From the IMG/VR virus record IMGVR_UViG_2901201504_000001, positions 1 through 64,000 of that record: a DNA stretch of 64,000 bases. One strand, 5' to 3'. Position numbers and translations under genes: made by a program. Positions 1 to 64,000 of this stretch are shown piece by piece; position 1 is the stretch's first letter; every line of letters starts with the position of its first letter. Under the pieces are notes generated by a model. It searched no databases. It saw nothing but the letters and a program-made list of their open reading frames with translations, and was not told the DNA's origin. The stretch comes from a virus. Its lineage: Duplodnaviria > Caudoviricetes.

Positions 1-1032
1 ATGAATCAATCTTTATACAAGCCGACGAGACATTGGAAAGATATAGAGCTTTGGAAAGATGTAACGGATGAGCAATGGAATGATTGGCTTTGGCAGCTAA
101 CTCACACCATTCGTACATTAGATGATTTAAAGAAAGTAATTAATTTAACTCCAGAAGAAGAAGAAGGAGTTTATATATCTACAAAAACCATTCCTCTTAA
201 TATTACACCTTATTATGCATGGCTTATGAACCCTGATAATCCACGTTGTCCAATTAGAATGCAATCGGTTCCAATTGGTAAGGAAATGTATAAAACGAAG
301 TATGATAAAGAAGATCCACTTGAGGAAGACGAGGACAGCCCTGTTCCGGGGTTAACACATCGTTATCCTGATCGTGTCTTATTTCTCGTAACGAATCAAT
401 GCTCAATGTATTGTCGTTATTGTACGAGAAGAAGATTTTCTGGACAAATTGGGATGGGCGTTCCAAAGAAGCAAATTGATGAGGCGATTGCTTATATTCG
501 AAATACTCCAGCTGTTCGTGACGTATTATTATCTGGAGGTGACGGTTTATTAATTAATGATACTATTTTAGAGTACACCATAAAAAATCTACGAGAAATT
601 CCACATGTAGAAATTATCCGAATTGGTACAAGAGCTCCAGTTGTTTTTCCACAGCGTATTACAGAGAACCTATGCAATATCTTAAAAAAGTATCATCCAA
701 TCTGGTTGAATACACATTTCAATACGAGTATTGAAATTACGGAAGAATCCAAGAAAGCATGTGAAATGCTTGCGAATGCAGGAGTTCCTGTTGGCAATCA
801 AGCCGTTATTCTAGCGGGCATTAATGACAGCATCCCGATCATGAAGAAACTCATGCATGATTTAGTGAAAATTCGCGTGCGTCCATATTATATATATCAA
901 TGTGATATGTCGGAAGGAATTAGCCATTTCCGTGCACCTATATCAAAAGGGTTAGAAATTATCGAGGGATTAAGAGGTCATACTAGTGGTTATGCTGTTC
1001 CTACATCGTTTTTTATACACTGTACAGCGTGA
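1..1032 (+). CDS. kamA: 5' fragment of lysine 2,3-aminomutase (KamA), interrupted by prophage; last ~8 codons phage-derived
   Basis: Radical SAM motif CSMYCRYC and KamA-typical PGLTHRYPDRVL and SGYAVPT. The sequence then diverges (SFFIHCTA*) where intact KamA continues into the PLP-lysine motif DAPGGGGK. Confidence 0.95.
   Translation: MNQSLYKPTRHWKDIELWKDVTDEQWNDWLWQLTHTIRTLDDLKKVINLTPEEEEGVYISTKTIPLNITPYYAWLMNPDNPRCPIRMQSVPIGKEMYKTKYDKEDPLEEDEDSPVPGLTHRYPDRVLFLVTNQCSMYCRYCTRRRFSGQIGMGVPKKQIDEAIAYIRNTPAVRDVLLSGGDGLLINDTILEYTIKNLREIPHVEIIRIGTRAPVVFPQRITENLCNILKKYHPIWLNTHFNTSIEITEESKKACEMLANAGVPVGNQAVILAGINDSIPIMKKLMHDLVKIRVRPYYIYQCDMSEGISHFRAPISKGLEIIEGLRGHTSGYAVPTSFFIHCTA
1000..1004. other. 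attL crossover core (CCTAC) of the prophage
   Basis: KamA similarity ends at gttCCTACa, directly upstream of a serine integrase. kamA is the known integration gene of phi3T-type SPbeta relatives. Confidence 0.7.
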
Positions 1033-1083
1033 AATAGATATGTTACTATATCTTCAATTATAGCAAATATGGGGAGATATAGT

Positions 1084-2658
1084 ATGAATGATAATCGCTT
1101 AATAAAACATCTTGCATTATACCTAAGAATAAGTATAGATAAAAAAGATGAGAATGTTGAAACTCTGAAAAACCATCGTGAGATATTAACGGAGTACGCT
1201 AAGAGTCAAGGATATACTTTTGTAGAATACGGAGAAGTTATAAGTGGCGGTAAAACTGAAATCGATGACCGTGTTCAATTAAAAAAATTACTAGAAGATA
1301 TTGAGCAATATGATGCGATATTAGTAATGGAATTGAGTCGTCTATCTAGGAACGGCTTAGTTAGTCAAACTGTAAAACAATATTGCGTTGATTACGATAA
1401 GCCCATAATAACCCCTTATCAAACATACGACTTAGCTAATAGTGAAAATGATCGCCTAATGTTCGATGTAGGGAGCATGATATCAAGTCACGAACATAGT
1501 ATAATCGGCAAACGTTCTAAACTAAACAAAATTCAAATGGTGAAAAGTGGCCTGCATGTTACTGGTAATGTACCATACGGTTATATACGAAATCCGAAAA
1601 CAAAAAAACTAGAAATTGATGAAGAAGCAGCAAAAGTAATTAGATACATTTTCAAACTTCATTCACAAGGATTGGGTAGTTATAGAATAAGAGATATTCT
1701 CAATGAGGAAGGGTACAAGCCAGCAAAAGCTGATTATTTCAATCTACCTTCTATAAAAAGAATCATCCGGAATCCACATTATAAAGGCTGGACTGTAATG
1801 AATGATAGAAAGAAAGTTAAGAAAAATGGGAAATTTGTATATATAAATGTAGATACTATTACAGTAAAGAATACACACCCTGCAATTATTCCTGAAGATG
1901 AGTGGGATAGAGCTAACAAAGACAGAGAAACAAGAATATTGAAAGCAAAAAGTGTACGTGATAAACCTGCAGTTAAAACTGGGGTAACAATGCTAAAAGA
2001 CTTAATTTATTGCGGATGTTGTAGTAGAAAGTTAGAAGTTAGAAAAGATCACAAGAGTGTAACTGGATATGTAATTAGAACGTGCGATAATCTCTTATTA
2101 GAAACAGGGAAAAGATGTAATAATGCAGGCATAAGACTTGTATATGTAGAAGAGAAATTTATTGAAAAATTATCTATATTAAAAAATGAAATTATTGATA
2201 AAATTGAAATACTTGAGCAGCAAGGAGTTAACAATGTTGAAGAAGAGTATTTACAGAGAATTGAACATTTGAAAAAACAATTAAAAGAGATAGATGAGCA
2301 AGATAAAAGACTAATAGATTTGGCTACGGAGGGGTTATTTTCTATAGAACAAATAAAAGAGAAAAAGCAAGAAATAGTTAACAATAGACAATACTTAAAT
2401 GAGCAGTTGGATAAAGTAGAGTTTGACATGAAAAATTTAGTAACTGAAGATAAAATCAAGGAATTAAATACAATTGTTGAAAAGATTGATAAAGTAAAAA
2501 ATGCTTCACCCGAACATGCCAATGAATTATTAAAATCTTTTGTGAAAAGAGTAAATTATAGAAGACCAGTACCTGAACACTTGAAAGATTATCATTCAAA
2601 CACTAAAGAAAGAAGGTCACTAAGAGCTGATGTTGAAGTTGAATTTTACGATGTATAA
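1084..2658 (+). CDS. Large serine recombinase (SprA-like prophage integrase)
   Basis: YLRIS catalytic motif, LSRLSRN, recombinase domain (PYGY), zinc ribbon CGCC..C..C and coiled coil. RBS GGGGAG precedes ATG at 1084. Confidence 0.95.
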   Translation: MNDNRLIKHLALYLRISIDKKDENVETLKNHREILTEYAKSQGYTFVEYGEVISGGKTEIDDRVQLKKLLEDIEQYDAILVMELSRLSRNGLVSQTVKQYCVDYDKPIITPYQTYDLANSENDRLMFDVGSMISSHEHSIIGKRSKLNKIQMVKSGLHVTGNVPYGYIRNPKTKKLEIDEEAAKVIRYIFKLHSQGLGSYRIRDILNEEGYKPAKADYFNLPSIKRIIRNPHYKGWTVMNDRKKVKKNGKFVYINVDTITVKNTHPAIIPEDEWDRANKDRETRILKAKSVRDKPAVKTGVTMLKDLIYCGCCSRKLEVRKDHKSVTGYVIRTCDNLLLETGKRCNNAGIRLVYVEEKFIEKLSILKNEIIDKIEILEQQGVNNVEEEYLQRIEHLKKQLKEIDEQDKRLIDLATEGLFSIEQIKEKKQEIVNNRQYLNEQLDKVEFDMKNLVTEDKIKELNTIVEKIDKVKNASPEHANELLKSFVKRVNYRRPVPEHLKDYHSNTKERRSLRADVEVEFYDV

Positions 2659-2712
2659 AATTTCTCATTAACCACATACTAATATTGCAGCGTGTAGCCT
2701 CCTCATGATTTT

Positions 2713-2744
2713 GAGACAGAATCTTCATTTTCTGTCTCTTTTTT
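2713..2744 (+). terminator. Intrinsic terminator after integrase
   Basis: GAGACAGAA-loop-TTCTGTCTC followed by T-tract. Confidence 0.75.
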
Positions 2745-2952
2745 GTGCGCTCTACTAAATCTAACCTTTAAAAAACCCTAATAAATAAAGGACTTTTTCC
2801 TCTTCATTTCACAATAAAAGTGTAATTTTATTTGGATGTGTACAAAACATAAGGAATGATAATTCAGATAATAATTGTTTTAGTTAATTTTCTACTTGTG
2901 GAAGTGTAATTGATGGATTTAAGACTCACTCTACGGGGTGAGTTTTTTAATC

Positions 2953-2996
2953 TTGAAATAGAACATACATTCGATTATAATAAGAACATATATTCG
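2953..2996 (+). promoter_or_regulatory. sigmaA promoter overlapped by two LexA/DinR SOS boxes
   Basis: TTGAAA(2953)-17-TATAAT(2976). AGAACATACATTCG (2960-2973) and AGAACATATATTCG (2983-2996) resemble CGAAC-N4-GTTCG. Confidence 0.85.
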
Positions 2997-3014
2997 TATA
3001 AGGTGGGAGATTAG

Positions 3015-3326
3015 ATGGGAATTGAGAAGTATGTAGATAGAGGGATGTTAAAGTGGCAACCAGCTTCATTCATAATTGAACAAAAAGATTTGCTTGATGA
3101 AGCTTATCGTAATTTCTATAAGAAACCTAAGCCGATATTAGATGATGACCAATTAGAGGAATTTAATATAAAAATTACAATTTGGGTAGGTGGATTTGAG
3201 GAGATATATAGAGGGAATATTCAATGTATTGATGAGATTAATAAGAAGATCAAAATGATAGAGGATAATGGAGATTTTAAAATAATTTATACTGATGAGA
3301 TCATTTCTGTTATTGTTGAGGAGTAA
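3015..3326 (+). CDS. yolD: YolD-like protein
   Basis: DRGMLKWQP...KPKPILDDDQLEE signature; SOS-regulated as for yolD. Confidence 0.85.
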   Translation: MGIEKYVDRGMLKWQPASFIIEQKDLLDEAYRNFYKKPKPILDDDQLEEFNIKITIWVGGFEEIYRGNIQCIDEINKKIKMIEDNGDFKIIYTDEIISVIVEE

Positions 3327-3349
3327 ATATGAGTCAGATAAGAAAAAGT

Positions 3350-3381
3350 AAAAGCCCATTTACCATTAGAGTGGGCTTTTG
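3350..3381. terminator. Bidirectional terminator between convergent genes
   Basis: AAAAGCCCA...TGGGCTTTT inverted repeat with A/T tails. Confidence 0.75.
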
Positions 3382-3416
3382 CCAATAGCTTTGTTCGATT
3401 ACTCTTAAGTAATATT

Positions 3417-3713
3417 TCATAACAATGGTGATACGATTATTTGATTTGTATTGCTTGAAAACTTATTTCCGTTTGAAAAACGCACTGTTATTTGAATAGA
3501 ATATCTACCTTCAGTTTTAATATCTTCTTCATTAAGCACAATTTGACACTTTCCATTTTCATGTTCAGTTATAGTAGCTTCTTTTTTGAAAATATTACTA
3601 CCTTTTTTAATAGTAACTGTTACAGTAGCATCAACTAACGATACAACGTCATTACTGTCTTTTACAATAAACGAAACAATCGTCCCGTTATCTCCTACAT
3701 ATATGTTAGACAT
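3417..3713 (-). CDS. BppU-like baseplate upper/Ig-like accessory virion protein
   Basis: VGDNGT...GKCQIVL...GRYSIQITVRF pattern typical of BppU N-terminal domain. Confidence 0.65.
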   Translation of the reverse strand: MSNIYVGDNGTIVSFIVKDSNDVVSLVDATVTVTIKKGSNIFKKEATITEHENGKCQIVLNEEDIKTEGRYSIQITVRFSNGNKFSSNTNQIIVSPLL

Positions 3714-3729
3714 TTATATTTACACCCTC

Positions 3730-5115
3730 CTAAATAAAAGCATCGAATTCTAACGATTTTTTAATGGTTGTTTCAAAATCAATTTTCATTTTAATAAAAT
3801 CTTCTACTTCAACTTTTCTCTTTATAAAGAAGTCTAAGTTAATTTCATTTGTATAATTGTTTCCATACTTATAAATAACTTGCTTGGTTGATAATTCTGA
3901 ATTTTCAGATGTGAAAATGTTAGCATTTATTAGCATCTCTTTTTTACCTGCTTTATAAATTACATTTTTAAATTTAACTAATTTAATTGAATCATTAAAA
4001 ATAACTTGTTTTATCGGATAATCAATATAATTAACTTCGATTTTGTGGATAATTATTTTTAAGTTAGCGTTAACATCAGAACGGATAAACATTTCTTGTT
4101 TTGTATTTACATCCTTAGTTCTCACCTGATAAATTACTAACTGTGTCTGTAAATCATACTGAGATGCTTTATAAATATTCAATTTAACACTTTTAGAAAT
4201 TTGATCGTTTTTATAAAGAATCTGTTTTAAATCAAATTCAATGTTAGATTGTTTAGAAATTACTTGTTTAGATTTCAGATTCATTACTACAGCTTTGAAA
4301 ATAATTTGCTTTGATTTAACACTTGTTTCTGAAGTCTTTAAGATAATTTGTTTTGATTTTAATTGATTATCGCCACTTTTAAAGATTGTTTGTTTTGTTT
4401 TATACTGTGTATTGTTACTTTTACTAATAATCTGCTTTGTTTTAAAAGTAGCTGTTTTTGGTGTGCCTGCATTTACCCCTAATTCTCTCTTAACAGCATA
4501 ATTTTCTAGTATTTCAGATGTACTTAAGACACGATTGTATATTCTTAAATTGTCTATCACTCCAATTGGAGTGTATAAAGATTCAAACGAACCTATTCTT
4601 ATGTTGTCGCTTATAATTCCAGAGAACGTTACACCGACTGCTCCGTCTAATAACTTAACACCATTTTGATAGATTGATGTTTTATCAGAATCTATCGCTA
4701 ATGCAAAATAACTGCCGTTATTTGTTGTAATAGGAGTAGGTAGTGTTAAAGTTTCTGTTAGCGTGCTGCCATAGTAATTATAAAAAATGCGAATTGATTT
4801 TCCATCAATATTAACACTAAAAAAACGCTGATTTGTGCCAAAATAAAAAATATCTGAATTAGTTACGACATTTGTATAAAATTCAATCGTTAAACGTGAT
4901 AATGATGATAGAGGCATGTTGTTAATCTCTACGTGTGCTACTCCACCAGTATTCGTAAAGTAAGAACCATCAGCAGTTAGTGTTATATTGCCATTTATAG
5001 TTCCGTTATATAAGCCTGTTGTTGACGATGAAATATTATTCCACTTTTTTGCAACTTGATCAAAACCTTGCTTACTGTTGTAATATGCCAACAAGCCATT
5101 TTCAACTATAGGCAT
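3730..5115 (-). CDS. LamG/ConA-like lectin domain protein with 14-aa C-terminal repeats (accessory fibre)
   Basis: GLLAYY...GVIDNLRIYNRVLS LamG signature; about ten KxKQxIxK repeats with 14-aa period. Confidence 0.7.
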   Translation of the reverse strand: MPIVENGLLAYYNSKQGFDQVAKKWNNISSSTTGLYNGTINGNITLTADGSYFTNTGGVAHVEINNMPLSSLSRLTIEFYTNVVTNSDIFYFGTNQRFFSVNIDGKSIRIFYNYYGSTLTETLTLPTPITTNNGSYFALAIDSDKTSIYQNGVKLLDGAVGVTFSGIISDNIRIGSFESLYTPIGVIDNLRIYNRVLSTSEILENYAVKRELGVNAGTPKTATFKTKQIISKSNNTQYKTKQTIFKSGDNQLKSKQIILKTSETSVKSKQIIFKAVVMNLKSKQVISKQSNIEFDLKQILYKNDQISKSVKLNIYKASQYDLQTQLVIYQVRTKDVNTKQEMFIRSDVNANLKIIIHKIEVNYIDYPIKQVIFNDSIKLVKFKNVIYKAGKKEMLINANIFTSENSELSTKQVIYKYGNNYTNEINLDFFIKRKVEVEDFIKMKIDFETTIKKSLEFDAFI

Positions 5116-5118
5116 AAT

Positions 5119-5499
5119 CTACACCACAAATTCATTAAAAGCGATTCTAACAGCTAAATCCGTTTTGTTTTGTGCACCCGTTACATTAGCACTTGTTACT
5201 TTCACCCAAAAAGGCTTTGCTACTGCACTATCTGAAATATTAGCCATATTTAAAGTGGAATTATATGTTCCTGCTACACCTCCACTATCTGCTGCAAACT
5301 TAATCCAACTACTTTCATCCGAACCAGATGTATCTACTGCGGATAATACAATACCTTCATAACGAAAAGTAGCAGCATCATTAAATAACCAAACTTTAAC
5401 TTCTTTCGCTTCACCAGTGTTAATATGTTGTGTTGTGATTGGGTTTACATCTGTAACGATATCAGTCAATCCTATATTTTTCGATAGTTTTAATGCCAT
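5119..5499 (-). CDS. Beta-rich phage structural protein, hypothetical
   Basis: Strong RBS AAAGGAGG; co-transcribed with the LamG and BppU-like genes. Confidence 0.6.
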   Translation of the reverse strand: MALKLSKNIGLTDIVTDVNPITTQHINTGEAKEVKVWLFNDAATFRYEGIVLSAVDTSGSDESSWIKFAADSGGVAGTYNSTLNMANISDSAVAKPFWVKVTSANVTGAQNKTDLAVRIAFNEFVV

Positions 5500-5649
5500 G
5501 ATATTTCCTCCTTTAAAATAAAAAAATAGCCACTAAGTATACAATTCACTCAGTGGCTTAAGATAGTGTAAAACTGTTACTATTGATCTGGAGATAGCAA
5601 CATCTTAATTATAATATTAGGTAATTGTACCTGTAAATACCAATTACCT

Positions 5650-6924
5650 TTATACTTCCTTAATGTATGATATGTAACCGTATTTTTCCTTAAACATAGA
5701 TTGGGCTTTCTCTGCAGATTCCAATCCTATAAATGCACCAGTTTGTAATCTTAAGCCATTACTTTCAATCTCGTAAATTGTCCAACCAGTATCTTTACGT
5801 ACTTTATCAGCCACTTCTTTTTGTTGCTTTTTATCTTTAAAAGTACCAGTTGAAACTCTATATTTACGTGTGTCTTTATTTACTGGCTTAGGGGAGGAGG
5901 ATTGTTCAATAGATTTGTTTGTCAGAGATGTAGCAATAGCACGACAAATAGAATCAAAGTTCGAATTGTATAATTTAGCATCAATAGAAGAGTCAACAAA
6001 ACAAACTTCAATTAAAAGAGCCGGTTTATCAGTACCACTCAAGAATCCTAAATTTGTTCTTTTTTTAGCTCCACGATTTTTCAATCCACTTACATCTGCT
6101 ATAGATTTAGATACTTTATCCGCCAATGCTTTCATATCATCACTATAATATAAAACTTCTACTCCTCTAGCTTCATTTGTCTTACTTGCTGCATTAAAGT
6201 GAACAGATACATCCATTTCTCTATTTTTAGAGTTGTGATATTTAACTATAGTGTTTATATTGTTTGTTTGAGTAGTGGAAGTGTTATCGTGGAATTCATG
6301 AACAGTACATTCGAGTTGTTTCAAATATATAGCAACTTTAGAAATAACTTTTCTCGCTTCATTTACTTCATCTAAAATTGATGCTGCACCACGTACTTTA
6401 AGAGAGTGTCCAGAAGAAACTACGAATTTATTCATTGTATCACCATTCCTTTCCATCTTAATAACGAAGTCATCCAATTGGTACAACTTATTCGATTCAA
6501 TAACTCCGACTATTTTACTTGCATACTGTGGATCAGTTGCATAACCAGCTTTATGTATTTCTGTAATAGCTTTTTTGTAATCAGTTTCACCAATAGCTTT
6601 TTTATATCTTGAATTCTCAACAAAAAACAATCCGTGGTCTTCGATACAATCTGACCACGAATCATATTTACGAAACTTAGCGTTTACAGTTATTTGTTTG
6701 CCATCTTTATATTCTTCAGTAGGCAGAGTAATTGTTTTTCCACGCCAAGAAGAATTAGCTTTTATTCCAAATAGATTATTACCTTCCAATGCTAATTCGG
6801 AACATCCCCATTTTGATTCTAATATACCTTGCGCAGCCACAATGGAAGGGAGGACTTGATACTTTGTCCATGTGTTCAAAGCTCCTTGTTTTATCTGTGA
6901 CAAGAAAACTTCTTTACTTTTCAT
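5650..6924 (-). CDS. Endolysin: GH73 glucosaminidase + Amidase_3 + SPOR-like binding domain
   Basis: AQGILESKWG/NNLFGIKA/GYATDPQY (GH73); SGH..VSVHFNA..LIEVCFVDS (amidase_3); YRVSTGTF...LQTGAF (SPOR-like). Confidence 0.9.
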   Translation of the reverse strand: MKSKEVFLSQIKQGALNTWTKYQVLPSIVAAQGILESKWGCSELALEGNNLFGIKANSSWRGKTITLPTEEYKDGKQITVNAKFRKYDSWSDCIEDHGLFFVENSRYKKAIGETDYKKAITEIHKAGYATDPQYASKIVGVIESNKLYQLDDFVIKMERNGDTMNKFVVSSGHSLKVRGAASILDEVNEARKVISKVAIYLKQLECTVHEFHDNTSTTQTNNINTIVKYHNSKNREMDVSVHFNAASKTNEARGVEVLYYSDDMKALADKVSKSIADVSGLKNRGAKKRTNLGFLSGTDKPALLIEVCFVDSSIDAKLYNSNFDSICRAIATSLTNKSIEQSSSPKPVNKDTRKYRVSTGTFKDKKQQKEVADKVRKDTGWTIYEIESNGLRLQTGAFIGLESAEKAQSMFKEKYGYISYIKEV

Positions 6925-7273
6925 TCAGTTCACCAGTTATTAATTCTTTTACAGCTTTATTGCTTACAAGCATTTTTCTCATTCTGTCTAAAGCTTCATC
7001 TACTAGTACGCTAAATACTTCAAAACTAATCAGTCTTGAAGTCCATTTGAATTTATTGATGAACATATCATAAACAAAACGTAATTTAATTTGTCCTGTG
7101 CCATTTTGGAATTCTTTTTCTGCAAGTGTAACAGCATATAGTAACCATTCTTTAACTTTATCTAACTGCTTATTAGTAGGTAGTTTAAAGAAATTAAAAA
7201 TAGCACTTCCTAGTAGAACTAAGAGTGCTGTTAATGCGACAACAGTAACCCAATTTTCAATTAACCAATTCAT
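6914..7273 (-). CDS. Putative holin (LL-H-like)
   Basis: N-terminal TM, LLYAVTLAEKEF..GTGQIKLRFVY motif, adjacent to endolysin. Confidence 0.7.
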   Translation of the reverse strand: MNWLIENWVTVVALTALLVLLGSAIFNFFKLPTNKQLDKVKEWLLYAVTLAEKEFQNGTGQIKLRFVYDMFINKFKWTSRLISFEVFSVLVDEALDRMRKMLVSNKAVKELITGELNEK

Positions 7274-7584
7274 TAAACTTCATCCTCCATTTCAATTGAT
7301 TCTGTGTCTTTCTTTCGATTAGCAAAAGACTCAACGGCTTGTACGCCCATTACTCCACCTACAACTGTCATAAGTACGGGAACAATCATCTCAAGTAGTG
7401 ACAGAAACATTTTGTCAATTTCTTGATGAAACAGTACCATGATTAATCCTATAGTTACGAAGACAAAGAAGATAGAAGTAGAGAGAATGAGTAAATAATC
7501 TTTTGCACTTAGACCATCATTATCATTTAAGAAGGTAACATATCCATCTTTAACAATTGCTTTCTTTTTTCTTGGTCTAGCCAT
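7273..7584 (-). CDS. Two-TM lysis-associated membrane protein (holin-like)
   Basis: Two hydrophobic segments; located in lysis cassette. Confidence 0.6.
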   Translation of the reverse strand: MARPRKKKAIVKDGYVTFLNDNDGLSAKDYLLILSTSIFFVFVTIGLIMVLFHQEIDKMFLSLLEMIVPVLMTVVGGVMGVQAVESFANRKKDTESIEMEDEV

Positions 7585-7597
7585 AAATAATCACATC

Positions 7598-8023
7598 CTA
7601 TTGTTTTAGACCTAAAGCTATGTATGCATACAAAGTGACAGCTCCAATAATTACAGTACTAACTAATCCTAAGAACCATATAATCGTTTTCTTTGGTAAG
7701 CCACTTAAATCTAAAGTTGAATTTTTCTTACGTTCTTTTTGTTCATGTTCAACTATTTCAACACGGCTTCCAATTTCACTAATATCTTTTTGCATTTGAT
7801 GTTGGGTTGAGTTTAAATTTGATAAATTATCATTCATACCTTGAAGGGTAGTAGTAATACGTTCCATTTGTTCATTTTGCTTTTCATCACGTTCTTCTTG
7901 TTTCTGTAAAAGAGTCGCCATGATTGCAAGACTCTCATTTTTTGCGATTTGTCCTTTTAGCAATTCCTCATGTCTTTCAACAATTGTTTCTACTTTAACA
8001 ACTCTTTCATTTAATTCGGACAA
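7598..8023 (-). CDS. Coiled-coil protein with C-terminal TM (XhlA/BhlA-like lysis protein)
   Basis: ERVVKVE start, coiled coil, C-terminal TM; first gene of the lysis cassette. Confidence 0.55.
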   Translation of the reverse strand: MSELNERVVKVETIVERHEELLKGQIAKNESLAIMATLLQKQEERDEKQNEQMERITTTLQGMNDNLSNLNSTQHQMQKDISEIGSRVEIVEHEQKERKKNSTLDLSGLPKKTIIWFLGLVSTVIIGAVTLYAYIALGLKQ

Positions 8024-8191
8024 CGGTGCTCACTCCTAGTTCAAAAAATTAATTTACATATATCAACTCCTTGTTTATAATGAAGTTGATACTTAGTATC
8101 AAAAAAAGAGACTATTCCTGTTTTCTTAGGCCGGGCAAGATAGTCTCTTTTTATTTTGTTAATTACTTAAAATAAGTCATAAAAAATACGC

Positions 8192-8419
8192 TTATTCAGC
8201 GCTTGTTTGTGTTTTTGTAAATGAAAGTGTTGCATCATATTCTTCTTGAGTAATATATTGTCCCACTAAAGCTTTATCAATATCTGAAAGAGTGTACGTA
8301 TCAGCCACATGCATTTTTACTGGATCATGATAATCTACAGGGATTGTAGAAAATGTACGATTACCGTATTTATAAATATTTACACCATATGCCTTTACTA
8401 ATAAATTATGAACTGCCAT
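8192..8419 (-). CDS. XkdX-like small tail-associated protein
   Basis: C-terminal GQYITQEEY motif; follows XkdW-like gene. Confidence 0.55.
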   Translation of the reverse strand: MAVHNLLVKAYGVNIYKYGNRTFSTIPVDYHDPVKMHVADTYTLSDIDKALVGQYITQEEYDATLSFTKTQTSAE

Positions 8420-8432
8420 TATTAAATTCCTC

Positions 8433-8864
8433 CTAAACTAAATTGTTTTCCATAAATTCAAGTAACATTGCGTTTGTGTTAGCTAAATCTTGCTTGAGTG
8501 CTTCGTTTTCCTGCTTTAAAATGAAGGTTTTATTAGTTAAATCTTCTATAGTTGGTTTCTTAAATTGTTCACTTAAATCTATTAAACCTTCTGGTAATGT
8601 ATCACCATAGGTATATTTGTTTCCTTGTGAATCTTCTAACCATTTGGTGATTTTAGGCACTTCAACACCTTCAATAATTTCAATCAATTTTTGTTCTTCT
8701 TTATATAGAAGACCTTCAACTACAATTACACTGATTTCATTTTCGTTATAACCGTCAGCACTACCGCCCTTAAATTCAATTTTTGATGTCTGTACGCTAG
8801 TGATGTTATTAAAAATTTGATGTATTGTATTATCATTTTTAAAAAATAAAATTCCAATTGCCAT
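8433..8864 (-). CDS. XkdW-like tail fibre chaperone
   Basis: C-terminal LKQENEALKQDLANTNAMLLEFME coiled coil; directly after the tail fibre gene. Confidence 0.5.
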   Translation of the reverse strand: MAIGILFFKNDNTIHQIFNNITSVQTSKIEFKGGSADGYNENEISVIVVEGLLYKEEQKLIEIIEGVEVPKITKWLEDSQGNKYTYGDTLPEGLIDLSEQFKKPTIEDLTNKTFILKQENEALKQDLANTNAMLLEFMENNLV

Positions 8865-8877
8865 TTCTTACTCTCCT

Positions 8878-10701
8878 TTAAGCCAATATTTGCCCTCCAC
8901 CACTTATTACTTGTGGTGTGCTACCTGTTATCGCTACTGAACCCGATTTTCTAACAGTAGCCCCATAACAATCAATACCAACGTTGTTCCCAGAACCACT
9001 AACATTATTTAGGTTTACATTAGAAAGTATTGTCGCACTAATCCCGATATTGCAATTGCTAAATACACTATTGGTTAAATAAACATCTGAAAAGGTGGCG
9101 TATAACCCAGTGCTTCCTCCTGTTGTCTTTTTGATATTATCAAACTCGCATAAAGTACATCTACTTGCACTTAACATTCCAGTAAATGTAAAATTCCTTA
9201 CGCCAACTGATGAACAATTAGTGAAATAAATATTATTTACTGTAACAGAGGGATTTGATGTATTCCTTGAACTTAAATCAATTCGTGAACCAATGTGGTC
9301 ACTAATAGCTACACTTTCTGGATAAATACCATCTGTAACTTTAATATTCACAAATCCGACATTCAACTTTTTAATTCTGTCAACAGCGTATTGAATTGTT
9401 TTAACTGGGTTTGTAGAAGACCCATTATCTGGTGTATCTTGACCGTTTGTTCCATCTACGTATATATATATCGGTGATGTTGAATCGTTTATGTTTTTGT
9501 TGTCTATTAATTTCCTCCAAGGTAGCCACGTTCCTACAATTGTTCTTGTTCTATAGTAAAATTCTTCATCGGAAATCGATTGTGATGCTATTTGTTTTGC
9601 GCCCGATGTTTCTTTGTCGTTTGTCATGATAACAAACCATGGTCTACCATTTGAGGAATTATTTATAGGTAAATTAGTTGTATTCAAACTATCACATGAA
9701 TAAAATCCAGTTCTCGGTAAATCATTTAAGTCACCCGAATATTTAATGGAAAACTTACCATCCGATAACTCAAGTGTATTACCTAACTTCTTTTTTTCTT
9801 CAATAGTAAAGTGCTTGTTATTATCACTATTATGATTATCAAATTCTATTTGAGAAGGGGCAACGCCTTTCCATTCATTAGTATCATTCTTATATTTCAG
9901 TTTCTCATTACCATCCAACCAAAACTCACCTTTAGTTGGAGCTTCAACACCTACGTGAATAGACGGTTTACTATTTACTTCATTAATGGCATTGACGAGA
10001 TTTTCTTTATTGTCTGTTTCAAGTAATGCTTTATTTCCAATGCTGTTTTCAATAGGAGTTAAATCTACTTCTTTAGCATTAACTTCGTTAATAGCATTTA
10101 CTAAACTACTTTTATCTGTAGTAGTTAATTCACCCATGACACCCATATCATTTCTTATCTGACCAGCAGTTGCACCATCCATGTATTCAATGATATTTTC
10201 TTTTTTCTTTTCAATAGCTGTAAGAGCATCGTCTTTGTTTTGTGTAATTTGATTATTATAGTCTTGTAGCTTTGCATCGATGTTGTCTTTAAAGAATAAT
10301 TGCATATTTGATACAGATTGTTGTAGTGCATTTATGTCTTCAGCAAGAAAGAATTTATTTCTATGTTTAGTCATAAGAGCATTTAACTCGTTTTGTTCAT
10401 CAACAGATAAAGAAGGTTTCTTTTGTAATTCATTTATTCTATTAATATCTGCTTTATCTGTAACTTGAACATTAGCTCTGTACAAGAAACTGTCTATACT
10501 GTTAGGGAAATTACTTGACGTGTTTAATAAGCCCCAGAACTGTGTATCTCCGATTTGACTTGGGATTTGTGGCGTGTTGTGGTCTGTTAAACATACGTGA
10601 AAGGTAATAGGTGAAGATGTATTGGTTTGATATGAAACTACATCTTTTTTGACGTAGTTGTTTTTAGTAGCATCGTGTCTACCTCTAAAATTTAAATCCA
10701 T
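8878..10701 (-). CDS. Tail fibre / receptor-binding protein
   Basis: Two LxTxxKxxLVNAINEV repeats, knob-like DLNDL..TGFY..WLPW, and a C-terminal beta-helix (IYVDGTNG..PVKTIQYA). Confidence 0.8.
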   Translation of the reverse strand: MDLNFRGRHDATKNNYVKKDVVSYQTNTSSPITFHVCLTDHNTPQIPSQIGDTQFWGLLNTSSNFPNSIDSFLYRANVQVTDKADINRINELQKKPSLSVDEQNELNALMTKHRNKFFLAEDINALQQSVSNMQLFFKDNIDAKLQDYNNQITQNKDDALTAIEKKKENIIEYMDGATAGQIRNDMGVMGELTTTDKSSLVNAINEVNAKEVDLTPIENSIGNKALLETDNKENLVNAINEVNSKPSIHVGVEAPTKGEFWLDGNEKLKYKNDTNEWKGVAPSQIEFDNHNSDNNKHFTIEEKKKLGNTLELSDGKFSIKYSGDLNDLPRTGFYSCDSLNTTNLPINNSSNGRPWFVIMTNDKETSGAKQIASQSISDEEFYYRTRTIVGTWLPWRKLIDNKNINDSTSPIYIYVDGTNGQDTPDNGSSTNPVKTIQYAVDRIKKLNVGFVNIKVTDGIYPESVAISDHIGSRIDLSSRNTSNPSVTVNNIYFTNCSSVGVRNFTFTGMLSASRCTLCEFDNIKKTTGGSTGLYATFSDVYLTNSVFSNCNIGISATILSNVNLNNVSGSGNNVGIDCYGATVRKSGSVAITGSTPQVISGGGQILA

Positions 10702-10714
10702 GGAATTCTCCTTT

Positions 10715-11719
10715 CTAATTTGCTATAGCTTGTATTGTTAATTGGTTGCCAATTTGACAAATGGTTACGACAAATGACGTACCTGTAATTTCATCACTAG
10801 TCCAAACATCAATAATTCCATTAATTTTTTTCTTCAGAATGAATCTCTCTAATACAGCATCATAGAAGAAATAAATTGTTCCGTTTTCTCCTCTAAGTAG
10901 CAATAAAACTTCTTTACTAATTGGATTTTCTATCCATACTTTCAATGAGTGGTCTGCTGATATTGTAAATCCAGAATCGAAATACACTTTTGTTTCATCT
11001 GTAGTATCGATTTTTTCATTGTCTATAAATTGAGATCCGTCTGTTAAACCTATTATTTGTCTAATAAACCACGAAAGTTCAACTCCAGCATTTCCGATAT
11101 TCTTCCCCGAAAGGTCAATGTTCATTTTTGGCCTAAAATAAAAAACGTCAAACGGAATTAAACCACTTGTACCTGTTAAACCTTTGGTACTTGTAGCTTG
11201 AAATTCTATAAAATAGTGCTTTTCAGTTTGTAGATTAGTAAAGAATTGTTCTAGTGGAAGGGAAGTCTTGATATCTGACTTATTGAGTAGATTTTTCTTT
11301 TCATCAAATAGATAGACTATGTAGCTTCTTAATTGAACATTTTCATTTTGTTGATATGTTGCTGTGAAGTTATAGGAGAATGTGTTGACAGTTCCAATAG
11401 GAGATACAGTAACTACAGGGCGACTTGATGTTTGAAATACTTCAGCATCAGACGTTATAGATTCATCTGCTTGATTAAAGATTGTGATTCTAATTTTATA
11501 TTCGTTTCCGTTAATTAAAGTAGAAGGGGGGAGAGTATGCTTTAATGAGTAGGAATTAATCTTGTTAGAAGTCCAAAATAAGCTGTTATCAATATTCAAT
11601 AAAATATCTATTTTATATGCAGTTTGAATGTCTCCAGATACCTTCCATGAGACTTCATTGCTTTCATTAGCATCAATTGCAGTACCTTTCAGCGATATGT
11701 TATATGGCTTTTGTAAAAT
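10715..11719 (-). CDS. Baseplate/tail protein with FN3-like domains; probable ATT start
   Basis: Frame is open 120 nt upstream of the track start. Strong RBS AAGGAGGTG lies 7 nt before ATT at 11719 (ILQKPYNISLKG...). Confidence 0.65.
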   Translation of the reverse strand: MLQKPYNISLKGTAIDANESNEVSWKVSGDIQTAYKIDILLNIDNSLFWTSNKINSYSLKHTLPPSTLINGNEYKIRITIFNQADESITSDAEVFQTSSRPVVTVSPIGTVNTFSYNFTATYQQNENVQLRSYIVYLFDEKKNLLNKSDIKTSLPLEQFFTNLQTEKHYFIEFQATSTKGLTGTSGLIPFDVFYFRPKMNIDLSGKNIGNAGVELSWFIRQIIGLTDGSQFIDNEKIDTTDETKVYFDSGFTISADHSLKVWIENPISKEVLLLLRGENGTIYFFYDAVLERFILKKKINGIIDVWTSDEITGTSFVVTICQIGNQLTIQAIAN

Positions 11720-11733
11720 TTCAATACACCTCC

Positions 11734-12018
11734 TTAAATCGCTCTTTTTGAGATTACAAACTTATCTCTAGCATTTCCATTAATAAAAATAACCCAAACA
11801 TGATCCCCAATTTGGAAAGTCACATCAGGGTTACAAGATAGCGTTTGTGCTAAATCACTACCATCAACTTTTACTTTTAGCTTTGTATTAGAAATAATCT
11901 CTGTTACTTCGCCAAGATGCCATTGACCGTTCAGTAAACCAAACTTATCTAGAAGTTTAATAACTACTTTTTCAATATATTTATCAAATCGTTTTGCTCT
12001 TTCATTTTCTTGATTCAT
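11734..12018 (-). CDS. Small baseplate/tail protein (OB-fold-like)
   Basis: GEVTEI..KVKVDG..IGDHVWV pattern; in tail module. Confidence 0.55.
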   Translation of the reverse strand: MNQENERAKRFDKYIEKVVIKLLDKFGLLNGQWHLGEVTEIISNTKLKVKVDGSDLAQTLSCNPDVTFQIGDHVWVIFINGNARDKFVISKRAI

Positions 12019-12027
12019 AATAGCACC

Positions 12028-13197
12028 TCAAATAAAGTCCCAATTATCAATGACTTTGACTTGTTTTTGCATTTCCATTGTCATTAGTTGTGGAGATAGA
12101 GGAATGTTGGCTGAATTAATAATGTATTTTCCTTGCACATCATTTTCTTTATCATAAACTTCAATAATATCATCTGCATCTAGAAGGAAGTGAGGGGAGA
12201 TTGACATTGAAACGTTCTCTGTATACCCTAATTTTCTCATTAGTTCATACTTGGCTCTCCATTTACATTCCTCGTCACTGTCACCTAAAAGTGGATCTGG
12301 ATTACCATCATTGTGAAAATATGTATTCAATCCTATCTTTTGAATAGAGTATGGGTGATTAGTCCAAAGAGCATCTTTTTCATCAACAGTTAATCTGTAT
12401 CTTGAGGTAGCCGTATCACTTCTTCCACCTAAAACAATAATGTCATTATAAAGTTCTTGGTCATCCATTTTTCTAGTATTACCGGCATAAAAAGAATCAC
12501 CTAATTCAAATTTCCATACTGAAGGATACGAGTTAATTTCGTTTAAATCCAACTTTTTTAATCTTAGATAGCCATAGACATCATAATAAACTGAACATTT
12601 GGCAAGTTTGGCTAATTCCTGAATCGCATTCCATCTGTTATCTGTTCCTGAATAGGTGAGTTCATATGGAACTGTATCTTGAATATCGTCAAAATTAAAC
12701 AATGTCTCTCCAACATGTGAAGCAATGATACGAACAGCGTCAACAATCTTTGAGCCTTCTTCAATAATTTGTTCGTTAATAAATTTACCTCGCTTGTCAG
12801 TCAAAAAGAATGCTTTATCTACAGCATTAATATAAGAGAATTTACCATTGAGATTATGGTCATCAGAAGGTTCAGTAAGTACAAATATACCTTGTTGAAC
12901 ATATTCAGGCGTACCGTTTCTAAGTCTTAGGCCAGTAAATAACTTAATACGCTTATCAAGCCATATAAGATTATCTTGACCAAATAAGTAGTTACCATCT
13001 TTATTATTCAATTTAATGCTGAATGAACGCCTAATAGGATTAGAATTATTTACAGACAAATACCCGATATCATTAGATGTATCAGTTGTAATCTCTTTTA
13101 GATAGTTCATATTTGAATCATATATTTCCAGTCTTATTGATAATACTTTATGAGGCATTTTAAGCGCTTGTATAAAATCGGAGCTACTATTTAACAT
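12028..13197 (-). CDS. Baseplate hub / tail protein (DUF5048-like)
   Basis: Position after Dit-like gene; YYDVYGYLRL and LYNDIIVLG hub-like motifs. Confidence 0.65.
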   Translation of the reverse strand: MLNSSSDFIQALKMPHKVLSIRLEIYDSNMNYLKEITTDTSNDIGYLSVNNSNPIRRSFSIKLNNKDGNYLFGQDNLIWLDKRIKLFTGLRLRNGTPEYVQQGIFVLTEPSDDHNLNGKFSYINAVDKAFFLTDKRGKFINEQIIEEGSKIVDAVRIIASHVGETLFNFDDIQDTVPYELTYSGTDNRWNAIQELAKLAKCSVYYDVYGYLRLKKLDLNEINSYPSVWKFELGDSFYAGNTRKMDDQELYNDIIVLGGRSDTATSRYRLTVDEKDALWTNHPYSIQKIGLNTYFHNDGNPDPLLGDSDEECKWRAKYELMRKLGYTENVSMSISPHFLLDADDIIEVYDKENDVQGKYIINSANIPLSPQLMTMEMQKQVKVIDNWDFI

Positions 13198-13212
13198 ACT
13201 TAATCTCCTTTC

Positions 13213-14070
13213 TTATAAATTTATATAATCCTCATAATCCATAATTTCAGTAAAGTTAAGAGTTAATGTCATGTACTCTCGTCCATCGTAAATGTTCATT
13301 GGAACTTCTTTAGAAGGGGAGCTAACCTCCACAATATATACAGAGCCATCCCCACCTTTGACAAGATAGGGTTTATGAGAAAGAACAAATTGATTTTTAA
13401 TATCTTCATATTTTTTACCGATGTTTTCCCATTCTTCAGGAATGAATACAGCTTGCAATGAGAAAGTATGGTAGTTTTGATTGTTATAAAAGAATGAAGG
13501 GTATTTGGAAAAGGTGTCTATTTGCGTTCTACCTTGATTTAAGGTTGTATTAACAGAAGGCTCAGAACCAATAAATTTATCAAAGGAGAGTACTTCATTT
13601 GTATCTTTATCAACTAGGTGAAAGCCAGCAAAAGTAGAGTTTAAAGTTATGGAATTTTCCTGTCCCTCAAGTCCATTTTCACCAATTGGTACAATACTAT
13701 AAATAAAATCTCCACTTGGTTGAGTGAAATCTTGGTAGATAAATTGGTTGTTATTCACAAAGTCTTTATATCCAATTGTAATAGGATTAATTTCATTAAT
13801 TTTCTTACGCTTAATTGCAAATTTATCAATTCTAATTCCTTGATTGTTAACATTACCTGCTTCTAAATCATTCATGAATTTTGCTAAAAGGATAGTATCG
13901 ATTTGCCATAGTTCTTTATTAGGTGAAAGATCAATGTTATCCGTTTTTTCTCTAATATGTAGTTCATCATAAATAGCATTACTTAATTCAACATAATTAA
14001 TATTTCTGACAGGTGAAGTGTAAGTAGTGAATGTATCAGTTCCAAACGGTGTCACACCTATAATTGTCAT
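13213..14070 (-). CDS. Distal tail-like protein
   Basis: Directly downstream of tape measure; strong RBS. Confidence 0.6.
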   Translation of the reverse strand: MTIIGVTPFGTDTFTTYTSPVRNINYVELSNAIYDELHIREKTDNIDLSPNKELWQIDTILLAKFMNDLEAGNVNNQGIRIDKFAIKRKKINEINPITIGYKDFVNNNQFIYQDFTQPSGDFIYSIVPIGENGLEGQENSITLNSTFAGFHLVDKDTNEVLSFDKFIGSEPSVNTTLNQGRTQIDTFSKYPSFFYNNQNYHTFSLQAVFIPEEWENIGKKYEDIKNQFVLSHKPYLVKGGDGSVYIVEVSSPSKEVPMNIYDGREYMTLTLNFTEIMDYEDYINL

Positions 14071-14116
14071 TTACATTCCTCCTTAAAATAAAAGAAGAGA
14101 GGGTAGTACCCTCTCA

Positions 14117-17100
14117 TTATTTGGTACGATTATAATGTTCAAGACTCCCTAAGAATTCATCCATGTTATTAGCTTTCACAGTTACATCCTGGAAGTGATA
14201 ATGGTGTTGTACTGTTGCTGCTTGTGGTTGATTTCTAGGAATAATTGAATTAACCAAATTGCCGATATTAGTAAACAAATTAGGAATATTCTTAGAAGGG
14301 ATCATTAATTCTCCCAATTGACCTTTTACAATTTGTTCATTTGGTTTAGTATTGAACAGTTTATTAACTAATTCTTGAAGTGGGGAAGCAGGTACATCAC
14401 CAATTATTCCACCAGAATGTTTTGTTTCTACGTCCTTTACATTCAGTTTCTTGTACATTTCAACTAAACTATCAAGATATTTTTGAGACTCAGCTAATTG
14501 CTCAGGAGACATTTGAATACCGTTATTTAGTCGTTCTTCTAGAAGTGCTAATTCTTTGCTGTATTCTTCTTTAATGTCATCCTTACGATACTGCTTTTCT
14601 ATGTCAGCAATTTCTTTTTCTAAGTCAGCAACTTTACCTTTATCGTAAGTTAGAGTTTCATTACCATCTTTATCAATTATAGAGAAACGTTTATCCTTCT
14701 TAACCTTCTCTAATTCATCTTTCTTTTCCTTCAATGCTATGTTACGTTCTTCTTTGTCATTCTCTTCATCTAAATTACTAAGTCTATCTTTCTGATAGCC
14801 AATTTCATTTTGTAATAACTGTTGATTTAGAAGATTCCACTCGTAGCTACCAACTTCATATTGCTTCATTTGATTAATTAATTCTGTTCTAATCTTAGCT
14901 ATTTCTCCAGTATATTTAGCTTGTTGTTGTAATAGCTGATTATTTAATTCAATAAGCTTAGGGTCATCTGGATTATTTAACTTAGTTTCAGCAATAATAC
15001 GTTGGATATTTTGCTCATCTTCTTTAATCATGTGAAGACGTTTTTCACGAAGTTTTTGTTCGTATTCAAACATTTCACCAACAAGGCTTTTTCGTTCTTT
15101 TAGAGATTGAGCAATGATATCATCTTGACGCATGATTTCTTCACGATATTGATTTCTCATTTCCTCAGTCATATCAGTGGATTCAAGCTCACGAATTAAT
15201 TCTTCTTTAAGAGCACGAGCATTCTTTTCACGTTGTTCCGATAAGTCAGTGAGACTTTCAATTAAGAAGGACATATCTTCTTTAGATATTTCATTTTGTT
15301 TGTTTAGAATCTGCTCAGTTAAATCCTTGATATCTGAAGTATTGCTTGAGTTTTCAATTGCGTCTAATTGTTGCTGCAATCCCTTAATAGATGTCTGCTT
15401 ACCTTTACGAGTATTTTCGTAAATTGAACCATACTTATTATAAGGGTCATATTTACTAACAAATTTATCAGAATAAACAGTAGCTTTAGATGAACGTAAT
15501 TCATTTAATCTACTTTGTGCTGATTCATCAGCAGAAGGAATGTATGGGGCAGGGTTGTAGTCAGGATAATAATTTGAACTTGAACCATTGTAGTAATCAT
15601 TATAATCATAATAAGGTTCATTATAAGATGGCTCATAATAGTTATTAGAAGGTGGCGTATAGTCAGATGAATAATATGGAACGTCATATGAAGGTTGAAC
15701 CCAAGAACCATCACGCTTATCAATTAAATAACCTTGGTCATCTCGATAGTAATCATTTGAGTTATAACCATTTTGATTATCCATCATTTGATTATAAGCT
15801 TGTGGATCAGAACCTCTTAAATAGGCAGCCCAATATTCATTGTCCCACATCAATCTATCCCAATCCCAAGTACCGTTAGCGTATGCAGGAATATTTTTAA
15901 CAGTAGGGGAGGAATTAGACTTAAGAAGCATCTCAGTTTGCTTGTTAGGGATTACATGAGAACCTTTAGGTAAATCAACTAATTCAGCACCATTATCAGA
16001 AGAGACGAAAGTTTTACCGTTTGGTAATACAACTAGCTCTTTACCTTGCTCACTGATAAGCGCGAGGCCTCCGTTATGAGAATCAGTACCTTTTTGATAT
16101 GCAGGAACACCTCCAGCACGAGGAGATTTTGATGGTTTCCTATCAGGCACATAAGTTTTATCATTAGCTCTAGGTGATTTAGAAATCTTTTTACCACCGT
16201 TAGAATCAGAAGGAACATTAACATTATCGGCTTGATATTCAACGGCTAATAATGAATCAAGCTTACTTTTCGCTTCTTGAAGCTTTTGTTCAAGTACTTT
16301 AAGCACTCCATCCCATTGTTGAGAATAAGCTCCTGAGTAATTAGATAATCCTACTGCCATCGCTGCTTCAATGTCTTTGATGTGTTGTTCTAATTGTTGC
16401 TTTTCTTCTTTTTGAGATAGTTTCGCTTTATTCTTATCATTTTTATCAGCTTTAGCCTTAGCATCTGCAATTTTCTTATCTGATTCTTCAATCTGTTTTT
16501 GAATAGCTTCTTGGAATTGCTTTTCTGCTTCAACCAATGACATGCGATATTGTTCAGCTTGTTGTTTCATTTGCTCATGGAAAGCTTCAGCTTGTCTGAT
16601 TTGTTCACCGTATGATGATTCTCTGATATTTTGTATACGGATTTCTTCTGTTTCAATATCGGAAATCGGATCATTTATGAAACTTGCTAAATCAAGAGAA
16701 GAACCTTGTGGAATAGAGAAGGAGAAGTCTAAATCAGTACCAGAAAGAAGACCGCCATCTAGTAACTCCATATTGCTTCTAAGACGATTATTCAGTCTTT
16801 CAATTTCAGCATCAGCTAATCTTGCTTCATGAGTTAAGCTATCAAAGTTAACTTGTTCAAGTGCTTTAACGTATTCAATAGTAGACTTGTTGGTATCAAC
16901 TAATTCTTGCTTAAGTTGCTCCAATCTACTACGTAAAGCTTCAGCATCTTCTTCACTATAAACAGTTACATTTCTAAGTTGATTAAATTCAGCAATAATC
17001 TGATTAGCTTTATTCTTAGTTGCTAATAATGCTTCACCAAGTAATTCTTGTTTACGAGTAAATTGATCAGTTTCTAATAATTCAATACTATTATTAGCTT

Positions 17101-20100
17101 TATCGATAATTTTTTGGAAAGCATTAATATTTTTTTCTGTATCTCTGAGTAGCTTATCAAATTGTTTACTTGCTTCTTCATTAGCTTTGCTTTCAGCTTC
17201 TTCAATTTTACTCTTTGCTTCCTCAACATTGCTCAACATGTCTTGATAGTTCTGTTTAAGCTTCTGAACGTTAGAACGTCTTTGTTCAAGTAAACTATCT
17301 AATCTGTCATCAAAGATACCTGTGTCTCCACCTTTGACAGCAGTCTCAGTTCTAAGCTTAATCGTTTGTTGAATAGCAGTTTCAAGCTCCGCATTAACTT
17401 TAATTAGCTCATTATTCATCTCATCAAATAAACCAGACTTAACTTCAAGTCCAGCATCATCTGATAAAAGAGACATTTTATATTCAATAAACTCGATTTT
17501 TTGAACAGCATCATCAATAGATTTATCACTTACACGGAAAGTCCATTCAATTTTGGCATTGGCATTTTCTTTAAGACTGTTTGTGCTTTCACGATAAGCT
17601 TCTTTAAGTGCTGCTAGTTCTTTTTGTTTCTCTTTTAATGCTTCAGTCGTTAGCTTTTCTTTTTTAAGATATTCTTCTAATGCTTGAATTTGATAGAAAA
17701 GCTGAGTGTCTTTTTGATAGAGCAATTCATTTTGTCTTTCTAATTCAGCACGATACTCTTTACTTGTATCATTGTAATTAGAAAGATTATATTCAGATTC
17801 ACCTAGTAGAAAGTCAACCTTTTCAACACGTTCAGCATATTCAGCCATTGCAGAGTTAATGATATTTAGAGTTGTAGCATCACGTTTATCAGCAATCTCA
17901 TAACGCTCATTCATTAAATCGGTCAGTGTACCTTTTAACTCTTCACGTTTTTTAGCTGTAATTTCTTTAAGTGATAATAAGTATTTAACCTTTTTGATTT
18001 CAAGTTCATTTATTCTTTGTTGTTCATTTACAGATTTACGTTGCTCTTCAAGATTTTTCCGGTATTCTTTAGAAGAAGTATCTAAATGATACGTTCGATT
18101 CTCTAAATCTTGAACTTTATTCTTCTGAATATTTTTCTTGTACTCAAATTCATCAACATATGATTGAACAATTTGATCTTTAAGGTCTAGTATCTGTTGT
18201 TCGAGGTTAGATACATCTGAATTTAGTTCAAGTAATTCAGCTTTAGCTTGGTCAATAGCAGCTAATTGGTCAGCAACGGTTTTTTCTGAAGTAGGGTAGT
18301 TAATATCAGTTACTTTACTAACACCTGTATTAACTGTATTTTGTAGTTGTTTAAGATATTTAACAGCGTCAATAGGCTTGCCATTTGCTTCAATTTGTAA
18401 ATGAAGGTGAGCACCATAAGAATCTCCTGTATTACCAACTTTACCAAGTATTGTTCCAGCATCCACTCGTTGACCTTTTTTAACATCAGGTTTTTTAAGC
18501 ATATGCATGTACTTAGCAACTGTGCCATCATCTTGTTTTACTACAACCCAGTTACCGGCTGAATCAGACCATCCAGATACTAAAACTTTACCAGAGTTAA
18601 CAGCTTTTATTGGTGAGCCAGCTTTACCGTTTGCGAAATCAGTTCCTTGGTGTGGTTTAGAACGAAATGATTCTTTGTCGCCTAGATTAGAGGTGATTTT
18701 AAAATTATTGAAATAGTAATCTGCTACACTTTTAGCATTTGATGATTGACTTTGAGGAGAAGGAGTAGTCGATGCCTTACTTGCTTTATTACCATTACTG
18801 TAATTAGCACCTGTGTAATCTTTATAATAACTAAGTACTTTATTATAGTAATCCTTAGGCTCTTTCCATTCTCCAGACTTAGAGTTTAGCACCTTATTAA
18901 GATTACCCATGCCAGCATTGTATGCAATCAATGCCTTTTTAATATCTCCACCAGTTTTAGCAAGCATTTGAGCAATATACTTAGTTCCGCCCATGATGTT
19001 TTGTAATGGGTCAAATGAATTCTTTACACCTAAATACTTAGCTGTTCCAGGCATTAGTTGCATTAATCCTTTAGCGCCTGCTGAAGATACTGCTTTAGAA
19101 TTAAAACTTGACTCTTTTTTAATTATTGAAGCAATAAGAAAAGGATCGACACCGTAAGTATTTGCAGCTTTATTAATCTCTGCGTGATATTTACCTTTAT
19201 AAGCACCAGCAGGAGCTTTATCTTTTGATGAACCAGATGTAACAGAGTTAGATATATCAATTACACCAGTTTCTTTAATCTTGCCCGATTTAATTTGATT
19301 AGCCAGAGACTTAGCTTCATCTTGTGTAAGTTTCTTTTGTTTCTCAAGTAATTTGATTTCTTCTCGTAAAGCTTTACGGTAATTCTCAGAGTGTGATGCA
19401 AATTTAGCTTTGAGATTATTTTGTTTAGTAAGAGCTGCGTTGATTTCATCTAATTTGATTTTAAATGCATCTGCTACATAAATAGAATTTTTATAAGCTT
19501 CAATATTTTCTTCTGTAGCTTTTTTGTTGTCCTTTTTAGCCTTAGTGTTATCTTTTGTTGATTTTGTGTTTCCTTTAGTTGCACTAGTACCACGATTTGT
19601 AGAGTTAACAATGCCTTCAAGTTTAGACTTAAAACCTTTAAATTCAGGTATTTTAATTTTTGCTAATTCAGACTCTAAACTACCTATTTTATTTTGAGTT
19701 ATCATGTAGTTTTTCTCTGAACGTAAATCGTCACCGCCGTGTTCATTTTGAGCAGTTATTCTAGATAAATAAACATTTTGAGCTTCTTCCAAAGCTTTAA
19801 TTTCTTGCTTGATAATTTCAATACGAGCTTTAGCACCAAGGGCAGCATTAACAGTTTGTTGTTCCTGAGCGCTCAATTGACCTTCAGCAGATAGTTCAAC
19901 GGCTTGTAGAAGGAGATTATTAGCATCAAGTTCTTCTTGCATTGCTAGGATGTTAAGGTTCTTACCATCAATAAGGTGAGGGTAGGCTTCGGATAGAATA
20001 TTAGTGGCGTTAGTAAGCATTGTTTTCATGTTAGCTGATAAGTTTTCTTGTTCAGATAACATTTGGTAAACACCGATTTGTTCCTGCATTGCTGATATAT

Positions 20101-23100
20101 TTTGACTTGATATACCTGTTAATTGCTCTGCGACAGTTTTCAATTCACCCATATCGCCTGCTGCATTAGTAGCTGAATCACCCATACCTTCTAGGGATGA
20201 TGATGCTCCATCAACTGATCCAGACAAATCGCCCATCGCTGCTTCAGTATCTAATGTTGCAGTTAAGGTGTCTTTAGCTTTCGCATCAACATTAGATAAA
20301 GCATCGGCATTTTCAATATTAGCCTTTGAGTTACTATCTAAGCTATTAGTCATCTCATCCATAGCTTTTTGGCGTTCTTCAAGGCCTTTTTTCTTGCCTT
20401 CTAATTCTTGAACTTTAGCAACGTTCTCAGAGTACTCAACAAGTTGTCCAGAACTGTCTTTCATGTTGTTAACGTAATTTCTATATTCTATTTCGTCTTG
20501 CATAAGTTGTGATCTTATTTTGTCAGAACGCTCTCTGCTACCATCTTCAATACTCTTACTTAATTCTTTATTTAATTGTTTAGTGCGCTCTACATATTCT
20601 TTATCAGCATCATTTGTACCAAATACACCATGTTCTTTTTGATATTTTTGTATAGAGTCGAAGCGCTGTTTTACTGCATCCTCAACAGCTTTTAGGTCAT
20701 TATTTACTTCATCTAAGTCAACATTGACTGTATTAATCTCTATTCCATTAGCTGTAGAAGCTTGGAGGAGTTGTTCTTTTGTCATTTCTTTTAGAGTGCC
20801 GATATACTGATCTGCTTTTTCTTTGTTTAATGATAGAGCGTTACCGTATTCACCTGTCGATTCAATCAAATGAGGAGCAATTTGTTGTATGTTTTGAAGG
20901 ACTGACTGTAATTCTTCTTGCTTTTGTGCGTTATTTCCAGCACTTGGTGCTAGTTCGTTATACTGTGCAATTAATCCTTCAAGTCGTTGTCTTTGATTAT
21001 CTGTAGCTTGAGCATTCTTGTAAAGGGACTCTGTATTAATATCAGAAGCCTTACTTGAACCCATAAACGCACCAGCTAATAATTCTATAGCAACAACACC
21101 TAATCCAATCCAACCGAAAGAAGCTTTAACTCCCCATGATGCTAATTGTAGAGCTTTAAACGCTTTAACTGCTCCATAAGCTCCGGCTGCTATCAATGGA
21201 AGATATATATTTAACCCATGAGACATTTCAGTAAGTCTTGCGAAGCCAGTTGTTAAACTCGTAACTGAATTTAACAGAAGTACAATCAGTTGGCGAACTC
21301 CATTATCTCCGATAGTTTGCGATAACAATTGAAAAGAAGCGATCATTTGATTAGTTTGATACTCTAATCCACCCTCAAATACTTTCATCTCATTAACTGC
21401 ACTGTTATATGAGTCCATCGAAAAAATAGTATTTTCTGCAACTCTTGTTTGTTTCTCAAGGAGACTAGTAACTTTCGCTACATGCCACCCACCTCCAAGT
21501 TGGCTCGAAATAGCATTTTTGGTCTGAGCGTCAAAAGTCTCCCACTGACTTCCTAGATCGGAAAGTACATCAGTAGCAGAACGTAATTCGCCACTCATTT
21601 CTTTTGTTTTAATTCCAAGACCTTCAATCATACTCTGTGATTCTTCTCTTAAGTATCGACTGAATAAGGTCTTATAGAACGTGCCAGCCTCATTCCCGGA
21701 TATTTTCAGAGTTTCGACAGTTTGTGACACCATTCCAGTTAATTCGTGGAAAGAAACCCCTGCCATTGCGGCATTTGCACTTGATTTACTTAATGCCTGA
21801 GCTATACCTTCAGTAGTAGCACCTGTTTGGTTAGATACGCTATTTAAAGAATTTACAACATCAACAGTGTCAGATACTTCTAATTTATACTGTCTCATAA
21901 TAGCTACTAAATAGTTTGCTGCATCTGTAGCGTCTTTAAATTCACCAACAGTAGAAAGCAACATAGAGTTATTATTTAACTCTTCTGCTTCCCCTAGATC
22001 AAAACCAAGTTTGGAAATCTCCCCCAAGGATTTGAGAGTATTTTCTATGGTCTGACCATACTTAAATGCAGCAACAGTCGCATTATCAAAAACAGAAGAT
22101 ATATCTGAATTGTTTAGGACTTTTTCAATTGAGACTAATTGAAGATCCAGAGCATAAATATTATCTATTAATGCTTGAACACTATTTGTCGCCGTATAGA
22201 AAATGGTAGAAATTCCAGCCCATAGGGGGAACTTGATAGCGGCCTGAGAAACAGCGTTCAGTAAGGATATATTAGACTTATTTGCTTCATTAGATGCTCT
22301 TTTAATATTTAATAATTGAGATTCCATTTGTTTCAAAGAGTTTGAAGCATTTTTAGCAGAAGGGGGAACAGCTTGTAGGTCTCTTATTAATGAAGTTAAT
22401 CCTATTCTGTCTAGACCTTTAGCATTTGAGTTAAGTAGAGTTTTAGCATCACTCAATAATTTTGTTTGAAGGTTTTTATTGTTAGCATTTTGTTGTACAC
22501 GTTTTAGCGCATCGCTAATTTTATTAATCTCACTAATATTCTTAGAGCTATCTATTACTTTATTGAAATTCTTAAAAAACTGTTCGTTAACTTTACCTTG
22601 ATCATACAGTTGCTTTAATGAGTTTCGTAGCTTATCTTGACCGTAAGATAAAGAATCACTTATCTGTAATCCGTTTAACTTCGCTTTCATTTGGTCAAGT
22701 TCTTTTAATGTAGTAGCAATGTTAATACCTTTGCCAATTTGTTTTAACTCATCATTTGTATACTTTCCAGTACGTGCTAACTGAATTAAACTATTTCTTA
22801 ATTGAACTTGTGCTTTCTCAAACTTCTCAAGATTTTCAACGTCTTTATATCCAATAACATTTCCTTTTGTATCAGTTGTGATAGTTCGAGCATTACCCTT
22901 TGGGTCTGTATATGTAGATGTTTTCCCTTTGAGATTGCCGGCTTTATCATATCGTTCTACTTCTTTAATTAACTTGTTGTAATTTTCTGTTAAACTATTA
23001 AGATTTTTAGCTTCTTGTTGGATAACTTTATTTTTCTGATTCCTACGCTCAATCTCTTTTTGAATGATTTCACCAGACTTTAAATGATGTCTGATATTTT

Positions 23101-23359
23101 CTTTAATAGTTCCATCAAGTTCTTTAGTAATTGTTTTTTCTTCCCTAAGAACACGATTTAAATCTTGATTAATTTTCTTTTGATTCTCCATTGCTTTAGA
23201 GAAATCATTAAGTGTTTTCGTTACCTTGTCATCAATTTCAACTTTTAACTTAAGTTTATTGATTTTCTTTTCGATACCTTTTATTGCCGTATTAATATCA
23301 CCAATTGTAGTACCGACATTGAGTGTAGCTCCAATTAGAATTTTAATATCATTATTCAT
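14117..23359 (-). CDS. Tail tape measure protein with lytic transglycosylase (SLT) and M23 peptidase domains (YomI/CwlP-like)
   Basis: 3080 aa; TMP core; SLT IIKKESSFN..AKGLMQLMP..AYNAG; M23 HQGTDFA..YMHM..GAHLHLQI. Confidence 0.93.
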   Translation of the reverse strand: MNNDIKILIGATLNVGTTIGDINTAIKGIEKKINKLKLKVEIDDKVTKTLNDFSKAMENQKKINQDLNRVLREEKTITKELDGTIKENIRHHLKSGEIIQKEIERRNQKNKVIQQEAKNLNSLTENYNKLIKEVERYDKAGNLKGKTSTYTDPKGNARTITTDTKGNVIGYKDVENLEKFEKAQVQLRNSLIQLARTGKYTNDELKQIGKGINIATTLKELDQMKAKLNGLQISDSLSYGQDKLRNSLKQLYDQGKVNEQFFKNFNKVIDSSKNISEINKISDALKRVQQNANNKNLQTKLLSDAKTLLNSNAKGLDRIGLTSLIRDLQAVPPSAKNASNSLKQMESQLLNIKRASNEANKSNISLLNAVSQAAIKFPLWAGISTIFYTATNSVQALIDNIYALDLQLVSIEKVLNNSDISSVFDNATVAAFKYGQTIENTLKSLGEISKLGFDLGEAEELNNNSMLLSTVGEFKDATDAANYLVAIMRQYKLEVSDTVDVVNSLNSVSNQTGATTEGIAQALSKSSANAAMAGVSFHELTGMVSQTVETLKISGNEAGTFYKTLFSRYLREESQSMIEGLGIKTKEMSGELRSATDVLSDLGSQWETFDAQTKNAISSQLGGGWHVAKVTSLLEKQTRVAENTIFSMDSYNSAVNEMKVFEGGLEYQTNQMIASFQLLSQTIGDNGVRQLIVLLLNSVTSLTTGFARLTEMSHGLNIYLPLIAAGAYGAVKAFKALQLASWGVKASFGWIGLGVVAIELLAGAFMGSSKASDINTESLYKNAQATDNQRQRLEGLIAQYNELAPSAGNNAQKQEELQSVLQNIQQIAPHLIESTGEYGNALSLNKEKADQYIGTLKEMTKEQLLQASTANGIEINTVNVDLDEVNNDLKAVEDAVKQRFDSIQKYQKEHGVFGTNDADKEYVERTKQLNKELSKSIEDGSRERSDKIRSQLMQDEIEYRNYVNNMKDSSGQLVEYSENVAKVQELEGKKKGLEERQKAMDEMTNSLDSNSKANIENADALSNVDAKAKDTLTATLDTEAAMGDLSGSVDGASSSLEGMGDSATNAAGDMGELKTVAEQLTGISSQNISAMQEQIGVYQMLSEQENLSANMKTMLTNATNILSEAYPHLIDGKNLNILAMQEELDANNLLLQAVELSAEGQLSAQEQQTVNAALGAKARIEIIKQEIKALEEAQNVYLSRITAQNEHGGDDLRSEKNYMITQNKIGSLESELAKIKIPEFKGFKSKLEGIVNSTNRGTSATKGNTKSTKDNTKAKKDNKKATEENIEAYKNSIYVADAFKIKLDEINAALTKQNNLKAKFASHSENYRKALREEIKLLEKQKKLTQDEAKSLANQIKSGKIKETGVIDISNSVTSGSSKDKAPAGAYKGKYHAEINKAANTYGVDPFLIASIIKKESSFNSKAVSSAGAKGLMQLMPGTAKYLGVKNSFDPLQNIMGGTKYIAQMLAKTGGDIKKALIAYNAGMGNLNKVLNSKSGEWKEPKDYYNKVLSYYKDYTGANYSNGNKASKASTTPSPQSQSSNAKSVADYYFNNFKITSNLGDKESFRSKPHQGTDFANGKAGSPIKAVNSGKVLVSGWSDSAGNWVVVKQDDGTVAKYMHMLKKPDVKKGQRVDAGTILGKVGNTGDSYGAHLHLQIEANGKPIDAVKYLKQLQNTVNTGVSKVTDINYPTSEKTVADQLAAIDQAKAELLELNSDVSNLEQQILDLKDQIVQSYVDEFEYKKNIQKNKVQDLENRTYHLDTSSKEYRKNLEEQRKSVNEQQRINELEIKKVKYLLSLKEITAKKREELKGTLTDLMNERYEIADKRDATTLNIINSAMAEYAERVEKVDFLLGESEYNLSNYNDTSKEYRAELERQNELLYQKDTQLFYQIQALEEYLKKEKLTTEALKEKQKELAALKEAYRESTNSLKENANAKIEWTFRVSDKSIDDAVQKIEFIEYKMSLLSDDAGLEVKSGLFDEMNNELIKVNAELETAIQQTIKLRTETAVKGGDTGIFDDRLDSLLEQRRSNVQKLKQNYQDMLSNVEEAKSKIEEAESKANEEASKQFDKLLRDTEKNINAFQKIIDKANNSIELLETDQFTRKQELLGEALLATKNKANQIIAEFNQLRNVTVYSEEDAEALRSRLEQLKQELVDTNKSTIEYVKALEQVNFDSLTHEARLADAEIERLNNRLRSNMELLDGGLLSGTDLDFSFSIPQGSSLDLASFINDPISDIETEEIRIQNIRESSYGEQIRQAEAFHEQMKQQAEQYRMSLVEAEKQFQEAIQKQIEESDKKIADAKAKADKNDKNKAKLSQKEEKQQLEQHIKDIEAAMAVGLSNYSGAYSQQWDGVLKVLEQKLQEAKSKLDSLLAVEYQADNVNVPSDSNGGKKISKSPRANDKTYVPDRKPSKSPRAGGVPAYQKGTDSHNGGLALISEQGKELVVLPNGKTFVSSDNGAELVDLPKGSHVIPNKQTEMLLKSNSSPTVKNIPAYANGTWDWDRLMWDNEYWAAYLRGSDPQAYNQMMDNQNGYNSNDYYRDDQGYLIDKRDGSWVQPSYDVPYYSSDYTPPSNNYYEPSYNEPYYDYNDYYNGSSSNYYPDYNPAPYIPSADESAQSRLNELRSSKATVYSDKFVSKYDPYNKYGSIYENTRKGKQTSIKGLQQQLDAIENSSNTSDIKDLTEQILNKQNEISKEDMSFLIESLTDLSEQREKNARALKEELIRELESTDMTEEMRNQYREEIMRQDDIIAQSLKERKSLVGEMFEYEQKLREKRLHMIKEDEQNIQRIIAETKLNNPDDPKLIELNNQLLQQQAKYTGEIAKIRTELINQMKQYEVGSYEWNLLNQQLLQNEIGYQKDRLSNLDEENDKEERNIALKEKKDELEKVKKDKRFSIIDKDGNETLTYDKGKVADLEKEIADIEKQYRKDDIKEEYSKELALLEERLNNGIQMSPEQLAESQKYLDSLVEMYKKLNVKDVETKHSGGIIGDVPASPLQELVNKLFNTKPNEQIVKGQLGELMIPSKNIPNLFTNIGNLVNSIIPRNQPQAATVQHHYHFQDVTVKANNMDEFLGSLEHYNRTK

Positions 23360-23419
23360 TTAAACACTCCTTTTTAAATTTAGGCATAAAAAAAGAAGCG
23401 TCTAAATGACACTTCTTAA

Positions 23420-24100
23420 CTAAATTGCATTATTTTCTTGTTCATTGATTATTGCAGAAACTAGCTTATGAATTTCATAAGCTTGATCATACATTTTGTT
23501 ATAAGTAACTGATTCTTTCTTCAGGGGAGCAGTACTGTCTTTAACAGAAAATGAATTGGTAGGGGAGTATAAGTCATTAGTATTAATCTTAATTTGCAAA
23601 GTACTTATGTTTTGTGACGATGTCTGTTTAGCAGAAAGACCACCAATTACCGTTCCAACTCCACCGCCTACAATACCTCCAACCAAAGCTCCTCCTAACT
23701 GAGAGACTCTAGATGTTTTAGTTATAGTATTACCATTTTCAATTAATTCTGATTCCAATATAGACGAGTAGGGAAGGGATACAGGTTCTACATTGTTCTT
23801 TAATATATAGACTTGTTTATTTTGATGATCAAAAATTAATCTTGATAATCCGGTATCTGAATAAATGGACTTACTCGAATTAACATTCTCATCAGAAATA
23901 TAATTATCACTTTTATCCTTAAATTGAGACTCCTTCTTCTTTGTGTCATGAGATTTTGTAAATAGGAATCCCACATAGCAAACAAATGCTAACCCACAAA
24001 ATAAGAAAATATAAATATCACTATAATTTCGTAAAATGAAAGCTAAACACACACTGATAATAGTAGAGCTTATAAGAATTGTACCTAAATTATTTTTCAC
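23420..24100 (-). CDS. Membrane protein moron with own promoter
   Basis: Two N-terminal TMs, glycine-zipper GGALVGGIVGGGVG; extended -10 TGTTATAAT at 24130-24138. Confidence 0.6.
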   Translation of the reverse strand: MKNNLGTILISSTIISVCLAFILRNYSDIYIFLFCGLAFVCYVGFLFTKSHDTKKKESQFKDKSDNYISDENVNSSKSIYSDTGLSRLIFDHQNKQVYILKNNVEPVSLPYSSILESELIENGNTITKTSRVSQLGGALVGGIVGGGVGTVIGGLSAKQTSSQNISTLQIKINTNDLYSPTNSFSVKDSTAPLKKESVTYNKMYDQAYEIHKLVSAIINEQENNAI

Positions 24101-24324
24101 AAGATCACCTCTTGAATTAAATTAGGGATATTATAACATGTTTACCAAAATAATTTAATTACAAATAAAAGATGATTTTTATGTAGTAGGGAAGGGGAGG
24201 TTTTGTTCTAGTTTTGTCAGTGTCAAGGAGTCCTTCATTATTGAATACACTATCCGTAATCTTATCGAACAAACATATCACCTCCAAAATAAAGAAGCAC
24301 CCTTTTATAGGGTGCAATAGACAT

Positions 24325-24519
24325 TTACCAATCTCTACAATCCTGTTCACTTTCAATCTTAAAACGACTTTCATGTTGTACATTTATAATCTCTTTGGGA
24401 TGAATATGTTTAACTACTTTTTCCTTTACTTTGATTCTTACTTCAGTCGGACAAGTGATAATTTCTTCATCCCTTTTTTCACGGCGCTCTATACATTTAC
24501 GACATTCACAACAACTCAT
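24325..24519 (-). CDS. CotD-like spore coat protein (small, possibly truncated)
   Basis: MSCCEC...IITCPTE..VVKHIHPKEIINVQH resembles the CotD-family HIHP motif; RBS AAAGGTGG. Confidence 0.55.
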   Translation of the reverse strand: MSCCECRKCIERREKRDEEIITCPTEVRIKVKEKVVKHIHPKEIINVQHESRFKIESEQDCRDW

Positions 24520-24556
24520 TGTAAAACCACCTTTTGCATATTTTTTAACACAATAC

Positions 24557-24582
24557 ATCCTATGCAAAAAACTACAACAAGT
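24557..24582 (-). promoter_or_regulatory. Putative sigmaK-type promoter for cotD-like gene
   Basis: Minus strand AC-N16-CATAGGAT matches the mother-cell sigmaK consensus pattern. Confidence 0.4.
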
Positions 24583-24805
24583 CCTAGGACAGACATCTAA
24601 TTGTTAATGTTTTGTGAAAATGTTATATATCGTAAATGGTTCTGTTGACCCAATTCTATTTACCTATTATGCTTATAATTTTAAAATATAGTAAATGAAG
24701 AATTAACATGAAAAAATTATGTGGAGGTAGATGTTGTAATACTTGGAATAAACAGATAACTAATTACATAAACATATACTTATGACTCTTTAAAGGAGTG
24801 ACAAA

Positions 24806-25060
24806 TTGGTAAACAATAATTGTACAGAAAAAGATATCAGAATTATCCTATCTTATCTAAGAGGAGCAAGAAAAATACACAATGATACAATAAAGGCAGT
24901 AGTTAAATTGTTAGGTGGTAAAGAAATATCGGAAGAAATAGCTTATAAATATTTCTATAACAGATACACTAAAATAATTGAGAAACAACAACTAAAAGAT
25001 TTTGATTCATTACTTGATCGTGCAAATGAGTATTGTATGAAGTACTACATTGGATTTTAA
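24806..25060 (+). CDS. Hypothetical protein (counter-oriented moron)
   Basis: RBS AAAGGAGTG before TTG; hairpin CACCAAAAGGAC..GTCCTTTTGGTG downstream. Confidence 0.6.
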   Translation: MVNNNCTEKDIRIILSYLRGARKIHNDTIKAVVKLLGGKEISEEIAYKYFYNRYTKIIEKQQLKDFDSLLDRANEYCMKYYIGF

Positions 25061-25569
25061 TGTAGTGGTAATTTTAATCTTCTGTCCACACCAAAAGGAC
25101 TCTAGAAAATAATCTAAAGTCCTTTTGGTGGTTGAGTGTTTAAGTGTTTCAGTCTAAATTAGTAAAGTGTAATGAAACTTATTTAGCTGCATTATTTAGT
25201 TTATGAAATTATATCCATATAATCAATACGGTTAAGCATGTGTAAAAATATGTTCACATAGATTTGCATAAATTTTCACAAATAATGGTACATTATTTCT
25301 GTTTGGTGGGTAGAGTTAAGATGTAGATATATATATATAATTGTAGAAGAATAGTAAAATACAAAAAAAACAGACCACTTAAAAATAAGGGGTCTAAGAA
25401 CTTTGTTTAAATTTTTCCCTAGTAAATTATATCTAGAAAAAAGATAAATTTCAATAAAAATCAAATATTGTAATCAACTATACATATTTTATAAATTTTG
25501 GTTGTTTGTAATTATATTAACCGTTTCAAGTACACGCCCAATAGGGAAGAGGGCGTTTAATTCAAATGG

Positions 25570-26583
25570 CTAACCAAATATCTGATTCTTCTCTTCTTCA
25601 AAGTCACGAAGGTCATAATGTGCTATAGTAGTTGCTACATTTTCATGATGGGCAACATATTTTGAAACTAACTCTAATTTGACACCTTGTTCTAGGAGGT
25701 AAGTTACACATGAGGCTTTAAATAGATGGGGGTTAATACGTCTGCCTAAAATGTCAGAGAGAGTATTTGTACAGAAATAATCAGCCCATGAGGATGACAT
25801 TTGATTAATGATCCCGTTGCTTTTTGTTGTGAAAATATATTCATGGTCATAACCACGCTTTTCAAGCCACAACTTAACATAAGATAAAGCTTCACGATTA
25901 ATCATATAAGGTTCAACCTTACCATCTTCTCCTCGACCTTTCAAACGAATATTATGAGTATAAACAAAACTTGCTTCTTCAGAGAATGGATAGTTAACAA
26001 TTTCTGATTTGAATTGTTTGATTTCTGAACGTCTAGCTCCTACATTAAACGCAACAGCTAACCAAGCCATTCCTAAATAGTTTTGATCGTCTTCAAGAAC
26101 TTTCATCATTTCTTTATATTCATCATAAGTTACTTTTACTTTTTCATATACAGTGTTTTTAGGTATAGCTGGCAAACCTCTAGTGAAATTTCTGAATAAT
26201 TTATAGTCCTCATATCCGTCTTCACCAACAATAATATTTTCAATATAGTTACATAGACTTGATACGCAAGCTTTCTTTAAGTTCTGCCCACTCGAAGACA
26301 TTTTTCTATTATCTCGTAAATAGCTTATGTACCTTAAAAAGTCTCTTTTTGTAACCTTATGTAATGGTTTATTATTCATTGAATTGCAAATATACCATCC
26401 AAATTGTTTTAAAGCAGAAGTGTATTGTTTCTTTGTTTCAGGACTATGGTTTTGTACAGAAATAAATTCTTCCACAAGTTCTCGATATTCTGAGTTAACC
26501 TGTTTCCACATTTCATTAGTTATTTCAGGAAGCTTTCGTGCTCTATCCCTGAGCATGTTCATATTAATACTTTTTTCACTCAA
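25570..26583 (-). CDS. Tyrosine recombinase of the morphogenesis region (YomM-like)
   Basis: SAM-like N-domain, GARRSE, KG, PHLFK, HHEN..TTIAHY. Confidence 0.85.
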   Translation of the reverse strand: MSEKSINMNMLRDRARKLPEITNEMWKQVNSEYRELVEEFISVQNHSPETKKQYTSALKQFGWYICNSMNNKPLHKVTKRDFLRYISYLRDNRKMSSSGQNLKKACVSSLCNYIENIIVGEDGYEDYKLFRNFTRGLPAIPKNTVYEKVKVTYDEYKEMMKVLEDDQNYLGMAWLAVAFNVGARRSEIKQFKSEIVNYPFSEEASFVYTHNIRLKGRGEDGKVEPYMINREALSYVKLWLEKRGYDHEYIFTTKSNGIINQMSSSWADYFCTNTLSDILGRRINPHLFKASCVTYLLEQGVKLELVSKYVAHHENVATTIAHYDLRDFEEEKNQIFG

Positions 26584-26605
26584 TAAATTCCACCGCCATT
26601 ATGTA

Positions 26606-27037
26606 TTAATTCGTCCTTATACCACTACTATTTAAATCTTTCTTTAATGCCTGGGCTAACTTTTTACTATTCCGCAATTCATTAGCCGTATTCTCCATAA
26701 AAGGCCTAGCTTTATCTCTGTATTCAAAGTCATATTGATAGCCTTTACCTGTCTCAACGATAGCTGCTACATCTCGTCCTTCATCTTCACGAGTATTATA
26801 GATAGCTAAACCGTCATCAGTTTCTTTAGTTTCCCAACTATCTTTTAATAAACCTGTTCGTTTATAGGAGTAGGGGTTGTTTTCATTTGGAGTATAAACA
26901 TCATATACATCTTCTTGTACATGTTTCTGACCAGTTTTAATGACAGTGTTTTTAACAGAGTTTCCTTGATTCATTGCTTTGTTAGCTTGAGCTTCAATTA
27001 GCTGCTTTAATTGTTTCATATTTCGTACTGTTACCAT
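26606..27037 (-). CDS. HK97 gp10-like tail completion protein
   Basis: YKRTGLLKDSW..VETG..ARPFM motifs. Confidence 0.7.
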   Translation of the reverse strand: MVTVRNMKQLKQLIEAQANKAMNQGNSVKNTVIKTGQKHVQEDVYDVYTPNENNPYSYKRTGLLKDSWETKETDDGLAIYNTREDEGRDVAAIVETGKGYQYDFEYRDKARPFMENTANELRNSKKLAQALKKDLNSSGIRTN

Positions 27038-27109
27038 GTAATCACCTTATATTGAAAGTTTTTTAAACTAATCGCAAAAAAATACACCCACTTATAATAA
27101 GCGAATGTA

Positions 27110-27736
27110 TCAATTCGGTTTTAGCTCGAAAAAAAGTCTATCATCTATAATTACTTTTATTTTCTTATTTTCTAATCTTTTTTTATTGTTAGCACTAAGC
27201 AAGATACAATCATCTTTCACGTTTCCATTGTCGTCCTCCAGCACTGCATCATAAATATTTATTTTGAAAATAATATTTAAAATAGGATTAATGAAAATCA
27301 TTGTATATTTCAGATATATAAATCCTATAAAGTAAAACAAAACTAAAAATTGTAGTATCCCCGTTAAAGTCGTAAGATTTAAAGTAATAAAAGGGAGTAT
27401 ATACACTGCAATATAACTGGTTATATAATTATGATTATTATCTTTAAGTTCTATTACTTTTATTGAAGTACCATTTGTATTATTTTTAAATTCTGTGTTG
27501 CGTATCATTCTTTTTAATAGAATTAGTAATGTTACTGTAAGTAAAAAACAAAACACAACTACATATACCTCTGTGCATTCTAATAATCTTTTTACAATGA
27601 ATTCTTTATTAGAAATCATGGCTTGCACTTTACTGATTAATGACGATGAATTTTGGATAATTATTATCATATATAAAGGAATATATGAACTAAGGAATAA
27701 AATAACATTGTTGATTTTGTTACGTTTTCCGAACAA
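27110..27736 (-). CDS. kwaA: Kiwa anti-phage membrane protein KwaA-like
   Basis: LFLSSYIPLY..SYIAVYILPF..IFINPILN; four TMs; RBS AAGGGG before TTG at 27736; adjacent to KwaB-like gene. Confidence 0.75.
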   Translation of the reverse strand: MFGKRNKINNVILFLSSYIPLYMIIIIQNSSSLISKVQAMISNKEFIVKRLLECTEVYVVVFCFLLTVTLLILLKRMIRNTEFKNNTNGTSIKVIELKDNNHNYITSYIAVYILPFITLNLTTLTGILQFLVLFYFIGFIYLKYTMIFINPILNIIFKINIYDAVLEDDNGNVKDDCILLSANNKKRLENKKIKVIIDDRLFFELKPN

Positions 27737-27749
27737 TTTATTATCCCCT

Positions 27750-28709
27750 TTAACTCGTGATTTTTCTATTAACCTTTCGAACAGATGACGCAATATACAT
27801 TTCCATATCAACAGCGTCTTTTACACAACATCCACAAATTAAACTTATAACATCTGTGATGTTGCACGTTTTATCGCTGTAATTAATCTTATTCTCTTCA
27901 AATTCTATTTTTAAATTATACTCCTGTGCGACGGTTTTAGCTTGTTTAAAATTATTTTGTAACCACTGAAGCCTTTTATCTTTTATAACTGGTACAAGTC
28001 TTTTAACTAAGGTAGTACTGTTTATACATCTGGCATGAAATTCATCAAAATTATTTATTATATTTTGTTTTTTTAGATCGCCAATATTGGTATTAATATA
28101 TTTGATATGTTCCTCTTTAAATGAGAAAAAAGTGTTGAAATAATACTCATTAAAAATATAACAGTTATCATCAATTAAAATAGAATCAATTTTAAAATCT
28201 ACAATTAATAGATTTTTTGGATCTGTAAATTCTACATTGTCACCAAGTAATTTCATTATTTTATTCTCTTTTATCGTTTTTGCTCCTATGAATTTTCTGA
28301 ACGTTTTAATTTTTTCTTCATTAGTGTTTTTAATATCAACCACATATCCCCAAATTTCTATTGGTTCAAATTTTCTTTTAGAAATATTTTCACTTGCTAA
28401 AGGTGAAATAACATTAACAATTTTTTTAAGATTAGGTACGTCAGATGCATTTATTTTTTCAATACTTCCTTTTTCAGTAACGCTCACATTATAGTCGGTT
28501 ATTTCTTTATTTTTACTGTTTGAAACTAATTTATCACGATATTCCTCAATGAATTTTGGAAAGTCTTTATTACCAAGTCCAAAATAGGATGATGAATAAA
28601 TGTACTCATTAGTATCATCATCTATTTCTCTGAAAATTAAGTATACCTTTAATTCAGAAATAGGATTAGAAAAAAATAAACTCAGTTTTTGTTCTAATAG
28701 ATTTGTCAT
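27750..28709 (-). CDS. kwaB: Kiwa anti-phage protein KwaB-like (DUF4868)
   Basis: 319 aa; IWGYVV..FRKF..VDFKIDSI..YIFNEYYFNTFFSF pattern of DUF4868; very AT-rich insert. Confidence 0.75.
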   Translation of the reverse strand: MTNLLEQKLSLFFSNPISELKVYLIFREIDDDTNEYIYSSSYFGLGNKDFPKFIEEYRDKLVSNSKNKEITDYNVSVTEKGSIEKINASDVPNLKKIVNVISPLASENISKRKFEPIEIWGYVVDIKNTNEEKIKTFRKFIGAKTIKENKIMKLLGDNVEFTDPKNLLIVDFKIDSILIDDNCYIFNEYYFNTFFSFKEEHIKYINTNIGDLKKQNIINNFDEFHARCINSTTLVKRLVPVIKDKRLQWLQNNFKQAKTVAQEYNLKIEFEENKINYSDKTCNITDVISLICGCCVKDAVDMEMYIASSVRKVNRKITS

Positions 28710-28797
28710 AATATACTCCTTTATTTTCTATATTATTAAATATAGTATAAAGGGTAATTTGAGCTAGTGGGTGATATTGTTTGAAAAATTCAATTTT

Positions 28798-29340
28798 TTA
28801 ATTTACTGGATTAGCAAGTATATTTTTCACATTGTGTTTTTGTACGTATTCTTCAAATAATTGACGATTTTCCAGAGGTAGCTCTTGAATTTGTTTTTGA
28901 GCTTTACTTGCAATATCATGTAACTTTGCGTTAGCTTCAATTACTTCATGCATACGTTCATATACTTTTTGAATCGATTCAGGAGGGAAGGCTTCAATCA
29001 AGATTTTAAAAATTTCTGTGTTAAGTGCAATTTTGAATTCTTCGTAGATTATTTTAGCTTTTTTACTTTTTGTAAATTTTAAATCAGTAAAGTATTTAAC
29101 AATAAAATATCCAATGAGATCATCCTCTTCATTTTTAGGAATCTCAACTTTTTCTTTATTACAGTTTTGAATGAATTCTGTCATCTCATCAATTAGGTCA
29201 CGAACCTTATCCGGTTTAAAATAGGGATATAATTTGATAGAATAATTCGTCCCATCAGCTAGGGTAAGAGGTATTTCAATGAATTCATCGTACATTTTTA
29301 CTTCTTCTTTTAACATTGCAATACTTACTTGTTTACCCAA
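28798..29340 (-). CDS. Phage protein, possible tail assembly chaperone
   Basis: Located downstream of major tail protein; strong RBS. Confidence 0.55.
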   Translation of the reverse strand: MGKQVSIAMLKEEVKMYDEFIEIPLTLADGTNYSIKLYPYFKPDKVRDLIDEMTEFIQNCNKEKVEIPKNEEDDLIGYFIVKYFTDLKFTKSKKAKIIYEEFKIALNTEIFKILIEAFPPESIQKVYERMHEVIEANAKLHDIASKAQKQIQELPLENRQLFEEYVQKHNVKNILANPVN

Positions 29341-29436
29341 TATAAATTCCTCCTTATTCCTTATAAAACTGTTGTTTTATTGTGTTAAAAAAATAAAGAG
29401 TAGGGAAGTAGATCCCTACTCATGATATGTATTAAT

Positions 29437-29661
29437 TTATTTTATTTTTTCAAACTTAATTGAATGTACGTCTTCGATGTCTCCAGTATATTGTACTCTA
29501 ACTTTTTGTCCATAAGATGGTTTAACAATGGTTGTATTCTCTTCAAAATAAACACGAACTCTCCAACCATCAACATTGACAATTACTGCGTCTGATTCAA
29601 CTTCATGTACAGTCAATTCTATTTCTTTTGTTTCTAATTTCACTTCTTTTTTAACGGACAT
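29437..29661 (-). CDS. Small phage protein (OB-fold-like)
   Basis: RBS AGGAGG; follows major tail gene. Confidence 0.55.
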   Translation of the reverse strand: MSVKKEVKLETKEIELTVHEVESDAVIVNVDGWRVRVYFEENTTIVKPSYGQKVRVQYTGDIEDVHSIKFEKIK

Positions 29662-29675
29662 ATAATACCTCCTAA

Positions 29676-30464
29676 TTAAGCAATATCCTCATTATTAAAG
29701 ATAACCATTTCCCACATAGTATTAGTTAATGGGTCGTTTAGGCACTCGATAGGAAGGTCTAATGTAGCTGGATCTCCGTCTACAGAAAGGGATAGCGAGA
29801 AGTTGTTTTCAAATTTACCACGAGGAATAATTAATTGTGCGGCATAATCTTTACCATCAGCAGAATCTTTAACAAGTAGGTCAATGATAACTTTAAATGT
29901 ACCGCCGAAAGCATCAGATGATACACGTATAGTTTTGGCATCTGCTGAAGTTTCTACCTTATAGTAAACATGCATGATAGTTCCATTAGTAACAGCCGTA
30001 TTAAAAGTTAACTCTTTACCTGTAACTGAGAATTCTTTAGGATTTGATGCAGGTGTGCCTAATGTATATTCATCACCATTTGTTCCATCATTTGTATTTA
30101 CTTTATAAACTGAAGTGATAGCTCCTTTAGGTGTTTTTGATAAAGTAGCTTTGTTAGATGTTACAGTTATTTTTTCTTTGAAATCAATAGTTTTAATACC
30201 TTCTTTTAAAGCATTACCAGTTAACATCGCCAGTGCATGTTTATCAAAAAGCGCATCTTGCATGGACAATTTTGCCTCACGGTTACTGTCAAATCCGACT
30301 AGCTTAGGATTACCAAAGCTACCCCTAGCATATGTTGTCTCTCCACTTGATTCAATGCCACTCGTTTTTAACGTATTGAGTGTAACAATCGCTTTATTTG
30401 TTTGTAAGTTATAAAAAGTCGCAGAACCTGCGTCACGAATGGCAAATCTGTTTGGTGTACTCAT
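29676..30464 (-). CDS. Major tail protein
   Basis: Start MSTPNRFAIRD after GGAGG; YARG..GNPKL..IPRGK..DGDP tail tube motifs. Confidence 0.8.
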   Translation of the reverse strand: MSTPNRFAIRDAGSATFYNLQTNKAIVTLNTLKTSGIESSGETTYARGSFGNPKLVGFDSNREAKLSMQDALFDKHALAMLTGNALKEGIKTIDFKEKITVTSNKATLSKTPKGAITSVYKVNTNDGTNGDEYTLGTPASNPKEFSVTGKELTFNTAVTNGTIMHVYYKVETSADAKTIRVSSDAFGGTFKVIIDLLVKDSADGKDYAAQLIIPRGKFENNFSLSLSVDGDPATLDLPIECLNDPLTNTMWEMVIFNNEDIA

Positions 30465-30495
30465 AAATAAAATTCCTCCAATATTTTTGATTAAT

Positions 30496-31227
30496 TTATT
30501 TTTTAAGCTGTATAATATTTGCCCAATTGATTTCAGGCAGCTTAATACTTTTTGAGTCAACTGTACCTGCATATAGACCAGACATTGTGTAATGATAGTT
30601 ATCTATAACACCCAATCTTCCATATCCGTCATACAATTGATAGATATTGAGTTTGCTAATAAGCTCAAAACTTTGTGCTTTCCAACCAACTCCAGAAATA
30701 ATGCTTCTCAAATTAACAGTTTGCTTTTGATACTTTGTTAAATTTGCTTTCTTTTTCTTTTGTTTCTCAATAAACTTTCTAGCAAGTTCATTACCAGGGT
30801 CGTATTCATCTTCTTCATCAATCGATATATTGTTAGCTATAGTCACAAGTTTCCTCATGTAGCCAAACTTTTCTTCAGTCAAAATAGAGTCCTCAGACAA
30901 TTCATCAAAATATAAAAAACCTTGTTCATGCATAATTGGTTCTTTGTTTAGATGCAAATTTAAGCCACAAAAAAACAGTTCTCTAAAAGAACTGTCATGA
31001 TAAATAGCGGATGAAACCACTTGGTAATTGGTATATTGTTCAATATTTTCTTGCGAAATGTTTTTCTTATCTAGTAGTAAAGCTGATAGAGAATGGTTAT
31101 ATTTTAATTCTGTAGTGTTAACAATTTCTTTTATAAGTGGTGCGTGAAAGTCCCCAATACCATCAATATGGACTGATAAGTTTAATAAAAATTTTAAGTG
31201 GATTTCTTCATCGTTTAATTGATACAC
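30496..31227 (-). CDS. Phage neck/tail region protein (YomV-like)
   Basis: Synteny with SPbeta yom cluster; LNIYQLYD..GLYAGTVD C-terminus. Confidence 0.55.
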   Translation of the reverse strand: MYQLNDEEIHLKFLLNLSVHIDGIGDFHAPLIKEIVNTTELKYNHSLSALLLDKKNISQENIEQYTNYQVVSSAIYHDSSFRELFFCGLNLHLNKEPIMHEQGFLYFDELSEDSILTEEKFGYMRKLVTIANNISIDEEDEYDPGNELARKFIEKQKKKKANLTKYQKQTVNLRSIISGVGWKAQSFELISKLNIYQLYDGYGRLGVIDNYHYTMSGLYAGTVDSKSIKLPEINWANIIQLKK

Positions 31228-31241
31228 TTTGAATCACCCAC

Positions 31242-31745
31242 TTAATAATTCTCTAAACAAAATTCATAAATAATTCTAAAGCCAACATAACCATTTGGAA
31301 GGGAAGTGCTTACTATTGGATGTCTTGCTAGGAATAAAGTTTTTCCAATACCAGCTATTCGCTTGTTACAGATTAATTCGTTAATTCTGTCACTTATTAA
31401 TTCAATTCTTCTATCCAGGTTTTGATTAGTATAATGAGTATAAATATCGAAAGTGTATTCTTGATTTGCGAAAAGATAGTTTTGTTTAGCTCCTTTTCCA
31501 TTGCCAGGATAAAAAACTAATCTAGAAATAGCATTGCTGTCTAAATCGTAGAAGTTAACAGCATTCATTAAATGATATTTAATTAATTCCCATTTCGCTC
31601 GTTGATCTTTCATGGTAAGAATATCTGGTTTAGATGGAGATAGAGGATCATCAATCGCACTTTTAGGAGCATAACAAAGCAATCTTAGCAGATGTTCATC
31701 AAGGAGTATGCCGTTTACAGAATCACTAAGTTCTTTTAAATTCAT
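31242..31745 (-). CDS. Tail terminator-like protein (YomW-like)
   Basis: LLRLLCY..DDPLSP..DI; FDIY..; typical size and position. Confidence 0.55.
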   Translation of the reverse strand: MNLKELSDSVNGILLDEHLLRLLCYAPKSAIDDPLSPSKPDILTMKDQRAKWELIKYHLMNAVNFYDLDSNAISRLVFYPGNGKGAKQNYLFANQEYTFDIYTHYTNQNLDRRIELISDRINELICNKRIAGIGKTLFLARHPIVSTSLPNGYVGFRIIYEFCLENY

Positions 31746-32380
31746 GCCTTTTCAACAATCCTTTCTCCGGTAATAGAAATTAATCCTTTACCATTTATGG
31801 ATTGAGTTAAATCAATATCACGTACAATATATGGTTCGTTGTATAGAGTAAATCTATCAAACTTTAAATCAGTGTAGGGGATGATTACTTTGATTTTATT
31901 GTCAGGAAGGTTGATAGCATTATTCATATCAGCAGAACCATAAACTAATGATTTATCAGCAATACAAATGAATGATTTATCTTCCCCATCTGACCATTCA
32001 ATAGGATTACCCCACTGATCCCAATCAATTGGAACTCGTTCACCTTTGATTGTGATTGAGGTATTACATAGTTGAATAGTAGCTTTAGAATAAACATCAT
32101 TGGTAAGTGGGAGAGTCATTACCAGCCAATTAACTGTAGCATCCTGAACTATTGTTCCTCTATCTATTATATTGGGTCTACATATGATATTTCTTTTTTC
32201 GCCTGTAGGATCATTTGAAGTGGATTGAATTACTACTTTGTGTTCTAGTCCATCAATAACTACATTAAAAGATTCACTGCTATACTCAAGAGTATAATCA
32301 AGTAAGATATCCCCATCATATTTGATTCTTTCCTTAATATTGGTGTTATGATAATTACTATAATCTTTCATTATCATCAC
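31742..32380 (-). CDS. Head-tail joining region protein
   Basis: Synteny between capsid and tail genes. Confidence 0.5.
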   Translation of the reverse strand: MMIMKDYSNYHNTNIKERIKYDGDILLDYTLEYSSESFNVVIDGLEHKVVIQSTSNDPTGEKRNIICRPNIIDRGTIVQDATVNWLVMTLPLTNDVYSKATIQLCNTSITIKGERVPIDWDQWGNPIEWSDGEDKSFICIADKSLVYGSADMNNAINLPDNKIKVIIPYTDLKFDRFTLYNEPYIVRDIDLTQSINGKGLISITGERIVEKA

Positions 32381-32600
32381 TCACAATCACAATAGAATCA
32401 GCTAATCTTGAAATATCTCCACTTGTATCCAATATAGTATTTCTCAAAGCAGATAACTGCTCATTATCATTTAATTTCATTCCTAAAAATTTTTCTAAAT
32501 GATATAAAGAAGCATTGTTTTTCTTGCCAATTCTTTTACAATAATCATCTAATTTCTCATACTCAAATCCATCTTCTTTTTCTATTTTCACATACAACAT
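32358..32600 (-). CDS. Small phage protein
   Basis: Translationally coupled within head-tail operon. Confidence 0.5.
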   Translation of the reverse strand: MLYVKIEKEDGFEYEKLDDYCKRIGKKNNASLYHLEKFLGMKLNDNEQLSALRNTILDTSGDISRLADSIVIVSDDNERL

Positions 32601-33007
32601 TACAAAAAATCCTCTGCTTGATTGATTATCAATCTTTCAATATATCTTTCTTGTTCTGTTACTGAGTTATTTAGGGAATTAATTTGAGTTGAGAAGTTGC
32701 GTAGACCAATATCTTTTTGAAATGGATTTAACAATGTTTCATAATAAGTTTTTTCATTCTTATAAAATACAAGTTTTATAAAGTTAGCTAGAATGAGTAA
32801 TTGGTCATCATTCAATTCTGCATCTACAGACTCCGTTAAATCATCGCACTTAATATTAGTTCTCATTCGATTATTGAAAAGGAGAATGCCGTTATTGATT
32901 TTTGCATAAATCTGTTCATCCGTTTGTGGGATATTAATATCAGGTGTTTTACAGTTATCTAGAAAACTTTTCCAAATTTTATCGTAAGAAGTAGACAAAA
33001 TAATCAC
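32600..33007 (-). CDS. Head-tail connector-like protein (YomZ-like)
   Basis: Helical adaptor-like size and position after capsid region. Confidence 0.5.
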   Translation of the reverse strand: MIILSTSYDKIWKSFLDNCKTPDINIPQTDEQIYAKINNGILLFNNRMRTNIKCDDLTESVDAELNDDQLLILANFIKLVFYKNEKTYYETLLNPFQKDIGLRNFSTQINSLNNSVTEQERYIERLIINQAEDFL

Positions 33008-33010
33008 TCC

Positions 33011-33475
33011 TTAACCAAAAAGAATATTTACATCAACATTCATCCACTCGGCAAGGAAATCTAATTTACCTTTAGTTAATTCATCTTTTAAAGTAGCTGC
33101 AGTATCGATTACAAATTGTTTTTCTGAATCAACAGTGATTTTTTTTAGTTCAGATTTCATTTTGTTAATGTTACCTGTTAAAATCTTAATGATTTCCTCT
33201 TGTGAGTTTGTATTAGAATTATAGATATCAATCTCAGCAATACCATCTTTGATTTCTTTAGTAGTTTCGTTGTCTTCTACAATAACTAATTCACCTTTAT
33301 CAAAACAAATACTGTTCATTTGTAGCCATTCTACTACTTCTTTAGGCACTTCTTTAACATCAGTTCTACCATTTTTAGAACCAGTCCATGTCCATTGACG
33401 ATTAGAACCATCTGCATTATATCCAACAAAATATTCTGTATTACGATAACGTGCTAATTTAATTTTTTCTGTCAT
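33011..33475 (-). CDS. YonA-like phage protein
   Basis: [17 protein letters not shown]; directly after major capsid gene. Confidence 0.6.
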
Positions 33476-33544
33476 TTAATAATCCTCCTAATTTCCTTTA
33501 AAAAGGGAAGACGATGAATCTTCCCATATTAATTACTGTTATTT

Positions 33545-34564
33545 TTATAGGGAGACCGCATTCGATTGCTCTTCAATTAATCCAATTGCTTCTCCGAAGA
33601 CAAGATTAATAGCTGCGTCTTGAGTAATTTTGATTTTAACTCTTTCATCTTCAATATCAGTTTCAGTCATTTGACGTAAGCCACCATATTCAACAATAGA
33701 GAAAGGTTTTTGTTCAACACTTCCAGCAAACATATATCCCTTATTAATAGCTAATTCGACTTTTGAGTTTGTTTCATCAGTGAATGGGTTAACAAGATTG
33801 ATTGCAGTAGTACGTCCAATAGTTGAAGGGTTTAATGAAGTAAGTAGCTCTTCTTTGATTTTGTCTGATAGAAGATTTTTATATGTAGAATCAGTAGCTT
33901 GTTGCATTGCAAAGTAGTCAATCAATAATGTATCAGCTACAAAAACAGGACGACCGCCATAACGTTGAAGAACAGATGCTAATTTATTGTATTGTGCTAA
34001 TGTAACACCTGAGCCAGATTTCACATTAGAAGCAGGGATTTTCCCACTAGTAATAGCTGTAGCTGTTAATTCGTTGATTTTATCAAGATATAACTTGATT
34101 TTTGCATCAGCTACACCATTTACAAGTTTACGAAAATATTCTTCTGATTCTCTAACTAAGTCAAGTGGTTCATAATAGAAACCTGTTGAAAGATGTTGTG
34201 GAACTGCAAAGATTGATTTGCGCCCTTCTACACGTACTAAATCAACGCCTGAACCTGTTGCAGACCAAACGACTTTAGCTTTGTTCTTTTGAGGGATACG
34301 AATTTCTTTGATATTTCCACGAGTTTCACTATCAACGTTAGCAAATAAGCTAAGTAAGTTTGTAACTGCTGGTTTTGCAATCTCGTCAGCAGTTTGAACA
34401 ACTAAAGTATTAAATTGGTGAAGAGCAGAAGGGTCTGGATTTACAGAACCATCTCCAAAAACTTTAGTAATATAGGCTTTGATATCAACCGAATCTTCTT
34501 TTTCCATTTTGTTATTATAAACTCGGCTAAATAAGCCTTTTAATTTAACAGTATCTAATTTCAT
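33545..34564 (-). CDS. Major capsid protein (YonB-like)
   Basis: 339 aa in portal-protease-decoration-capsid order; MKLDTVKLKGLFSRV start like SPbeta-family capsid. Confidence 0.8.
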   Translation of the reverse strand: MKLDTVKLKGLFSRVYNNKMEKEDSVDIKAYITKVFGDGSVNPDPSALHQFNTLVVQTADEIAKPAVTNLLSLFANVDSETRGNIKEIRIPQKNKAKVVWSATGSGVDLVRVEGRKSIFAVPQHLSTGFYYEPLDLVRESEEYFRKLVNGVADAKIKLYLDKINELTATAITSGKIPASNVKSGSGVTLAQYNKLASVLQRYGGRPVFVADTLLIDYFAMQQATDSTYKNLLSDKIKEELLTSLNPSTIGRTTAINLVNPFTDETNSKVELAINKGYMFAGSVEQKPFSIVEYGGLRQMTETDIEDERVKIKITQDAAINLVFGEAIGLIEEQSNAVSL

Positions 34565-34594
34565 GATAAAACTCCTTTTTAATTAATTTATTTT

Positions 34595-35131
34595 TTAGGC
34601 TTTGATAACTTCAAAGCGTACTGTTGGTTGACCTAGAGTGTACCGAATGTCTTCTTCATTACTTACTACTAAGAATTGTGCAGATGATGTTGCAAAATCG
34701 GCATGTGCAGCAGATGAAGTTGAAATGATAAACTTTTTAGTAGCAACGTCAAAATGAGCTACTTGTCCATTTTTAATTTCTGTAATACCAGCATTCAAAG
34801 TAAATGCAGATGATTCAAAACGTGTGTAACCAGCTTCTAAAAGAACACAACGAACTTGTTCTCCAACAGCATTATAGAAATTGGCAATTGATTCACCTAG
34901 ATAACGTGTTTCAGGAGCAGCAACTAGTACAGCTTTTTTATCTTTAGCAGATAATTGTTTTACTGTACGTTCACCTTCAGCATTAAAACCTAGCTCACCC
35001 AATGAAAAATTATCAATTGGAGCACCTTCTACGATTGCACCATTTGCTACTGTTTTAATCTTTAAGCTGTTTAAGTTTCCGACAGCGTGAGTTCCTTGTG
35101 TTTGTAAAGCATCTAAAATACGACTACCCAT
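34595..35131 (-). CDS. Capsid decoration protein (YonC-like)
   Basis: GTHAVGNLNSLK; lies between scaffold and capsid. Confidence 0.65.
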   Translation of the reverse strand: MGSRILDALQTQGTHAVGNLNSLKIKTVANGAIVEGAPIDNFSLGELGFNAEGERTVKQLSAKDKKAVLVAAPETRYLGESIANFYNAVGEQVRCVLLEAGYTRFESSAFTLNAGITEIKNGQVAHFDVATKKFIISTSSAAHADFATSSAQFLVVSNEEDIRYTLGQPTVRFEVIKA

Positions 35132-35166
35132 AATTCATTTCCTCCTATTTTTAAATTAATTTATTT

Positions 35167-36660
35167 TTATAATGAATATCTGCTATCAAAAGAATCATCA
35201 GCAGGTAGTAAGTTTTCTCTCTTACTTGCAAACTCTTTGATTGCAGGGGATTCAGTTTTTGTTACAACATCTACTAAATCAACTAACATAGTATTTAATT
35301 GCAGGATAGCTTGTTTACCTTCGTCAGTTTGATTAATAGACTTTTGAATTAAGCCTTGTACTTCTTCAGATTCAAATTTTTCTTTAGCGTTTAAAGCTTC
35401 AAACTTAGTAGAATAAAATTCTTTCTTCTCATTCAAAGATTTTTCAACTTGTTCAGTCTCAAATTGTTCTTTAAAAGGTTTTAATTCTTCAACTAAACTA
35501 TTAAGTTGAGTAAGTTTATCAGTGGTTGTATTGAATTTTTCTTCAAGATCGGATTTATCAGTTGTTAAAGAATTAACTTGTGATTCTAGCTCACCAATCT
35601 TAGTATCTTTTTCGTTAAGTTGAGTTTGAATTTCTTCGACTTTTTCAGTTTTTAGCGTTAATTCATTTTGTACCGATTGAAACTCAGATACATCAACCCA
35701 ATCACGTTTAATCATAACTTCTGTCTTTGAATCTAAATCCACAGTAACTACATCACCGTCTTTAGAATAAGTGTATTTAAAATACTTATCATATTCATTT
35801 CCTTCAGCGTAACTATATATATTTGCTACAAAATAGCTTTCATAGACATCTGAAATCCATGAATATGTTTCGTTTTCAAGTGACGTATCTAGTTGACCAT
35901 AAAGTAATGAACGAATATCTTGATGCGAAAGCTCATTGACTTTTTTAAAATACTTCATGTTATCTTTTTCCTCCTTTAAAGCATTTTGTTGATTTGCTTG
36001 AGCAACCAACTTGTTAAATTTATTTATTTCATTAAAACTTAGTAATCTAGATGAATCATAAGCAGGTAATACAATATTGTGATCACCACGATTTTCACTC
36101 GCTAAAACTGCGTGGCCTTCGAAATAAATAGGGGAGTGGTGGTATTCTATACCATCTTGAAATGAATAATTATTATATAAATATTCACAACTGGTATTCA
36201 CTTTAATTCCGTTGTTGTGCCATTCAATGATTAAGTCGATAGCGTCTGTGTACCTGGAGTACCACATTACTGCATCAGCAGCCATTACTTCCTTATCTTC
36301 ACCGTTAATATTTACCGTAGTTAAATAGCCTTCAGAAGTGAATACGCCAATTGCAGTAGTATTAGTTTTTATTACTTGTTCACCATATCTGTTCTCACTT
36401 AATGTTTGCTCATGGCTGCCAAAATTATCAGTAGGGGTATTAGCTTCTTCAACATCATTATATTTAGCTACAATTGGTTTATTGATTAGAGTTTTAGCAC
36501 CTTCTAATGCGACTTCTTTATCAACAATTACATTATTATGTGACTTTTCAAAATCCATAATGATATATGTACAAGGGATGATAGTTGGATCAATTGATTC
36601 CCTTATTTCATTTAGGACTAAGTTCAATTGATGCTTTTTTTTCAAATGTTTTCTCACCAC
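35167..36660 (-). CDS. Prohead protease/scaffold (YonD-like)
   Basis: N-terminal protease-like domain (TLINKPIVAKY, SCE, PAYDSS) and C-terminal coiled coil; likely TTG start at 36645. Confidence 0.75.
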   Translation of the reverse strand: MVRKHLKKKHQLNLVLNEIRESIDPTIIPCTYIIMDFEKSHNNVIVDKEVALEGAKTLINKPIVAKYNDVEEANTPTDNFGSHEQTLSENRYGEQVIKTNTTAIGVFTSEGYLTTVNINGEDKEVMAADAVMWYSRYTDAIDLIIEWHNNGIKVNTSCEYLYNNYSFQDGIEYHHSPIYFEGHAVLASENRGDHNIVLPAYDSSRLLSFNEINKFNKLVAQANQQNALKEEKDNMKYFKKVNELSHQDIRSLLYGQLDTSLENETYSWISDVYESYFVANIYSYAEGNEYDKYFKYTYSKDGDVVTVDLDSKTEVMIKRDWVDVSEFQSVQNELTLKTEKVEEIQTQLNEKDTKIGELESQVNSLTTDKSDLEEKFNTTTDKLTQLNSLVEELKPFKEQFETEQVEKSLNEKKEFYSTKFEALNAKEKFESEEVQGLIQKSINQTDEGKQAILQLNTMLVDLVDVVTKTESPAIKEFASKRENLLPADDSFDSRYSL

Positions 36661-36678
36661 CTTTCAAATAGGATGCGA

Positions 36679-38205
36679 TTATGATGAGGGAAGACTATTT
36701 CCATCTGATGTTTTGGTTTTAATGGTATTTTCGTTGGTAGGATCAGTATTCTCAGGAGCACCAGTTTCATTACCATTAAGAGTATGACTTGTTTTGTATG
36801 GCCTAATCTTATCCTGTAATTTAAGAACATCAGTCTCATATAACGTATCTTCCAAATAACTTTCCCAACTCACACCTGCAATGTTGTCAACTACATGTTT
36901 AATAGACCAACCTTTATCATTCAGCTTGGATAGAATGTCTATTTTCTCTTTTAAAGATAATGGGGCTTCTTTGTCATAAACAATGTAATAATTGTCTTTT
37001 TGACTAGAAGGGAGGAGGAGGTTGATCATTTTTTGATACATTTCTTGCTCAATATCTTCAAGCATCACACCTAAACGTTTATAAACTGTTTCGAGGTTTA
37101 GCTTAGCCGAGCTAAAATTTCCACCTTCACCATTTAAAATTGCACCTGATAATCCAAAGGCAGAGTTAATGTCTGAATTGATATGTTCAAATTTCTTTCC
37201 ATCAAGTCCATCTGTCTTAACGTCTGGAAAATCTAGCTTGGCGAAGTCAGGTATTGTAACTACTGTTACACCATCTTGATTATTTTTTTCTAATGCGTTC
37301 TTAACTCCAGAGTGAACTTTCTTCTTAAGAGGAGGTGGAAGTTTCAAGTTCGACAGTTCATTATTCTTTTCATTACCAATATGGCCTATGGTAAGTACAG
37401 CAACCGCATTAATAACTTTGTTTGCTATAGATTGTTCAACATCTTTTAATTTCTTCTTATGTAAAACATCATACATACCAGCCGTAATCCATGATGTACC
37501 TAACTTTTGATTTCTTTTTAGTGTTCCTGTTCGTAATGGAAATGTTCTTTCTTGAGGTAATTCTACATATCTTTTATTTTCTTTATCTTTAAGATAACTG
37601 TTATACATTGCTTCAGTTACAAAAGGAGAAAGATTATTAAACTGGATTTTTCGATAAGAATCCTTCATATCTTCAAAATAAGCCATATCAATCACGCATA
37701 CCCAATCACCATTAGCACCACGATAAGCAGGGAAGATGTGCTTTACATCATCAAATATCATAGGATAAAGATTATTCTTATCACCGAGCCATATTCCAAC
37801 AAGTGTTCCAGCAGTTGCATTTTGCTTTAATGTGTCACGAGTTAGTCGTTTATGTTTAACCTTATGCATAGCTTTATTAATCATTGAGATGTGCTTATCG
37901 TTATTTTTAGGTTTTTCATGGGAATCAATTTTATAATTGAGTGTAGGGAGGGCTTCTATTAATTCGAATAATTGATGTATTTCAGCAGAAGATATGTAAT
38001 AATATTGAGCTAAATCTTCTATTTCTTTTTGGTATGTATCGGGATTAGAAAAGTATTTTTTTAGCGTTTTTGCGTCAACTTCATTTACAATACCTTGTGA
38101 AAATAGATTAGAAATAAAACCATCTACATATGTGGAAATGTAGGATTGATAATCGTTGACCATGCGTTGATATTCTTCTGTATCAATTTCTATGTTATTA
38201 GTCAT
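36679..38205 (-). CDS. Portal protein (YonE-like)
   Basis: 508 aa directly after terminase; AFGLSGAILNG..NFSSAKLN portal-like motif. Confidence 0.75.
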   Translation of the reverse strand: MTNNIEIDTEEYQRMVNDYQSYISTYVDGFISNLFSQGIVNEVDAKTLKKYFSNPDTYQKEIEDLAQYYYISSAEIHQLFELIEALPTLNYKIDSHEKPKNNDKHISMINKAMHKVKHKRLTRDTLKQNATAGTLVGIWLGDKNNLYPMIFDDVKHIFPAYRGANGDWVCVIDMAYFEDMKDSYRKIQFNNLSPFVTEAMYNSYLKDKENKRYVELPQERTFPLRTGTLKRNQKLGTSWITAGMYDVLHKKKLKDVEQSIANKVINAVAVLTIGHIGNEKNNELSNLKLPPPLKKKVHSGVKNALEKNNQDGVTVVTIPDFAKLDFPDVKTDGLDGKKFEHINSDINSAFGLSGAILNGEGGNFSSAKLNLETVYKRLGVMLEDIEQEMYQKMINLLLPSSQKDNYYIVYDKEAPLSLKEKIDILSKLNDKGWSIKHVVDNIAGVSWESYLEDTLYETDVLKLQDKIRPYKTSHTLNGNETGAPENTDPTNENTIKTKTSDGNSLPSS

Positions 38206-38229
38206 TTATTCACCTCCTGTTTTGTTAAT

Positions 38230-40002
38230 TTAGTAGTAGACGAGGTCATCGTCAATATCATAATCATCAACACTACTATTCAATTTTCTTTCTAGTAAAG
38301 TGGCAACATAATTTCCGTAAGATGAACTACTGTAGCGGTCTTTACGCTTACCATTAGGTTCTTTTAACTTAACTTGTCCACTATCATTATATTCTGCTTC
38401 TAAGTTAATCATTTCATTTATTAATAATGTAAATTGAGCATAAGATGACATTAACATTGCTTTTGTTTCTTCGGGTAGATTTTCATACCCTTTATATTTT
38501 CTCATTTGCTCTCTACCTTCAATTTCATTAATAGGTAGTCTGATTCTACCTCGTTTAAATCCATCACGGAAAAGATATGCAATTTCACTATTCAATTTTG
38601 CACTTGCTTTTATACTATAAATTATTTTATCGGCATTTGGATAACTACATCTTTCCGCCATTGTTTCATCATTGATACAAGAAATAGGCTCATACTCTTT
38701 GGAACGTTCCTTATCAAATAATGGTTGTGTTAATTGGTCAAAGATACCTAATCCAATGTTTTGAGTATCAAGAACCATATAGTCGCAATCAAAATCTTCA
38801 TACAATTGTCTAATTCTTATGGCTTGGGTAACTGTATTTCCACCAACCATACTTTCCATATAAGAGAGATATCGATCATAGCCTTTAGTAGTAGGAATCA
38901 GCCTTAATATTGTATAAACAGAGGCATCGTTATCTTTACCGGCCATAGCAGCGATGTCACAACTAACTAATCTTATTTCACCTGTTTTCTTTGTTTCATA
39001 TTTGAAAGAAACATCCTTAATTAACCCATAATAATCAGGCGGGAAAAGGGGAGCTGCTAATTTTCTATTTTTCTCTAAGTCTTCAAATTTAAAGAACGCT
39101 TTCTCTGATTCTCCGAACCAAAGAGCTTCCATTTCCATAGCCCAACCAATTTCATCAAAATCTTCTTCCGACATTTCATCTTTTACTTGTTCCTCATCTA
39201 GTAGTCCTTCTTTAATAGCTAATTGATAAGGTAGTCCACATACGAAGTATTTAGCTGATTTCATCATCGAATTGTAATAAGTGAGGAAACGATTAAATGA
39301 CCAATGTGATTTATACCAACATGATGATAAATACACTTCTTTGTTTCGTTCTTTTAAATGAGCATATTCATCTTTTTCAAGGTATTTTGGGGAGCGTGGG
39401 GCAGTTAAAAATTTCCGCAAAACTTTTGAGATAACTTGGAAATCTACCATCCTAAATTCATCAACGATAAGTAAATTAGCACGTTTACTTCTTGCTCCAT
39501 CATTAGAAGCTACAATTTTAATCCAGCTACCATTATGGAATTCAACTTTAGCATCATTAGTTGAGGTTTTTAAATCTGATATTTCTCTAGCTAGGTTAGG
39601 GGAGATTTTCCTCAAATCATCAATCTTTTCAATAACTTCTCTAGATTGCCCCTTCGTACCACTGGCAATTATTATTTTAGTTTGAGGAAAGAGGATTGCT
39701 CGTACACAGCAATAGATGGAGGTTAAAAAAGTTTTTCCTTGTCCACGACTTGCTAGGTACATAAAATAATGATTATGATTCATCATGAAGATTAGAATGA
39801 TTTGGAATAACTTGAGATTGATTCCTAAATATTCTTTAACAAATCTATGTGGATTAGCTCGATAAAAAGAAGCCCATATACCAATACCGTCCATCAATCT
39901 TTCAGACTTAGATTTTTTGTTAAAATTTCTACCTTTTTTGAATATATTTGTTCCACGATGTGCTTTATTTCTATCGACTTCAAAATTATTAATGGATGCC
40001 AT
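38230..40002 (-). CDS. Terminase large subunit (YonF-like)
   Basis: Walker A ASRGQGKT, Walker B LIVDE, nuclease SCDIA..KDRYSS. Confidence 0.92.
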
Positions 40003-40885
40003 CTACAACATCCTCATCTTCAGATACAGGTTCTTTTACTGTATATTTATTAACCTCATCCCAATATTCATCCTCATAATCATTTTTAATTCCAAGCATT
40101 CTAGTTAAATGACCTAAGAAAAAGACTCGAATATACTTACTTATTCCATCAACATCTTTCCATTTAGAATCAGGCTCAGGAATTGGCTGTTCATTTTCAT
40201 ACTTTTTAATAAGAGTGCCAAATGATTCTTGTTCAACAGCATTTGCTCCTGTTTCTTGAACTGGTTTAAGATTACTAGAACCAAGTAAATCTTGTAATGT
40301 TTTAAGTTGTTGGTCAACTTTTTCGTTTAAAGCTCTACGTTTCTTTATGTCTAATTGTGTAAGGCATATTTCTTTAATAAGCAATTCCATACCTTTGGAA
40401 TCACATTCATACCTATTAAGAAAGTCTTCATATTCACTGTGCAACCAATAATAGTCTTCACTATCAAATCCTCTACCAAAGAATTTGATTAATTCATTCA
40501 TATCAAGAGTTTCTTCTTCACTAAAATTCAGTTCTACTTCACTTGATGTGCTAGGAGTAATTGCTTTATTGAAATCACTATCATTCCATGTCAAGTCTCT
40601 ATTTTGCTTCATTGCTAATCTACGCATATATTCTTTAAAAGGATTAGTGGGATTAGTAACAAATGAACCCTCGTAATCTTCGGTGAGAAAAGGTCTATCA
40701 ATAGATCTGAGTACATTTTTTAGTGACTCAATATTTTTGAAATCAATAATTTCTTCCAAGCAAAGTTTACAGATACCTAATTTTCCATCTGAGTGAATTA
40801 AAGTTGAGGATGCCATATAATAATCGCTCAACTTTTTCTCTCTTTTACATTTTGAGCAACGTTTTGTTTCTACATTTTTACTAAT
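39989..40885 (-). CDS. YonG-like protein, putative terminase small subunit with N-terminal Zn finger
   Basis: CSKC..CKLC; directly upstream of terminase large; RBS GGTGGTG points to a start near 40885. Confidence 0.6.
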
Positions 40886-41075
40886 AATAATCACCACCAA
40901 TTTTTGTGCAAAATAAAAAGAACATTTTATAAAACACACAAGTAGGGAAGGGAGAGGGAAAACCTACTCATGTGCTTCTAAAACGTTCTAAGAAAGGGGA
41001 AGGATGATGTTTTCGAGGTAATAAAACCTCAATGCTACACTCAAATTTATTAAGTGCAGCTTGAAACTTCATTAT

Positions 41076-41336
41076 TCAATAATCATCATCTTCAATAAAT
41101 TCATGTTCACATTCTTCTAAATCTTGAAGATGATTTATAGCAACTTTAGCTTGATCAATTAGCATTTGCTTAACCGACCAAAAATTCACGTCATCAAAAA
41201 AGTCATGGAGTAAATTCTCTATGACTTGTGGCTCATCTTTATAATTTAGAATCATTTCCAGGTAATCCTGTACAATATCATCTGGATTTTCATTAGCATC
41301 TTGTACGACTAATACATTAGGATAATTATCTATCAT
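41076..41336 (-). CDS. Acidic hypothetical protein
   Basis: RBS GGAGG; acidic 86-aa ORF. Confidence 0.55.
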   Translation of the reverse strand: MIDNYPNVLVVQDANENPDDIVQDYLEMILNYKDEPQVIENLLHDFFDDVNFWSVKQMLIDQAKVAINHLQDLEECEHEFIEDDDY

Positions 41337-41402
41337 AATCTTAACCTCCGATTAATGAGGTAGAGGATTATTGATAATCATACCTATTTTGTATTAATTT
41401 AT

Positions 41403-41621
41403 TTAATGACAGTAACCACAGTCACATTCCTGTTCATCATTTCCTTCTAAGAGAGCAATCTTTTCATTTACATCATCAATAATTGCAGCTTCATAACCAT
41501 TAGAGAATCCATTTTGGAAAATCTCTTCAATCATCGCTTTTAATTCATCAAAAGATTCAGCTTGACTAACTTGTTCTGCGTATCCTTCTATTAATGAGCA
41601 AAATTCACATGTATGTTCCAT
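41403..41621 (-). CDS. Small acidic Cys-containing hypothetical protein
   Basis: CEFC and CDCGYC; coupled to upstream stop codon. Confidence 0.55.
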   Translation of the reverse strand: MEHTCEFCSLIEGYAEQVSQAESFDELKAMIEEIFQNGFSNGYEAAIIDDVNEKIALLEGNDEQECDCGYCH

Positions 41622-42826
41622 TAAGCACCTATCTTTCTATTTAATTGAATGTTATATGTACACAATCTAGATTCTTCTTTATCAAATATAATTAATTTCT
41701 GTGCAGCCTTACTTGTTCTACGAATATCTTTGGCGTATTCATCAACACCTGCAAAGCTTGAATTAACAATAATCTCAACCTCATGTGTCTCATTTTCTTC
41801 ATGGTGATGAGTATGTCCCATAACGATATAATCAGGAAATTCTCTAGTCATCATGGTTAAATTTTGAGCAACATTATGTACTTTATCTTTGTGACCATGA
41901 ACTCCAAATACTTTATAACCTAAAATGTCAGCTACAATAATTTCTTCATCATATTTATTTTCCATAAACACAACATTTTCAACGTGCCGTAATCTCTCTT
42001 TTAACCACCAAGGCACTAAATCATTGAAACTTTCTTTTGCGATTTCATCCTTTTTATTCGGTGTTACACGATCATGATTTCCACGCACGTTATAAATTTT
42101 GATATCTTCAATTTCATTAGCAAGTTTCGCAATTGCTTCAGATAAATATTCTGATACTCTCATAGTTTGAGAGATAGCATCTTCTGTATTGTTAATGCGT
42201 GTAATAAGATGAATCAATCCATTAATCAAATCACCAATCATGAATAAATGAAGAGTTTTAACTTTATTATCTTTGCAATATGTAATAGTTTTATTGATTA
42301 ATTTATCTAAACGAATTAGGAATTCTTCATTATTGAACTCATTCCAATAATTTTTAGTGAACAATCCATAATGCAAGTCAGATAGCAATAGTAGCGCTTC
42401 ACGCTCATAAGAAGATGGTAGGGGAGTAGACCATTTTAACGGTTTCTCTTTTGAAAGGTTATGTATTTCTTTAATCATCTCATCACGAACATGTTCAATT
42501 CTAGCTTGTTCACGAATAAGTTTCATGTATTCACGTTTTTGATCTTGTTTACGAATCTTTTCTTTTTCAGACTCAACTCTAATTTCTTCATATTTACCAA
42601 GAATCTCTTTGTCTAAATTTTTATTGATAATGTAATCTTTCCATTTACAGTACTGCTGATAATCCTTACGGAATTTACTTTCATCATAATTACTACCATA
42701 TTCTTTATTAAGTAACTCAGTAATAGAGTCTTTATCTAGACCATATTCTGATTTATTTTCAAATAATCGAATGAGATAATCTCTGAAACTTTCTTCTGAA
42801 GTACGATGTAAAATAGTATCTATCAT
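41621..42826 (-). CDS. Metallophosphoesterase (YonJ-like)
   Basis: SDLHYG, GDLING, GNHDR, HGH, GHTHH motifs. Confidence 0.85.
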   Translation of the reverse strand: MIDTILHRTSEESFRDYLIRLFENKSEYGLDKDSITELLNKEYGSNYDESKFRKDYQQYCKWKDYIINKNLDKEILGKYEEIRVESEKEKIRKQDQKREYMKLIREQARIEHVRDEMIKEIHNLSKEKPLKWSTPLPSSYEREALLLLSDLHYGLFTKNYWNEFNNEEFLIRLDKLINKTITYCKDNKVKTLHLFMIGDLINGLIHLITRINNTEDAISQTMRVSEYLSEAIAKLANEIEDIKIYNVRGNHDRVTPNKKDEIAKESFNDLVPWWLKERLRHVENVVFMENKYDEEIIVADILGYKVFGVHGHKDKVHNVAQNLTMMTREFPDYIVMGHTHHHEENETHEVEIIVNSSFAGVDEYAKDIRRTSKAAQKLIIFDKEESRLCTYNIQLNRKIGA

Positions 42827-42830
42827 GCAA

Positions 42831-43016
42831 TCACTCTCCAAAAGTAACTTCTTTAGTCTCTTTAAACATGATATTTAATTGTTTACCTTCAAGTTCAGCG
42901 ATAACATCTGACAGTACATGGACAATTTCTTCTTCCTTTGTATGTTCGATGATTGAATTATCCTCTAATGAAATATAAGCGTTTTGAAAATTAATATTAA
43001 ATGATTGCTTTGCCAT
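42831..43016 (-). CDS. YonK-like protein
   Basis: MAKQSFNINFQNA..IIEHTKE pattern; position upstream of YonJ-like gene. Confidence 0.65.
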   Translation of the reverse strand: MAKQSFNINFQNAYISLEDNSIIEHTKEEEIVHVLSDVIAELEGKQLNIMFKETKEVTFGE

Positions 43017-43066
43017 CCTAATTCCTCCCTTAATCCCTTTAAAATTTGTATTTTATTAATTAATTT

Positions 43067-44308
43067 CTATAAAAGTTCAGCTAATTGAGCCGTATCACTA
43101 CGTTCAGTTTTGTCTAATGTAGCTAATCCGAATAAGATTTCTTTTTTTAAATTAGATAGTGCTCTAACGCCACTGTTATTTTTGTATACATCTTTATCTG
43201 TTTGTTTTAAATCTCCATTCAACCATAGTTCAGAGCCTTTACCTACACGACCTATCAGCAGTCTAAAATGCTCAACCGTGTTATTCTGACATTCAGTAAC
43301 GTAGATAATAGAGTTCTTTATGTCACGACCTCTAAGACTACCTAAATGTTGAATTTCAATTTTGCCTTGTCGAATTAAAACTTCTAAGCTTTCAATACCA
43401 CCGACATGATCTGCTAATGGCATAGCGAATTCAATAAGCTTTTCAAACTTATCTCCTGGTAATATGCCTAGAGTAGGCACGTCAGCTAATTCAACATTAT
43501 TCCTAGCCCAAATTAATTTGTCCATCTTACCTTGTTCAATTAAATCTAAAGCATGAGAAATCATTACAAAGTCTTTACCAACACCGTATTTACCAAAGCA
43601 AGCTTTAATAGTAATATCGTTGTTTTGCAACAAATCAAATAACATTTCTTGTTTCTTATTAATCGGTTTAACTTTTTCAGTAAATCTATTATGTATCGGT
43701 TTAAATTTCAACTTTACATACTTATATCCATCGAAACGAAATGAATCAATAAATGCATATCTATTTTGTATTCCATTACTATATGTAGGTTTTTCTTTAT
43801 CCCATATGTACAAATATTCATTAATGTTTAAATTGAATATGTTTCGTTCTGGTAATTCGTATATACTTGCTAATAATTCTTGGTCTTCCTTAGTTGATGT
43901 TACGAAAAATTCATGTACACCTGAATATTCTTCTTTGGATTGATTGTTAAATTCAATAACTTCAATTCCAAACCCTTTAGCTTTGTAGGTGAGTAAAACA
44001 TCGTTTGAAATAAGTGAATAATTTTGTTTCACACAACATGCCAAGATATTGTTATCTTCATATCGATCATCGTAATCGATGCCTAATTCAAATCCGTTAT
44101 AATCTCTTGCATCAAATTCAAATTTATCTAGGTTATCTTTAATGTATCTAGAAACAACTCTTGCTCTGTATTTCAAATCCTCATATTTACTCGATTTATG
44201 TTTCTCTAACTCTCTAAGTACATGAGAGGTAAGAACGATCTTGTACTCATCTAATTGCTCAATGTAATCCAAAATAATATTTGTATCCGCTACAAAGAGT
44301 TTATCCAT
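43067..44308 (-). CDS. PIN-PhoH family ATPase
   Basis: PIN (ADTNII..ELEKHK..DNNIL) and PhoH (GKYGVGKD, LRGRDI, ECQN, GRVGKGS..GDLKQTD). Confidence 0.9.
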   Translation of the reverse strand: MDKLFVADTNIILDYIEQLDEYKIVLTSHVLRELEKHKSSKYEDLKYRARVVSRYIKDNLDKFEFDARDYNGFELGIDYDDRYEDNNILACCVKQNYSLISNDVLLTYKAKGFGIEVIEFNNQSKEEYSGVHEFFVTSTKEDQELLASIYELPERNIFNLNINEYLYIWDKEKPTYSNGIQNRYAFIDSFRFDGYKYVKLKFKPIHNRFTEKVKPINKKQEMLFDLLQNNDITIKACFGKYGVGKDFVMISHALDLIEQGKMDKLIWARNNVELADVPTLGILPGDKFEKLIEFAMPLADHVGGIESLEVLIRQGKIEIQHLGSLRGRDIKNSIIYVTECQNNTVEHFRLLIGRVGKGSELWLNGDLKQTDKDVYKNNSGVRALSNLKKEILFGLATLDKTERSDTAQLAELL

Positions 44309-44432
44309 ATTATTGCTCCTTTTATTTATTCAGAATGGCAGTAGGAGCTTACCCTACAAGGAGTCGCCATTCTGTTAATTAATATAAAATAAGAAAGGGA
44401 ATGGGAGACTAACTCCTCACTTCCCATATGTA

Positions 44433-44774
44433 TTATTGATTTACAGCGTCTTTGTAACCTTTAGCTGGTTTGAATTTAGGAGCGTTCTTAGCAGCAATAT
44501 CAACCTGTGCTTGCGCCTTAGCTTCTTCATCACTCAAACCTTGAGCTTTTAATTCAGATAGTAATTTTGGATTAATACCTTTACGAGCAGCAGATTCTTT
44601 AACTTCAAATGAACCGAATCCTCGAAAATCTAGTTTGTCTTGTTTAGATAGTTCAATAATTGTTTCTAATACATTATCAACTAACTGCTCAGTTTCTTTA
44701 TTATTTAATGAAATACCTGTGCTTTCATTTACTGTTTGCAGTTCTTTTGCGAATTCTTTTTTATTAATAGCCAT
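44433..44774 (-). CDS. HU-family DNA-binding protein (YonN-like) with arm insertion
   Basis: NKKE..GFGSFEVKESAARKGINP..PKFKP; about 16 extra residues in the arm. Confidence 0.9.
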   Translation of the reverse strand: MAINKKEFAKELQTVNESTGISLNNKETEQLVDNVLETIIELSKQDKLDFRGFGSFEVKESAARKGINPKLLSELKAQGLSDEEAKAQAQVDIAAKNAPKFKPAKGYKDAVNQ

Positions 44775-45168
44775 TTATATAATCATCCTTTTACGTTAAT
44801 TTATTTTTAAAATCTATATTATAAGTATGTATTTACTTTTTCTTAACGTTAATTACTACACCATTTTGATCAACTTGATAGGTAAGTGCCATTTAATCAA
44901 CTCCTTTAAATAAAATATTGCTTTTATGTCATTTTGCTGATATGATATAATTGGGTAAAAATGAGGTTTATTTAAAAATAAGAATGAGGGAAAGAATAAA
45001 TAACCCTTTACTTGTACACTAGTTTTTTCTTTCCTTTAACGACGGTTATCTCAAAAAACACCAAAGTCCCTTGAAGCCTACAGCCACAAGGGATTGACGA
45101 GTTTTGAAATTTTGTTGATTTTTTAACGATTGCTGAAACCGTTGGGAGAGTAAGGCTCAAGTCAGTTT

Positions 45169-47694
45169 CTAAACCGTTACAGACTTTTTAAATCGATACT
45201 CTCTAACCCTTTCTCTCGTTTGCTTTCTTTGAATTTCCTTCCAACAATGAGCACAATACTGACTTCTATTGTTAATCTTCTTTACACGCTTTCCACATTC
45301 ACTACACTGTATTGTATTCTTTAAGTTTTTTTGCAGGTTTTTAAGAATCACATCTCCAAAGGCTTCCCATAATGTTGTCTTATATTTACTTTTCTTTTCA
45401 ATATATAAGTATTTTATCAACATATCAGCAACTTGATTAATATTGCTATTTATTTCTAATAACTTATTTCTCAAATTATCATATATGTATATATTTGAGT
45501 CACTATGTTTAGATGATTCATGGTTTCTGAGTAATATATCTTTATTTCTATCGAATTCCTCATATGTCACTATGATTCTATCATCCACTTCTATGTCTTT
45601 ATCTAGAAAGAGTTTTTCTGGATTAAGAGTACCTGCAATATCTTCATATTTGATCCTTTTATTAGGAATAATTCTATTCAGTTTATTTACTGTACTATGA
45701 TTTATTTTAACGACATTTTTCTTTTTCTTATCTTTTGCGTAAACAAAGAAATGAGGAACTTTATCTTTTATATAATCTGAAATTTTTTCATCTACATGTT
45801 TCGGTCTAGTTGGCATAAACAATGTCTTAGCAAAATCAATAGTAAAGTTATTCTCCATACAAAGCCATTTGATAACATCTAGATTCACATTATCACTATT
45901 CCATATCTTAGTGATATTATTACTAATTTCTCCAATGTTGGCCTTATAAGCAAGAATCAAACTGTTATAGATATTTTCACTATTAATTTTCTGTGCTTCA
46001 GCTTTAGACATTTCATAATAAAGAGGAACTATGCCTTTCATGTTACGCTCTGCTACATTAATAAATGTCTCGTCTTGAATAACTAACGCTTTATCTCCAT
46101 CGTTATCGAATTGTAGCATCTTACTAATTGGATCAAGAACACTTGTGTAAATGCCATTTGTAATAAACCATTCAGTTTTATTTTCATCAATGACATTATT
46201 CTTAATCGCATGTTCACGATAGAGGTGAGGAGATCGTAATACATCTACTTTTCCTTCATGAAATAAATTACAGTAAATTTCATTATTATGTAGTAATCCT
46301 TTAGGTTCTTCAATGGCCATGAACAATTTCTCGCAAAATGCATATAAGTCAGGACATAAGAAAGTATACTTACCATTAATATTTAATTTACCTGCCCTTG
46401 CATCCCTTACCATGCTTTTTTTCTTATCTTTAATGGTTTGTTTTGCATGAGCATCATTCAATAGCTCAGGGTATATATATAATCCTCCTTGGAAATAGTT
46501 CTTATTTTTATTATGCTTTGTAGCACCTAATACACGTAACATTGTTTCTTTGTTACTACCTACAGAAAGAATATCATCTATTGTTGATGAGCTAATTTTT
46601 TCTAATTCTTCATCTGTAATATCTGTTAGAGTTTGCAACATTTGATAATTCAACATAGCATCATTGGAAGTATCTTCAACATTTAATTTAGCAGCTTGGC
46701 ATTTATGTTGCTTGAATCTACTTTTATAGTCATCCCAGTCCTCATAATATTTCCACATTTTAAATTGACTTTTAGTAAAAATAATCTGAATATCATCTTC
46801 AACAATATCCCATTCTTTATTATAGATATCGATCACTTTTGTTGAGGAATCGTCTAAAGATGAGAATTTTTTAAAGTCAAATGGTACTAACAAACCTTTA
46901 AGGAAGGGGAGTCTACACATAAAAGACTTTTTAGACTTAGAAGGCAGAATCATCCCACATCCGTCTGTATGTTCAATTTCAATATCCATAGTCTGTCTAG
47001 TTATCTCATATGTATCACGATTAATATAGTCAACTTCACTATAAACATCGGTAGCTAAATCAGGTACTACTATAGCTTTATCAATATTAAATCCTTTCCA
47101 TTCATTCGTTGCACTGTTGGTTAATGCTAGATAGCTTAAATATTTATTTACATTACTACCGCCCTTAGAATTGATTTCTTCCACAGATAAACCACATGTC
47201 AAAGAATCTTTATGTTTCAACCATACTGACTCTTTTATGAAAACACCTTTCTTTGTTCTAATTTGACCAGCAGAACTAGAGAAATAAACATAATGTTCTC
47301 CATTGTAATCAAAACCATCCGAAATTAAATCATTCAATACTTTATAGTGATAAGCTCTGATAGTAATAATGTCCATTGTGATTGTATTTTCTTTTGCTCC
47401 GATTGTTCTCGATAATGATGATTCAAAAATAGAAATTACATTGGAATCCTTAAGGTTGTCTTGGTTTAATCTACGGACATTCCTGTTCAGGTTGAATTCC
47501 TTTCTTAGATTTTTCTTCAATTCATTAACACGCTTATTAATTAATTTTATTTTTATCTTCTCTGACTTGTTTAATTTTTTCTTATGGATCAAGTATCTCA
47601 TCATTAAATTATGTATGAATGCTTCTTTTTTATTATAAAAAGCAGAAGTATCTACTGAGTATATGTAAACTTGTTTGTCCAATCCCTTAGCCAT
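45169..47694 (-). CDS. yonO: YonO-type single-subunit DNA-dependent RNA polymerase
   Basis: SSAGQIR, HTDGCG, RSPHL, catalytic FDNDGD; C-terminal CSEC..CAHC; heads the late operon. Confidence 0.92.
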   Translation of the reverse strand: MAKGLDKQVYIYSVDTSAFYNKKEAFIHNLMMRYLIHKKKLNKSEKIKIKLINKRVNELKKNLRKEFNLNRNVRRLNQDNLKDSNVISIFESSLSRTIGAKENTITMDIITIRAYHYKVLNDLISDGFDYNGEHYVYFSSSAGQIRTKKGVFIKESVWLKHKDSLTCGLSVEEINSKGGSNVNKYLSYLALTNSATNEWKGFNIDKAIVVPDLATDVYSEVDYINRDTYEITRQTMDIEIEHTDGCGMILPSKSKKSFMCRLPFLKGLLVPFDFKKFSSLDDSSTKVIDIYNKEWDIVEDDIQIIFTKSQFKMWKYYEDWDDYKSRFKQHKCQAAKLNVEDTSNDAMLNYQMLQTLTDITDEELEKISSSTIDDILSVGSNKETMLRVLGATKHNKNKNYFQGGLYIYPELLNDAHAKQTIKDKKKSMVRDARAGKLNINGKYTFLCPDLYAFCEKLFMAIEEPKGLLHNNEIYCNLFHEGKVDVLRSPHLYREHAIKNNVIDENKTEWFITNGIYTSVLDPISKMLQFDNDGDKALVIQDETFINVAERNMKGIVPLYYEMSKAEAQKINSENIYNSLILAYKANIGEISNNITKIWNSDNVNLDVIKWLCMENNFTIDFAKTLFMPTRPKHVDEKISDYIKDKVPHFFVYAKDKKKKNVVKINHSTVNKLNRIIPNKRIKYEDIAGTLNPEKLFLDKDIEVDDRIIVTYEEFDRNKDILLRNHESSKHSDSNIYIYDNLRNKLLEINSNINQVADMLIKYLYIEKKSKYKTTLWEAFGDVILKNLQKNLKNTIQCSECGKRVKKINNRSQYCAHCWKEIQRKQTRERVREYRFKKSVTV

Positions 47695-47763
47695 TAAATC
47701 CCTCACATTCGCTTTATTTCTAAAATTTCATTCTATTTATTTTTTTAGTTATTTAACTTTTAA

Positions 47764-47988
47764 TTAATATCCTCCAAGTAAATCCATCTTATGTTTTAAA
47801 TTACGACTAAATCTATTATGTATTAATCCATCTACTCTAACACAAGCATCATAAAATCTAATTTCTCGATTACTAGCCTCATTGTTTAATATTCTTTGAG
47901 ATAAGAATTCAATCACCTCATCATCTCTCCATCCACGTTTAATAGACTTGTACATACTCTTCACCTCCTGTATATAAGTATTCGACAT
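47764..47988 (-). CDS. Hypothetical protein upstream of yonO
   Basis: RBS AAAGGAG; upstream TTTACA-18-TATGAT promoter. Confidence 0.6.
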   Translation of the reverse strand: MSNTYIQEVKSMYKSIKRGWRDDEVIEFLSQRILNNEASNREIRFYDACVRVDGLIHNRFSRNLKHKMDLLGGY

Positions 47989-48101
47989 TTATATTTCATC
48001 TCCTTTATTAATATTAATTTATTTAACTTTTATTTATCATAACGGACATATCCTAATTTTGTAAAGTGTAATTTTAATTTTTCTGAAAAAAATTTACAAA
48101 G

Positions 48102-48131
48102 TCATAAGTACAAGCAGATATTACATAATCT
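48102..48131 (+). promoter_or_regulatory. Putative sigmaE promoter of wHTH-tubulin operon
   Basis: TCATAAG-N15-CATAATCT versus B. subtilis sigmaE consensus TCATATT-~15-CATACGAT. Confidence 0.55.
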
Positions 48132-48180
48132 TTGAATATCTTTAAGAATCTACAAAGATTTTTAAAAATCTATACAGATA
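48111..48180. repeat. 10-bp periodic direct repeats (tubC-like iterons)
   Basis: AATCTTTGAA/TATCTTTAAG/AATCTACAAA/GATTTTTAAA/AATCTATACA in tandem just before the RBS. Confidence 0.65.
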
Positions 48181-48193
48181 CAGGAGGATTTTC

Positions 48194-48475
48194 ATGGATT
48201 ACTTTGTTCACACTGTACTCAAATCTAGTCAAGAAGAGTTAGTATTGCTCAATGTATTAAATGAACATCAGGCTTACAATACTTATACATTTCTAACAAA
48301 GCAACAAATCAAAGACCAATCACATTTATCCGAATCAATTGTAAGAAAAACTCTGCTCATATTAGAAAGACTTCAATTTATTAATTCAATTTGCACGAAC
48401 AAAACAAAAGGGTACTATCTTACGAATCATGGTTTATTAGCAATTGAAAAAATCCTAGAGGGAGTGAATGAATAA
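48194..48475 (+). CDS. Winged-helix DNA-binding protein (TubR-like adaptor)
   Basis: LTKQQI..LSESIVRKTLLILERLQFI..YYLTNHG wHTH; stop/start coupled to tubulin. Confidence 0.75.
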   Translation: MDYFVHTVLKSSQEELVLLNVLNEHQAYNTYTFLTKQQIKDQSHLSESIVRKTLLILERLQFINSICTNKTKGYYLTNHGLLAIEKILEGVNE

Positions 48476-49581
48476 TGATAGGTGTAATTGGTTTAGGTCA
48501 AGCTGGAGGAAATGTTGCAAACTTATTTGCCGAAAGAGGAATTCAAACTGCTGCAATTAACTATTCATCCAAAGACCTAGAGACTTGTAATCACATAGAA
48601 AACAAATTAAAACTCATTGGATCAGAAGGAGTTGGTAAACAAAGAGAGGAAGCAATTCGACTATTTCACAACAATTATGAATCAGCTTTAATATTCATTA
48701 AAGAGCATTTCTCACAACCTTCTGTTGAATTAATCTTTATTGTTTTTAGTGCGGCAGGAGGGAGTGGAAGTGGTATAGCTTCAATATTATCCGAGCTACT
48801 ACTCAACGAAATGCAGGAAAAAACTTTCATAATTTGCCCCATCATTCCTACTGTCTCAGAGTGCATTACAGCGCAATTAAACACTCTAGATACATTGACT
48901 AGCCTAAGTGAATTAGAAGCCTGTATCATTCCATTGGACAACGAGAAGGGGATGTCTAAGGGCGCTAAAGACAAATCTTACCACTTTATAAATCAGACGT
49001 TTGTAGACACTATTTTAACGATAGCTGACTACACTAATATGCATTCAATCACAGGAAACTTTGATGCAAGGGACTTGCGTACATTGTTGTCTACAACTGG
49101 ATTCTGCTCAATTGGACAATGTGACATTTCACATCTAAAGAATGAAGACATATCCGTAAATATCGAAGTTGTATCTAAAAAAGTAAGAACATCGCATTTT
49201 GAGTCAATCTTCACATCTCCTTCATTGGAACAAATAGTACGATCAGGCTTAATATTTGATGGGCAAGAATCATTAATGTATTGTGTCGATCTTGATAAAA
49301 TTCACAATCAATTTCCCAATCAACCTTTGGATGTTTTTGAAGGCTATTATACAGAAGAAAAAGGGAGAGTAATATCTATTTACTGTGGTTTAAAATTTAA
49401 CAGTACAAGATTAAATCAGATTGAAAAATTAGCAACTGAACGAATAGAATCTTTCCAAAACACTCATCAAAGCACATCTATATCCATAAAAAGACCAACT
49501 CTTAAAAGCCCAATTATGTCATCTAAACCTAAGAAATCGCTATCTGATATTCTAAATAAACACAAGAAAACTAATATATAA
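48475..49581 (+). CDS. Tubulin/FtsZ-superfamily GTPase (TubZ-like)
   Basis: GLGQAGGN, G.G (GVGK), signature AAGGSGSG, DNE, T7 loop GNFDARD; basic C-terminal tail. Confidence 0.9.
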   Translation: MIGVIGLGQAGGNVANLFAERGIQTAAINYSSKDLETCNHIENKLKLIGSEGVGKQREEAIRLFHNNYESALIFIKEHFSQPSVELIFIVFSAAGGSGSGIASILSELLLNEMQEKTFIICPIIPTVSECITAQLNTLDTLTSLSELEACIIPLDNEKGMSKGAKDKSYHFINQTFVDTILTIADYTNMHSITGNFDARDLRTLLSTTGFCSIGQCDISHLKNEDISVNIEVVSKKVRTSHFESIFTSPSLEQIVRSGLIFDGQESLMYCVDLDKIHNQFPNQPLDVFEGYYTEEKGRVISIYCGLKFNSTRLNQIEKLATERIESFQNTHQSTSISIKRPTLKSPIMSSKPKKSLSDILNKHKKTNI

Positions 49582-49590
49582 AAATAGTAA

Positions 49591-49732
49591 ATTATCATTA
49601 CCCGTCAGTTTACCTGATACTTTATTTTCATTACCTAATCGTTACCCATTATCATTACCAGTTGATTTTACAATATCGGTAATTACCCAAACAGCAGGTA
49701 ATGGAAAATCGGTAAGTATAAAACGTTGGTAA
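49591..49732. repeat. TTACC/GGTAA repeat array
   Basis: TTACC at 49598, 49610, 49631, 49642, 49655, 49683; GGTAA at 49678, 49697, 49711, 49728; ATTATCATTACC occurs twice. Confidence 0.7.
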
Positions 49733-49780
49733 TAAACCTTTAGATTTAATTTTCACATATAATTCTTCCTTAAATAAAAT

Positions 49781-49841
49781 GAAAAAAGAAGTTTGAGTTT
49801 CAGTTGTAAATTTTCTTCTGAATTCAAGCTTCTTTTTTTTG
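49781..49841. terminator. Long imperfect hairpin, probable bidirectional terminator
   Basis: AAAAAAGAAGTTTGAGTTTTCAG...CTGAATTCAAGCTTCTTTTTTTT. Confidence 0.6.
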
Positions 49842-49845
49842 AAAT

Positions 49846-50022
49846 TTATTCAATGATTCCTACTTCATGTAAAAATGTTAAAAGTTCATGTAATCTTTTT
49901 CTGCTCATTCCTGTTTTTTCTATTACATAATCAGAGGTGAATTCCAACTTCTCTTCAAACTTAGGAGGCTCGTATGTACCCCATGAACCAATTGACATAT
50001 GTCCACGTACATTTTCACTCAT
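49846..50022 (-). CDS. Small protein with HTH-like C-terminus (58 aa, not in ORF track)
   Basis: RBS GGGAGG; MSENVRG...VIEKTGMSRKRLHELLTFLHEVGIIE. Confidence 0.55.
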   Translation of the reverse strand: MSENVRGHMSIGSWGTYEPPKFEEKLEFTSDYVIEKTGMSRKRLHELLTFLHEVGIIE

Positions 50023-50102
50023 TTACCTTTGCCTCCCTTGTTCGTTCTATCTAAAAAATCATTTACTGCATCTCTTGGATCTTGTTTGTAAATAAATGAC
50101 AT
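50019..50102 (-). CDS. 27-aa peptide coupled to downstream HTH-like gene
   Basis: RBS GGAG; MSFIYKQDPRDAVNDFLDRTNKGGKGK; ATGA overlap. Confidence 0.35.
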   Translation of the reverse strand: MSFIYKQDPRDAVNDFLDRTNKGGKGK

Positions 50103-50165
50103 GTTTTCCAACTCCGTTTATAATTATCTTAATAGTAGTCTTACCTCAAGGAGTTGACGTTATAC

Positions 50166-50597
50166 ATGAAAGAAAAAGTTACTTTAACCGTAGATATAAC
50201 TATGAAAAACTATGTAAATATTAAAAATCTCATTGGTTATTGTAAGTACAACAACTTGATTATCAGCGAAAATTTACCTACCACTGACGAAGAAATAATT
50301 AATGCTGCACTATTTTCTTACTTTGAGAAGATTGAAACAATCGTAAGATATTATAATGTGGATAAATCAGCATTGAATTTAGAAGAAGGAACAAAAATTA
50401 AAAATAGGATAAAAGAAATATTAAAGATGACTGGTATGAAACAGAAAGAATTATCTGAATTAACAGGTATTGAAACAGCTACATTATCTGCAATGTTATC
50501 TAACAGAAACCAACCATCAATCGAAAACTTTTTGCGTATATGGACTGTGTTAGGGTGTCCACCAATTGAAGAAGTATTCTACAGAGAGAAGGAGTGA
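50166..50597 (+). CDS. XRE-family transcriptional regulator (C-terminal HTH)
   Basis: KNRIKEIL..MKQKELSELTGIETATLS..NQPS. Confidence 0.85.
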   Translation: MKEKVTLTVDITMKNYVNIKNLIGYCKYNNLIISENLPTTDEEIINAALFSYFEKIETIVRYYNVDKSALNLEEGTKIKNRIKEILKMTGMKQKELSELTGIETATLSAMLSNRNQPSIENFLRIWTVLGCPPIEEVFYREKE

Positions 50598-50640
50598 TCC
50601 TTCTTTTTTGTTGTTTGTAGATTTTTTTAAAATTTATTAT

Positions 50641-50670
50641 ACATAGTACAATCAACGTCATCCATATACT
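50641..50670 (+). promoter_or_regulatory. Putative sigmaE promoter of membrane protein/FtsK operon
   Basis: ACATAGT-N15-CATATACT, same spacing as the promoter at 48102. Confidence 0.5.
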
Positions 50671-50696
50671 TAATCAAACAACCGGAGGTGATTAAC

Positions 50697-50879
50697 ATGA
50701 TGTTTGCAACTGTATTAGCTTTGAAAATTGGAGCATTAGGAAGTGTGGGTGTAGGAATTGCAAGTGCATTAAAATTATTTCATAACTACGAATGGAAACA
50801 ATCATCTAAGAAAGGTGTGAAATATGATGACAACTATGACAGTGAATCTTTGCGTGAAAAAGCAAGACGAATTAATTAA
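50697..50879 (+). CDS. Small membrane protein
   Basis: RBS GGAGGTG; N-terminal hydrophobic helix. Confidence 0.65.
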   Translation: MMFATVLALKIGALGSVGVGIASALKLFHNYEWKQSSKKGVKYDDNYDSESLREKARRIN

Positions 50880-51393
50880 ATACAATGATTTTAATCAATT
50901 TGTTTTTCGACAAACTGAGGAGAGTACCAATGTAAATTTTCATTTACCAACAATAAAGGAGGTGAAAAGTTTACCAAAGAAAACGAAAAAGAAATTTCAC
51001 AAAATTGCAGTATCATTTCTAGCAACTGTAGCAACTTACATGGTATCCGCATCAAAATCAATGGCAAGTACTGTACTGCCATCAACATCAAACGACATCA
51101 TAAACATTCCGGCAACAGCACAGGGACTTCCTCCAGAACTTATGCAGATATTCGGAACAGGTCTAGTAATATTAGTAGCTGTAGCAGTTCTACTTTGCAT
51201 GGCAATGTTGATGGGAGCAGGCCTATTAAGAGCAATGAGGAAGAAAAAAGAAGCGAGCGAATGGACAGGAGACATCATAAAAGGATTAGTTCAAGTACTT
51301 TTAGCACCACCAATCATATTTTTAATCTTCTATATAGCAACAATCCTGTTCACCGGTTCAAGTTGGTTCATCAATCCTTTCGTAATACGCTAA
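50824..51393 (+). CDS. TrbC/VirB2-pilin-like membrane protein
   Basis: Signal-like segment ending SMA, then two TMs separated by RKKKEASEWTGDIIKG, a pilin-like topology. Confidence 0.5.
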   Translation: MMTTMTVNLCVKKQDELIKYNDFNQFVFRQTEESTNVNFHLPTIKEVKSLPKKTKKKFHKIAVSFLATVATYMVSASKSMASTVLPSTSNDIINIPATAQGLPPELMQIFGTGLVILVAVAVLLCMAMLMGAGLLRAMRKKKEASEWTGDIIKGLVQVLLAPPIIFLIFYIATILFTGSSWFINPFVIR

Positions 51394-52496
51394 AAAAGGT
51401 AGCTATCCCATTTGCAGTATTATCTACATCCTCACTATTATTTACATTAAAAGCTTCTGCTGAATCTTTTTGGGAAAGAGGGGATATCACAAAACATGGT
51501 TTATTTAATAAAGAGAATATCTTAGAACGTGGCGGATCAATTCAGGAATTTAAAGATGTTACTGAAAAGCTAGGTATGATTCTCGATAAAATCATTAAAG
51601 GAATGGATTGGATTGCATACGCTTGGTATCATCCTGATGAAATGTCTATTAAACTCCTAACATCTATCTACGAAGTACTAACTAAAGTCGTACTAACTAC
51701 CCCTACATTCATTTTCAATAATACTTTCATTCAAAGCATTTCATTAAAATTCTCATTAATTAGCATTGTTATAGTCACTGCTTTAACTATCGTTGAATCA
51801 ATTATGCAAATTACAAGACAAAAACATACGAAAATCAAAACAATTATAAAACGCTATTTTGGAGTGGTTACTGTTACTGGTTTTGCTCCATTCTTATTTG
51901 AAAAAGGCTTTGACTTTATTAACAAATTAACTTCATCAATTATTTCATTAGGTGGAGATTTCAGCAGAGCTACTACCACTGTGCAAACTATGGGAATGGC
52001 AAATCTGGATGTGTTAATTATGTTTGCATTTGATATTACTCTTTTAGCTATGTTAATTCCTATAATGCTTCAAAACGGTAGACGATGGTGGGATTTAATG
52101 TGTTTATCTGCAACTGCACCAATAGCCGGAGTCGCATTTGTATTTGATCGATACAGACATTACTTTGATTCCTGGTGGAGTTCGGTAAAACGTTTATCAA
52201 TGATTCAATTAGTGTATGGTGTGTTTATCACTTTACTAGGTGTATTTATTTTTGCCACTAGAGATATGGTCACAGGTTGGGAATTGATTATCAAATTACT
52301 TATAGCAGCAGGAGGAATGTGGAGATTATTAAATCCACCAAGAATAGTTCTGAATTTAACACAAGGAGACGGTAAAGATGTATTCAACATGTATGACGAC
52401 TATAAATCTGGAGCTAAAAAAGTCATTGATACTGTTACATTCAAAAACTTTAGACCTGTCAATTTCATCAAAAGTAAATTAAAAAAGAATAAATAG
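51363..52496 (+). CDS. Polytopic membrane protein, TrbL/VirB6-like (start uncertain)
   Basis: Signal peptide ending KASA, five to six TMs, RWWDL..ATAPIA..YFDSWWSS pattern as in VirB6/TrbL. Confidence 0.55.
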   Translation: MVHQSFRNTLKKVAIPFAVLSTSSLLFTLKASAESFWERGDITKHGLFNKENILERGGSIQEFKDVTEKLGMILDKIIKGMDWIAYAWYHPDEMSIKLLTSIYEVLTKVVLTTPTFIFNNTFIQSISLKFSLISIVIVTALTIVESIMQITRQKHTKIKTIIKRYFGVVTVTGFAPFLFEKGFDFINKLTSSIISLGGDFSRATTTVQTMGMANLDVLIMFAFDITLLAMLIPIMLQNGRRWWDLMCLSATAPIAGVAFVFDRYRHYFDSWWSSVKRLSMIQLVYGVFITLLGVFIFATRDMVTGWELIIKLLIAAGGMWRLLNPPRIVLNLTQGDGKDVFNMYDDYKSGAKKVIDTVTFKNFRPVNFIKSKLKKNK

Positions 52497-52508
52497 TGAG
52501 GTGTTAGC

Positions 52509-52622
52509 ATGATAACCTTATTAGTTTGCAATACAATAATGCTCATCATAAATTCATTTGTCTTATATGTAAACAGTGACTTAATAAGCAAGGTGATGGA
52601 AGATGATAAGAATAGGTACTAA
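52509..52622 (+). CDS. 37-aa single-TM peptide (not in ORF track)
   Basis: RBS GAGGTG; MITLLVCNTIMLIINSFVLYV...; overlaps FtsK start. Confidence 0.45.
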   Translation: MITLLVCNTIMLIINSFVLYVNSDLISKVMEDDKNRY

Positions 52623-54843
52623 ACCAAATAAAACCATTCAGAAAAACAGCAATTTTACGTATAAATTAGATGTATTTCATGACAAATTGATACAAAAGTA
52701 TATGGATTCCGACCATATTTCAACTAACATATACGGTTTTGAAATACTATCAAATTCTGAAATATACACTTTTACACCTACCTTAGATCGATTAGAATAC
52801 TCAATTGTAGAACAAGATTTATCCACTTATTTTAACTCAAATACTTTGCAATTATATGAAATACAAATGAAAAATCCTTTGTTTCTTCCTATATATAATA
52901 AATTCCAACAATCTCTCATAGAGCAAATATTCAATATCCAACAAAGCTATCCTGTTCTCATCCAAATCTTAATACAAAAAATAAATAAATGGAGAGATAA
53001 TGCAATCTCACAGTATGAAGAATTCTTGAAGGGGAATGATTATCCATCTGAAAATAGGATTCTTAGAAATACACAAAGCAAGATCATAAATGTGCTTAAT
53101 AAATTCGCTAACTTCCAAGTGAAAAGAAAACCGATTCAAGACGTAGAAGATAAAATTCTTAGTGATAACTTTAAGATTGAAATACGCTTTGCTATAGAAG
53201 ACAATGAGGGAGAATTTGAGTTAACAATTAATAAATTTCTAAAACAATATGATTACTATAATCAATTAGAGCTAGTCAAAATATATGATGTAGATAGTCA
53301 AATACAATTGATTAAAAATAGACAAATGAAGTCATATACACTTAATCAATTGTCCACTTCAGAAATTAATTCTCTCTTTTCATCTGATAAGTCAGATATT
53401 ACTCCTAAACAAGAAGTAATGATAACGTCCAATAGAAAAAGTCAACAAACAAGTAATCCTGAACAATATAATCATTTACTTGATGTGCTACCGAAATATG
53501 AAAAACAATCAAATGATATTGATAATGAAATAGTTGATAGATTGATACAAAGCTTCAAACGTACAAAAATAACGAACAAATTAATAAAAATAGGTGAGGT
53601 AGCAAGAGGAGCAACATTGCAAAAAGTTACTCTAAAAATCCCTAATGATATAGTCTATACGAACATTGAGAAGAATCTAAAGAATATACAGGCCACATTG
53701 GGTAATGATGCAATTAGTATGGAAATTAGCGATACTCCTGACTCTGTAGATTTCTATATTCCATGTAGTGAAAGAGAAGTAGTTTATTTACGAAATGTAT
53801 TAGAATCAGACGAATTTATTGAGCAAGTAACTGAATTAACTTTGCCATTAATATTAGGTGAAGATAGCATAGGTAAACCATTGCTTTCTGATTTAGCAGA
53901 GTTAAAGCATATTCTTATAGCAGGAGCAACTGGTAGTGGTAAATCAGTATTTCTTAATGCATTGATACTTACTATGATTATGTACAAAGAACCTGGGGAA
54001 TTAAAGCTGATACTTATTGATCCAAAGAAAGTAGAACTAGTGCCATTTAGTAAGTATCCTCAAGTTACCTTTGTAGACGATATGAATAAAGCAACAAATA
54101 CATTTGAGACATTAATCAATGAGATGAATAAACGTTACGATACTTTTGCAAGTAAAGGATGTAGGAATATTGCTCAATACAATTCTAAGTTAGACATAAA
54201 AGTACCATACTTAGTTTGTATTGTAGACGAATTATCAGATTTAATGGATACGCATGGTAATGAAATTGAATCACATATTATAAGATTAGGTCAGAAAGCT
54301 AGAGCAGCAGGTATACATTTAATATTATGTACACAGAAACCTTCAGTAGATGTTATTACAAGCAGGATAAAGAGTAATTTACCAAGCGCCATTAGCTTTA
54401 GATTGAAAGCACAGAGCGACTATAGAACTGTATTTGGTAAAGGTATTCCTTATCATCTATTAGGAAAAGGTGATGGAGTAGCGATGTTAGAAGGGAATAG
54501 TAAAGAGTTTATTAGGTTTCAATCACCTGTCATTGATCTTGATGACAATACAACCGTAGATATTATTGATAAGATAGCAGATACCTATGAAGGAATTCAA
54601 CATGAACCAATAAAAATTATTGAAACTGAAGAACCGATTGATAAACTAAAGCGTATTATAGCTAGTACAGGTGAGACTAGGATATCTGAATTACAAAAAG
54701 AGATGAAAATAAGGATTAATCTAGTCTCAGAATTAATGAAGCAGTTGGTTACCGAGGAATGGGTAATTAAAGAAGGAAAAGGATATAAGATAATTGTTAG
54801 TGAGAATGAGTTAGATAAATGGAGGGAAGTTGCTGAACAGTGA
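52603..54843 (+). CDS. FtsK/SpoIIIE-family DNA translocase lacking N-terminal TMs
   Basis: Alpha domain, HILIAGATGSGKS, IDPKKVEL, CIVDE, RAAGIHLILCTQKP, LLGKGD; C-terminal gamma-like wHTH (ISELQKEMKIRIN). Confidence 0.92.
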   Translation: MIRIGTKPNKTIQKNSNFTYKLDVFHDKLIQKYMDSDHISTNIYGFEILSNSEIYTFTPTLDRLEYSIVEQDLSTYFNSNTLQLYEIQMKNPLFLPIYNKFQQSLIEQIFNIQQSYPVLIQILIQKINKWRDNAISQYEEFLKGNDYPSENRILRNTQSKIINVLNKFANFQVKRKPIQDVEDKILSDNFKIEIRFAIEDNEGEFELTINKFLKQYDYYNQLELVKIYDVDSQIQLIKNRQMKSYTLNQLSTSEINSLFSSDKSDITPKQEVMITSNRKSQQTSNPEQYNHLLDVLPKYEKQSNDIDNEIVDRLIQSFKRTKITNKLIKIGEVARGATLQKVTLKIPNDIVYTNIEKNLKNIQATLGNDAISMEISDTPDSVDFYIPCSEREVVYLRNVLESDEFIEQVTELTLPLILGEDSIGKPLLSDLAELKHILIAGATGSGKSVFLNALILTMIMYKEPGELKLILIDPKKVELVPFSKYPQVTFVDDMNKATNTFETLINEMNKRYDTFASKGCRNIAQYNSKLDIKVPYLVCIVDELSDLMDTHGNEIESHIIRLGQKARAAGIHLILCTQKPSVDVITSRIKSNLPSAISFRLKAQSDYRTVFGKGIPYHLLGKGDGVAMLEGNSKEFIRFQSPVIDLDDNTTVDIIDKIADTYEGIQHEPIKIIETEEPIDKLKRIIASTGETRISELQKEMKIRINLVSELMKQLVTEEWVIKEGKGYKIIVSENELDKWREVAEQ

Positions 54844-54931
54844 CTTCTCTTATTTTTGTATAGTAGGTGTATATATGTGAAGGTGAAAAATTGGATTTAA
54901 AATAAGCCCCCTTATAAAGGAGGCTTTTCTA

Positions 54932-55627
54932 CTATCTATAAACTGATTTAGGAATATTTGCTTTTGGGTTTCCTACAGCATAAGGTGCTAATTCATATTC
55001 TTGATAAATCACACTTATTCCTGTATTAGTGAAAATGAAAGTTGTACCCTTATTTAGTTTTATGTCCTTAACAGTAATATCATCAAACATGATATCTTGT
55101 TTTTTGAGAAAATTATAGATATGTTGCTTTGTCTTTTGTGCCTTAGCTGGCTTAACTACATCTGGTATTGTAACTAGTTTACCAGTTTTGATGTTAAAGT
55201 TATATGATTGAACAAATCTACCGCCATGAACTCCTCCAGTGTACATATCAGTATAGACTAACACACTAATATAATTACTGTCTTGGTAAGCTAGTTTGAA
55301 TGTAGTTTTATAACGATACTGACATGAAAATGGAAATTCACTACAATATTCTTCATCATAATTCTCTTCCATTGAATTCATTAGTGCGTTATAACCATCA
55401 TAGTGTCCTTTTCCCACTTGACGAAAGAAGAGATTGATATTGTGTTGTATTTGAGTATTTTTAATTCCTGATAATTTAGGATAAGCAATGTTTTTGTTAC
55501 CTTTGTAATACACCGTTTCTGTCTTAATAGGATTAGAAGCTGCATTAGCCTGTATTACTGAAGTAGAAAATAGACCAATTGCAAATACTAACAGAATAAT
55601 AACTCTTAGAAATTTGATGTTCTTCAT
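54932..55627 (-). CDS. Secreted DUF4163/DUF3298 (RsiV/PdaC-like) protein
   Basis: Signal peptide ending ANA; IAYP..YTGGVHG..YNFN..YQEYELAPYAVG. Confidence 0.8.
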   Translation of the reverse strand: MKNIKFLRVIILLVFAIGLFSTSVIQANAASNPIKTETVYYKGNKNIAYPKLSGIKNTQIQHNINLFFRQVGKGHYDGYNALMNSMEENYDEEYCSEFPFSCQYRYKTTFKLAYQDSNYISVLVYTDMYTGGVHGGRFVQSYNFNIKTGKLVTIPDVVKPAKAQKTKQHIYNFLKKQDIMFDDITVKDIKLNKGTTFIFTNTGISVIYQEYELAPYAVGNPKANIPKSVYR

Positions 55628-56106
55628 TATGTATCCTCCTTTTTTATTATAAACTATTACAGTATATAGTAAAAATGTCCTAAATAAAAGATATATGTTT
55701 ATAAAAAATAGATTTATAAAGAAGAGTCTATCTATACTATGACTCGAAGCTGAAAATAACGACACTCGAACGATGGTGTATAAAGTGATAAAAATGTAGT
55801 GTTTATAAGAGATTTCGGTAGTTTAGGTGAGATTGAAAGGTGACTCGATAGGCTGAACTCGTAGAAACGTTGATGTACCAATGGTTTGAGCGTGTTTTTG
55901 GAGTGGAATTAGTGAAATTTTAGTGAGTTGAGTAGTGGAAAAGTCAATGTTTATAAGGGGTTTACGAGTCACTTTTCGAGTGTAATTTAGGTGAAAATGA
56001 GGTGATTTTAATTCTGAGTGAGATTATGGGAATAGGGTGATAAAATATAATTTAGTGATTAGGAAAATTATTGTGGTGTGGAAATGGAAGTGCTACGGCT
56101 CTATAC

Positions 56107-56120
56107 AGAACATATATTCC
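56107..56120. promoter_or_regulatory. Possible SOS box
   Basis: AGAACATATATTCC, one base from the box at 2983. Confidence 0.4.
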
Positions 56121-56639
56121 TATTTTAGATGTTTAATAACCCCCGGTAAACCCTTTATTTATAAGGAAAAACGTACATATAATTCTAATTATATGTAACT
56201 TTTAATATTTGGACATATAAATAGCTACATTACACAATTACATATCTTCAAAATAGATAACTAGGATATTTTCATGTATAAAATTTTAAAAAATTAATTC
56301 ATCATTCCAATTTTTACAGCGTTTATTTATATATTTTAGTCCCAGAATCGGCTATAACATAAAGCGGCAAGCCAAAGTATTATAATTATAAACTAAAAGT
56401 AAAGTAATACTAAACTTATCAAAACCAATAATAAATAGTATTATAAAGTTAATATTACTATTACACGTAGTTATCAAAACTACATATAAACTCATCACTT
56501 ATCTATCAATATCACATCCAACTATTCACCTTATCAAAATATACATCAATTGAAATTATAATATAGATAACCATTGTTAATTAAACTAATCAATAGTCAT
56601 AAACAAATTTATATATATTCCCATAAACTACTAACAACC

Positions 56640-56659
56640 TGTGGATAACATGTGTATAA
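56640..56659 (-). promoter_or_regulatory. Tandem DnaA boxes
   Basis: TGTGGATAA (=TTATCCACA) and TGTGTATAA (=TTATACACA). Confidence 0.55.
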
Positions 56660-56827
56660 CTTGTTTATATCATGTTAGTAAACTATAACCACACTACAAT
56701 ATAAACAAAAATAAAATAACGTAAAATACCAAAAATAACTATACCAAACTACTAATATATGGTATAATTGTATTATAAGTAAGGAGGTGAAAATAGTTGA
56801 ATTTATCATACGAAAGGAGGTGAAGAA

Positions 56828-56995
56828 GTGGAGTTAATGTTAGTATTGAGCCTTTTGCTTAACATACTAACTCTTATAGAAAAGTTACTCAACATACGAA
56901 AACTATACAACGACAACAAGAAAATAAACTACAAAGAGGATAAAGAAGAGCAAAAGGAAAAACCTTCTACACGCTGCGAACGTTATAGAAGGTGA
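56828..56995 (+). CDS. YonT-like type I toxin (55 aa, not in ORF track)
   Basis: RBS AAAGGAGGTG; MELMLVLSLLLNILTLIEKLLNIRK...RYRR has a TM, an LT.xEK motif and a charged tail as in YonT. Confidence 0.7.
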   Translation: MELMLVLSLLLNILTLIEKLLNIRKLYNDNKKINYKEDKEEQKEKPSTRCERYRR

Positions 56996-57050
56996 TGAAT
57001 AGTGTAGAAAGGGAACATAAGCTTCATGAACTTACATAAGTTCCCTTTCA
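56955..57050 (-). ncRNA. SR6-like antisense antitoxin RNA
   Basis: Minus-strand TTGCAT-18-TAGTAT (57056-57085), 5' hairpin GAAAGGGAAC..GTTCCCTTTC, terminator ACCTTCTA..TAGAAGGT-TTTT; overlaps toxin 3' end and the next RBS. Confidence 0.6.
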
Positions 57051-57277
57051 AATTAATACTAACATATTCCACAATAAATATGCAAATATTATCCAAATTA
57101 TCAAACCTTGTTTTAATAGTCTTTTCAATTGTCTACATTGTCACACGGATAAACTCTGACACAAATACAACATTTTATATAATTATGGATATACTCTTAG
57201 GTATAACGATCATTCTAGTAGTTTATACATCGTATCTACTGCATAAAGTTAACAAGCAGCGAAATAGTAAGCGTTAA
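57026..57277 (+). CDS. YoyJ-like two-TM protein
   Basis: Two TMs, basic tail, directly after the yonT-like gene. Confidence 0.55.
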   Translation: MNLHKFPFKLILTYSTINMQILSKLSNLVLIVFSIVYIVTRINSDTNTTFYIIMDILLGITIILVVYTSYLLHKVNKQRNSKR

Positions 57278-57499
57278 ACAACAAACGTGATTATGGGACG
57301 ATTATAGTCATTATGGTCGTTCCTTTTTCTTTAAACATTAATAAATAAAAGTTAATTAAATTAAAATAATAGTATACATCACTACCGAAGTATTGTATAA
57401 TTAATACATAAGATAAAGAGAGGAATTAATAAGCATTTAACTAAAATATCTCAATGTCTTACAATTAATACTAAATTAATTTAAAAGGAGTTAATTAAA

Positions 57500-57868
57500 A
57501 TGAAAAAACTTATCACATCTCTAACTATTCTTATTGTACTATCTGTTATTGCTATTACATACAACATTAATCAACCACAAGCTACTGTACAATTACAACA
57601 AAGTACTGGGCAAATCACAACAACTAAACAAGAAACACAATCTCAACCTATCACAGAGTCATACATCATCACTGAAGTAGTACAACATAACAATAAAGAT
57701 ACAGAATACTATGGTCAATCAACAACTGGAGATACAGGTATTTACTTCACTTCTGATTATATCAACTTAATTGATTCACTTGAAGAAGGCGATATAATAA
57801 CGGCACACTTTGAGAATGAATATGATGATAGCTTACTATATGTTCAGAAAGGAGATAATAAACATTAA
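57500..57868 (+). CDS. Membrane-anchored/secreted hypothetical protein
   Basis: Signal/TM N-terminus; RBS AAAAGGAG; upstream sigmaA-like promoter. Confidence 0.65.
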   Translation: MKKLITSLTILIVLSVIAITYNINQPQATVQLQQSTGQITTTKQETQSQPITESYIITEVVQHNNKDTEYYGQSTTGDTGIYFTSDYINLIDSLEEGDIITAHFENEYDDSLLYVQKGDNKH

Positions 57869-57939
57869 ATAAATTAATATAAAATGAAACTTTTTAGTAT
57901 GTTCATACGTCTAATATATAGAAAGGAGGTGAATCATAT

Positions 57940-58122
57940 ATGTTAAGTGGTAAAGACTTTTTCTTTTGTTACAACTATAAACTAAATAAACATCTTCAAA
58001 CAAAAGGCTTTAAATATATTACTCATGCTATCAATATTGATACGAATAAAAAATACTTTATGTATCATAAAACAAATCAACTTAGTGCTGCAATCAATGA
58101 ATATATAAATAATAAACCATGA
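57940..58122 (+). CDS. Small phage protein (DUF5659-like)
   Basis: FFFCYN..L..KGFKYIT.A...T.K.YFMY pattern; strong RBS. Confidence 0.6.
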   Translation: MLSGKDFFFCYNYKLNKHLQTKGFKYITHAINIDTNKKYFMYHKTNQLSAAINEYINNKP

Positions 58123-58134
58123 CAAAGGAGTATA

Positions 58135-59613
58135 ATGCTAATGATCAAATATAATGCGAACACTAAATATTCAGAAGTAATCAGCACCGAAGATATTAAG
58201 AAGTGGAAAGGTAATGTAATATTAGAAGGAGGAACGGCAACCGGTAAAACATATTTCATATTGAATGTGTTAGCTGCATATTGCAAAGATACAAATAAAA
58301 AAATACTCTTCTTATGTAATAGGAATTCTCTACAAGATGAATTAAGGAAAGAAATTATAAAACTTGGATTAACGGACATTATTACTGTACTTACATATCA
58401 AAAAATAGAGCATTCAGTCAAAAATAATGAAGAATTACTATTAAACCATGACTATCTTGTATGTGACGAATTCCATCATGTAAATGAAATATACAATGTT
58501 TATACTGATTTAAGTTATGATTGGATCATTAATCATCCAGGAACTAAAATATTCATAAGTGCTACATGTCACTACATATTTAATATGTTAGTTAATAAAA
58601 ATATTGTACCAAGTGAGCAACGCTATTACATACCAAAAGATTATTCATATGTAGATAATCTATATTTCTATTCAAAAAATAAGGATATAACAGAAATCAT
58701 TAACGATAAATTATTTAATACAAATGATAAGATTATATATTTCTCTAGTAATCTAGAAAGAGCAATTGAAATATATAAATGTTTCAAAGAACAATCTTCT
58801 TTCTATTCCTCTAAACATAGTAAAAAAGGAGCTAAATATATTACTGAAAACTGCATCCAGAATGAAACGTTTAATAGTAGATTACTAGTTACTACAAAAG
58901 CACTTGACGTTGGAATTACATTAAAAGATAAATCAATTAAACATGTAATAACAGATATGTTCGATATTGATACGCTGATACAATGTATAGGCCGTAAACG
59001 TATCATTGATGAAAACGATTCATGTAATTTTTATATTAAGAATCATAGCTCAAACAGTATGAAAGGAAATAAAAGTAGGTTAATAAGAATTAAACAACCA
59101 ATCAAGGTACTAATTAAAGATAAAGAACTATTTTTCGATACATATGTAAAAGATAGAAAGTTTCATAATAATTACATATATAAGGATGAAGAAGGTAACT
59201 ATACATACAATCATATTGCATACAAAAGATTAGTTACTCAGTTACTTGATATAGATGATATGGAAGGATGGTCTAATAATTACAATAAGACTAAAAAAGG
59301 TTTTAAAGGCTTCCTATTAGAAAGGTTAGGTGATACCATGACAAATATTATTGATATGGATGAAATGAAGCAAGTAGAAGAGTTAAATAATCTAGATAGT
59401 TATATTAATTCTATTATAGGTAAACCACTACTCAAAGATCAGAGAGAAGAACTTTTTCAAAAAATATCGTTAAAGGATTCTAGAGGAAGATTACAAAAAA
59501 CATTAGGTACAATAAACGGTTATTTAATAAATAATTTCAATGTTAATATTCAAACAAAAACTATAAATGTTGAAGGTAAGAGAAAGACTGCATGGATATT
59601 ATCTGATTTATAG
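58135..59613 (+). CDS. SF2 DExH helicase-like protein (YonV-like)
   Basis: GGTATGKT, VCDEFH, ISAT, TKALDVGI, QCIGRKR. Confidence 0.85.
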   Translation: MLMIKYNANTKYSEVISTEDIKKWKGNVILEGGTATGKTYFILNVLAAYCKDTNKKILFLCNRNSLQDELRKEIIKLGLTDIITVLTYQKIEHSVKNNEELLLNHDYLVCDEFHHVNEIYNVYTDLSYDWIINHPGTKIFISATCHYIFNMLVNKNIVPSEQRYYIPKDYSYVDNLYFYSKNKDITEIINDKLFNTNDKIIYFSSNLERAIEIYKCFKEQSSFYSSKHSKKGAKYITENCIQNETFNSRLLVTTKALDVGITLKDKSIKHVITDMFDIDTLIQCIGRKRIIDENDSCNFYIKNHSSNSMKGNKSRLIRIKQPIKVLIKDKELFFDTYVKDRKFHNNYIYKDEEGNYTYNHIAYKRLVTQLLDIDDMEGWSNNYNKTKKGFKGFLLERLGDTMTNIIDMDEMKQVEELNNLDSYINSIIGKPLLKDQREELFQKISLKDSRGRLQKTLGTINGYLINNFNVNIQTKTINVEGKRKTAWILSDL

Positions 59614-59626
59614 ATTAAAAGTTAAA

Positions 59627-59687
59627 TAATGCAAAATATTTGGAGTTTACTATAATATATAGTAGAATCCAGATTTTTTGCACATTA
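59627..59687. repeat. ~60-bp imperfect palindrome after helicase
   Basis: TAATGCAAAA..TTGGA..TACTATA / TATAGTA..TCCAG..TTTTGCACATTA. Confidence 0.6.
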
Positions 59688-59897
59688 CTATAAATAGATG
59701 TAGCAGTTTGTATAGAACTACCACGGAAGTGCTGTGGTAGTTTTCTTTTCGCTTTGCAGCTCAAAGGGATATACTATAATAATTTTAAAAATAAAAGTAA
59801 AATAATTTAAAATAATAATTTACATTTATAACCTAATCATGTATACTTAAGATAGTTAAAAGATACAAGTTAATACATATAAAGGGGATATGTTAAC

Positions 59898-60189
59898 ATG
59901 AATATAAAATTAAATGAAATTGAATTAAAATCAATCTACACATTAAATGATGAAGCTCAAACTTCACTAGATCACGCTAGAAACTTAGGTTACTGGTTAG
60001 GCTGCAGCACATAAAAATAACGCTTTTAAAACTCAACTTAAAAAACTTGTAAAAGCTGGAGTATTAACAAAACTATTTCATACATACGAAAATGAATACG
60101 TTGAAGCGGTTTATAATTTTGAAGACGGGAACCAGGTTTCATTCTTCGGCCATAATCATATGAGTATGAATTTATATTACAACTATTAA
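59898..60189 (+). pseudogene. Frameshifted hypothetical gene (~96 codons if corrected)
   Basis: ORF MNIKLNE..GYWL stops at 60014; the +1 frame continues AAAHKNNAF..YYNY to 60189. Confidence 0.45.
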
Positions 60190-60290
60190 AAATTAATTAA
60201 CGTAAAACATAAATACTTAGAAGGTTATAAAAAGCCTTCTAAGTAGCTAATAAAAGAGTGTTTTTATTTGATGAATTGGAGGTAAATAGT

Positions 60291-60761
60291 ATGTTCAGAA
60301 TCCCATGTAGTAAATGTAATGGTAAAGGAATCATCCCTCATTTTAGCCATGTTGATGAAGGATTATGCTTTCAATGTAGCGGATCAATGTTCCAGGAAGT
60401 TAATGAAGAAGAATACCAAGATTATTTGAAACATATTGAAAGAATAAAACAAGGTAGCTATATTTTATTCAATAACGGAAAAGTGGAATATTATTCAACA
60501 GTAAGCGAAATTAACAAGAAATATGGAAACTTCTATTGTGGTAACTATGCGGAGCGTTCAATGCATGTTGCATATAGAGACAAAGACATTGTTTATACAA
60601 AAAATAAAGGATTTAAGAGTAAGGAAGTTAATAAAATTAAAAACTGGTGTTTAACAGAGCGTCTTGGAAAGCTTAAACAAATGTTAGAAAAGGAAAATGA
60701 TATTGATTTTAGAGGTATCATTATTAGTAAAATACAGGAATACGAACAACTTTTATGCTAA
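60291..60761 (+). CDS. Zn-finger (CxxCxGxG) phage protein
   Basis: CSKCNGKG..H...G.CFQCSG; RBS GGAGG. Confidence 0.7.
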   Translation: MFRIPCSKCNGKGIIPHFSHVDEGLCFQCSGSMFQEVNEEEYQDYLKHIERIKQGSYILFNNGKVEYYSTVSEINKKYGNFYCGNYAERSMHVAYRDKDIVYTKNKGFKSKEVNKIKNWCLTERLGKLKQMLEKENDIDFRGIIISKIQEYEQLLC

Positions 60762-60797
60762 TTGTTTTTAAAGAGTAATGAAATGGAGGTTTTAACA

Positions 60798-61019
60798 ATG
60801 AATTATGCTTTAAGAAACAAAATAATTAAAGAAAATAAATTTTATTCATTGCTAGAAAGTAATAAACAATACAGATTACAAGAATATTGCATGAAAACAA
60901 AAAAAGTTGTAGTAGGAATTATTCAAGGTGATCCAGAAAAATATAATACAGGCACAGGGAAGCTCACTTTTAAATATTTTGATACATGGGAAAACGCTTA
61001 TACTCAACTATCACAATAA
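60798..61019 (+). CDS. Hypothetical protein
   Basis: RBS GGAGG before ATG 60798. Confidence 0.6.
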   Translation: MNYALRNKIIKENKFYSLLESNKQYRLQEYCMKTKKVVVGIIQGDPEKYNTGTGKLTFKYFDTWENAYTQLSQ

Positions 61020-61052
61020 AAAATTTAATTTTAATCGAAAGTAAGGATATTG

Positions 61053-61169
61053 ATGCAATTAGATAAGTATTGCCTGGAATGTGGCGAATCTCAAGAAATG
61101 AATGCAAAGGAATGTTTCTACTGCGAATCTGAAGAGCTGGATACAATGGATATAGATGATATTGTTTAA
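61053..61169 (+). CDS. 38-aa zinc-ribbon peptide (not in ORF track)
   Basis: MQLDKYCLECG..KECFYCESEEL; followed by terminator AAGCAACCT..AGGTTGTTTT. Confidence 0.5.
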   Translation: MQLDKYCLECGESQEMNAKECFYCESEELDTMDIDDIV

Positions 61170-61300
61170 GCAACCTATCAAGGTTGTTTTTTATTGCTTA
61201 AAGTTCGAATATTATTTAATTCCCTATGTTTTCTTGTAATATAAATAGATACCAGTACATACCATTACATATTGGCAAGATTATAATAGGGGGAATGAAA

Positions 61301-61750
61301 ATGTCTAAACAGTTTCAGTTAACGCGTCAAATGTTATTGAATTTTGTACAAGATCTAAATGAAGAAGTAAGTCAAGTTCAACCGGAAGGATTCAACAATA
61401 ATATTCGTTGGCACATCGGTCATTTACTTGTAACATCTGAGAGCTTTATGTTTGGCTATCCAAAGAAATCAACAAATATTCCAGTGGAATATGCTTCTTT
61501 ATTTAATATGGGAACAAATCCTGCTGCATGGGAAGGTGAAGTACCTTCTATACAAGAGTTATCTAAATGTTTAAAAGAACAAGCTAAGCGTATTAATGCC
61601 ATTCCCGAAGATTTTTTTGAACAAAAGTTACCGTTTAAATTCCCTTTAGATGGTATTGAGAAATATTCAGATCTTTATGCTTTAATGCTGCATCATGAAT
61701 CAGAGCATTTAGGGCAAATGAAGGCAATGAAAAGAGCGATACAATTCTAA
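61301..61750 (+). CDS. DinB/YfiT-family protein (putative thiol transferase)
   Basis: PEGFNNNIRWHIGH..HESEHLGQM metal-binding histidines. Confidence 0.85.
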   Translation: MSKQFQLTRQMLLNFVQDLNEEVSQVQPEGFNNNIRWHIGHLLVTSESFMFGYPKKSTNIPVEYASLFNMGTNPAAWEGEVPSIQELSKCLKEQAKRINAIPEDFFEQKLPFKFPLDGIEKYSDLYALMLHHESEHLGQMKAMKRAIQF

Positions 61751-61864
61751 AATAATGATAGAAAGTATTAATGAAGCCTCACTTTGAACGGGGCTTCTTT
61801 TGTTTTGTCTAATAAAACAGTTCTTTTATTTAAATGATTGAAGACTCTAATTACATAAACAATG

Positions 61865-61893
61865 ACATCAATGTTGGCTTTTTTTCATACAAT
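61865..61893 (+). promoter_or_regulatory. Putative mother-cell (sigmaE/K) promoter for cwlJ-like gene
   Basis: -10 CATACAAT at 61886-61893; weak -35 ACATCAA. Confidence 0.45.
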
Positions 61894-61911
61894 ATCTTTG
61901 GGGTGAGAAAA

Positions 61912-62352
61912 ATGCCAAGAGTTAAATATACAGAATCTGACGTAGATTTAATGGCAAGGTTAATGAGGGCAGAAGCCGAGGGTGAAGGTCAACAAGGGAT
62001 GTTATATGTTGGTAATGTAGTGGTTAATCGTGCTGTAGCGGATTGTTTAGACTTTAAGGAAGTAAGAACGATCGAACAAGTCGTTTATCAAGTACAAGGA
62101 GGTAATTATTCTTTTGAAGCTGTTCAAAAAGGAAATCAATTTTACCAAAGGGCAAGGTCTCAAGAAAAAAGGTTAGCAAGACAGAATTTGGAGTTTTGGA
62201 GAGACCATCCAGCGAAATTTGCCCTTTGGTATTTTAATCCATATGCTCCTTGTCCTCCAACATGGTACGACCAACCTTTTAGCGGCCAATTTAAAAACCA
62301 TTGTTTTTATGAACCACAAGCTAACACATGTGAAAGTGTTTATTCCGGTTAG
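61912..62352 (+). CDS. cwlJ: Spore cortex-lytic enzyme, CwlJ family
   Basis: DVDLMARLMRAEAEGEG..GNV..FEAV..FYQRAR..PAKFALWYF..CP..WY.QPF..FKNHCFY closely matches CwlJ. Confidence 0.9.
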   Translation: MPRVKYTESDVDLMARLMRAEAEGEGQQGMLYVGNVVVNRAVADCLDFKEVRTIEQVVYQVQGGNYSFEAVQKGNQFYQRARSQEKRLARQNLEFWRDHPAKFALWYFNPYAPCPPTWYDQPFSGQFKNHCFYEPQANTCESVYSG

Positions 62353-62545
62353 GTAACTAGTAACTATAATTAATTCTATAATTTAAATAAAAAATATTAG
62401 AGAGACCACTATTGGGTGGTCTTATTTCTATTCATTCCATAATAAAATGTTGAATTTAATTATTTAAATAGTAAAAAGAAGTTGTTATCAATGTTGGCGT
62501 TATTTGTTATAATTTAGAAAAAAGTGTATTTCGAGGTATATTACT

Positions 62546-63034
62546 GTGAAATTTTATAAATTATTTATAGTTTTAATATTATGTTTCTTAGTAGTATGTG
62601 TAAATAAAACTGATTATTCCAAAAAAACAAAAAATGAGAAAATCGTACATAATTATCAACAAAAGCTCAAAGGTGAAGGGGAGAATTGGATAGTTAAACT
62701 AAATATAGATGGGAATTTAACATTAAATAATCCACTTTATCCTAATGAATATCTATTTGATAACACTCAACAGATTAAAATCCAATATAAAGGAGCTGTT
62801 GAGGATTTAGGAGAGCAGGTTACCTATATTTATAAAAATAAAGTCTGGGAAAGTCCTGTCTATATTTCGTCCAGAAATGGATTTCCAAGCACTTTTTTAG
62901 AAGATAAGTTTGGAGGTACAGGTCTTATTAAAGTAGAAAACTTCACGAATTCTTTTCCACTTTTTGAAACTGCAAACAATGTAACAATTACTTGGAAAGA
63001 TAATAAAGAAGTTATAACTTTACAAAATGAATAA
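62546..63034 (+). CDS. Putative exported protein/lipoprotein
   Basis: Hydrophobic N-terminus with Cys; KGEGENW and ITW motifs; own extended -10. Confidence 0.6.
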   Translation: MKFYKLFIVLILCFLVVCVNKTDYSKKTKNEKIVHNYQQKLKGEGENWIVKLNIDGNLTLNNPLYPNEYLFDNTQQIKIQYKGAVEDLGEQVTYIYKNKVWESPVYISSRNGFPSTFLEDKFGGTGLIKVENFTNSFPLFETANNVTITWKDNKEVITLQNE

Positions 63035-63115
63035 GAAGTACTACAAAGATAATTGATAGTGTTATTGTTATTAATACAATACAAACGTTCGCTTATATCT
63101 ATTATTAAAGACCAT

Positions 63116-63319
63116 TCACTTTCTAGAATGGTCTTTTGCATTCTTCCTTTCTATGTATCCAAGTGTGTAATAATAAACTGCCCAAAATACAAAAATAATA
63201 AAAAAACTATAATTTTTCTTATCTGAGGGCAGAAGATAAAAGCTGATAAAAGTTACTATCGCAAAGGGGGGCATTAACATCCAATATAATTTTCGTTTTG
63301 TCATATACGTCATCCTCAA
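63116..63319 (-). CDS. Small two-TM membrane protein
   Basis: Two hydrophobic segments; RBS GAGG suggests start at MTKRK. Confidence 0.5.
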   Translation of the reverse strand: MRMTYMTKRKLYWMLMPPFAIVTFISFYLLPSDKKNYSFFIIFVFWAVYYYTLGYIERKNAKDHSRK

Positions 63320-63449
63320 ATAATTTTTTCTAATTTATAATAACATGAATGTTTATAATATTTACTCATACTCATAATAAAACAGATATTTTATTATTTT
63401 TGATCAATTGACTAGCTGAAAATGCTAGTTTTTTCTTTGTATTTTATAA

Positions 63450-63538
63450 TAAATAAAAGTTAAATAAACTAATATAAATATATTGTTTTATATTTATATA
63501 GATGGTATAATTTAGTTAATAAATAAAAGTTAAATAAA
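63450..63538 (+). promoter_or_regulatory. sigmaA promoter flanked by two identical 19-bp operator-like motifs
   Basis: TAAATAAAAGTTAAATAAA at 63450 and 63520 around TTGTTT-17-TATAAT (with extended TG). Confidence 0.65.
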
Positions 63539-63571
63539 TACATATTAACTATTTAAAAGGGAGCGGTTAGA

Positions 63572-64000
63572 ATGTCAGTAGCTATGAAAATTAATGAGGA
63601 ATTAAAAGGAATTGAATTGTATTTTAACAGGAAGCCACAACAGAATGTTTTAGACGATCTTAAAACAAATGGTTTTAGATGGTCAAATTACAAAAAATGT
63701 TGGTATACAAAACAATCAGAAAGAGCATTTCAAATTGCAAACAGCTTAACGGCTGGTGAAAAAACTGTTTCTGCTATTAAAGAGAAAACAACTAAAAAGC
63801 AAATTATTAACCTATGGAATGCTACAAGATTTACTGACATAGCTGTTAATAAGGAACAAGATTTAAAAGAAATTGCTAAGGAAATTCGTACTAATATCAG
63901 AAAAAGATTTCCACAATGTAAATTTTCTGTAACAGTTCCTTATTACGGAAAAATTAATTTTGAAATTAAATCAAGTCCATATGAAAAAGAATCAGTTTAC
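63572..64000 (+). CDS. Large polyvalent protein (LPD29-like domain), truncated by window end
   Basis: RBS AAAAGGGAG; GIELYF..KP..GFRWS..CWY and EIAKEIR..IRKRFPQCKFSV. Confidence 0.65.
   Translation, partial: MSVAMKINEELKGIELYFNRKPQQNVLDDLKTNGFRWSNYKKCWYTKQSERAFQIANSLTAGEKTVSAIKEKTTKKQIINLWNATRFTDIAVNKEQDLKEIAKEIRTNIRKRFPQCKFSVTVPYYGKINFEIKSSPYEKESVY

Follow-up and report, generated by a model that had tools for sequence, protein, structure and literature searches.

Here we describe a five-gene block in a large SPbeta-like provirus of a spore-forming bacillus. It is a relaxase-free variant, with an FtsK motor, of the 'DNA translocation operon' of phage 0305phi8-36, and blocks of this kind are already known (Pathria et al. 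2012, PMC3357382). What is new in this analysis is a conserved open VirB6-like frame over the pilin-like gene. The window analysed is a stretch of 64,000 nucleotides from a full record of 137,119 bp. We give about an even chance to the reading that the five genes are transcribed as a single unit and specify a membrane machine for DNA translocation, one that descends from type IV secretion and is the FtsK-motor, relaxase-free version of the 0305phi8-36 system. Its function would be to move dsDNA across a septum or membrane.

The genes occupy positions 50697-54843 of the plus strand as one tight unit, with an XRE regulator 5' of it. The block and its surroundings contain the following features:

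48194..48475, plus strand: TubR-like small winged-helix protein, a partition-module neighbour directly 5' of the tubulin-like gene
48475..49581, plus strand: TubZ/PhuZ-like tubulin GTPase, a partition-module neighbour (Pfam Tubulin 1.4e-13; PHROG tubulin PhuZ 2.1e-8)
50154..50597, plus strand: XRE-family HTH protein, conserved upstream partner (Pfam HTH_26/HTH_3 ~1e-8, residues 85-145)
50583..50608, plus strand: terminator-like hairpin between regulator and cassette, from sequence
50697..50879, plus strand: g1, 60-aa single-TM peptide with a charged tail (Pfam DUF7394 2.9e-7; phrog_3796)
50824..51393, plus strand: g2, 189-aa VirB2/TrbC-pilin-like protein (phrog_3528 1e-31)
50919..51393, plus strand: stop-free stretch of 158 codons across g2 in the g3 frame (-1 relative to g2)
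50958..50965, plus strand: internal Shine-Dalgarno-like site GGAGGTGA within g2 (conserved, 21/21 loci)
51261..52496, plus strand: g3, TrbL/VirB6-like polytopic membrane protein (phrog_3750 6.7e-72; ORF 51195-52496)
52509..52622, plus strand: g4, 37-aa single-TM micro-protein (GAGGTG 6 nt before its ATG)
52603..54843, plus strand: g5, TM-less FtsK/SpoIIIE-family ATPase of 746 aa (PF01580 2e-47; phrog_3551 1e-190)
52636..53388, plus strand: g5 N-domain, residues 12-262, an alpha/beta fold and proposed docking domain (model pLDDT 92)
53458..54582, plus strand: g5 FtsK alpha/beta motor, residues 286-660 (Walker A AGATGSGKS, Walker B VDE)
54634..54837, plus strand: g5 C-terminal winged helix, residues 678-745, in the FtsK gamma position (model)
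54822..54851, plus strand: terminator-like hairpin at the end of the unit, from sequence
54932-55765, minus strand: convergent PdaC/DUF3298 gene after the unit

A sequence-only reading had described tightly overlapped genes for a small TM protein, a pilin-like protein, a VirB6-like protein, a 37-aa TM protein and an FtsK; all five are present on the plus strand, and while these observations are confirmed, the interpretation placed on them is only partly supported. The g1/g2 overlap is 56 nt, the g3 ORF overlaps g2, and g4 and g5 share 20 nt. This arrangement is far beyond chance: dozens of divergent loci share the gene order. The order is maintained across temperate SPbeta-like prophages, Herelleviridae and megaplasmids of spore-forming Bacillaceae. 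Matches covering at least 80% of g5 occur in 160 phage records, and matches covering at least 80% of g3 likewise in 160. The same gene order is found in about 160 Bacillus phage records, those inspected being virulent Herelleviridae; Bcp1_206-210 and SIOphi share it. The block also occurs in other prophages and on 11 B. cereus-group megaplasmids. In 20 of the 22 viral loci and all 8 genome loci, g3 is followed by g5. An XRE homolog lies directly upstream of the cassette in 13/22 viral loci, 8/8 genome loci and 2/2 megaplasmid loci inspected, and TubR-like homologs paired with TubZ are upstream in 6/22 and 3/8 of the viral and genome loci, respectively. An M23 peptidoglycan peptidase gene adjoins the block in 19 related loci; this gene, found beside the block in most relatives, is absent from the window element.

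The two smallest products are single-TM peptides. A Kyte-Doolittle scan places the TM of g1 at residues 3-21. Its start is the ATG at 50697, preceded by GGAGGT at 7 nt, and the ORF list gives an alternative GTG at 50688. Micro-ORFs resembling g4 are present at the equivalent place in 9 of 25 loci screened, with no room for one in 12 loci. Annotated counterparts of g4 are Bcp1_209 and gp202 of 0305phi8-36.

In the homolog alignment g2 consists of a conserved N-terminal part of ~45 aa, a Lys-rich stretch and a signal-like segment ending in SKSMA, after which come two hydrophobic helices linked by the loop RKKKEAxEWTxDIIKG. The long leader, the SxSMA site and the two hydrophobic helices suggest the build of a VirB2-type pilin precursor, a likeness that is weak. 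TrbC/VirB2 is matched by 2 of 33 g2 homologs (best 3.6e-5), the homolog gp204 of 0305phi8-36 matches T4SS_pilin at 0.00097, which is below the cut-off, and Atlas pilin clusters score only 0.83-0.84 against g2. The proposal that g2 is pilin-like thereby gains weak support.

The VirB6-like character claimed for g3 is supported. By sequence, the family of g3 is a relative of TrbL/VirB6. A search gave 90 homologs of g3, and Pfam TrbL_4 is matched by 10 of 48 homologs (best 9e-10); the window copy itself has no Pfam match. The Atlas neighbours of g3, among the named matches listed, are all TrbL families, with TrbL_3/TrbL_4 clusters at 0.89-0.93, and several of the nearest clusters are archaeal TrbL_3 families. 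The start of g3 is uncertain: ATG 51261, TTG 51195, TTG 51363 or a frameshift entry from g2 are the candidates. The first g3 TM (KKVAIPFAVL...) begins right at the g2 stop.

The frame of g3 continues upstream through g2. The stop-free stretch at 50919..51393 has no ATG, GTG or TTG before 51195. In every locus examined the VirB6-like frame is open for ~150 codons across the pilin-like gene, starting from the conserved internal SD-like site, which is positioned 26-57 nt past the last -1-frame stop (21/21 loci). A CCA_AAG, the candidate -1 slip site (50976-50979), follows 14 nt after the SD-like GGAGGTGA. In the last 145 g2 codons of the 21 loci, a T that would make a -1-frame stop is used at 3 of 647 stop-prone contexts, as against 1824 of 5191 in g5; for the window alone the figures are 0/28 in g2 and 120/265 in g5. 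Only 4 of 5000 synonymous shuffles of the window reached the observed open length. The frame is likewise open for 150 codons upstream across the pilin-like gene of 0305phi8-36, and further genomes have open frames of 468-532 aa around g3 matches. The open frame and its conserved SD-like start therefore indicate -1 frameshifting, and in addition to the separate products a g2-g3 fusion probably arises from ribosomes slipping just after the internal SD-like site.

The product of g5 has a true dsDNA motor of the FtsK alpha/beta type, in which both the Walker A and the Walker B motif are intact. Pfam FtsK_SpoIIIE matches residues 396-582 at 2e-47. The best solved relatives in a PDB sequence search are FtsK (8e-58), against 1e-18 for TcpA and 4e-16 for EssC/EccC. 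Foldseek aligns g5 with the FtsK motor at E ~1e-33, TM 0.82-0.88 and 31-32% identity, and gives TM values of 0.65-0.68 for TcpA and 0.27-0.43 for EssC. None of the invariant residues G446, K447, R511, E543, R567 and Q578 has been lost; at position 579 (TQKPS) g5 has Lys, a site occupied by Arg in 46 of 64 relatives.

The AlphaFold model of g5 (pLDDT 91) has a folded N-domain (12-262), a disordered linker (263-284), the motor (286-660) and a winged helix (678-745), and a Kyte-Doolittle scan finds no hydrophobic segment in the protein. The sequence-only reading was therefore right that g5 lacks N-terminal TMs, that it has a soluble N-domain of ~290 aa and that it ends in a wHTH. It had called this wHTH gamma-like, and that specificity is not supported: FtsK_gamma (PF09397) scores 0.0057 in the window, below the cut-off, and other winged helices do equally well or better (MarR 6e-4; an MntR-type wHTH 7e-5). 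Across 21 members MarR is matched in 16 and FtsK_gamma in 5. The N-domain has no sequence match in Pfam or the PDB. It aligns with the N-terminus of gp201 of 0305phi8-36 by hhalign (96.7-98.4% probability, E 3e-10 to 5e-15) and gave nothing against one Gram-positive VirB4 N-terminus. In fold, the best 11 PDB rows listed for it are all VirB4/TrwK, weakly (E 0.009-0.09, TMq 0.29-0.40). It is plausible that neighbouring genes supply the membrane anchor of g5; its N-domain is homologous to that of the TM-less gp201, for which Pathria et al. (PMC3357382) argued likewise.

The operon contains no hydrolase, relaxase or VirB4, as had been claimed, and no VirB8-like gene was seen in it. The search for MOB and VirB4 proposed with that claim was extended to the rest of the prophage. 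PF03135, PF03432, PF02486, PF01076, PF02534, PF08751 and PF13814 have no match in the whole 137,119-bp record, and PF12846 and PF01580 match g5 alone. For relaxases, five Pfam families and a gp200 query found nothing in the 137-kb record; neither VirB4 nor VirD4 was found in the whole provirus. No gp200 homolog is present in any related FtsK-variant locus examined. A relaxase-free mechanism may be pictured as follows. Hexamers of g5 would dock via the N-domain on a membrane complex of g2 and g3 (with g1 and g4), and the winged helix would place the motor onto double-stranded DNA of the element itself. With no nick made, the motor would drive this DNA across a septal or cell membrane, either through the VirB6-like channel or along it. 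Its most likely destination, suggested only by the host range and the neighbouring genes, would be the forespore or else a sister or neighbouring cell. The large genome could thereby spread or persist without a virion.

The sequence-only reading had taken the block for a transfer-like operon. As a conjugation or mobilisation module it would act like Streptomyces TraB: the prophage or plasmid form would pass into other cells as dsDNA, and g2 and g3 would build the mating channel. The T4SS-like parts, the FtsK-type motor with its DNA-binding-type winged helix and the 11 plasmid copies are in keeping with this, as are two published views: an FtsK-like protein encoded by pBtic360 was read as hinting at self-transfer (PMC6199540), and propagation by translocation was proposed for 0305phi8-36 (PMC3357382). 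The presence of the block in virulent phages makes such a role doubtful: it persists in ~160 phage records, of which those inspected are Herelleviridae, a group described as strictly virulent (PMC4528723). In addition, every one of the 13 plasmids in which g3 has a match is typed as non-mobilizable, and a VirB4 and an adhesin are lacking, as is a VirB8-type part in the operon. A place for g5 in the TraB family is not supported, as it reaches 57 bits against a cut-off of 800 for NF041214, and no skewed or over-represented 7-/8-mers or clt-like repeat cluster able to guide the motor was found. We consider conjugation unlikely.

It is quite unlikely that the block is a segregation helper that passes no DNA across a membrane. 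Here the membrane proteins would hold an FtsK/SftA-like pump, specific to the replicon, at the septum formed in division or sporulation, where it would clear trapped element copies or activate dimer resolution together with adjacent TubZ/ParM partition. SftA is a soluble FtsK paralog in Bacillus. The closest solved relatives of g5 are chromosomal FtsK motors, the element encodes a tyrosine recombinase (25570-26583), and partition genes adjoin the block in the window (TubRZ), Bcp1 (ParM-like) and 0305phi8-36 (MreB-like gp207); this last point also counts for the machine that we favour. However, this leaves unexplained the TrbL/VirB6-like channel protein, the pilin-like protein, the M23 peptidase of relatives and the homology to the relaxase-bearing 0305phi8-36 operon, and lytic phages have little need of septal dimer resolution.

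Protein secretion or envelope remodelling (T7SS-/T4SS-like effector export, lysis control or superinfection exclusion) through an FtsK/EssC-like ATPase is very improbable. EssC/EccC are FtsK-family ATPases and secondary matches of g5 (TIGR03928 1e-30), and several of the small membrane proteins are T7SS-accessory-like in size, but the motor is far nearer FtsK than EssC in both sequence and fold, g5 has a single ATPase domain plus a winged helix in the gamma position, and the unit has no WXG100-like substrate gene. An anti-phage defence or counter-defence module is hardly credible: PADLOC matches g5 to SspH (8.6e-53), mad8 and HerA models at the domain level, but the ATPase domain alone matches, g1-g4 match no defence model, and virulent phages themselves carry the block in their replication and segregation region (PMC4528723).

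The DNA-translocation machine that we favour can be compared with several known systems. Archaeal Ced/Ted DNA import uses small proteins of pilin type, a polytopic protein resembling VirB6 and a single ATPase of the FtsK/HerA/VirB4 superfamily. The minimal set of parts is alike, whereas the ATPase clade and the direction (import) differ. Streptomyces TraB/clt shares the FtsK-like motor with a winged helix and the relaxase-free logic. However, TraB carries its own membrane segment and TraB systems are not known to have VirB6- or pilin-like partners, while g5 falls short of the TraB model and no cluster of clt-type 8-bp repeats was found.

Gram-positive conjugative T4SSs include Con of ICEBs1 and Tcp of pCW3, the latter with the FtsK-like coupling protein TcpA. 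They share with the block a VirB6/TrbL-like polytopic protein, small membrane proteins, an FtsK-superfamily ATPase and, in the relatives of the window block, an adjacent cell-wall hydrolase; TcpA is the second-best solved relative of g5. The window element differs in lacking VirB4, relaxase and VirD4 in 137 kb and a VirB8-like gene in the operon, and the block is carried by phages, including Herelleviridae. Chromosomal FtsK/SpoIIIE matches g5 in the fold and sequence of the alpha/beta motor, in the Walker motifs and in having a winged helix at the C-terminus, where gamma lies. In contrast, g5 has a different, phage-specific N-domain in place of an N-terminal membrane domain, its gamma Pfam score is below the cut-off and its gene lies in an operon with T4SS-like membrane proteins.

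In Bacillus thuringiensis phage 0305phi8-36 the 'DNA translocation operon' comprises orfs 200-207. Its motor gp201 is not FtsK-like and has no g5 match by phmmer; it is reported as AAA_10 (PMC3357382), and our Pfam scan gives nothing for it at 0.01. The phage also has a relaxase, gp200 (Replic_Relax 6e-5), unlike the window element, and the window block has an upstream XRE regulator and a C-terminal winged helix. The order is nevertheless the same: an actin-/tubulin-type partition gene, small proteins, gp204, gp203, gp202 and then gp201, an ATPase lacking TMs. The match is 1.2e-10 between pilin-like gp204 and g2 and 2.6e-21 between VirB6-like gp203 and g3, the 39-aa gp202 equals g4 in place and size, and the N-domain of gp201 is homologous to that of g5 (E 3.4e-10 and 5.1e-15). 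Deletion of orfs 200-207 is reported to have caused no growth defect in the laboratory, and Pathria et al. proposed DNA translocation and cell-to-cell propagation for this related operon (PMC3357382).

The provirus record, whose first 64 kb form the window, is 137,119 bp long, is rated complete and has a G+C content of 30%. The element is a large temperate tailed phage, with a large serine integrase, a tyrosine recombinase and terminase, portal, capsid and tail genes. Because of this gene content and an 845-aa phrog_8308 protein, which we take to be YonO-like (YonO being the single-subunit RNA polymerase of SPbeta), the element is presumably SPbeta-like. The gene for the 845-aa protein, upstream of the five-gene cassette g1 to g5, is kept in 7 of the 8 genome loci.

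Features of the cassette and its surroundings (window coordinates, strand, description)
45169-47706, minus: phrog_8308 protein, 845 aa (phrog_8308, 1e-295; DNDGD motif)
48194-49581, plus: TubR-like/TubZ-like pair (Tubulin, 1.4e-13)
50154-50597, plus: XRE-type HTH gene, between the TubZ-like gene and g1
50583-50608, plus: terminator-like hairpin before g1, at the end of the HTH gene
50697-50879, plus: g1, 60 aa, one TM (DUF7394)
50824-51393, plus: g2, 189 aa, pilin-like
51195-52496, plus: g3 ORF, TrbL/VirB6-like
52509-52622, plus: g4, 37 aa, one TM
52603-54843, plus: g5, 746 aa (FtsK_SpoIIIE, 2e-47)
54822-54851, plus: terminator-like hairpin closing the unit, at the 3' end of g5
54932-55765, minus: PdaC/DUF3298 gene, convergent with the unit (PdaC, 2e-12; DUF3298, 6e-10)

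The product of the PdaC/DUF3298 gene has an N-terminal hydrophobic segment and is an envelope protein. The two recombinases are encoded at 1069-2658 (plus strand; serine) and 25570-26583 (minus strand; tyrosine), and a 3080-aa ORF at 14117-23359 (minus strand) presumably encodes a tape-measure or tail lysin protein. The g1/g2 overlap of 56 nt (50824-50879) is read in two frames, both of which are conserved among SPbeta-like loci (g1 tail ...ESLREKA..., g2 start M..TVNLCVK.P); in Herelleviridae loci g1 and g2 do not overlap. A megablast of 48000-56000 against phages and plasmids gave zero matches.

The motor of g5 is a genuine FtsK alpha/beta module. PF01580 matches it with 162 bits against a cut-off of 24, and among PDB sequences FtsK is matched at 8e-58, compared with 1e-18 for TcpA (the coupling protein of pCW3) and 4e-16 for EssC/EccC. 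The AlphaFold model (pLDDT 91, from an alignment of 64 full-length relatives) divides the protein into an N-domain (12-262), a disordered linker (263-284), the motor (286-660) and a winged helix (678-745). The modelled motor has a TM score of 0.82-0.88 to FtsK (2ius/6t8o), at 31-32% identity, versus 0.65-0.68 to TcpA. Walker A (AGATGSGKS) and Walker B (VDE) are present, with GSGKS and DE conserved, and the family-invariant R511, R567 and Q578 are all kept. Residue 579 (54337-54339), in the TQ(R)PS motif, is Lys; the 64 relatives have Arg in 46 cases, Lys in 8 and Tyr in 6.

The sequence-only reading had assigned to g5 a gamma-like wHTH and a soluble N-domain in place of the N-terminal TMs. A winged helix does occupy the FtsK gamma position in the model. 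It does not appear to be specifically FtsK-gamma: PF09397 reaches only E 0.0057 (16.8 bits, cut-off 30.6) and matches 5 of 21 family members, MarR models match the domain in 16 of 21, and the best solved matches are MntR-type repressors. The soluble N-domain was correctly predicted. The multi-span membrane domain of FtsK/SpoIIIE is absent, a hydrophobicity scan of g5 found zero hydrophobic segments, and residues 12-262 form a soluble alpha/beta fold (pLDDT 92 when modelled separately). Searches of Pfam (with 21 members) and of PDB sequences returned nothing credible for this domain, and a word-indexed search with residues 1-330 recovered the query alone; its relatives were obtained by exhaustive search. 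A fold search gave only weak matches in the PDB, the best 11 being TrwK/VirB4 of plasmid R388 (E 0.009-0.09, TMq 0.29-0.40). Among viral models the N-domain matches Bacillus phage ATPases (phage G gp156 and gp155, JL, Slash and an 802-aa protein). Aligned by hhalign with the first 400 aa of one Gram-positive VirB4-like protein (L040), the N-domain profile scored a probability of 0.06%, in what is a weak, single-sequence test.

The g3 protein, encoded alongside g5, is polytopic, with at least three strong hydrophobic segments in addition to an N-terminal one. Of its 90 detectable homologs, 48 were aligned (31-63% identical to the window copy) and 10 of these match TrbL_4 (best 9e-10); the window copy itself has no Pfam match at 0.01. 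Two homologs are named 'TrbL family' by NCBI, and the nearest named Atlas clusters are all TrbL_3/TrbL_4 (scores 0.89-0.93). In the g2 alignment the N-terminal 45 aa or so are conserved; a Lys-rich stretch, a signal-like segment and two hydrophobic helices follow. The signal-like segment ends in SxSMA, with A81 invariant, and beyond the putative cleavage site comes GLPPEL-TM-RKKKEAxEWTxDIIKG-TM, in which the basic loop is very conserved. To judge from the sequence, this is the layout of VirB2/TrbC pilin precursors, with a long leader and a putative signal-peptidase-type site. Pfam models give thin support: the window copy has no match, TrbC (best 3.6e-5) and CagC each match 2 of 33 homologs, and gp204, the g2 homolog in phage 0305phi8-36, scores 0.00097 against T4SS_pilin, below the cut-off. 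Scores to Atlas pilin clusters are 0.83-0.84. Micro-ORFs like g4 lie in the same place in 9 of 25 screened loci, and 12 of the 25 leave no room for one.

The frame of g3 is -1 relative to g2, and it is stop-free over 158 codons upstream of g3 in the window (50919-51393). The same opening spans 145-165 codons in each of 21 other loci, Bcp1, SIOphi and plasmids included, and 150 codons in 0305phi8-36; in further genomes, g3 matches of about 290-380 positions lie within open frames of 468-532 aa. Loci in which it was noted are L001, L002, L006, L007, L009-L037 and L041. The opening starts near a conserved internal GGAGGTGA in g2. The first membrane segment of g3 starts exactly at the g2 stop, and from that stop to the segment the g3 frame has no ATG, GTG or TTG.

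Base composition could in principle leave a frame open by chance, but three results discard it as the cause. A codon starting with AA, AG or GA gives a -1 stop if a T precedes it; over the final 145 codons of g2 this is so for 3 of 647 such codons, compared with 1824 of 5191 in g5 and 75 of 302 in the preceding part of g2 (in the window alone, 0 of 28 in g2 versus 120 of 265 in g5). Synonymous shuffles of g2 reach the observed open length in 4 of 5000 trials for the window and in 0-626 of 5000 elsewhere, mostly fewer than 100. The +1 frame of g2 contains 19-35 stops. The long -1 opening over g2 is not due to composition.

In every case the stretch without stops opens 26-57 nt upstream of a conserved internal GGAGG(TGA), which encodes (K/E)EV by G-rich codons within an A+T-rich genome. 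Downstream of the GGAGG stands a Lys codon with an A in front of it (A_AAG or A_AAA); the spacer measures 14 nt in the window and 5-29 nt in the other loci, where 14 or 17 is commonest. The simplest reading is that this is a candidate programmed site for SD-stimulated -1 ribosomal frameshifting, for which dnaX and B. subtilis cdd are precedents. The product would join g3, via a linker of about 140 aa that is poorly conserved, to the conserved N-terminal portion of g2. An internal g3 start after the SD-like site was rejected, with no ATG, GTG or TTG in frame from 50919 to 51195; near-cognate starts at a suitable spacing were not seen by eye in the loci displayed. A slippery run at the g2 stop, or transcriptional slippage, was rejected for lack of conservation of the runs. 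No title or abstract in the literature search describes a frameshift in VirB6/TrbL genes. The -1 opening, whose conservation extends from SPbeta-like prophages as far as 0305phi8-36, makes this secretion-system gene pair a clean candidate for a new case of programmed frameshifting.

The block is widespread and not a one-off. By tblastn against phage records, coverage of at least 80% is reached by g5 in 160 of the 373 records matched and by g3 in 160 of 162, all at below 60% identity. Both phage records inspected, Bcp1 and SIOphi, belong to Herelleviridae/Bastillevirinae. In Bcp1 the genes (Bcp1_206-210) have the order and overlaps of the window block and follow a ParM-like gene and the gene for a sigma-F/G-type factor; in SIOphi the order is again the same and an M23 peptidase gene precedes. 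Bastille-like phages are described, in PMC4528723, as strictly virulent and as carriers of a SpoIIIE homolog. The order HTH-g1-g2-g3-(g4)-g5 was found in 22 IMG/VR loci and in 8 prophage loci of Bacillus, Metabacillus, Sporosarcina, Cytobacillus, Heyndrickxia and relatives. In these, g3 is followed by g5 in 20 of 22 viral loci, the two misses being contig ends, and in 8 of 8 prophage loci. In two viral loci, L014 (8159-10000) and L015 (8129-9373), the operon is interrupted: 1.2-1.8 kb separates g3 from g5 and contains a small HTH gene in the opposite orientation. The block also occurs, with the same HTH gene ahead, on 11 B. cereus-group plasmids of 188-364 kb, and each of the 13 plasmids in which g3 has any match is classed as non-mobilizable. 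Relatives of g3 were found in 1 of 401 genomes of a phylum-wide sample (the centre genome itself alone) and in 9 of 269 of a family sample.

In 19 of 35 related loci a gene for an M23 peptidase of about 190 aa (PF01551, 1e-24 to 5e-29) lies just upstream of the HTH gene or of the block. It is absent beside the window block; the sole M23 domain of the element lies inside the 3080-aa tail protein (18338-18703). Between the TubZ and HTH genes (49582-50153), where most relatives have the M23 gene, are about 570 nt without a convincing gene; tblastn found no remnant of it there. Titles and abstracts yielded no description of the FtsK-type block together with its membrane partners.

A defence system is unlikely: PADLOC matches (SspH, mad8, HerA) are limited to the ATPase domain. 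Membership of the Streptomyces TraB family, to which the sequence-only reading had likened the pump, is not borne out. The TraB equivalog NF041214 scores g5 at 57 bits, far below its cut-off of 800, and the window region has no cluster of clt repeats: repeats in 47700-58200 are short two-copy families without an array. A search of the whole element for 7- and 8-mers that are over-represented or skewed between strands yielded purine-rich coding bias alone and no guiding motif. As for a conjugative type IV secretion system, across the 137-kb record PF03135 (VirB4) has no match, PF12846 matches g5 alone with 22 bits, below cut-off, and VirD4 (PF02534) is lacking. Relaxases of the types searched for (PF03432, PF02486, PF01076, PF08751, PF13814, and gp200 of 0305phi8-36 by tblastn) are likewise absent. 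The earlier observation that the operon holds no relaxase or VirB4 agrees with these searches, which covered the rest of the element too, and no hydrolase adjoins the block. The tightly packed set of small TM, pilin-like, VirB6-like, 37-aa TM and FtsK genes had been described accurately. In sum, the operon parts and the relaxase-free state are supported, for the pilin-like g2 weakly, and TraB membership and a specific FtsK-gamma domain are not.

With the parts of the operon, their homologies and their conservation established, a way of working can be proposed. Hexamers of g5 would dock, by an N-domain of the type found in gp201 of 0305phi8-36, onto a membrane complex of g2 and g3. The winged helix may pick the element's own DNA, and the FtsK motor would push dsDNA over a membrane or septum with no nicking. 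Pumping of un-nicked dsDNA fits the finding that all FtsK-type loci examined lack a relaxase, while in 0305phi8-36 one lies next to a motor of non-FtsK type. Rather than conjugation of the classical kind, several observations suggest passage through a septum, formed at division or at sporulation, to reach the forespore or an adjacent cell. The block is carried by large replicons whose hosts are endospore-forming Bacillaceae, partition genes adjoin it (in Bcp1 also a sporulation-type sigma factor), relatives carry a peptidoglycan peptidase gene beside it, and virulent phages retain it.

We advance the following in full only as a doubtful proposition. Large temperate and virulent phages and megaplasmids of spore-forming Bacillaceae would share a T4SS-derived channel in which an FtsK dsDNA pump has taken the place of the usual ssDNA ATPase and relaxase. 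It would drive entire dsDNA genomes through a septum, to reach the forespore or an adjacent cell, for virion-free spread or persistence, and its pilin-like and VirB6-like subunits would also be fused by an ancient, conserved SD-stimulated -1 frameshift. If the block does move phage or plasmid dsDNA over septa, it would give phages a way to spread, or to be carried in spores, that needs no virion. This would bear on the survival of virulent Bacillus phages through host sporulation and on the movement of very large plasmids typed 'non-mobilizable'. It would also mean that an FtsK dsDNA motor is able to power the membrane components of a T4SS where a relaxase is lacking, joining two DNA-transport systems so far treated apart. 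The main interest lies in this testable function, together with the conserved -1 frame.

The nearest known system is the 'DNA translocation operon' of the lytic phage 0305phi8-36, as defined by Pathria et al. 2012 (PMC3357382). The passages of that paper on the operon list a relaxase (orf200), a TM-less coupling ATPase (orf201), a VirB6 homolog (orf203) and an MreB-like gene (orf207), give the operon as dispensable for laboratory growth and propose a role in cell-to-cell propagation in biofilms. Pilin-like, VirB6-like, micro-TM and TM-less ATPase genes are collinear in the two units and the ATPase N-domains are homologous, which places the window unit with operons of the 0305phi8-36 type. Thus gp204 matches g2 at 1.2e-10, gp203 matches g3 at 2.6e-21, gp202 (39 aa) occupies the place of g4, and the N-terminus of gp201 is homologous to the g5 N-domain (hhalign 96.7%, E 3.4e-10; 98.4%, E 5.1e-15). 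The motors, in contrast, are unlike, with no phmmer match between g5 and gp201. The gp200 relaxase (Replic_Relax, 6e-5) adjoins gp201, whereas the 137-kb record has no gp200 counterpart, nor do the FtsK-type loci examined. The module is therefore of a kind already known, if barely studied. From these correspondences and differences, the window unit is a variant of the 0305phi8-36 operon that has kept the docking-type N-domain, carries an FtsK dsDNA motor with a winged helix, and dispenses with the relaxase.
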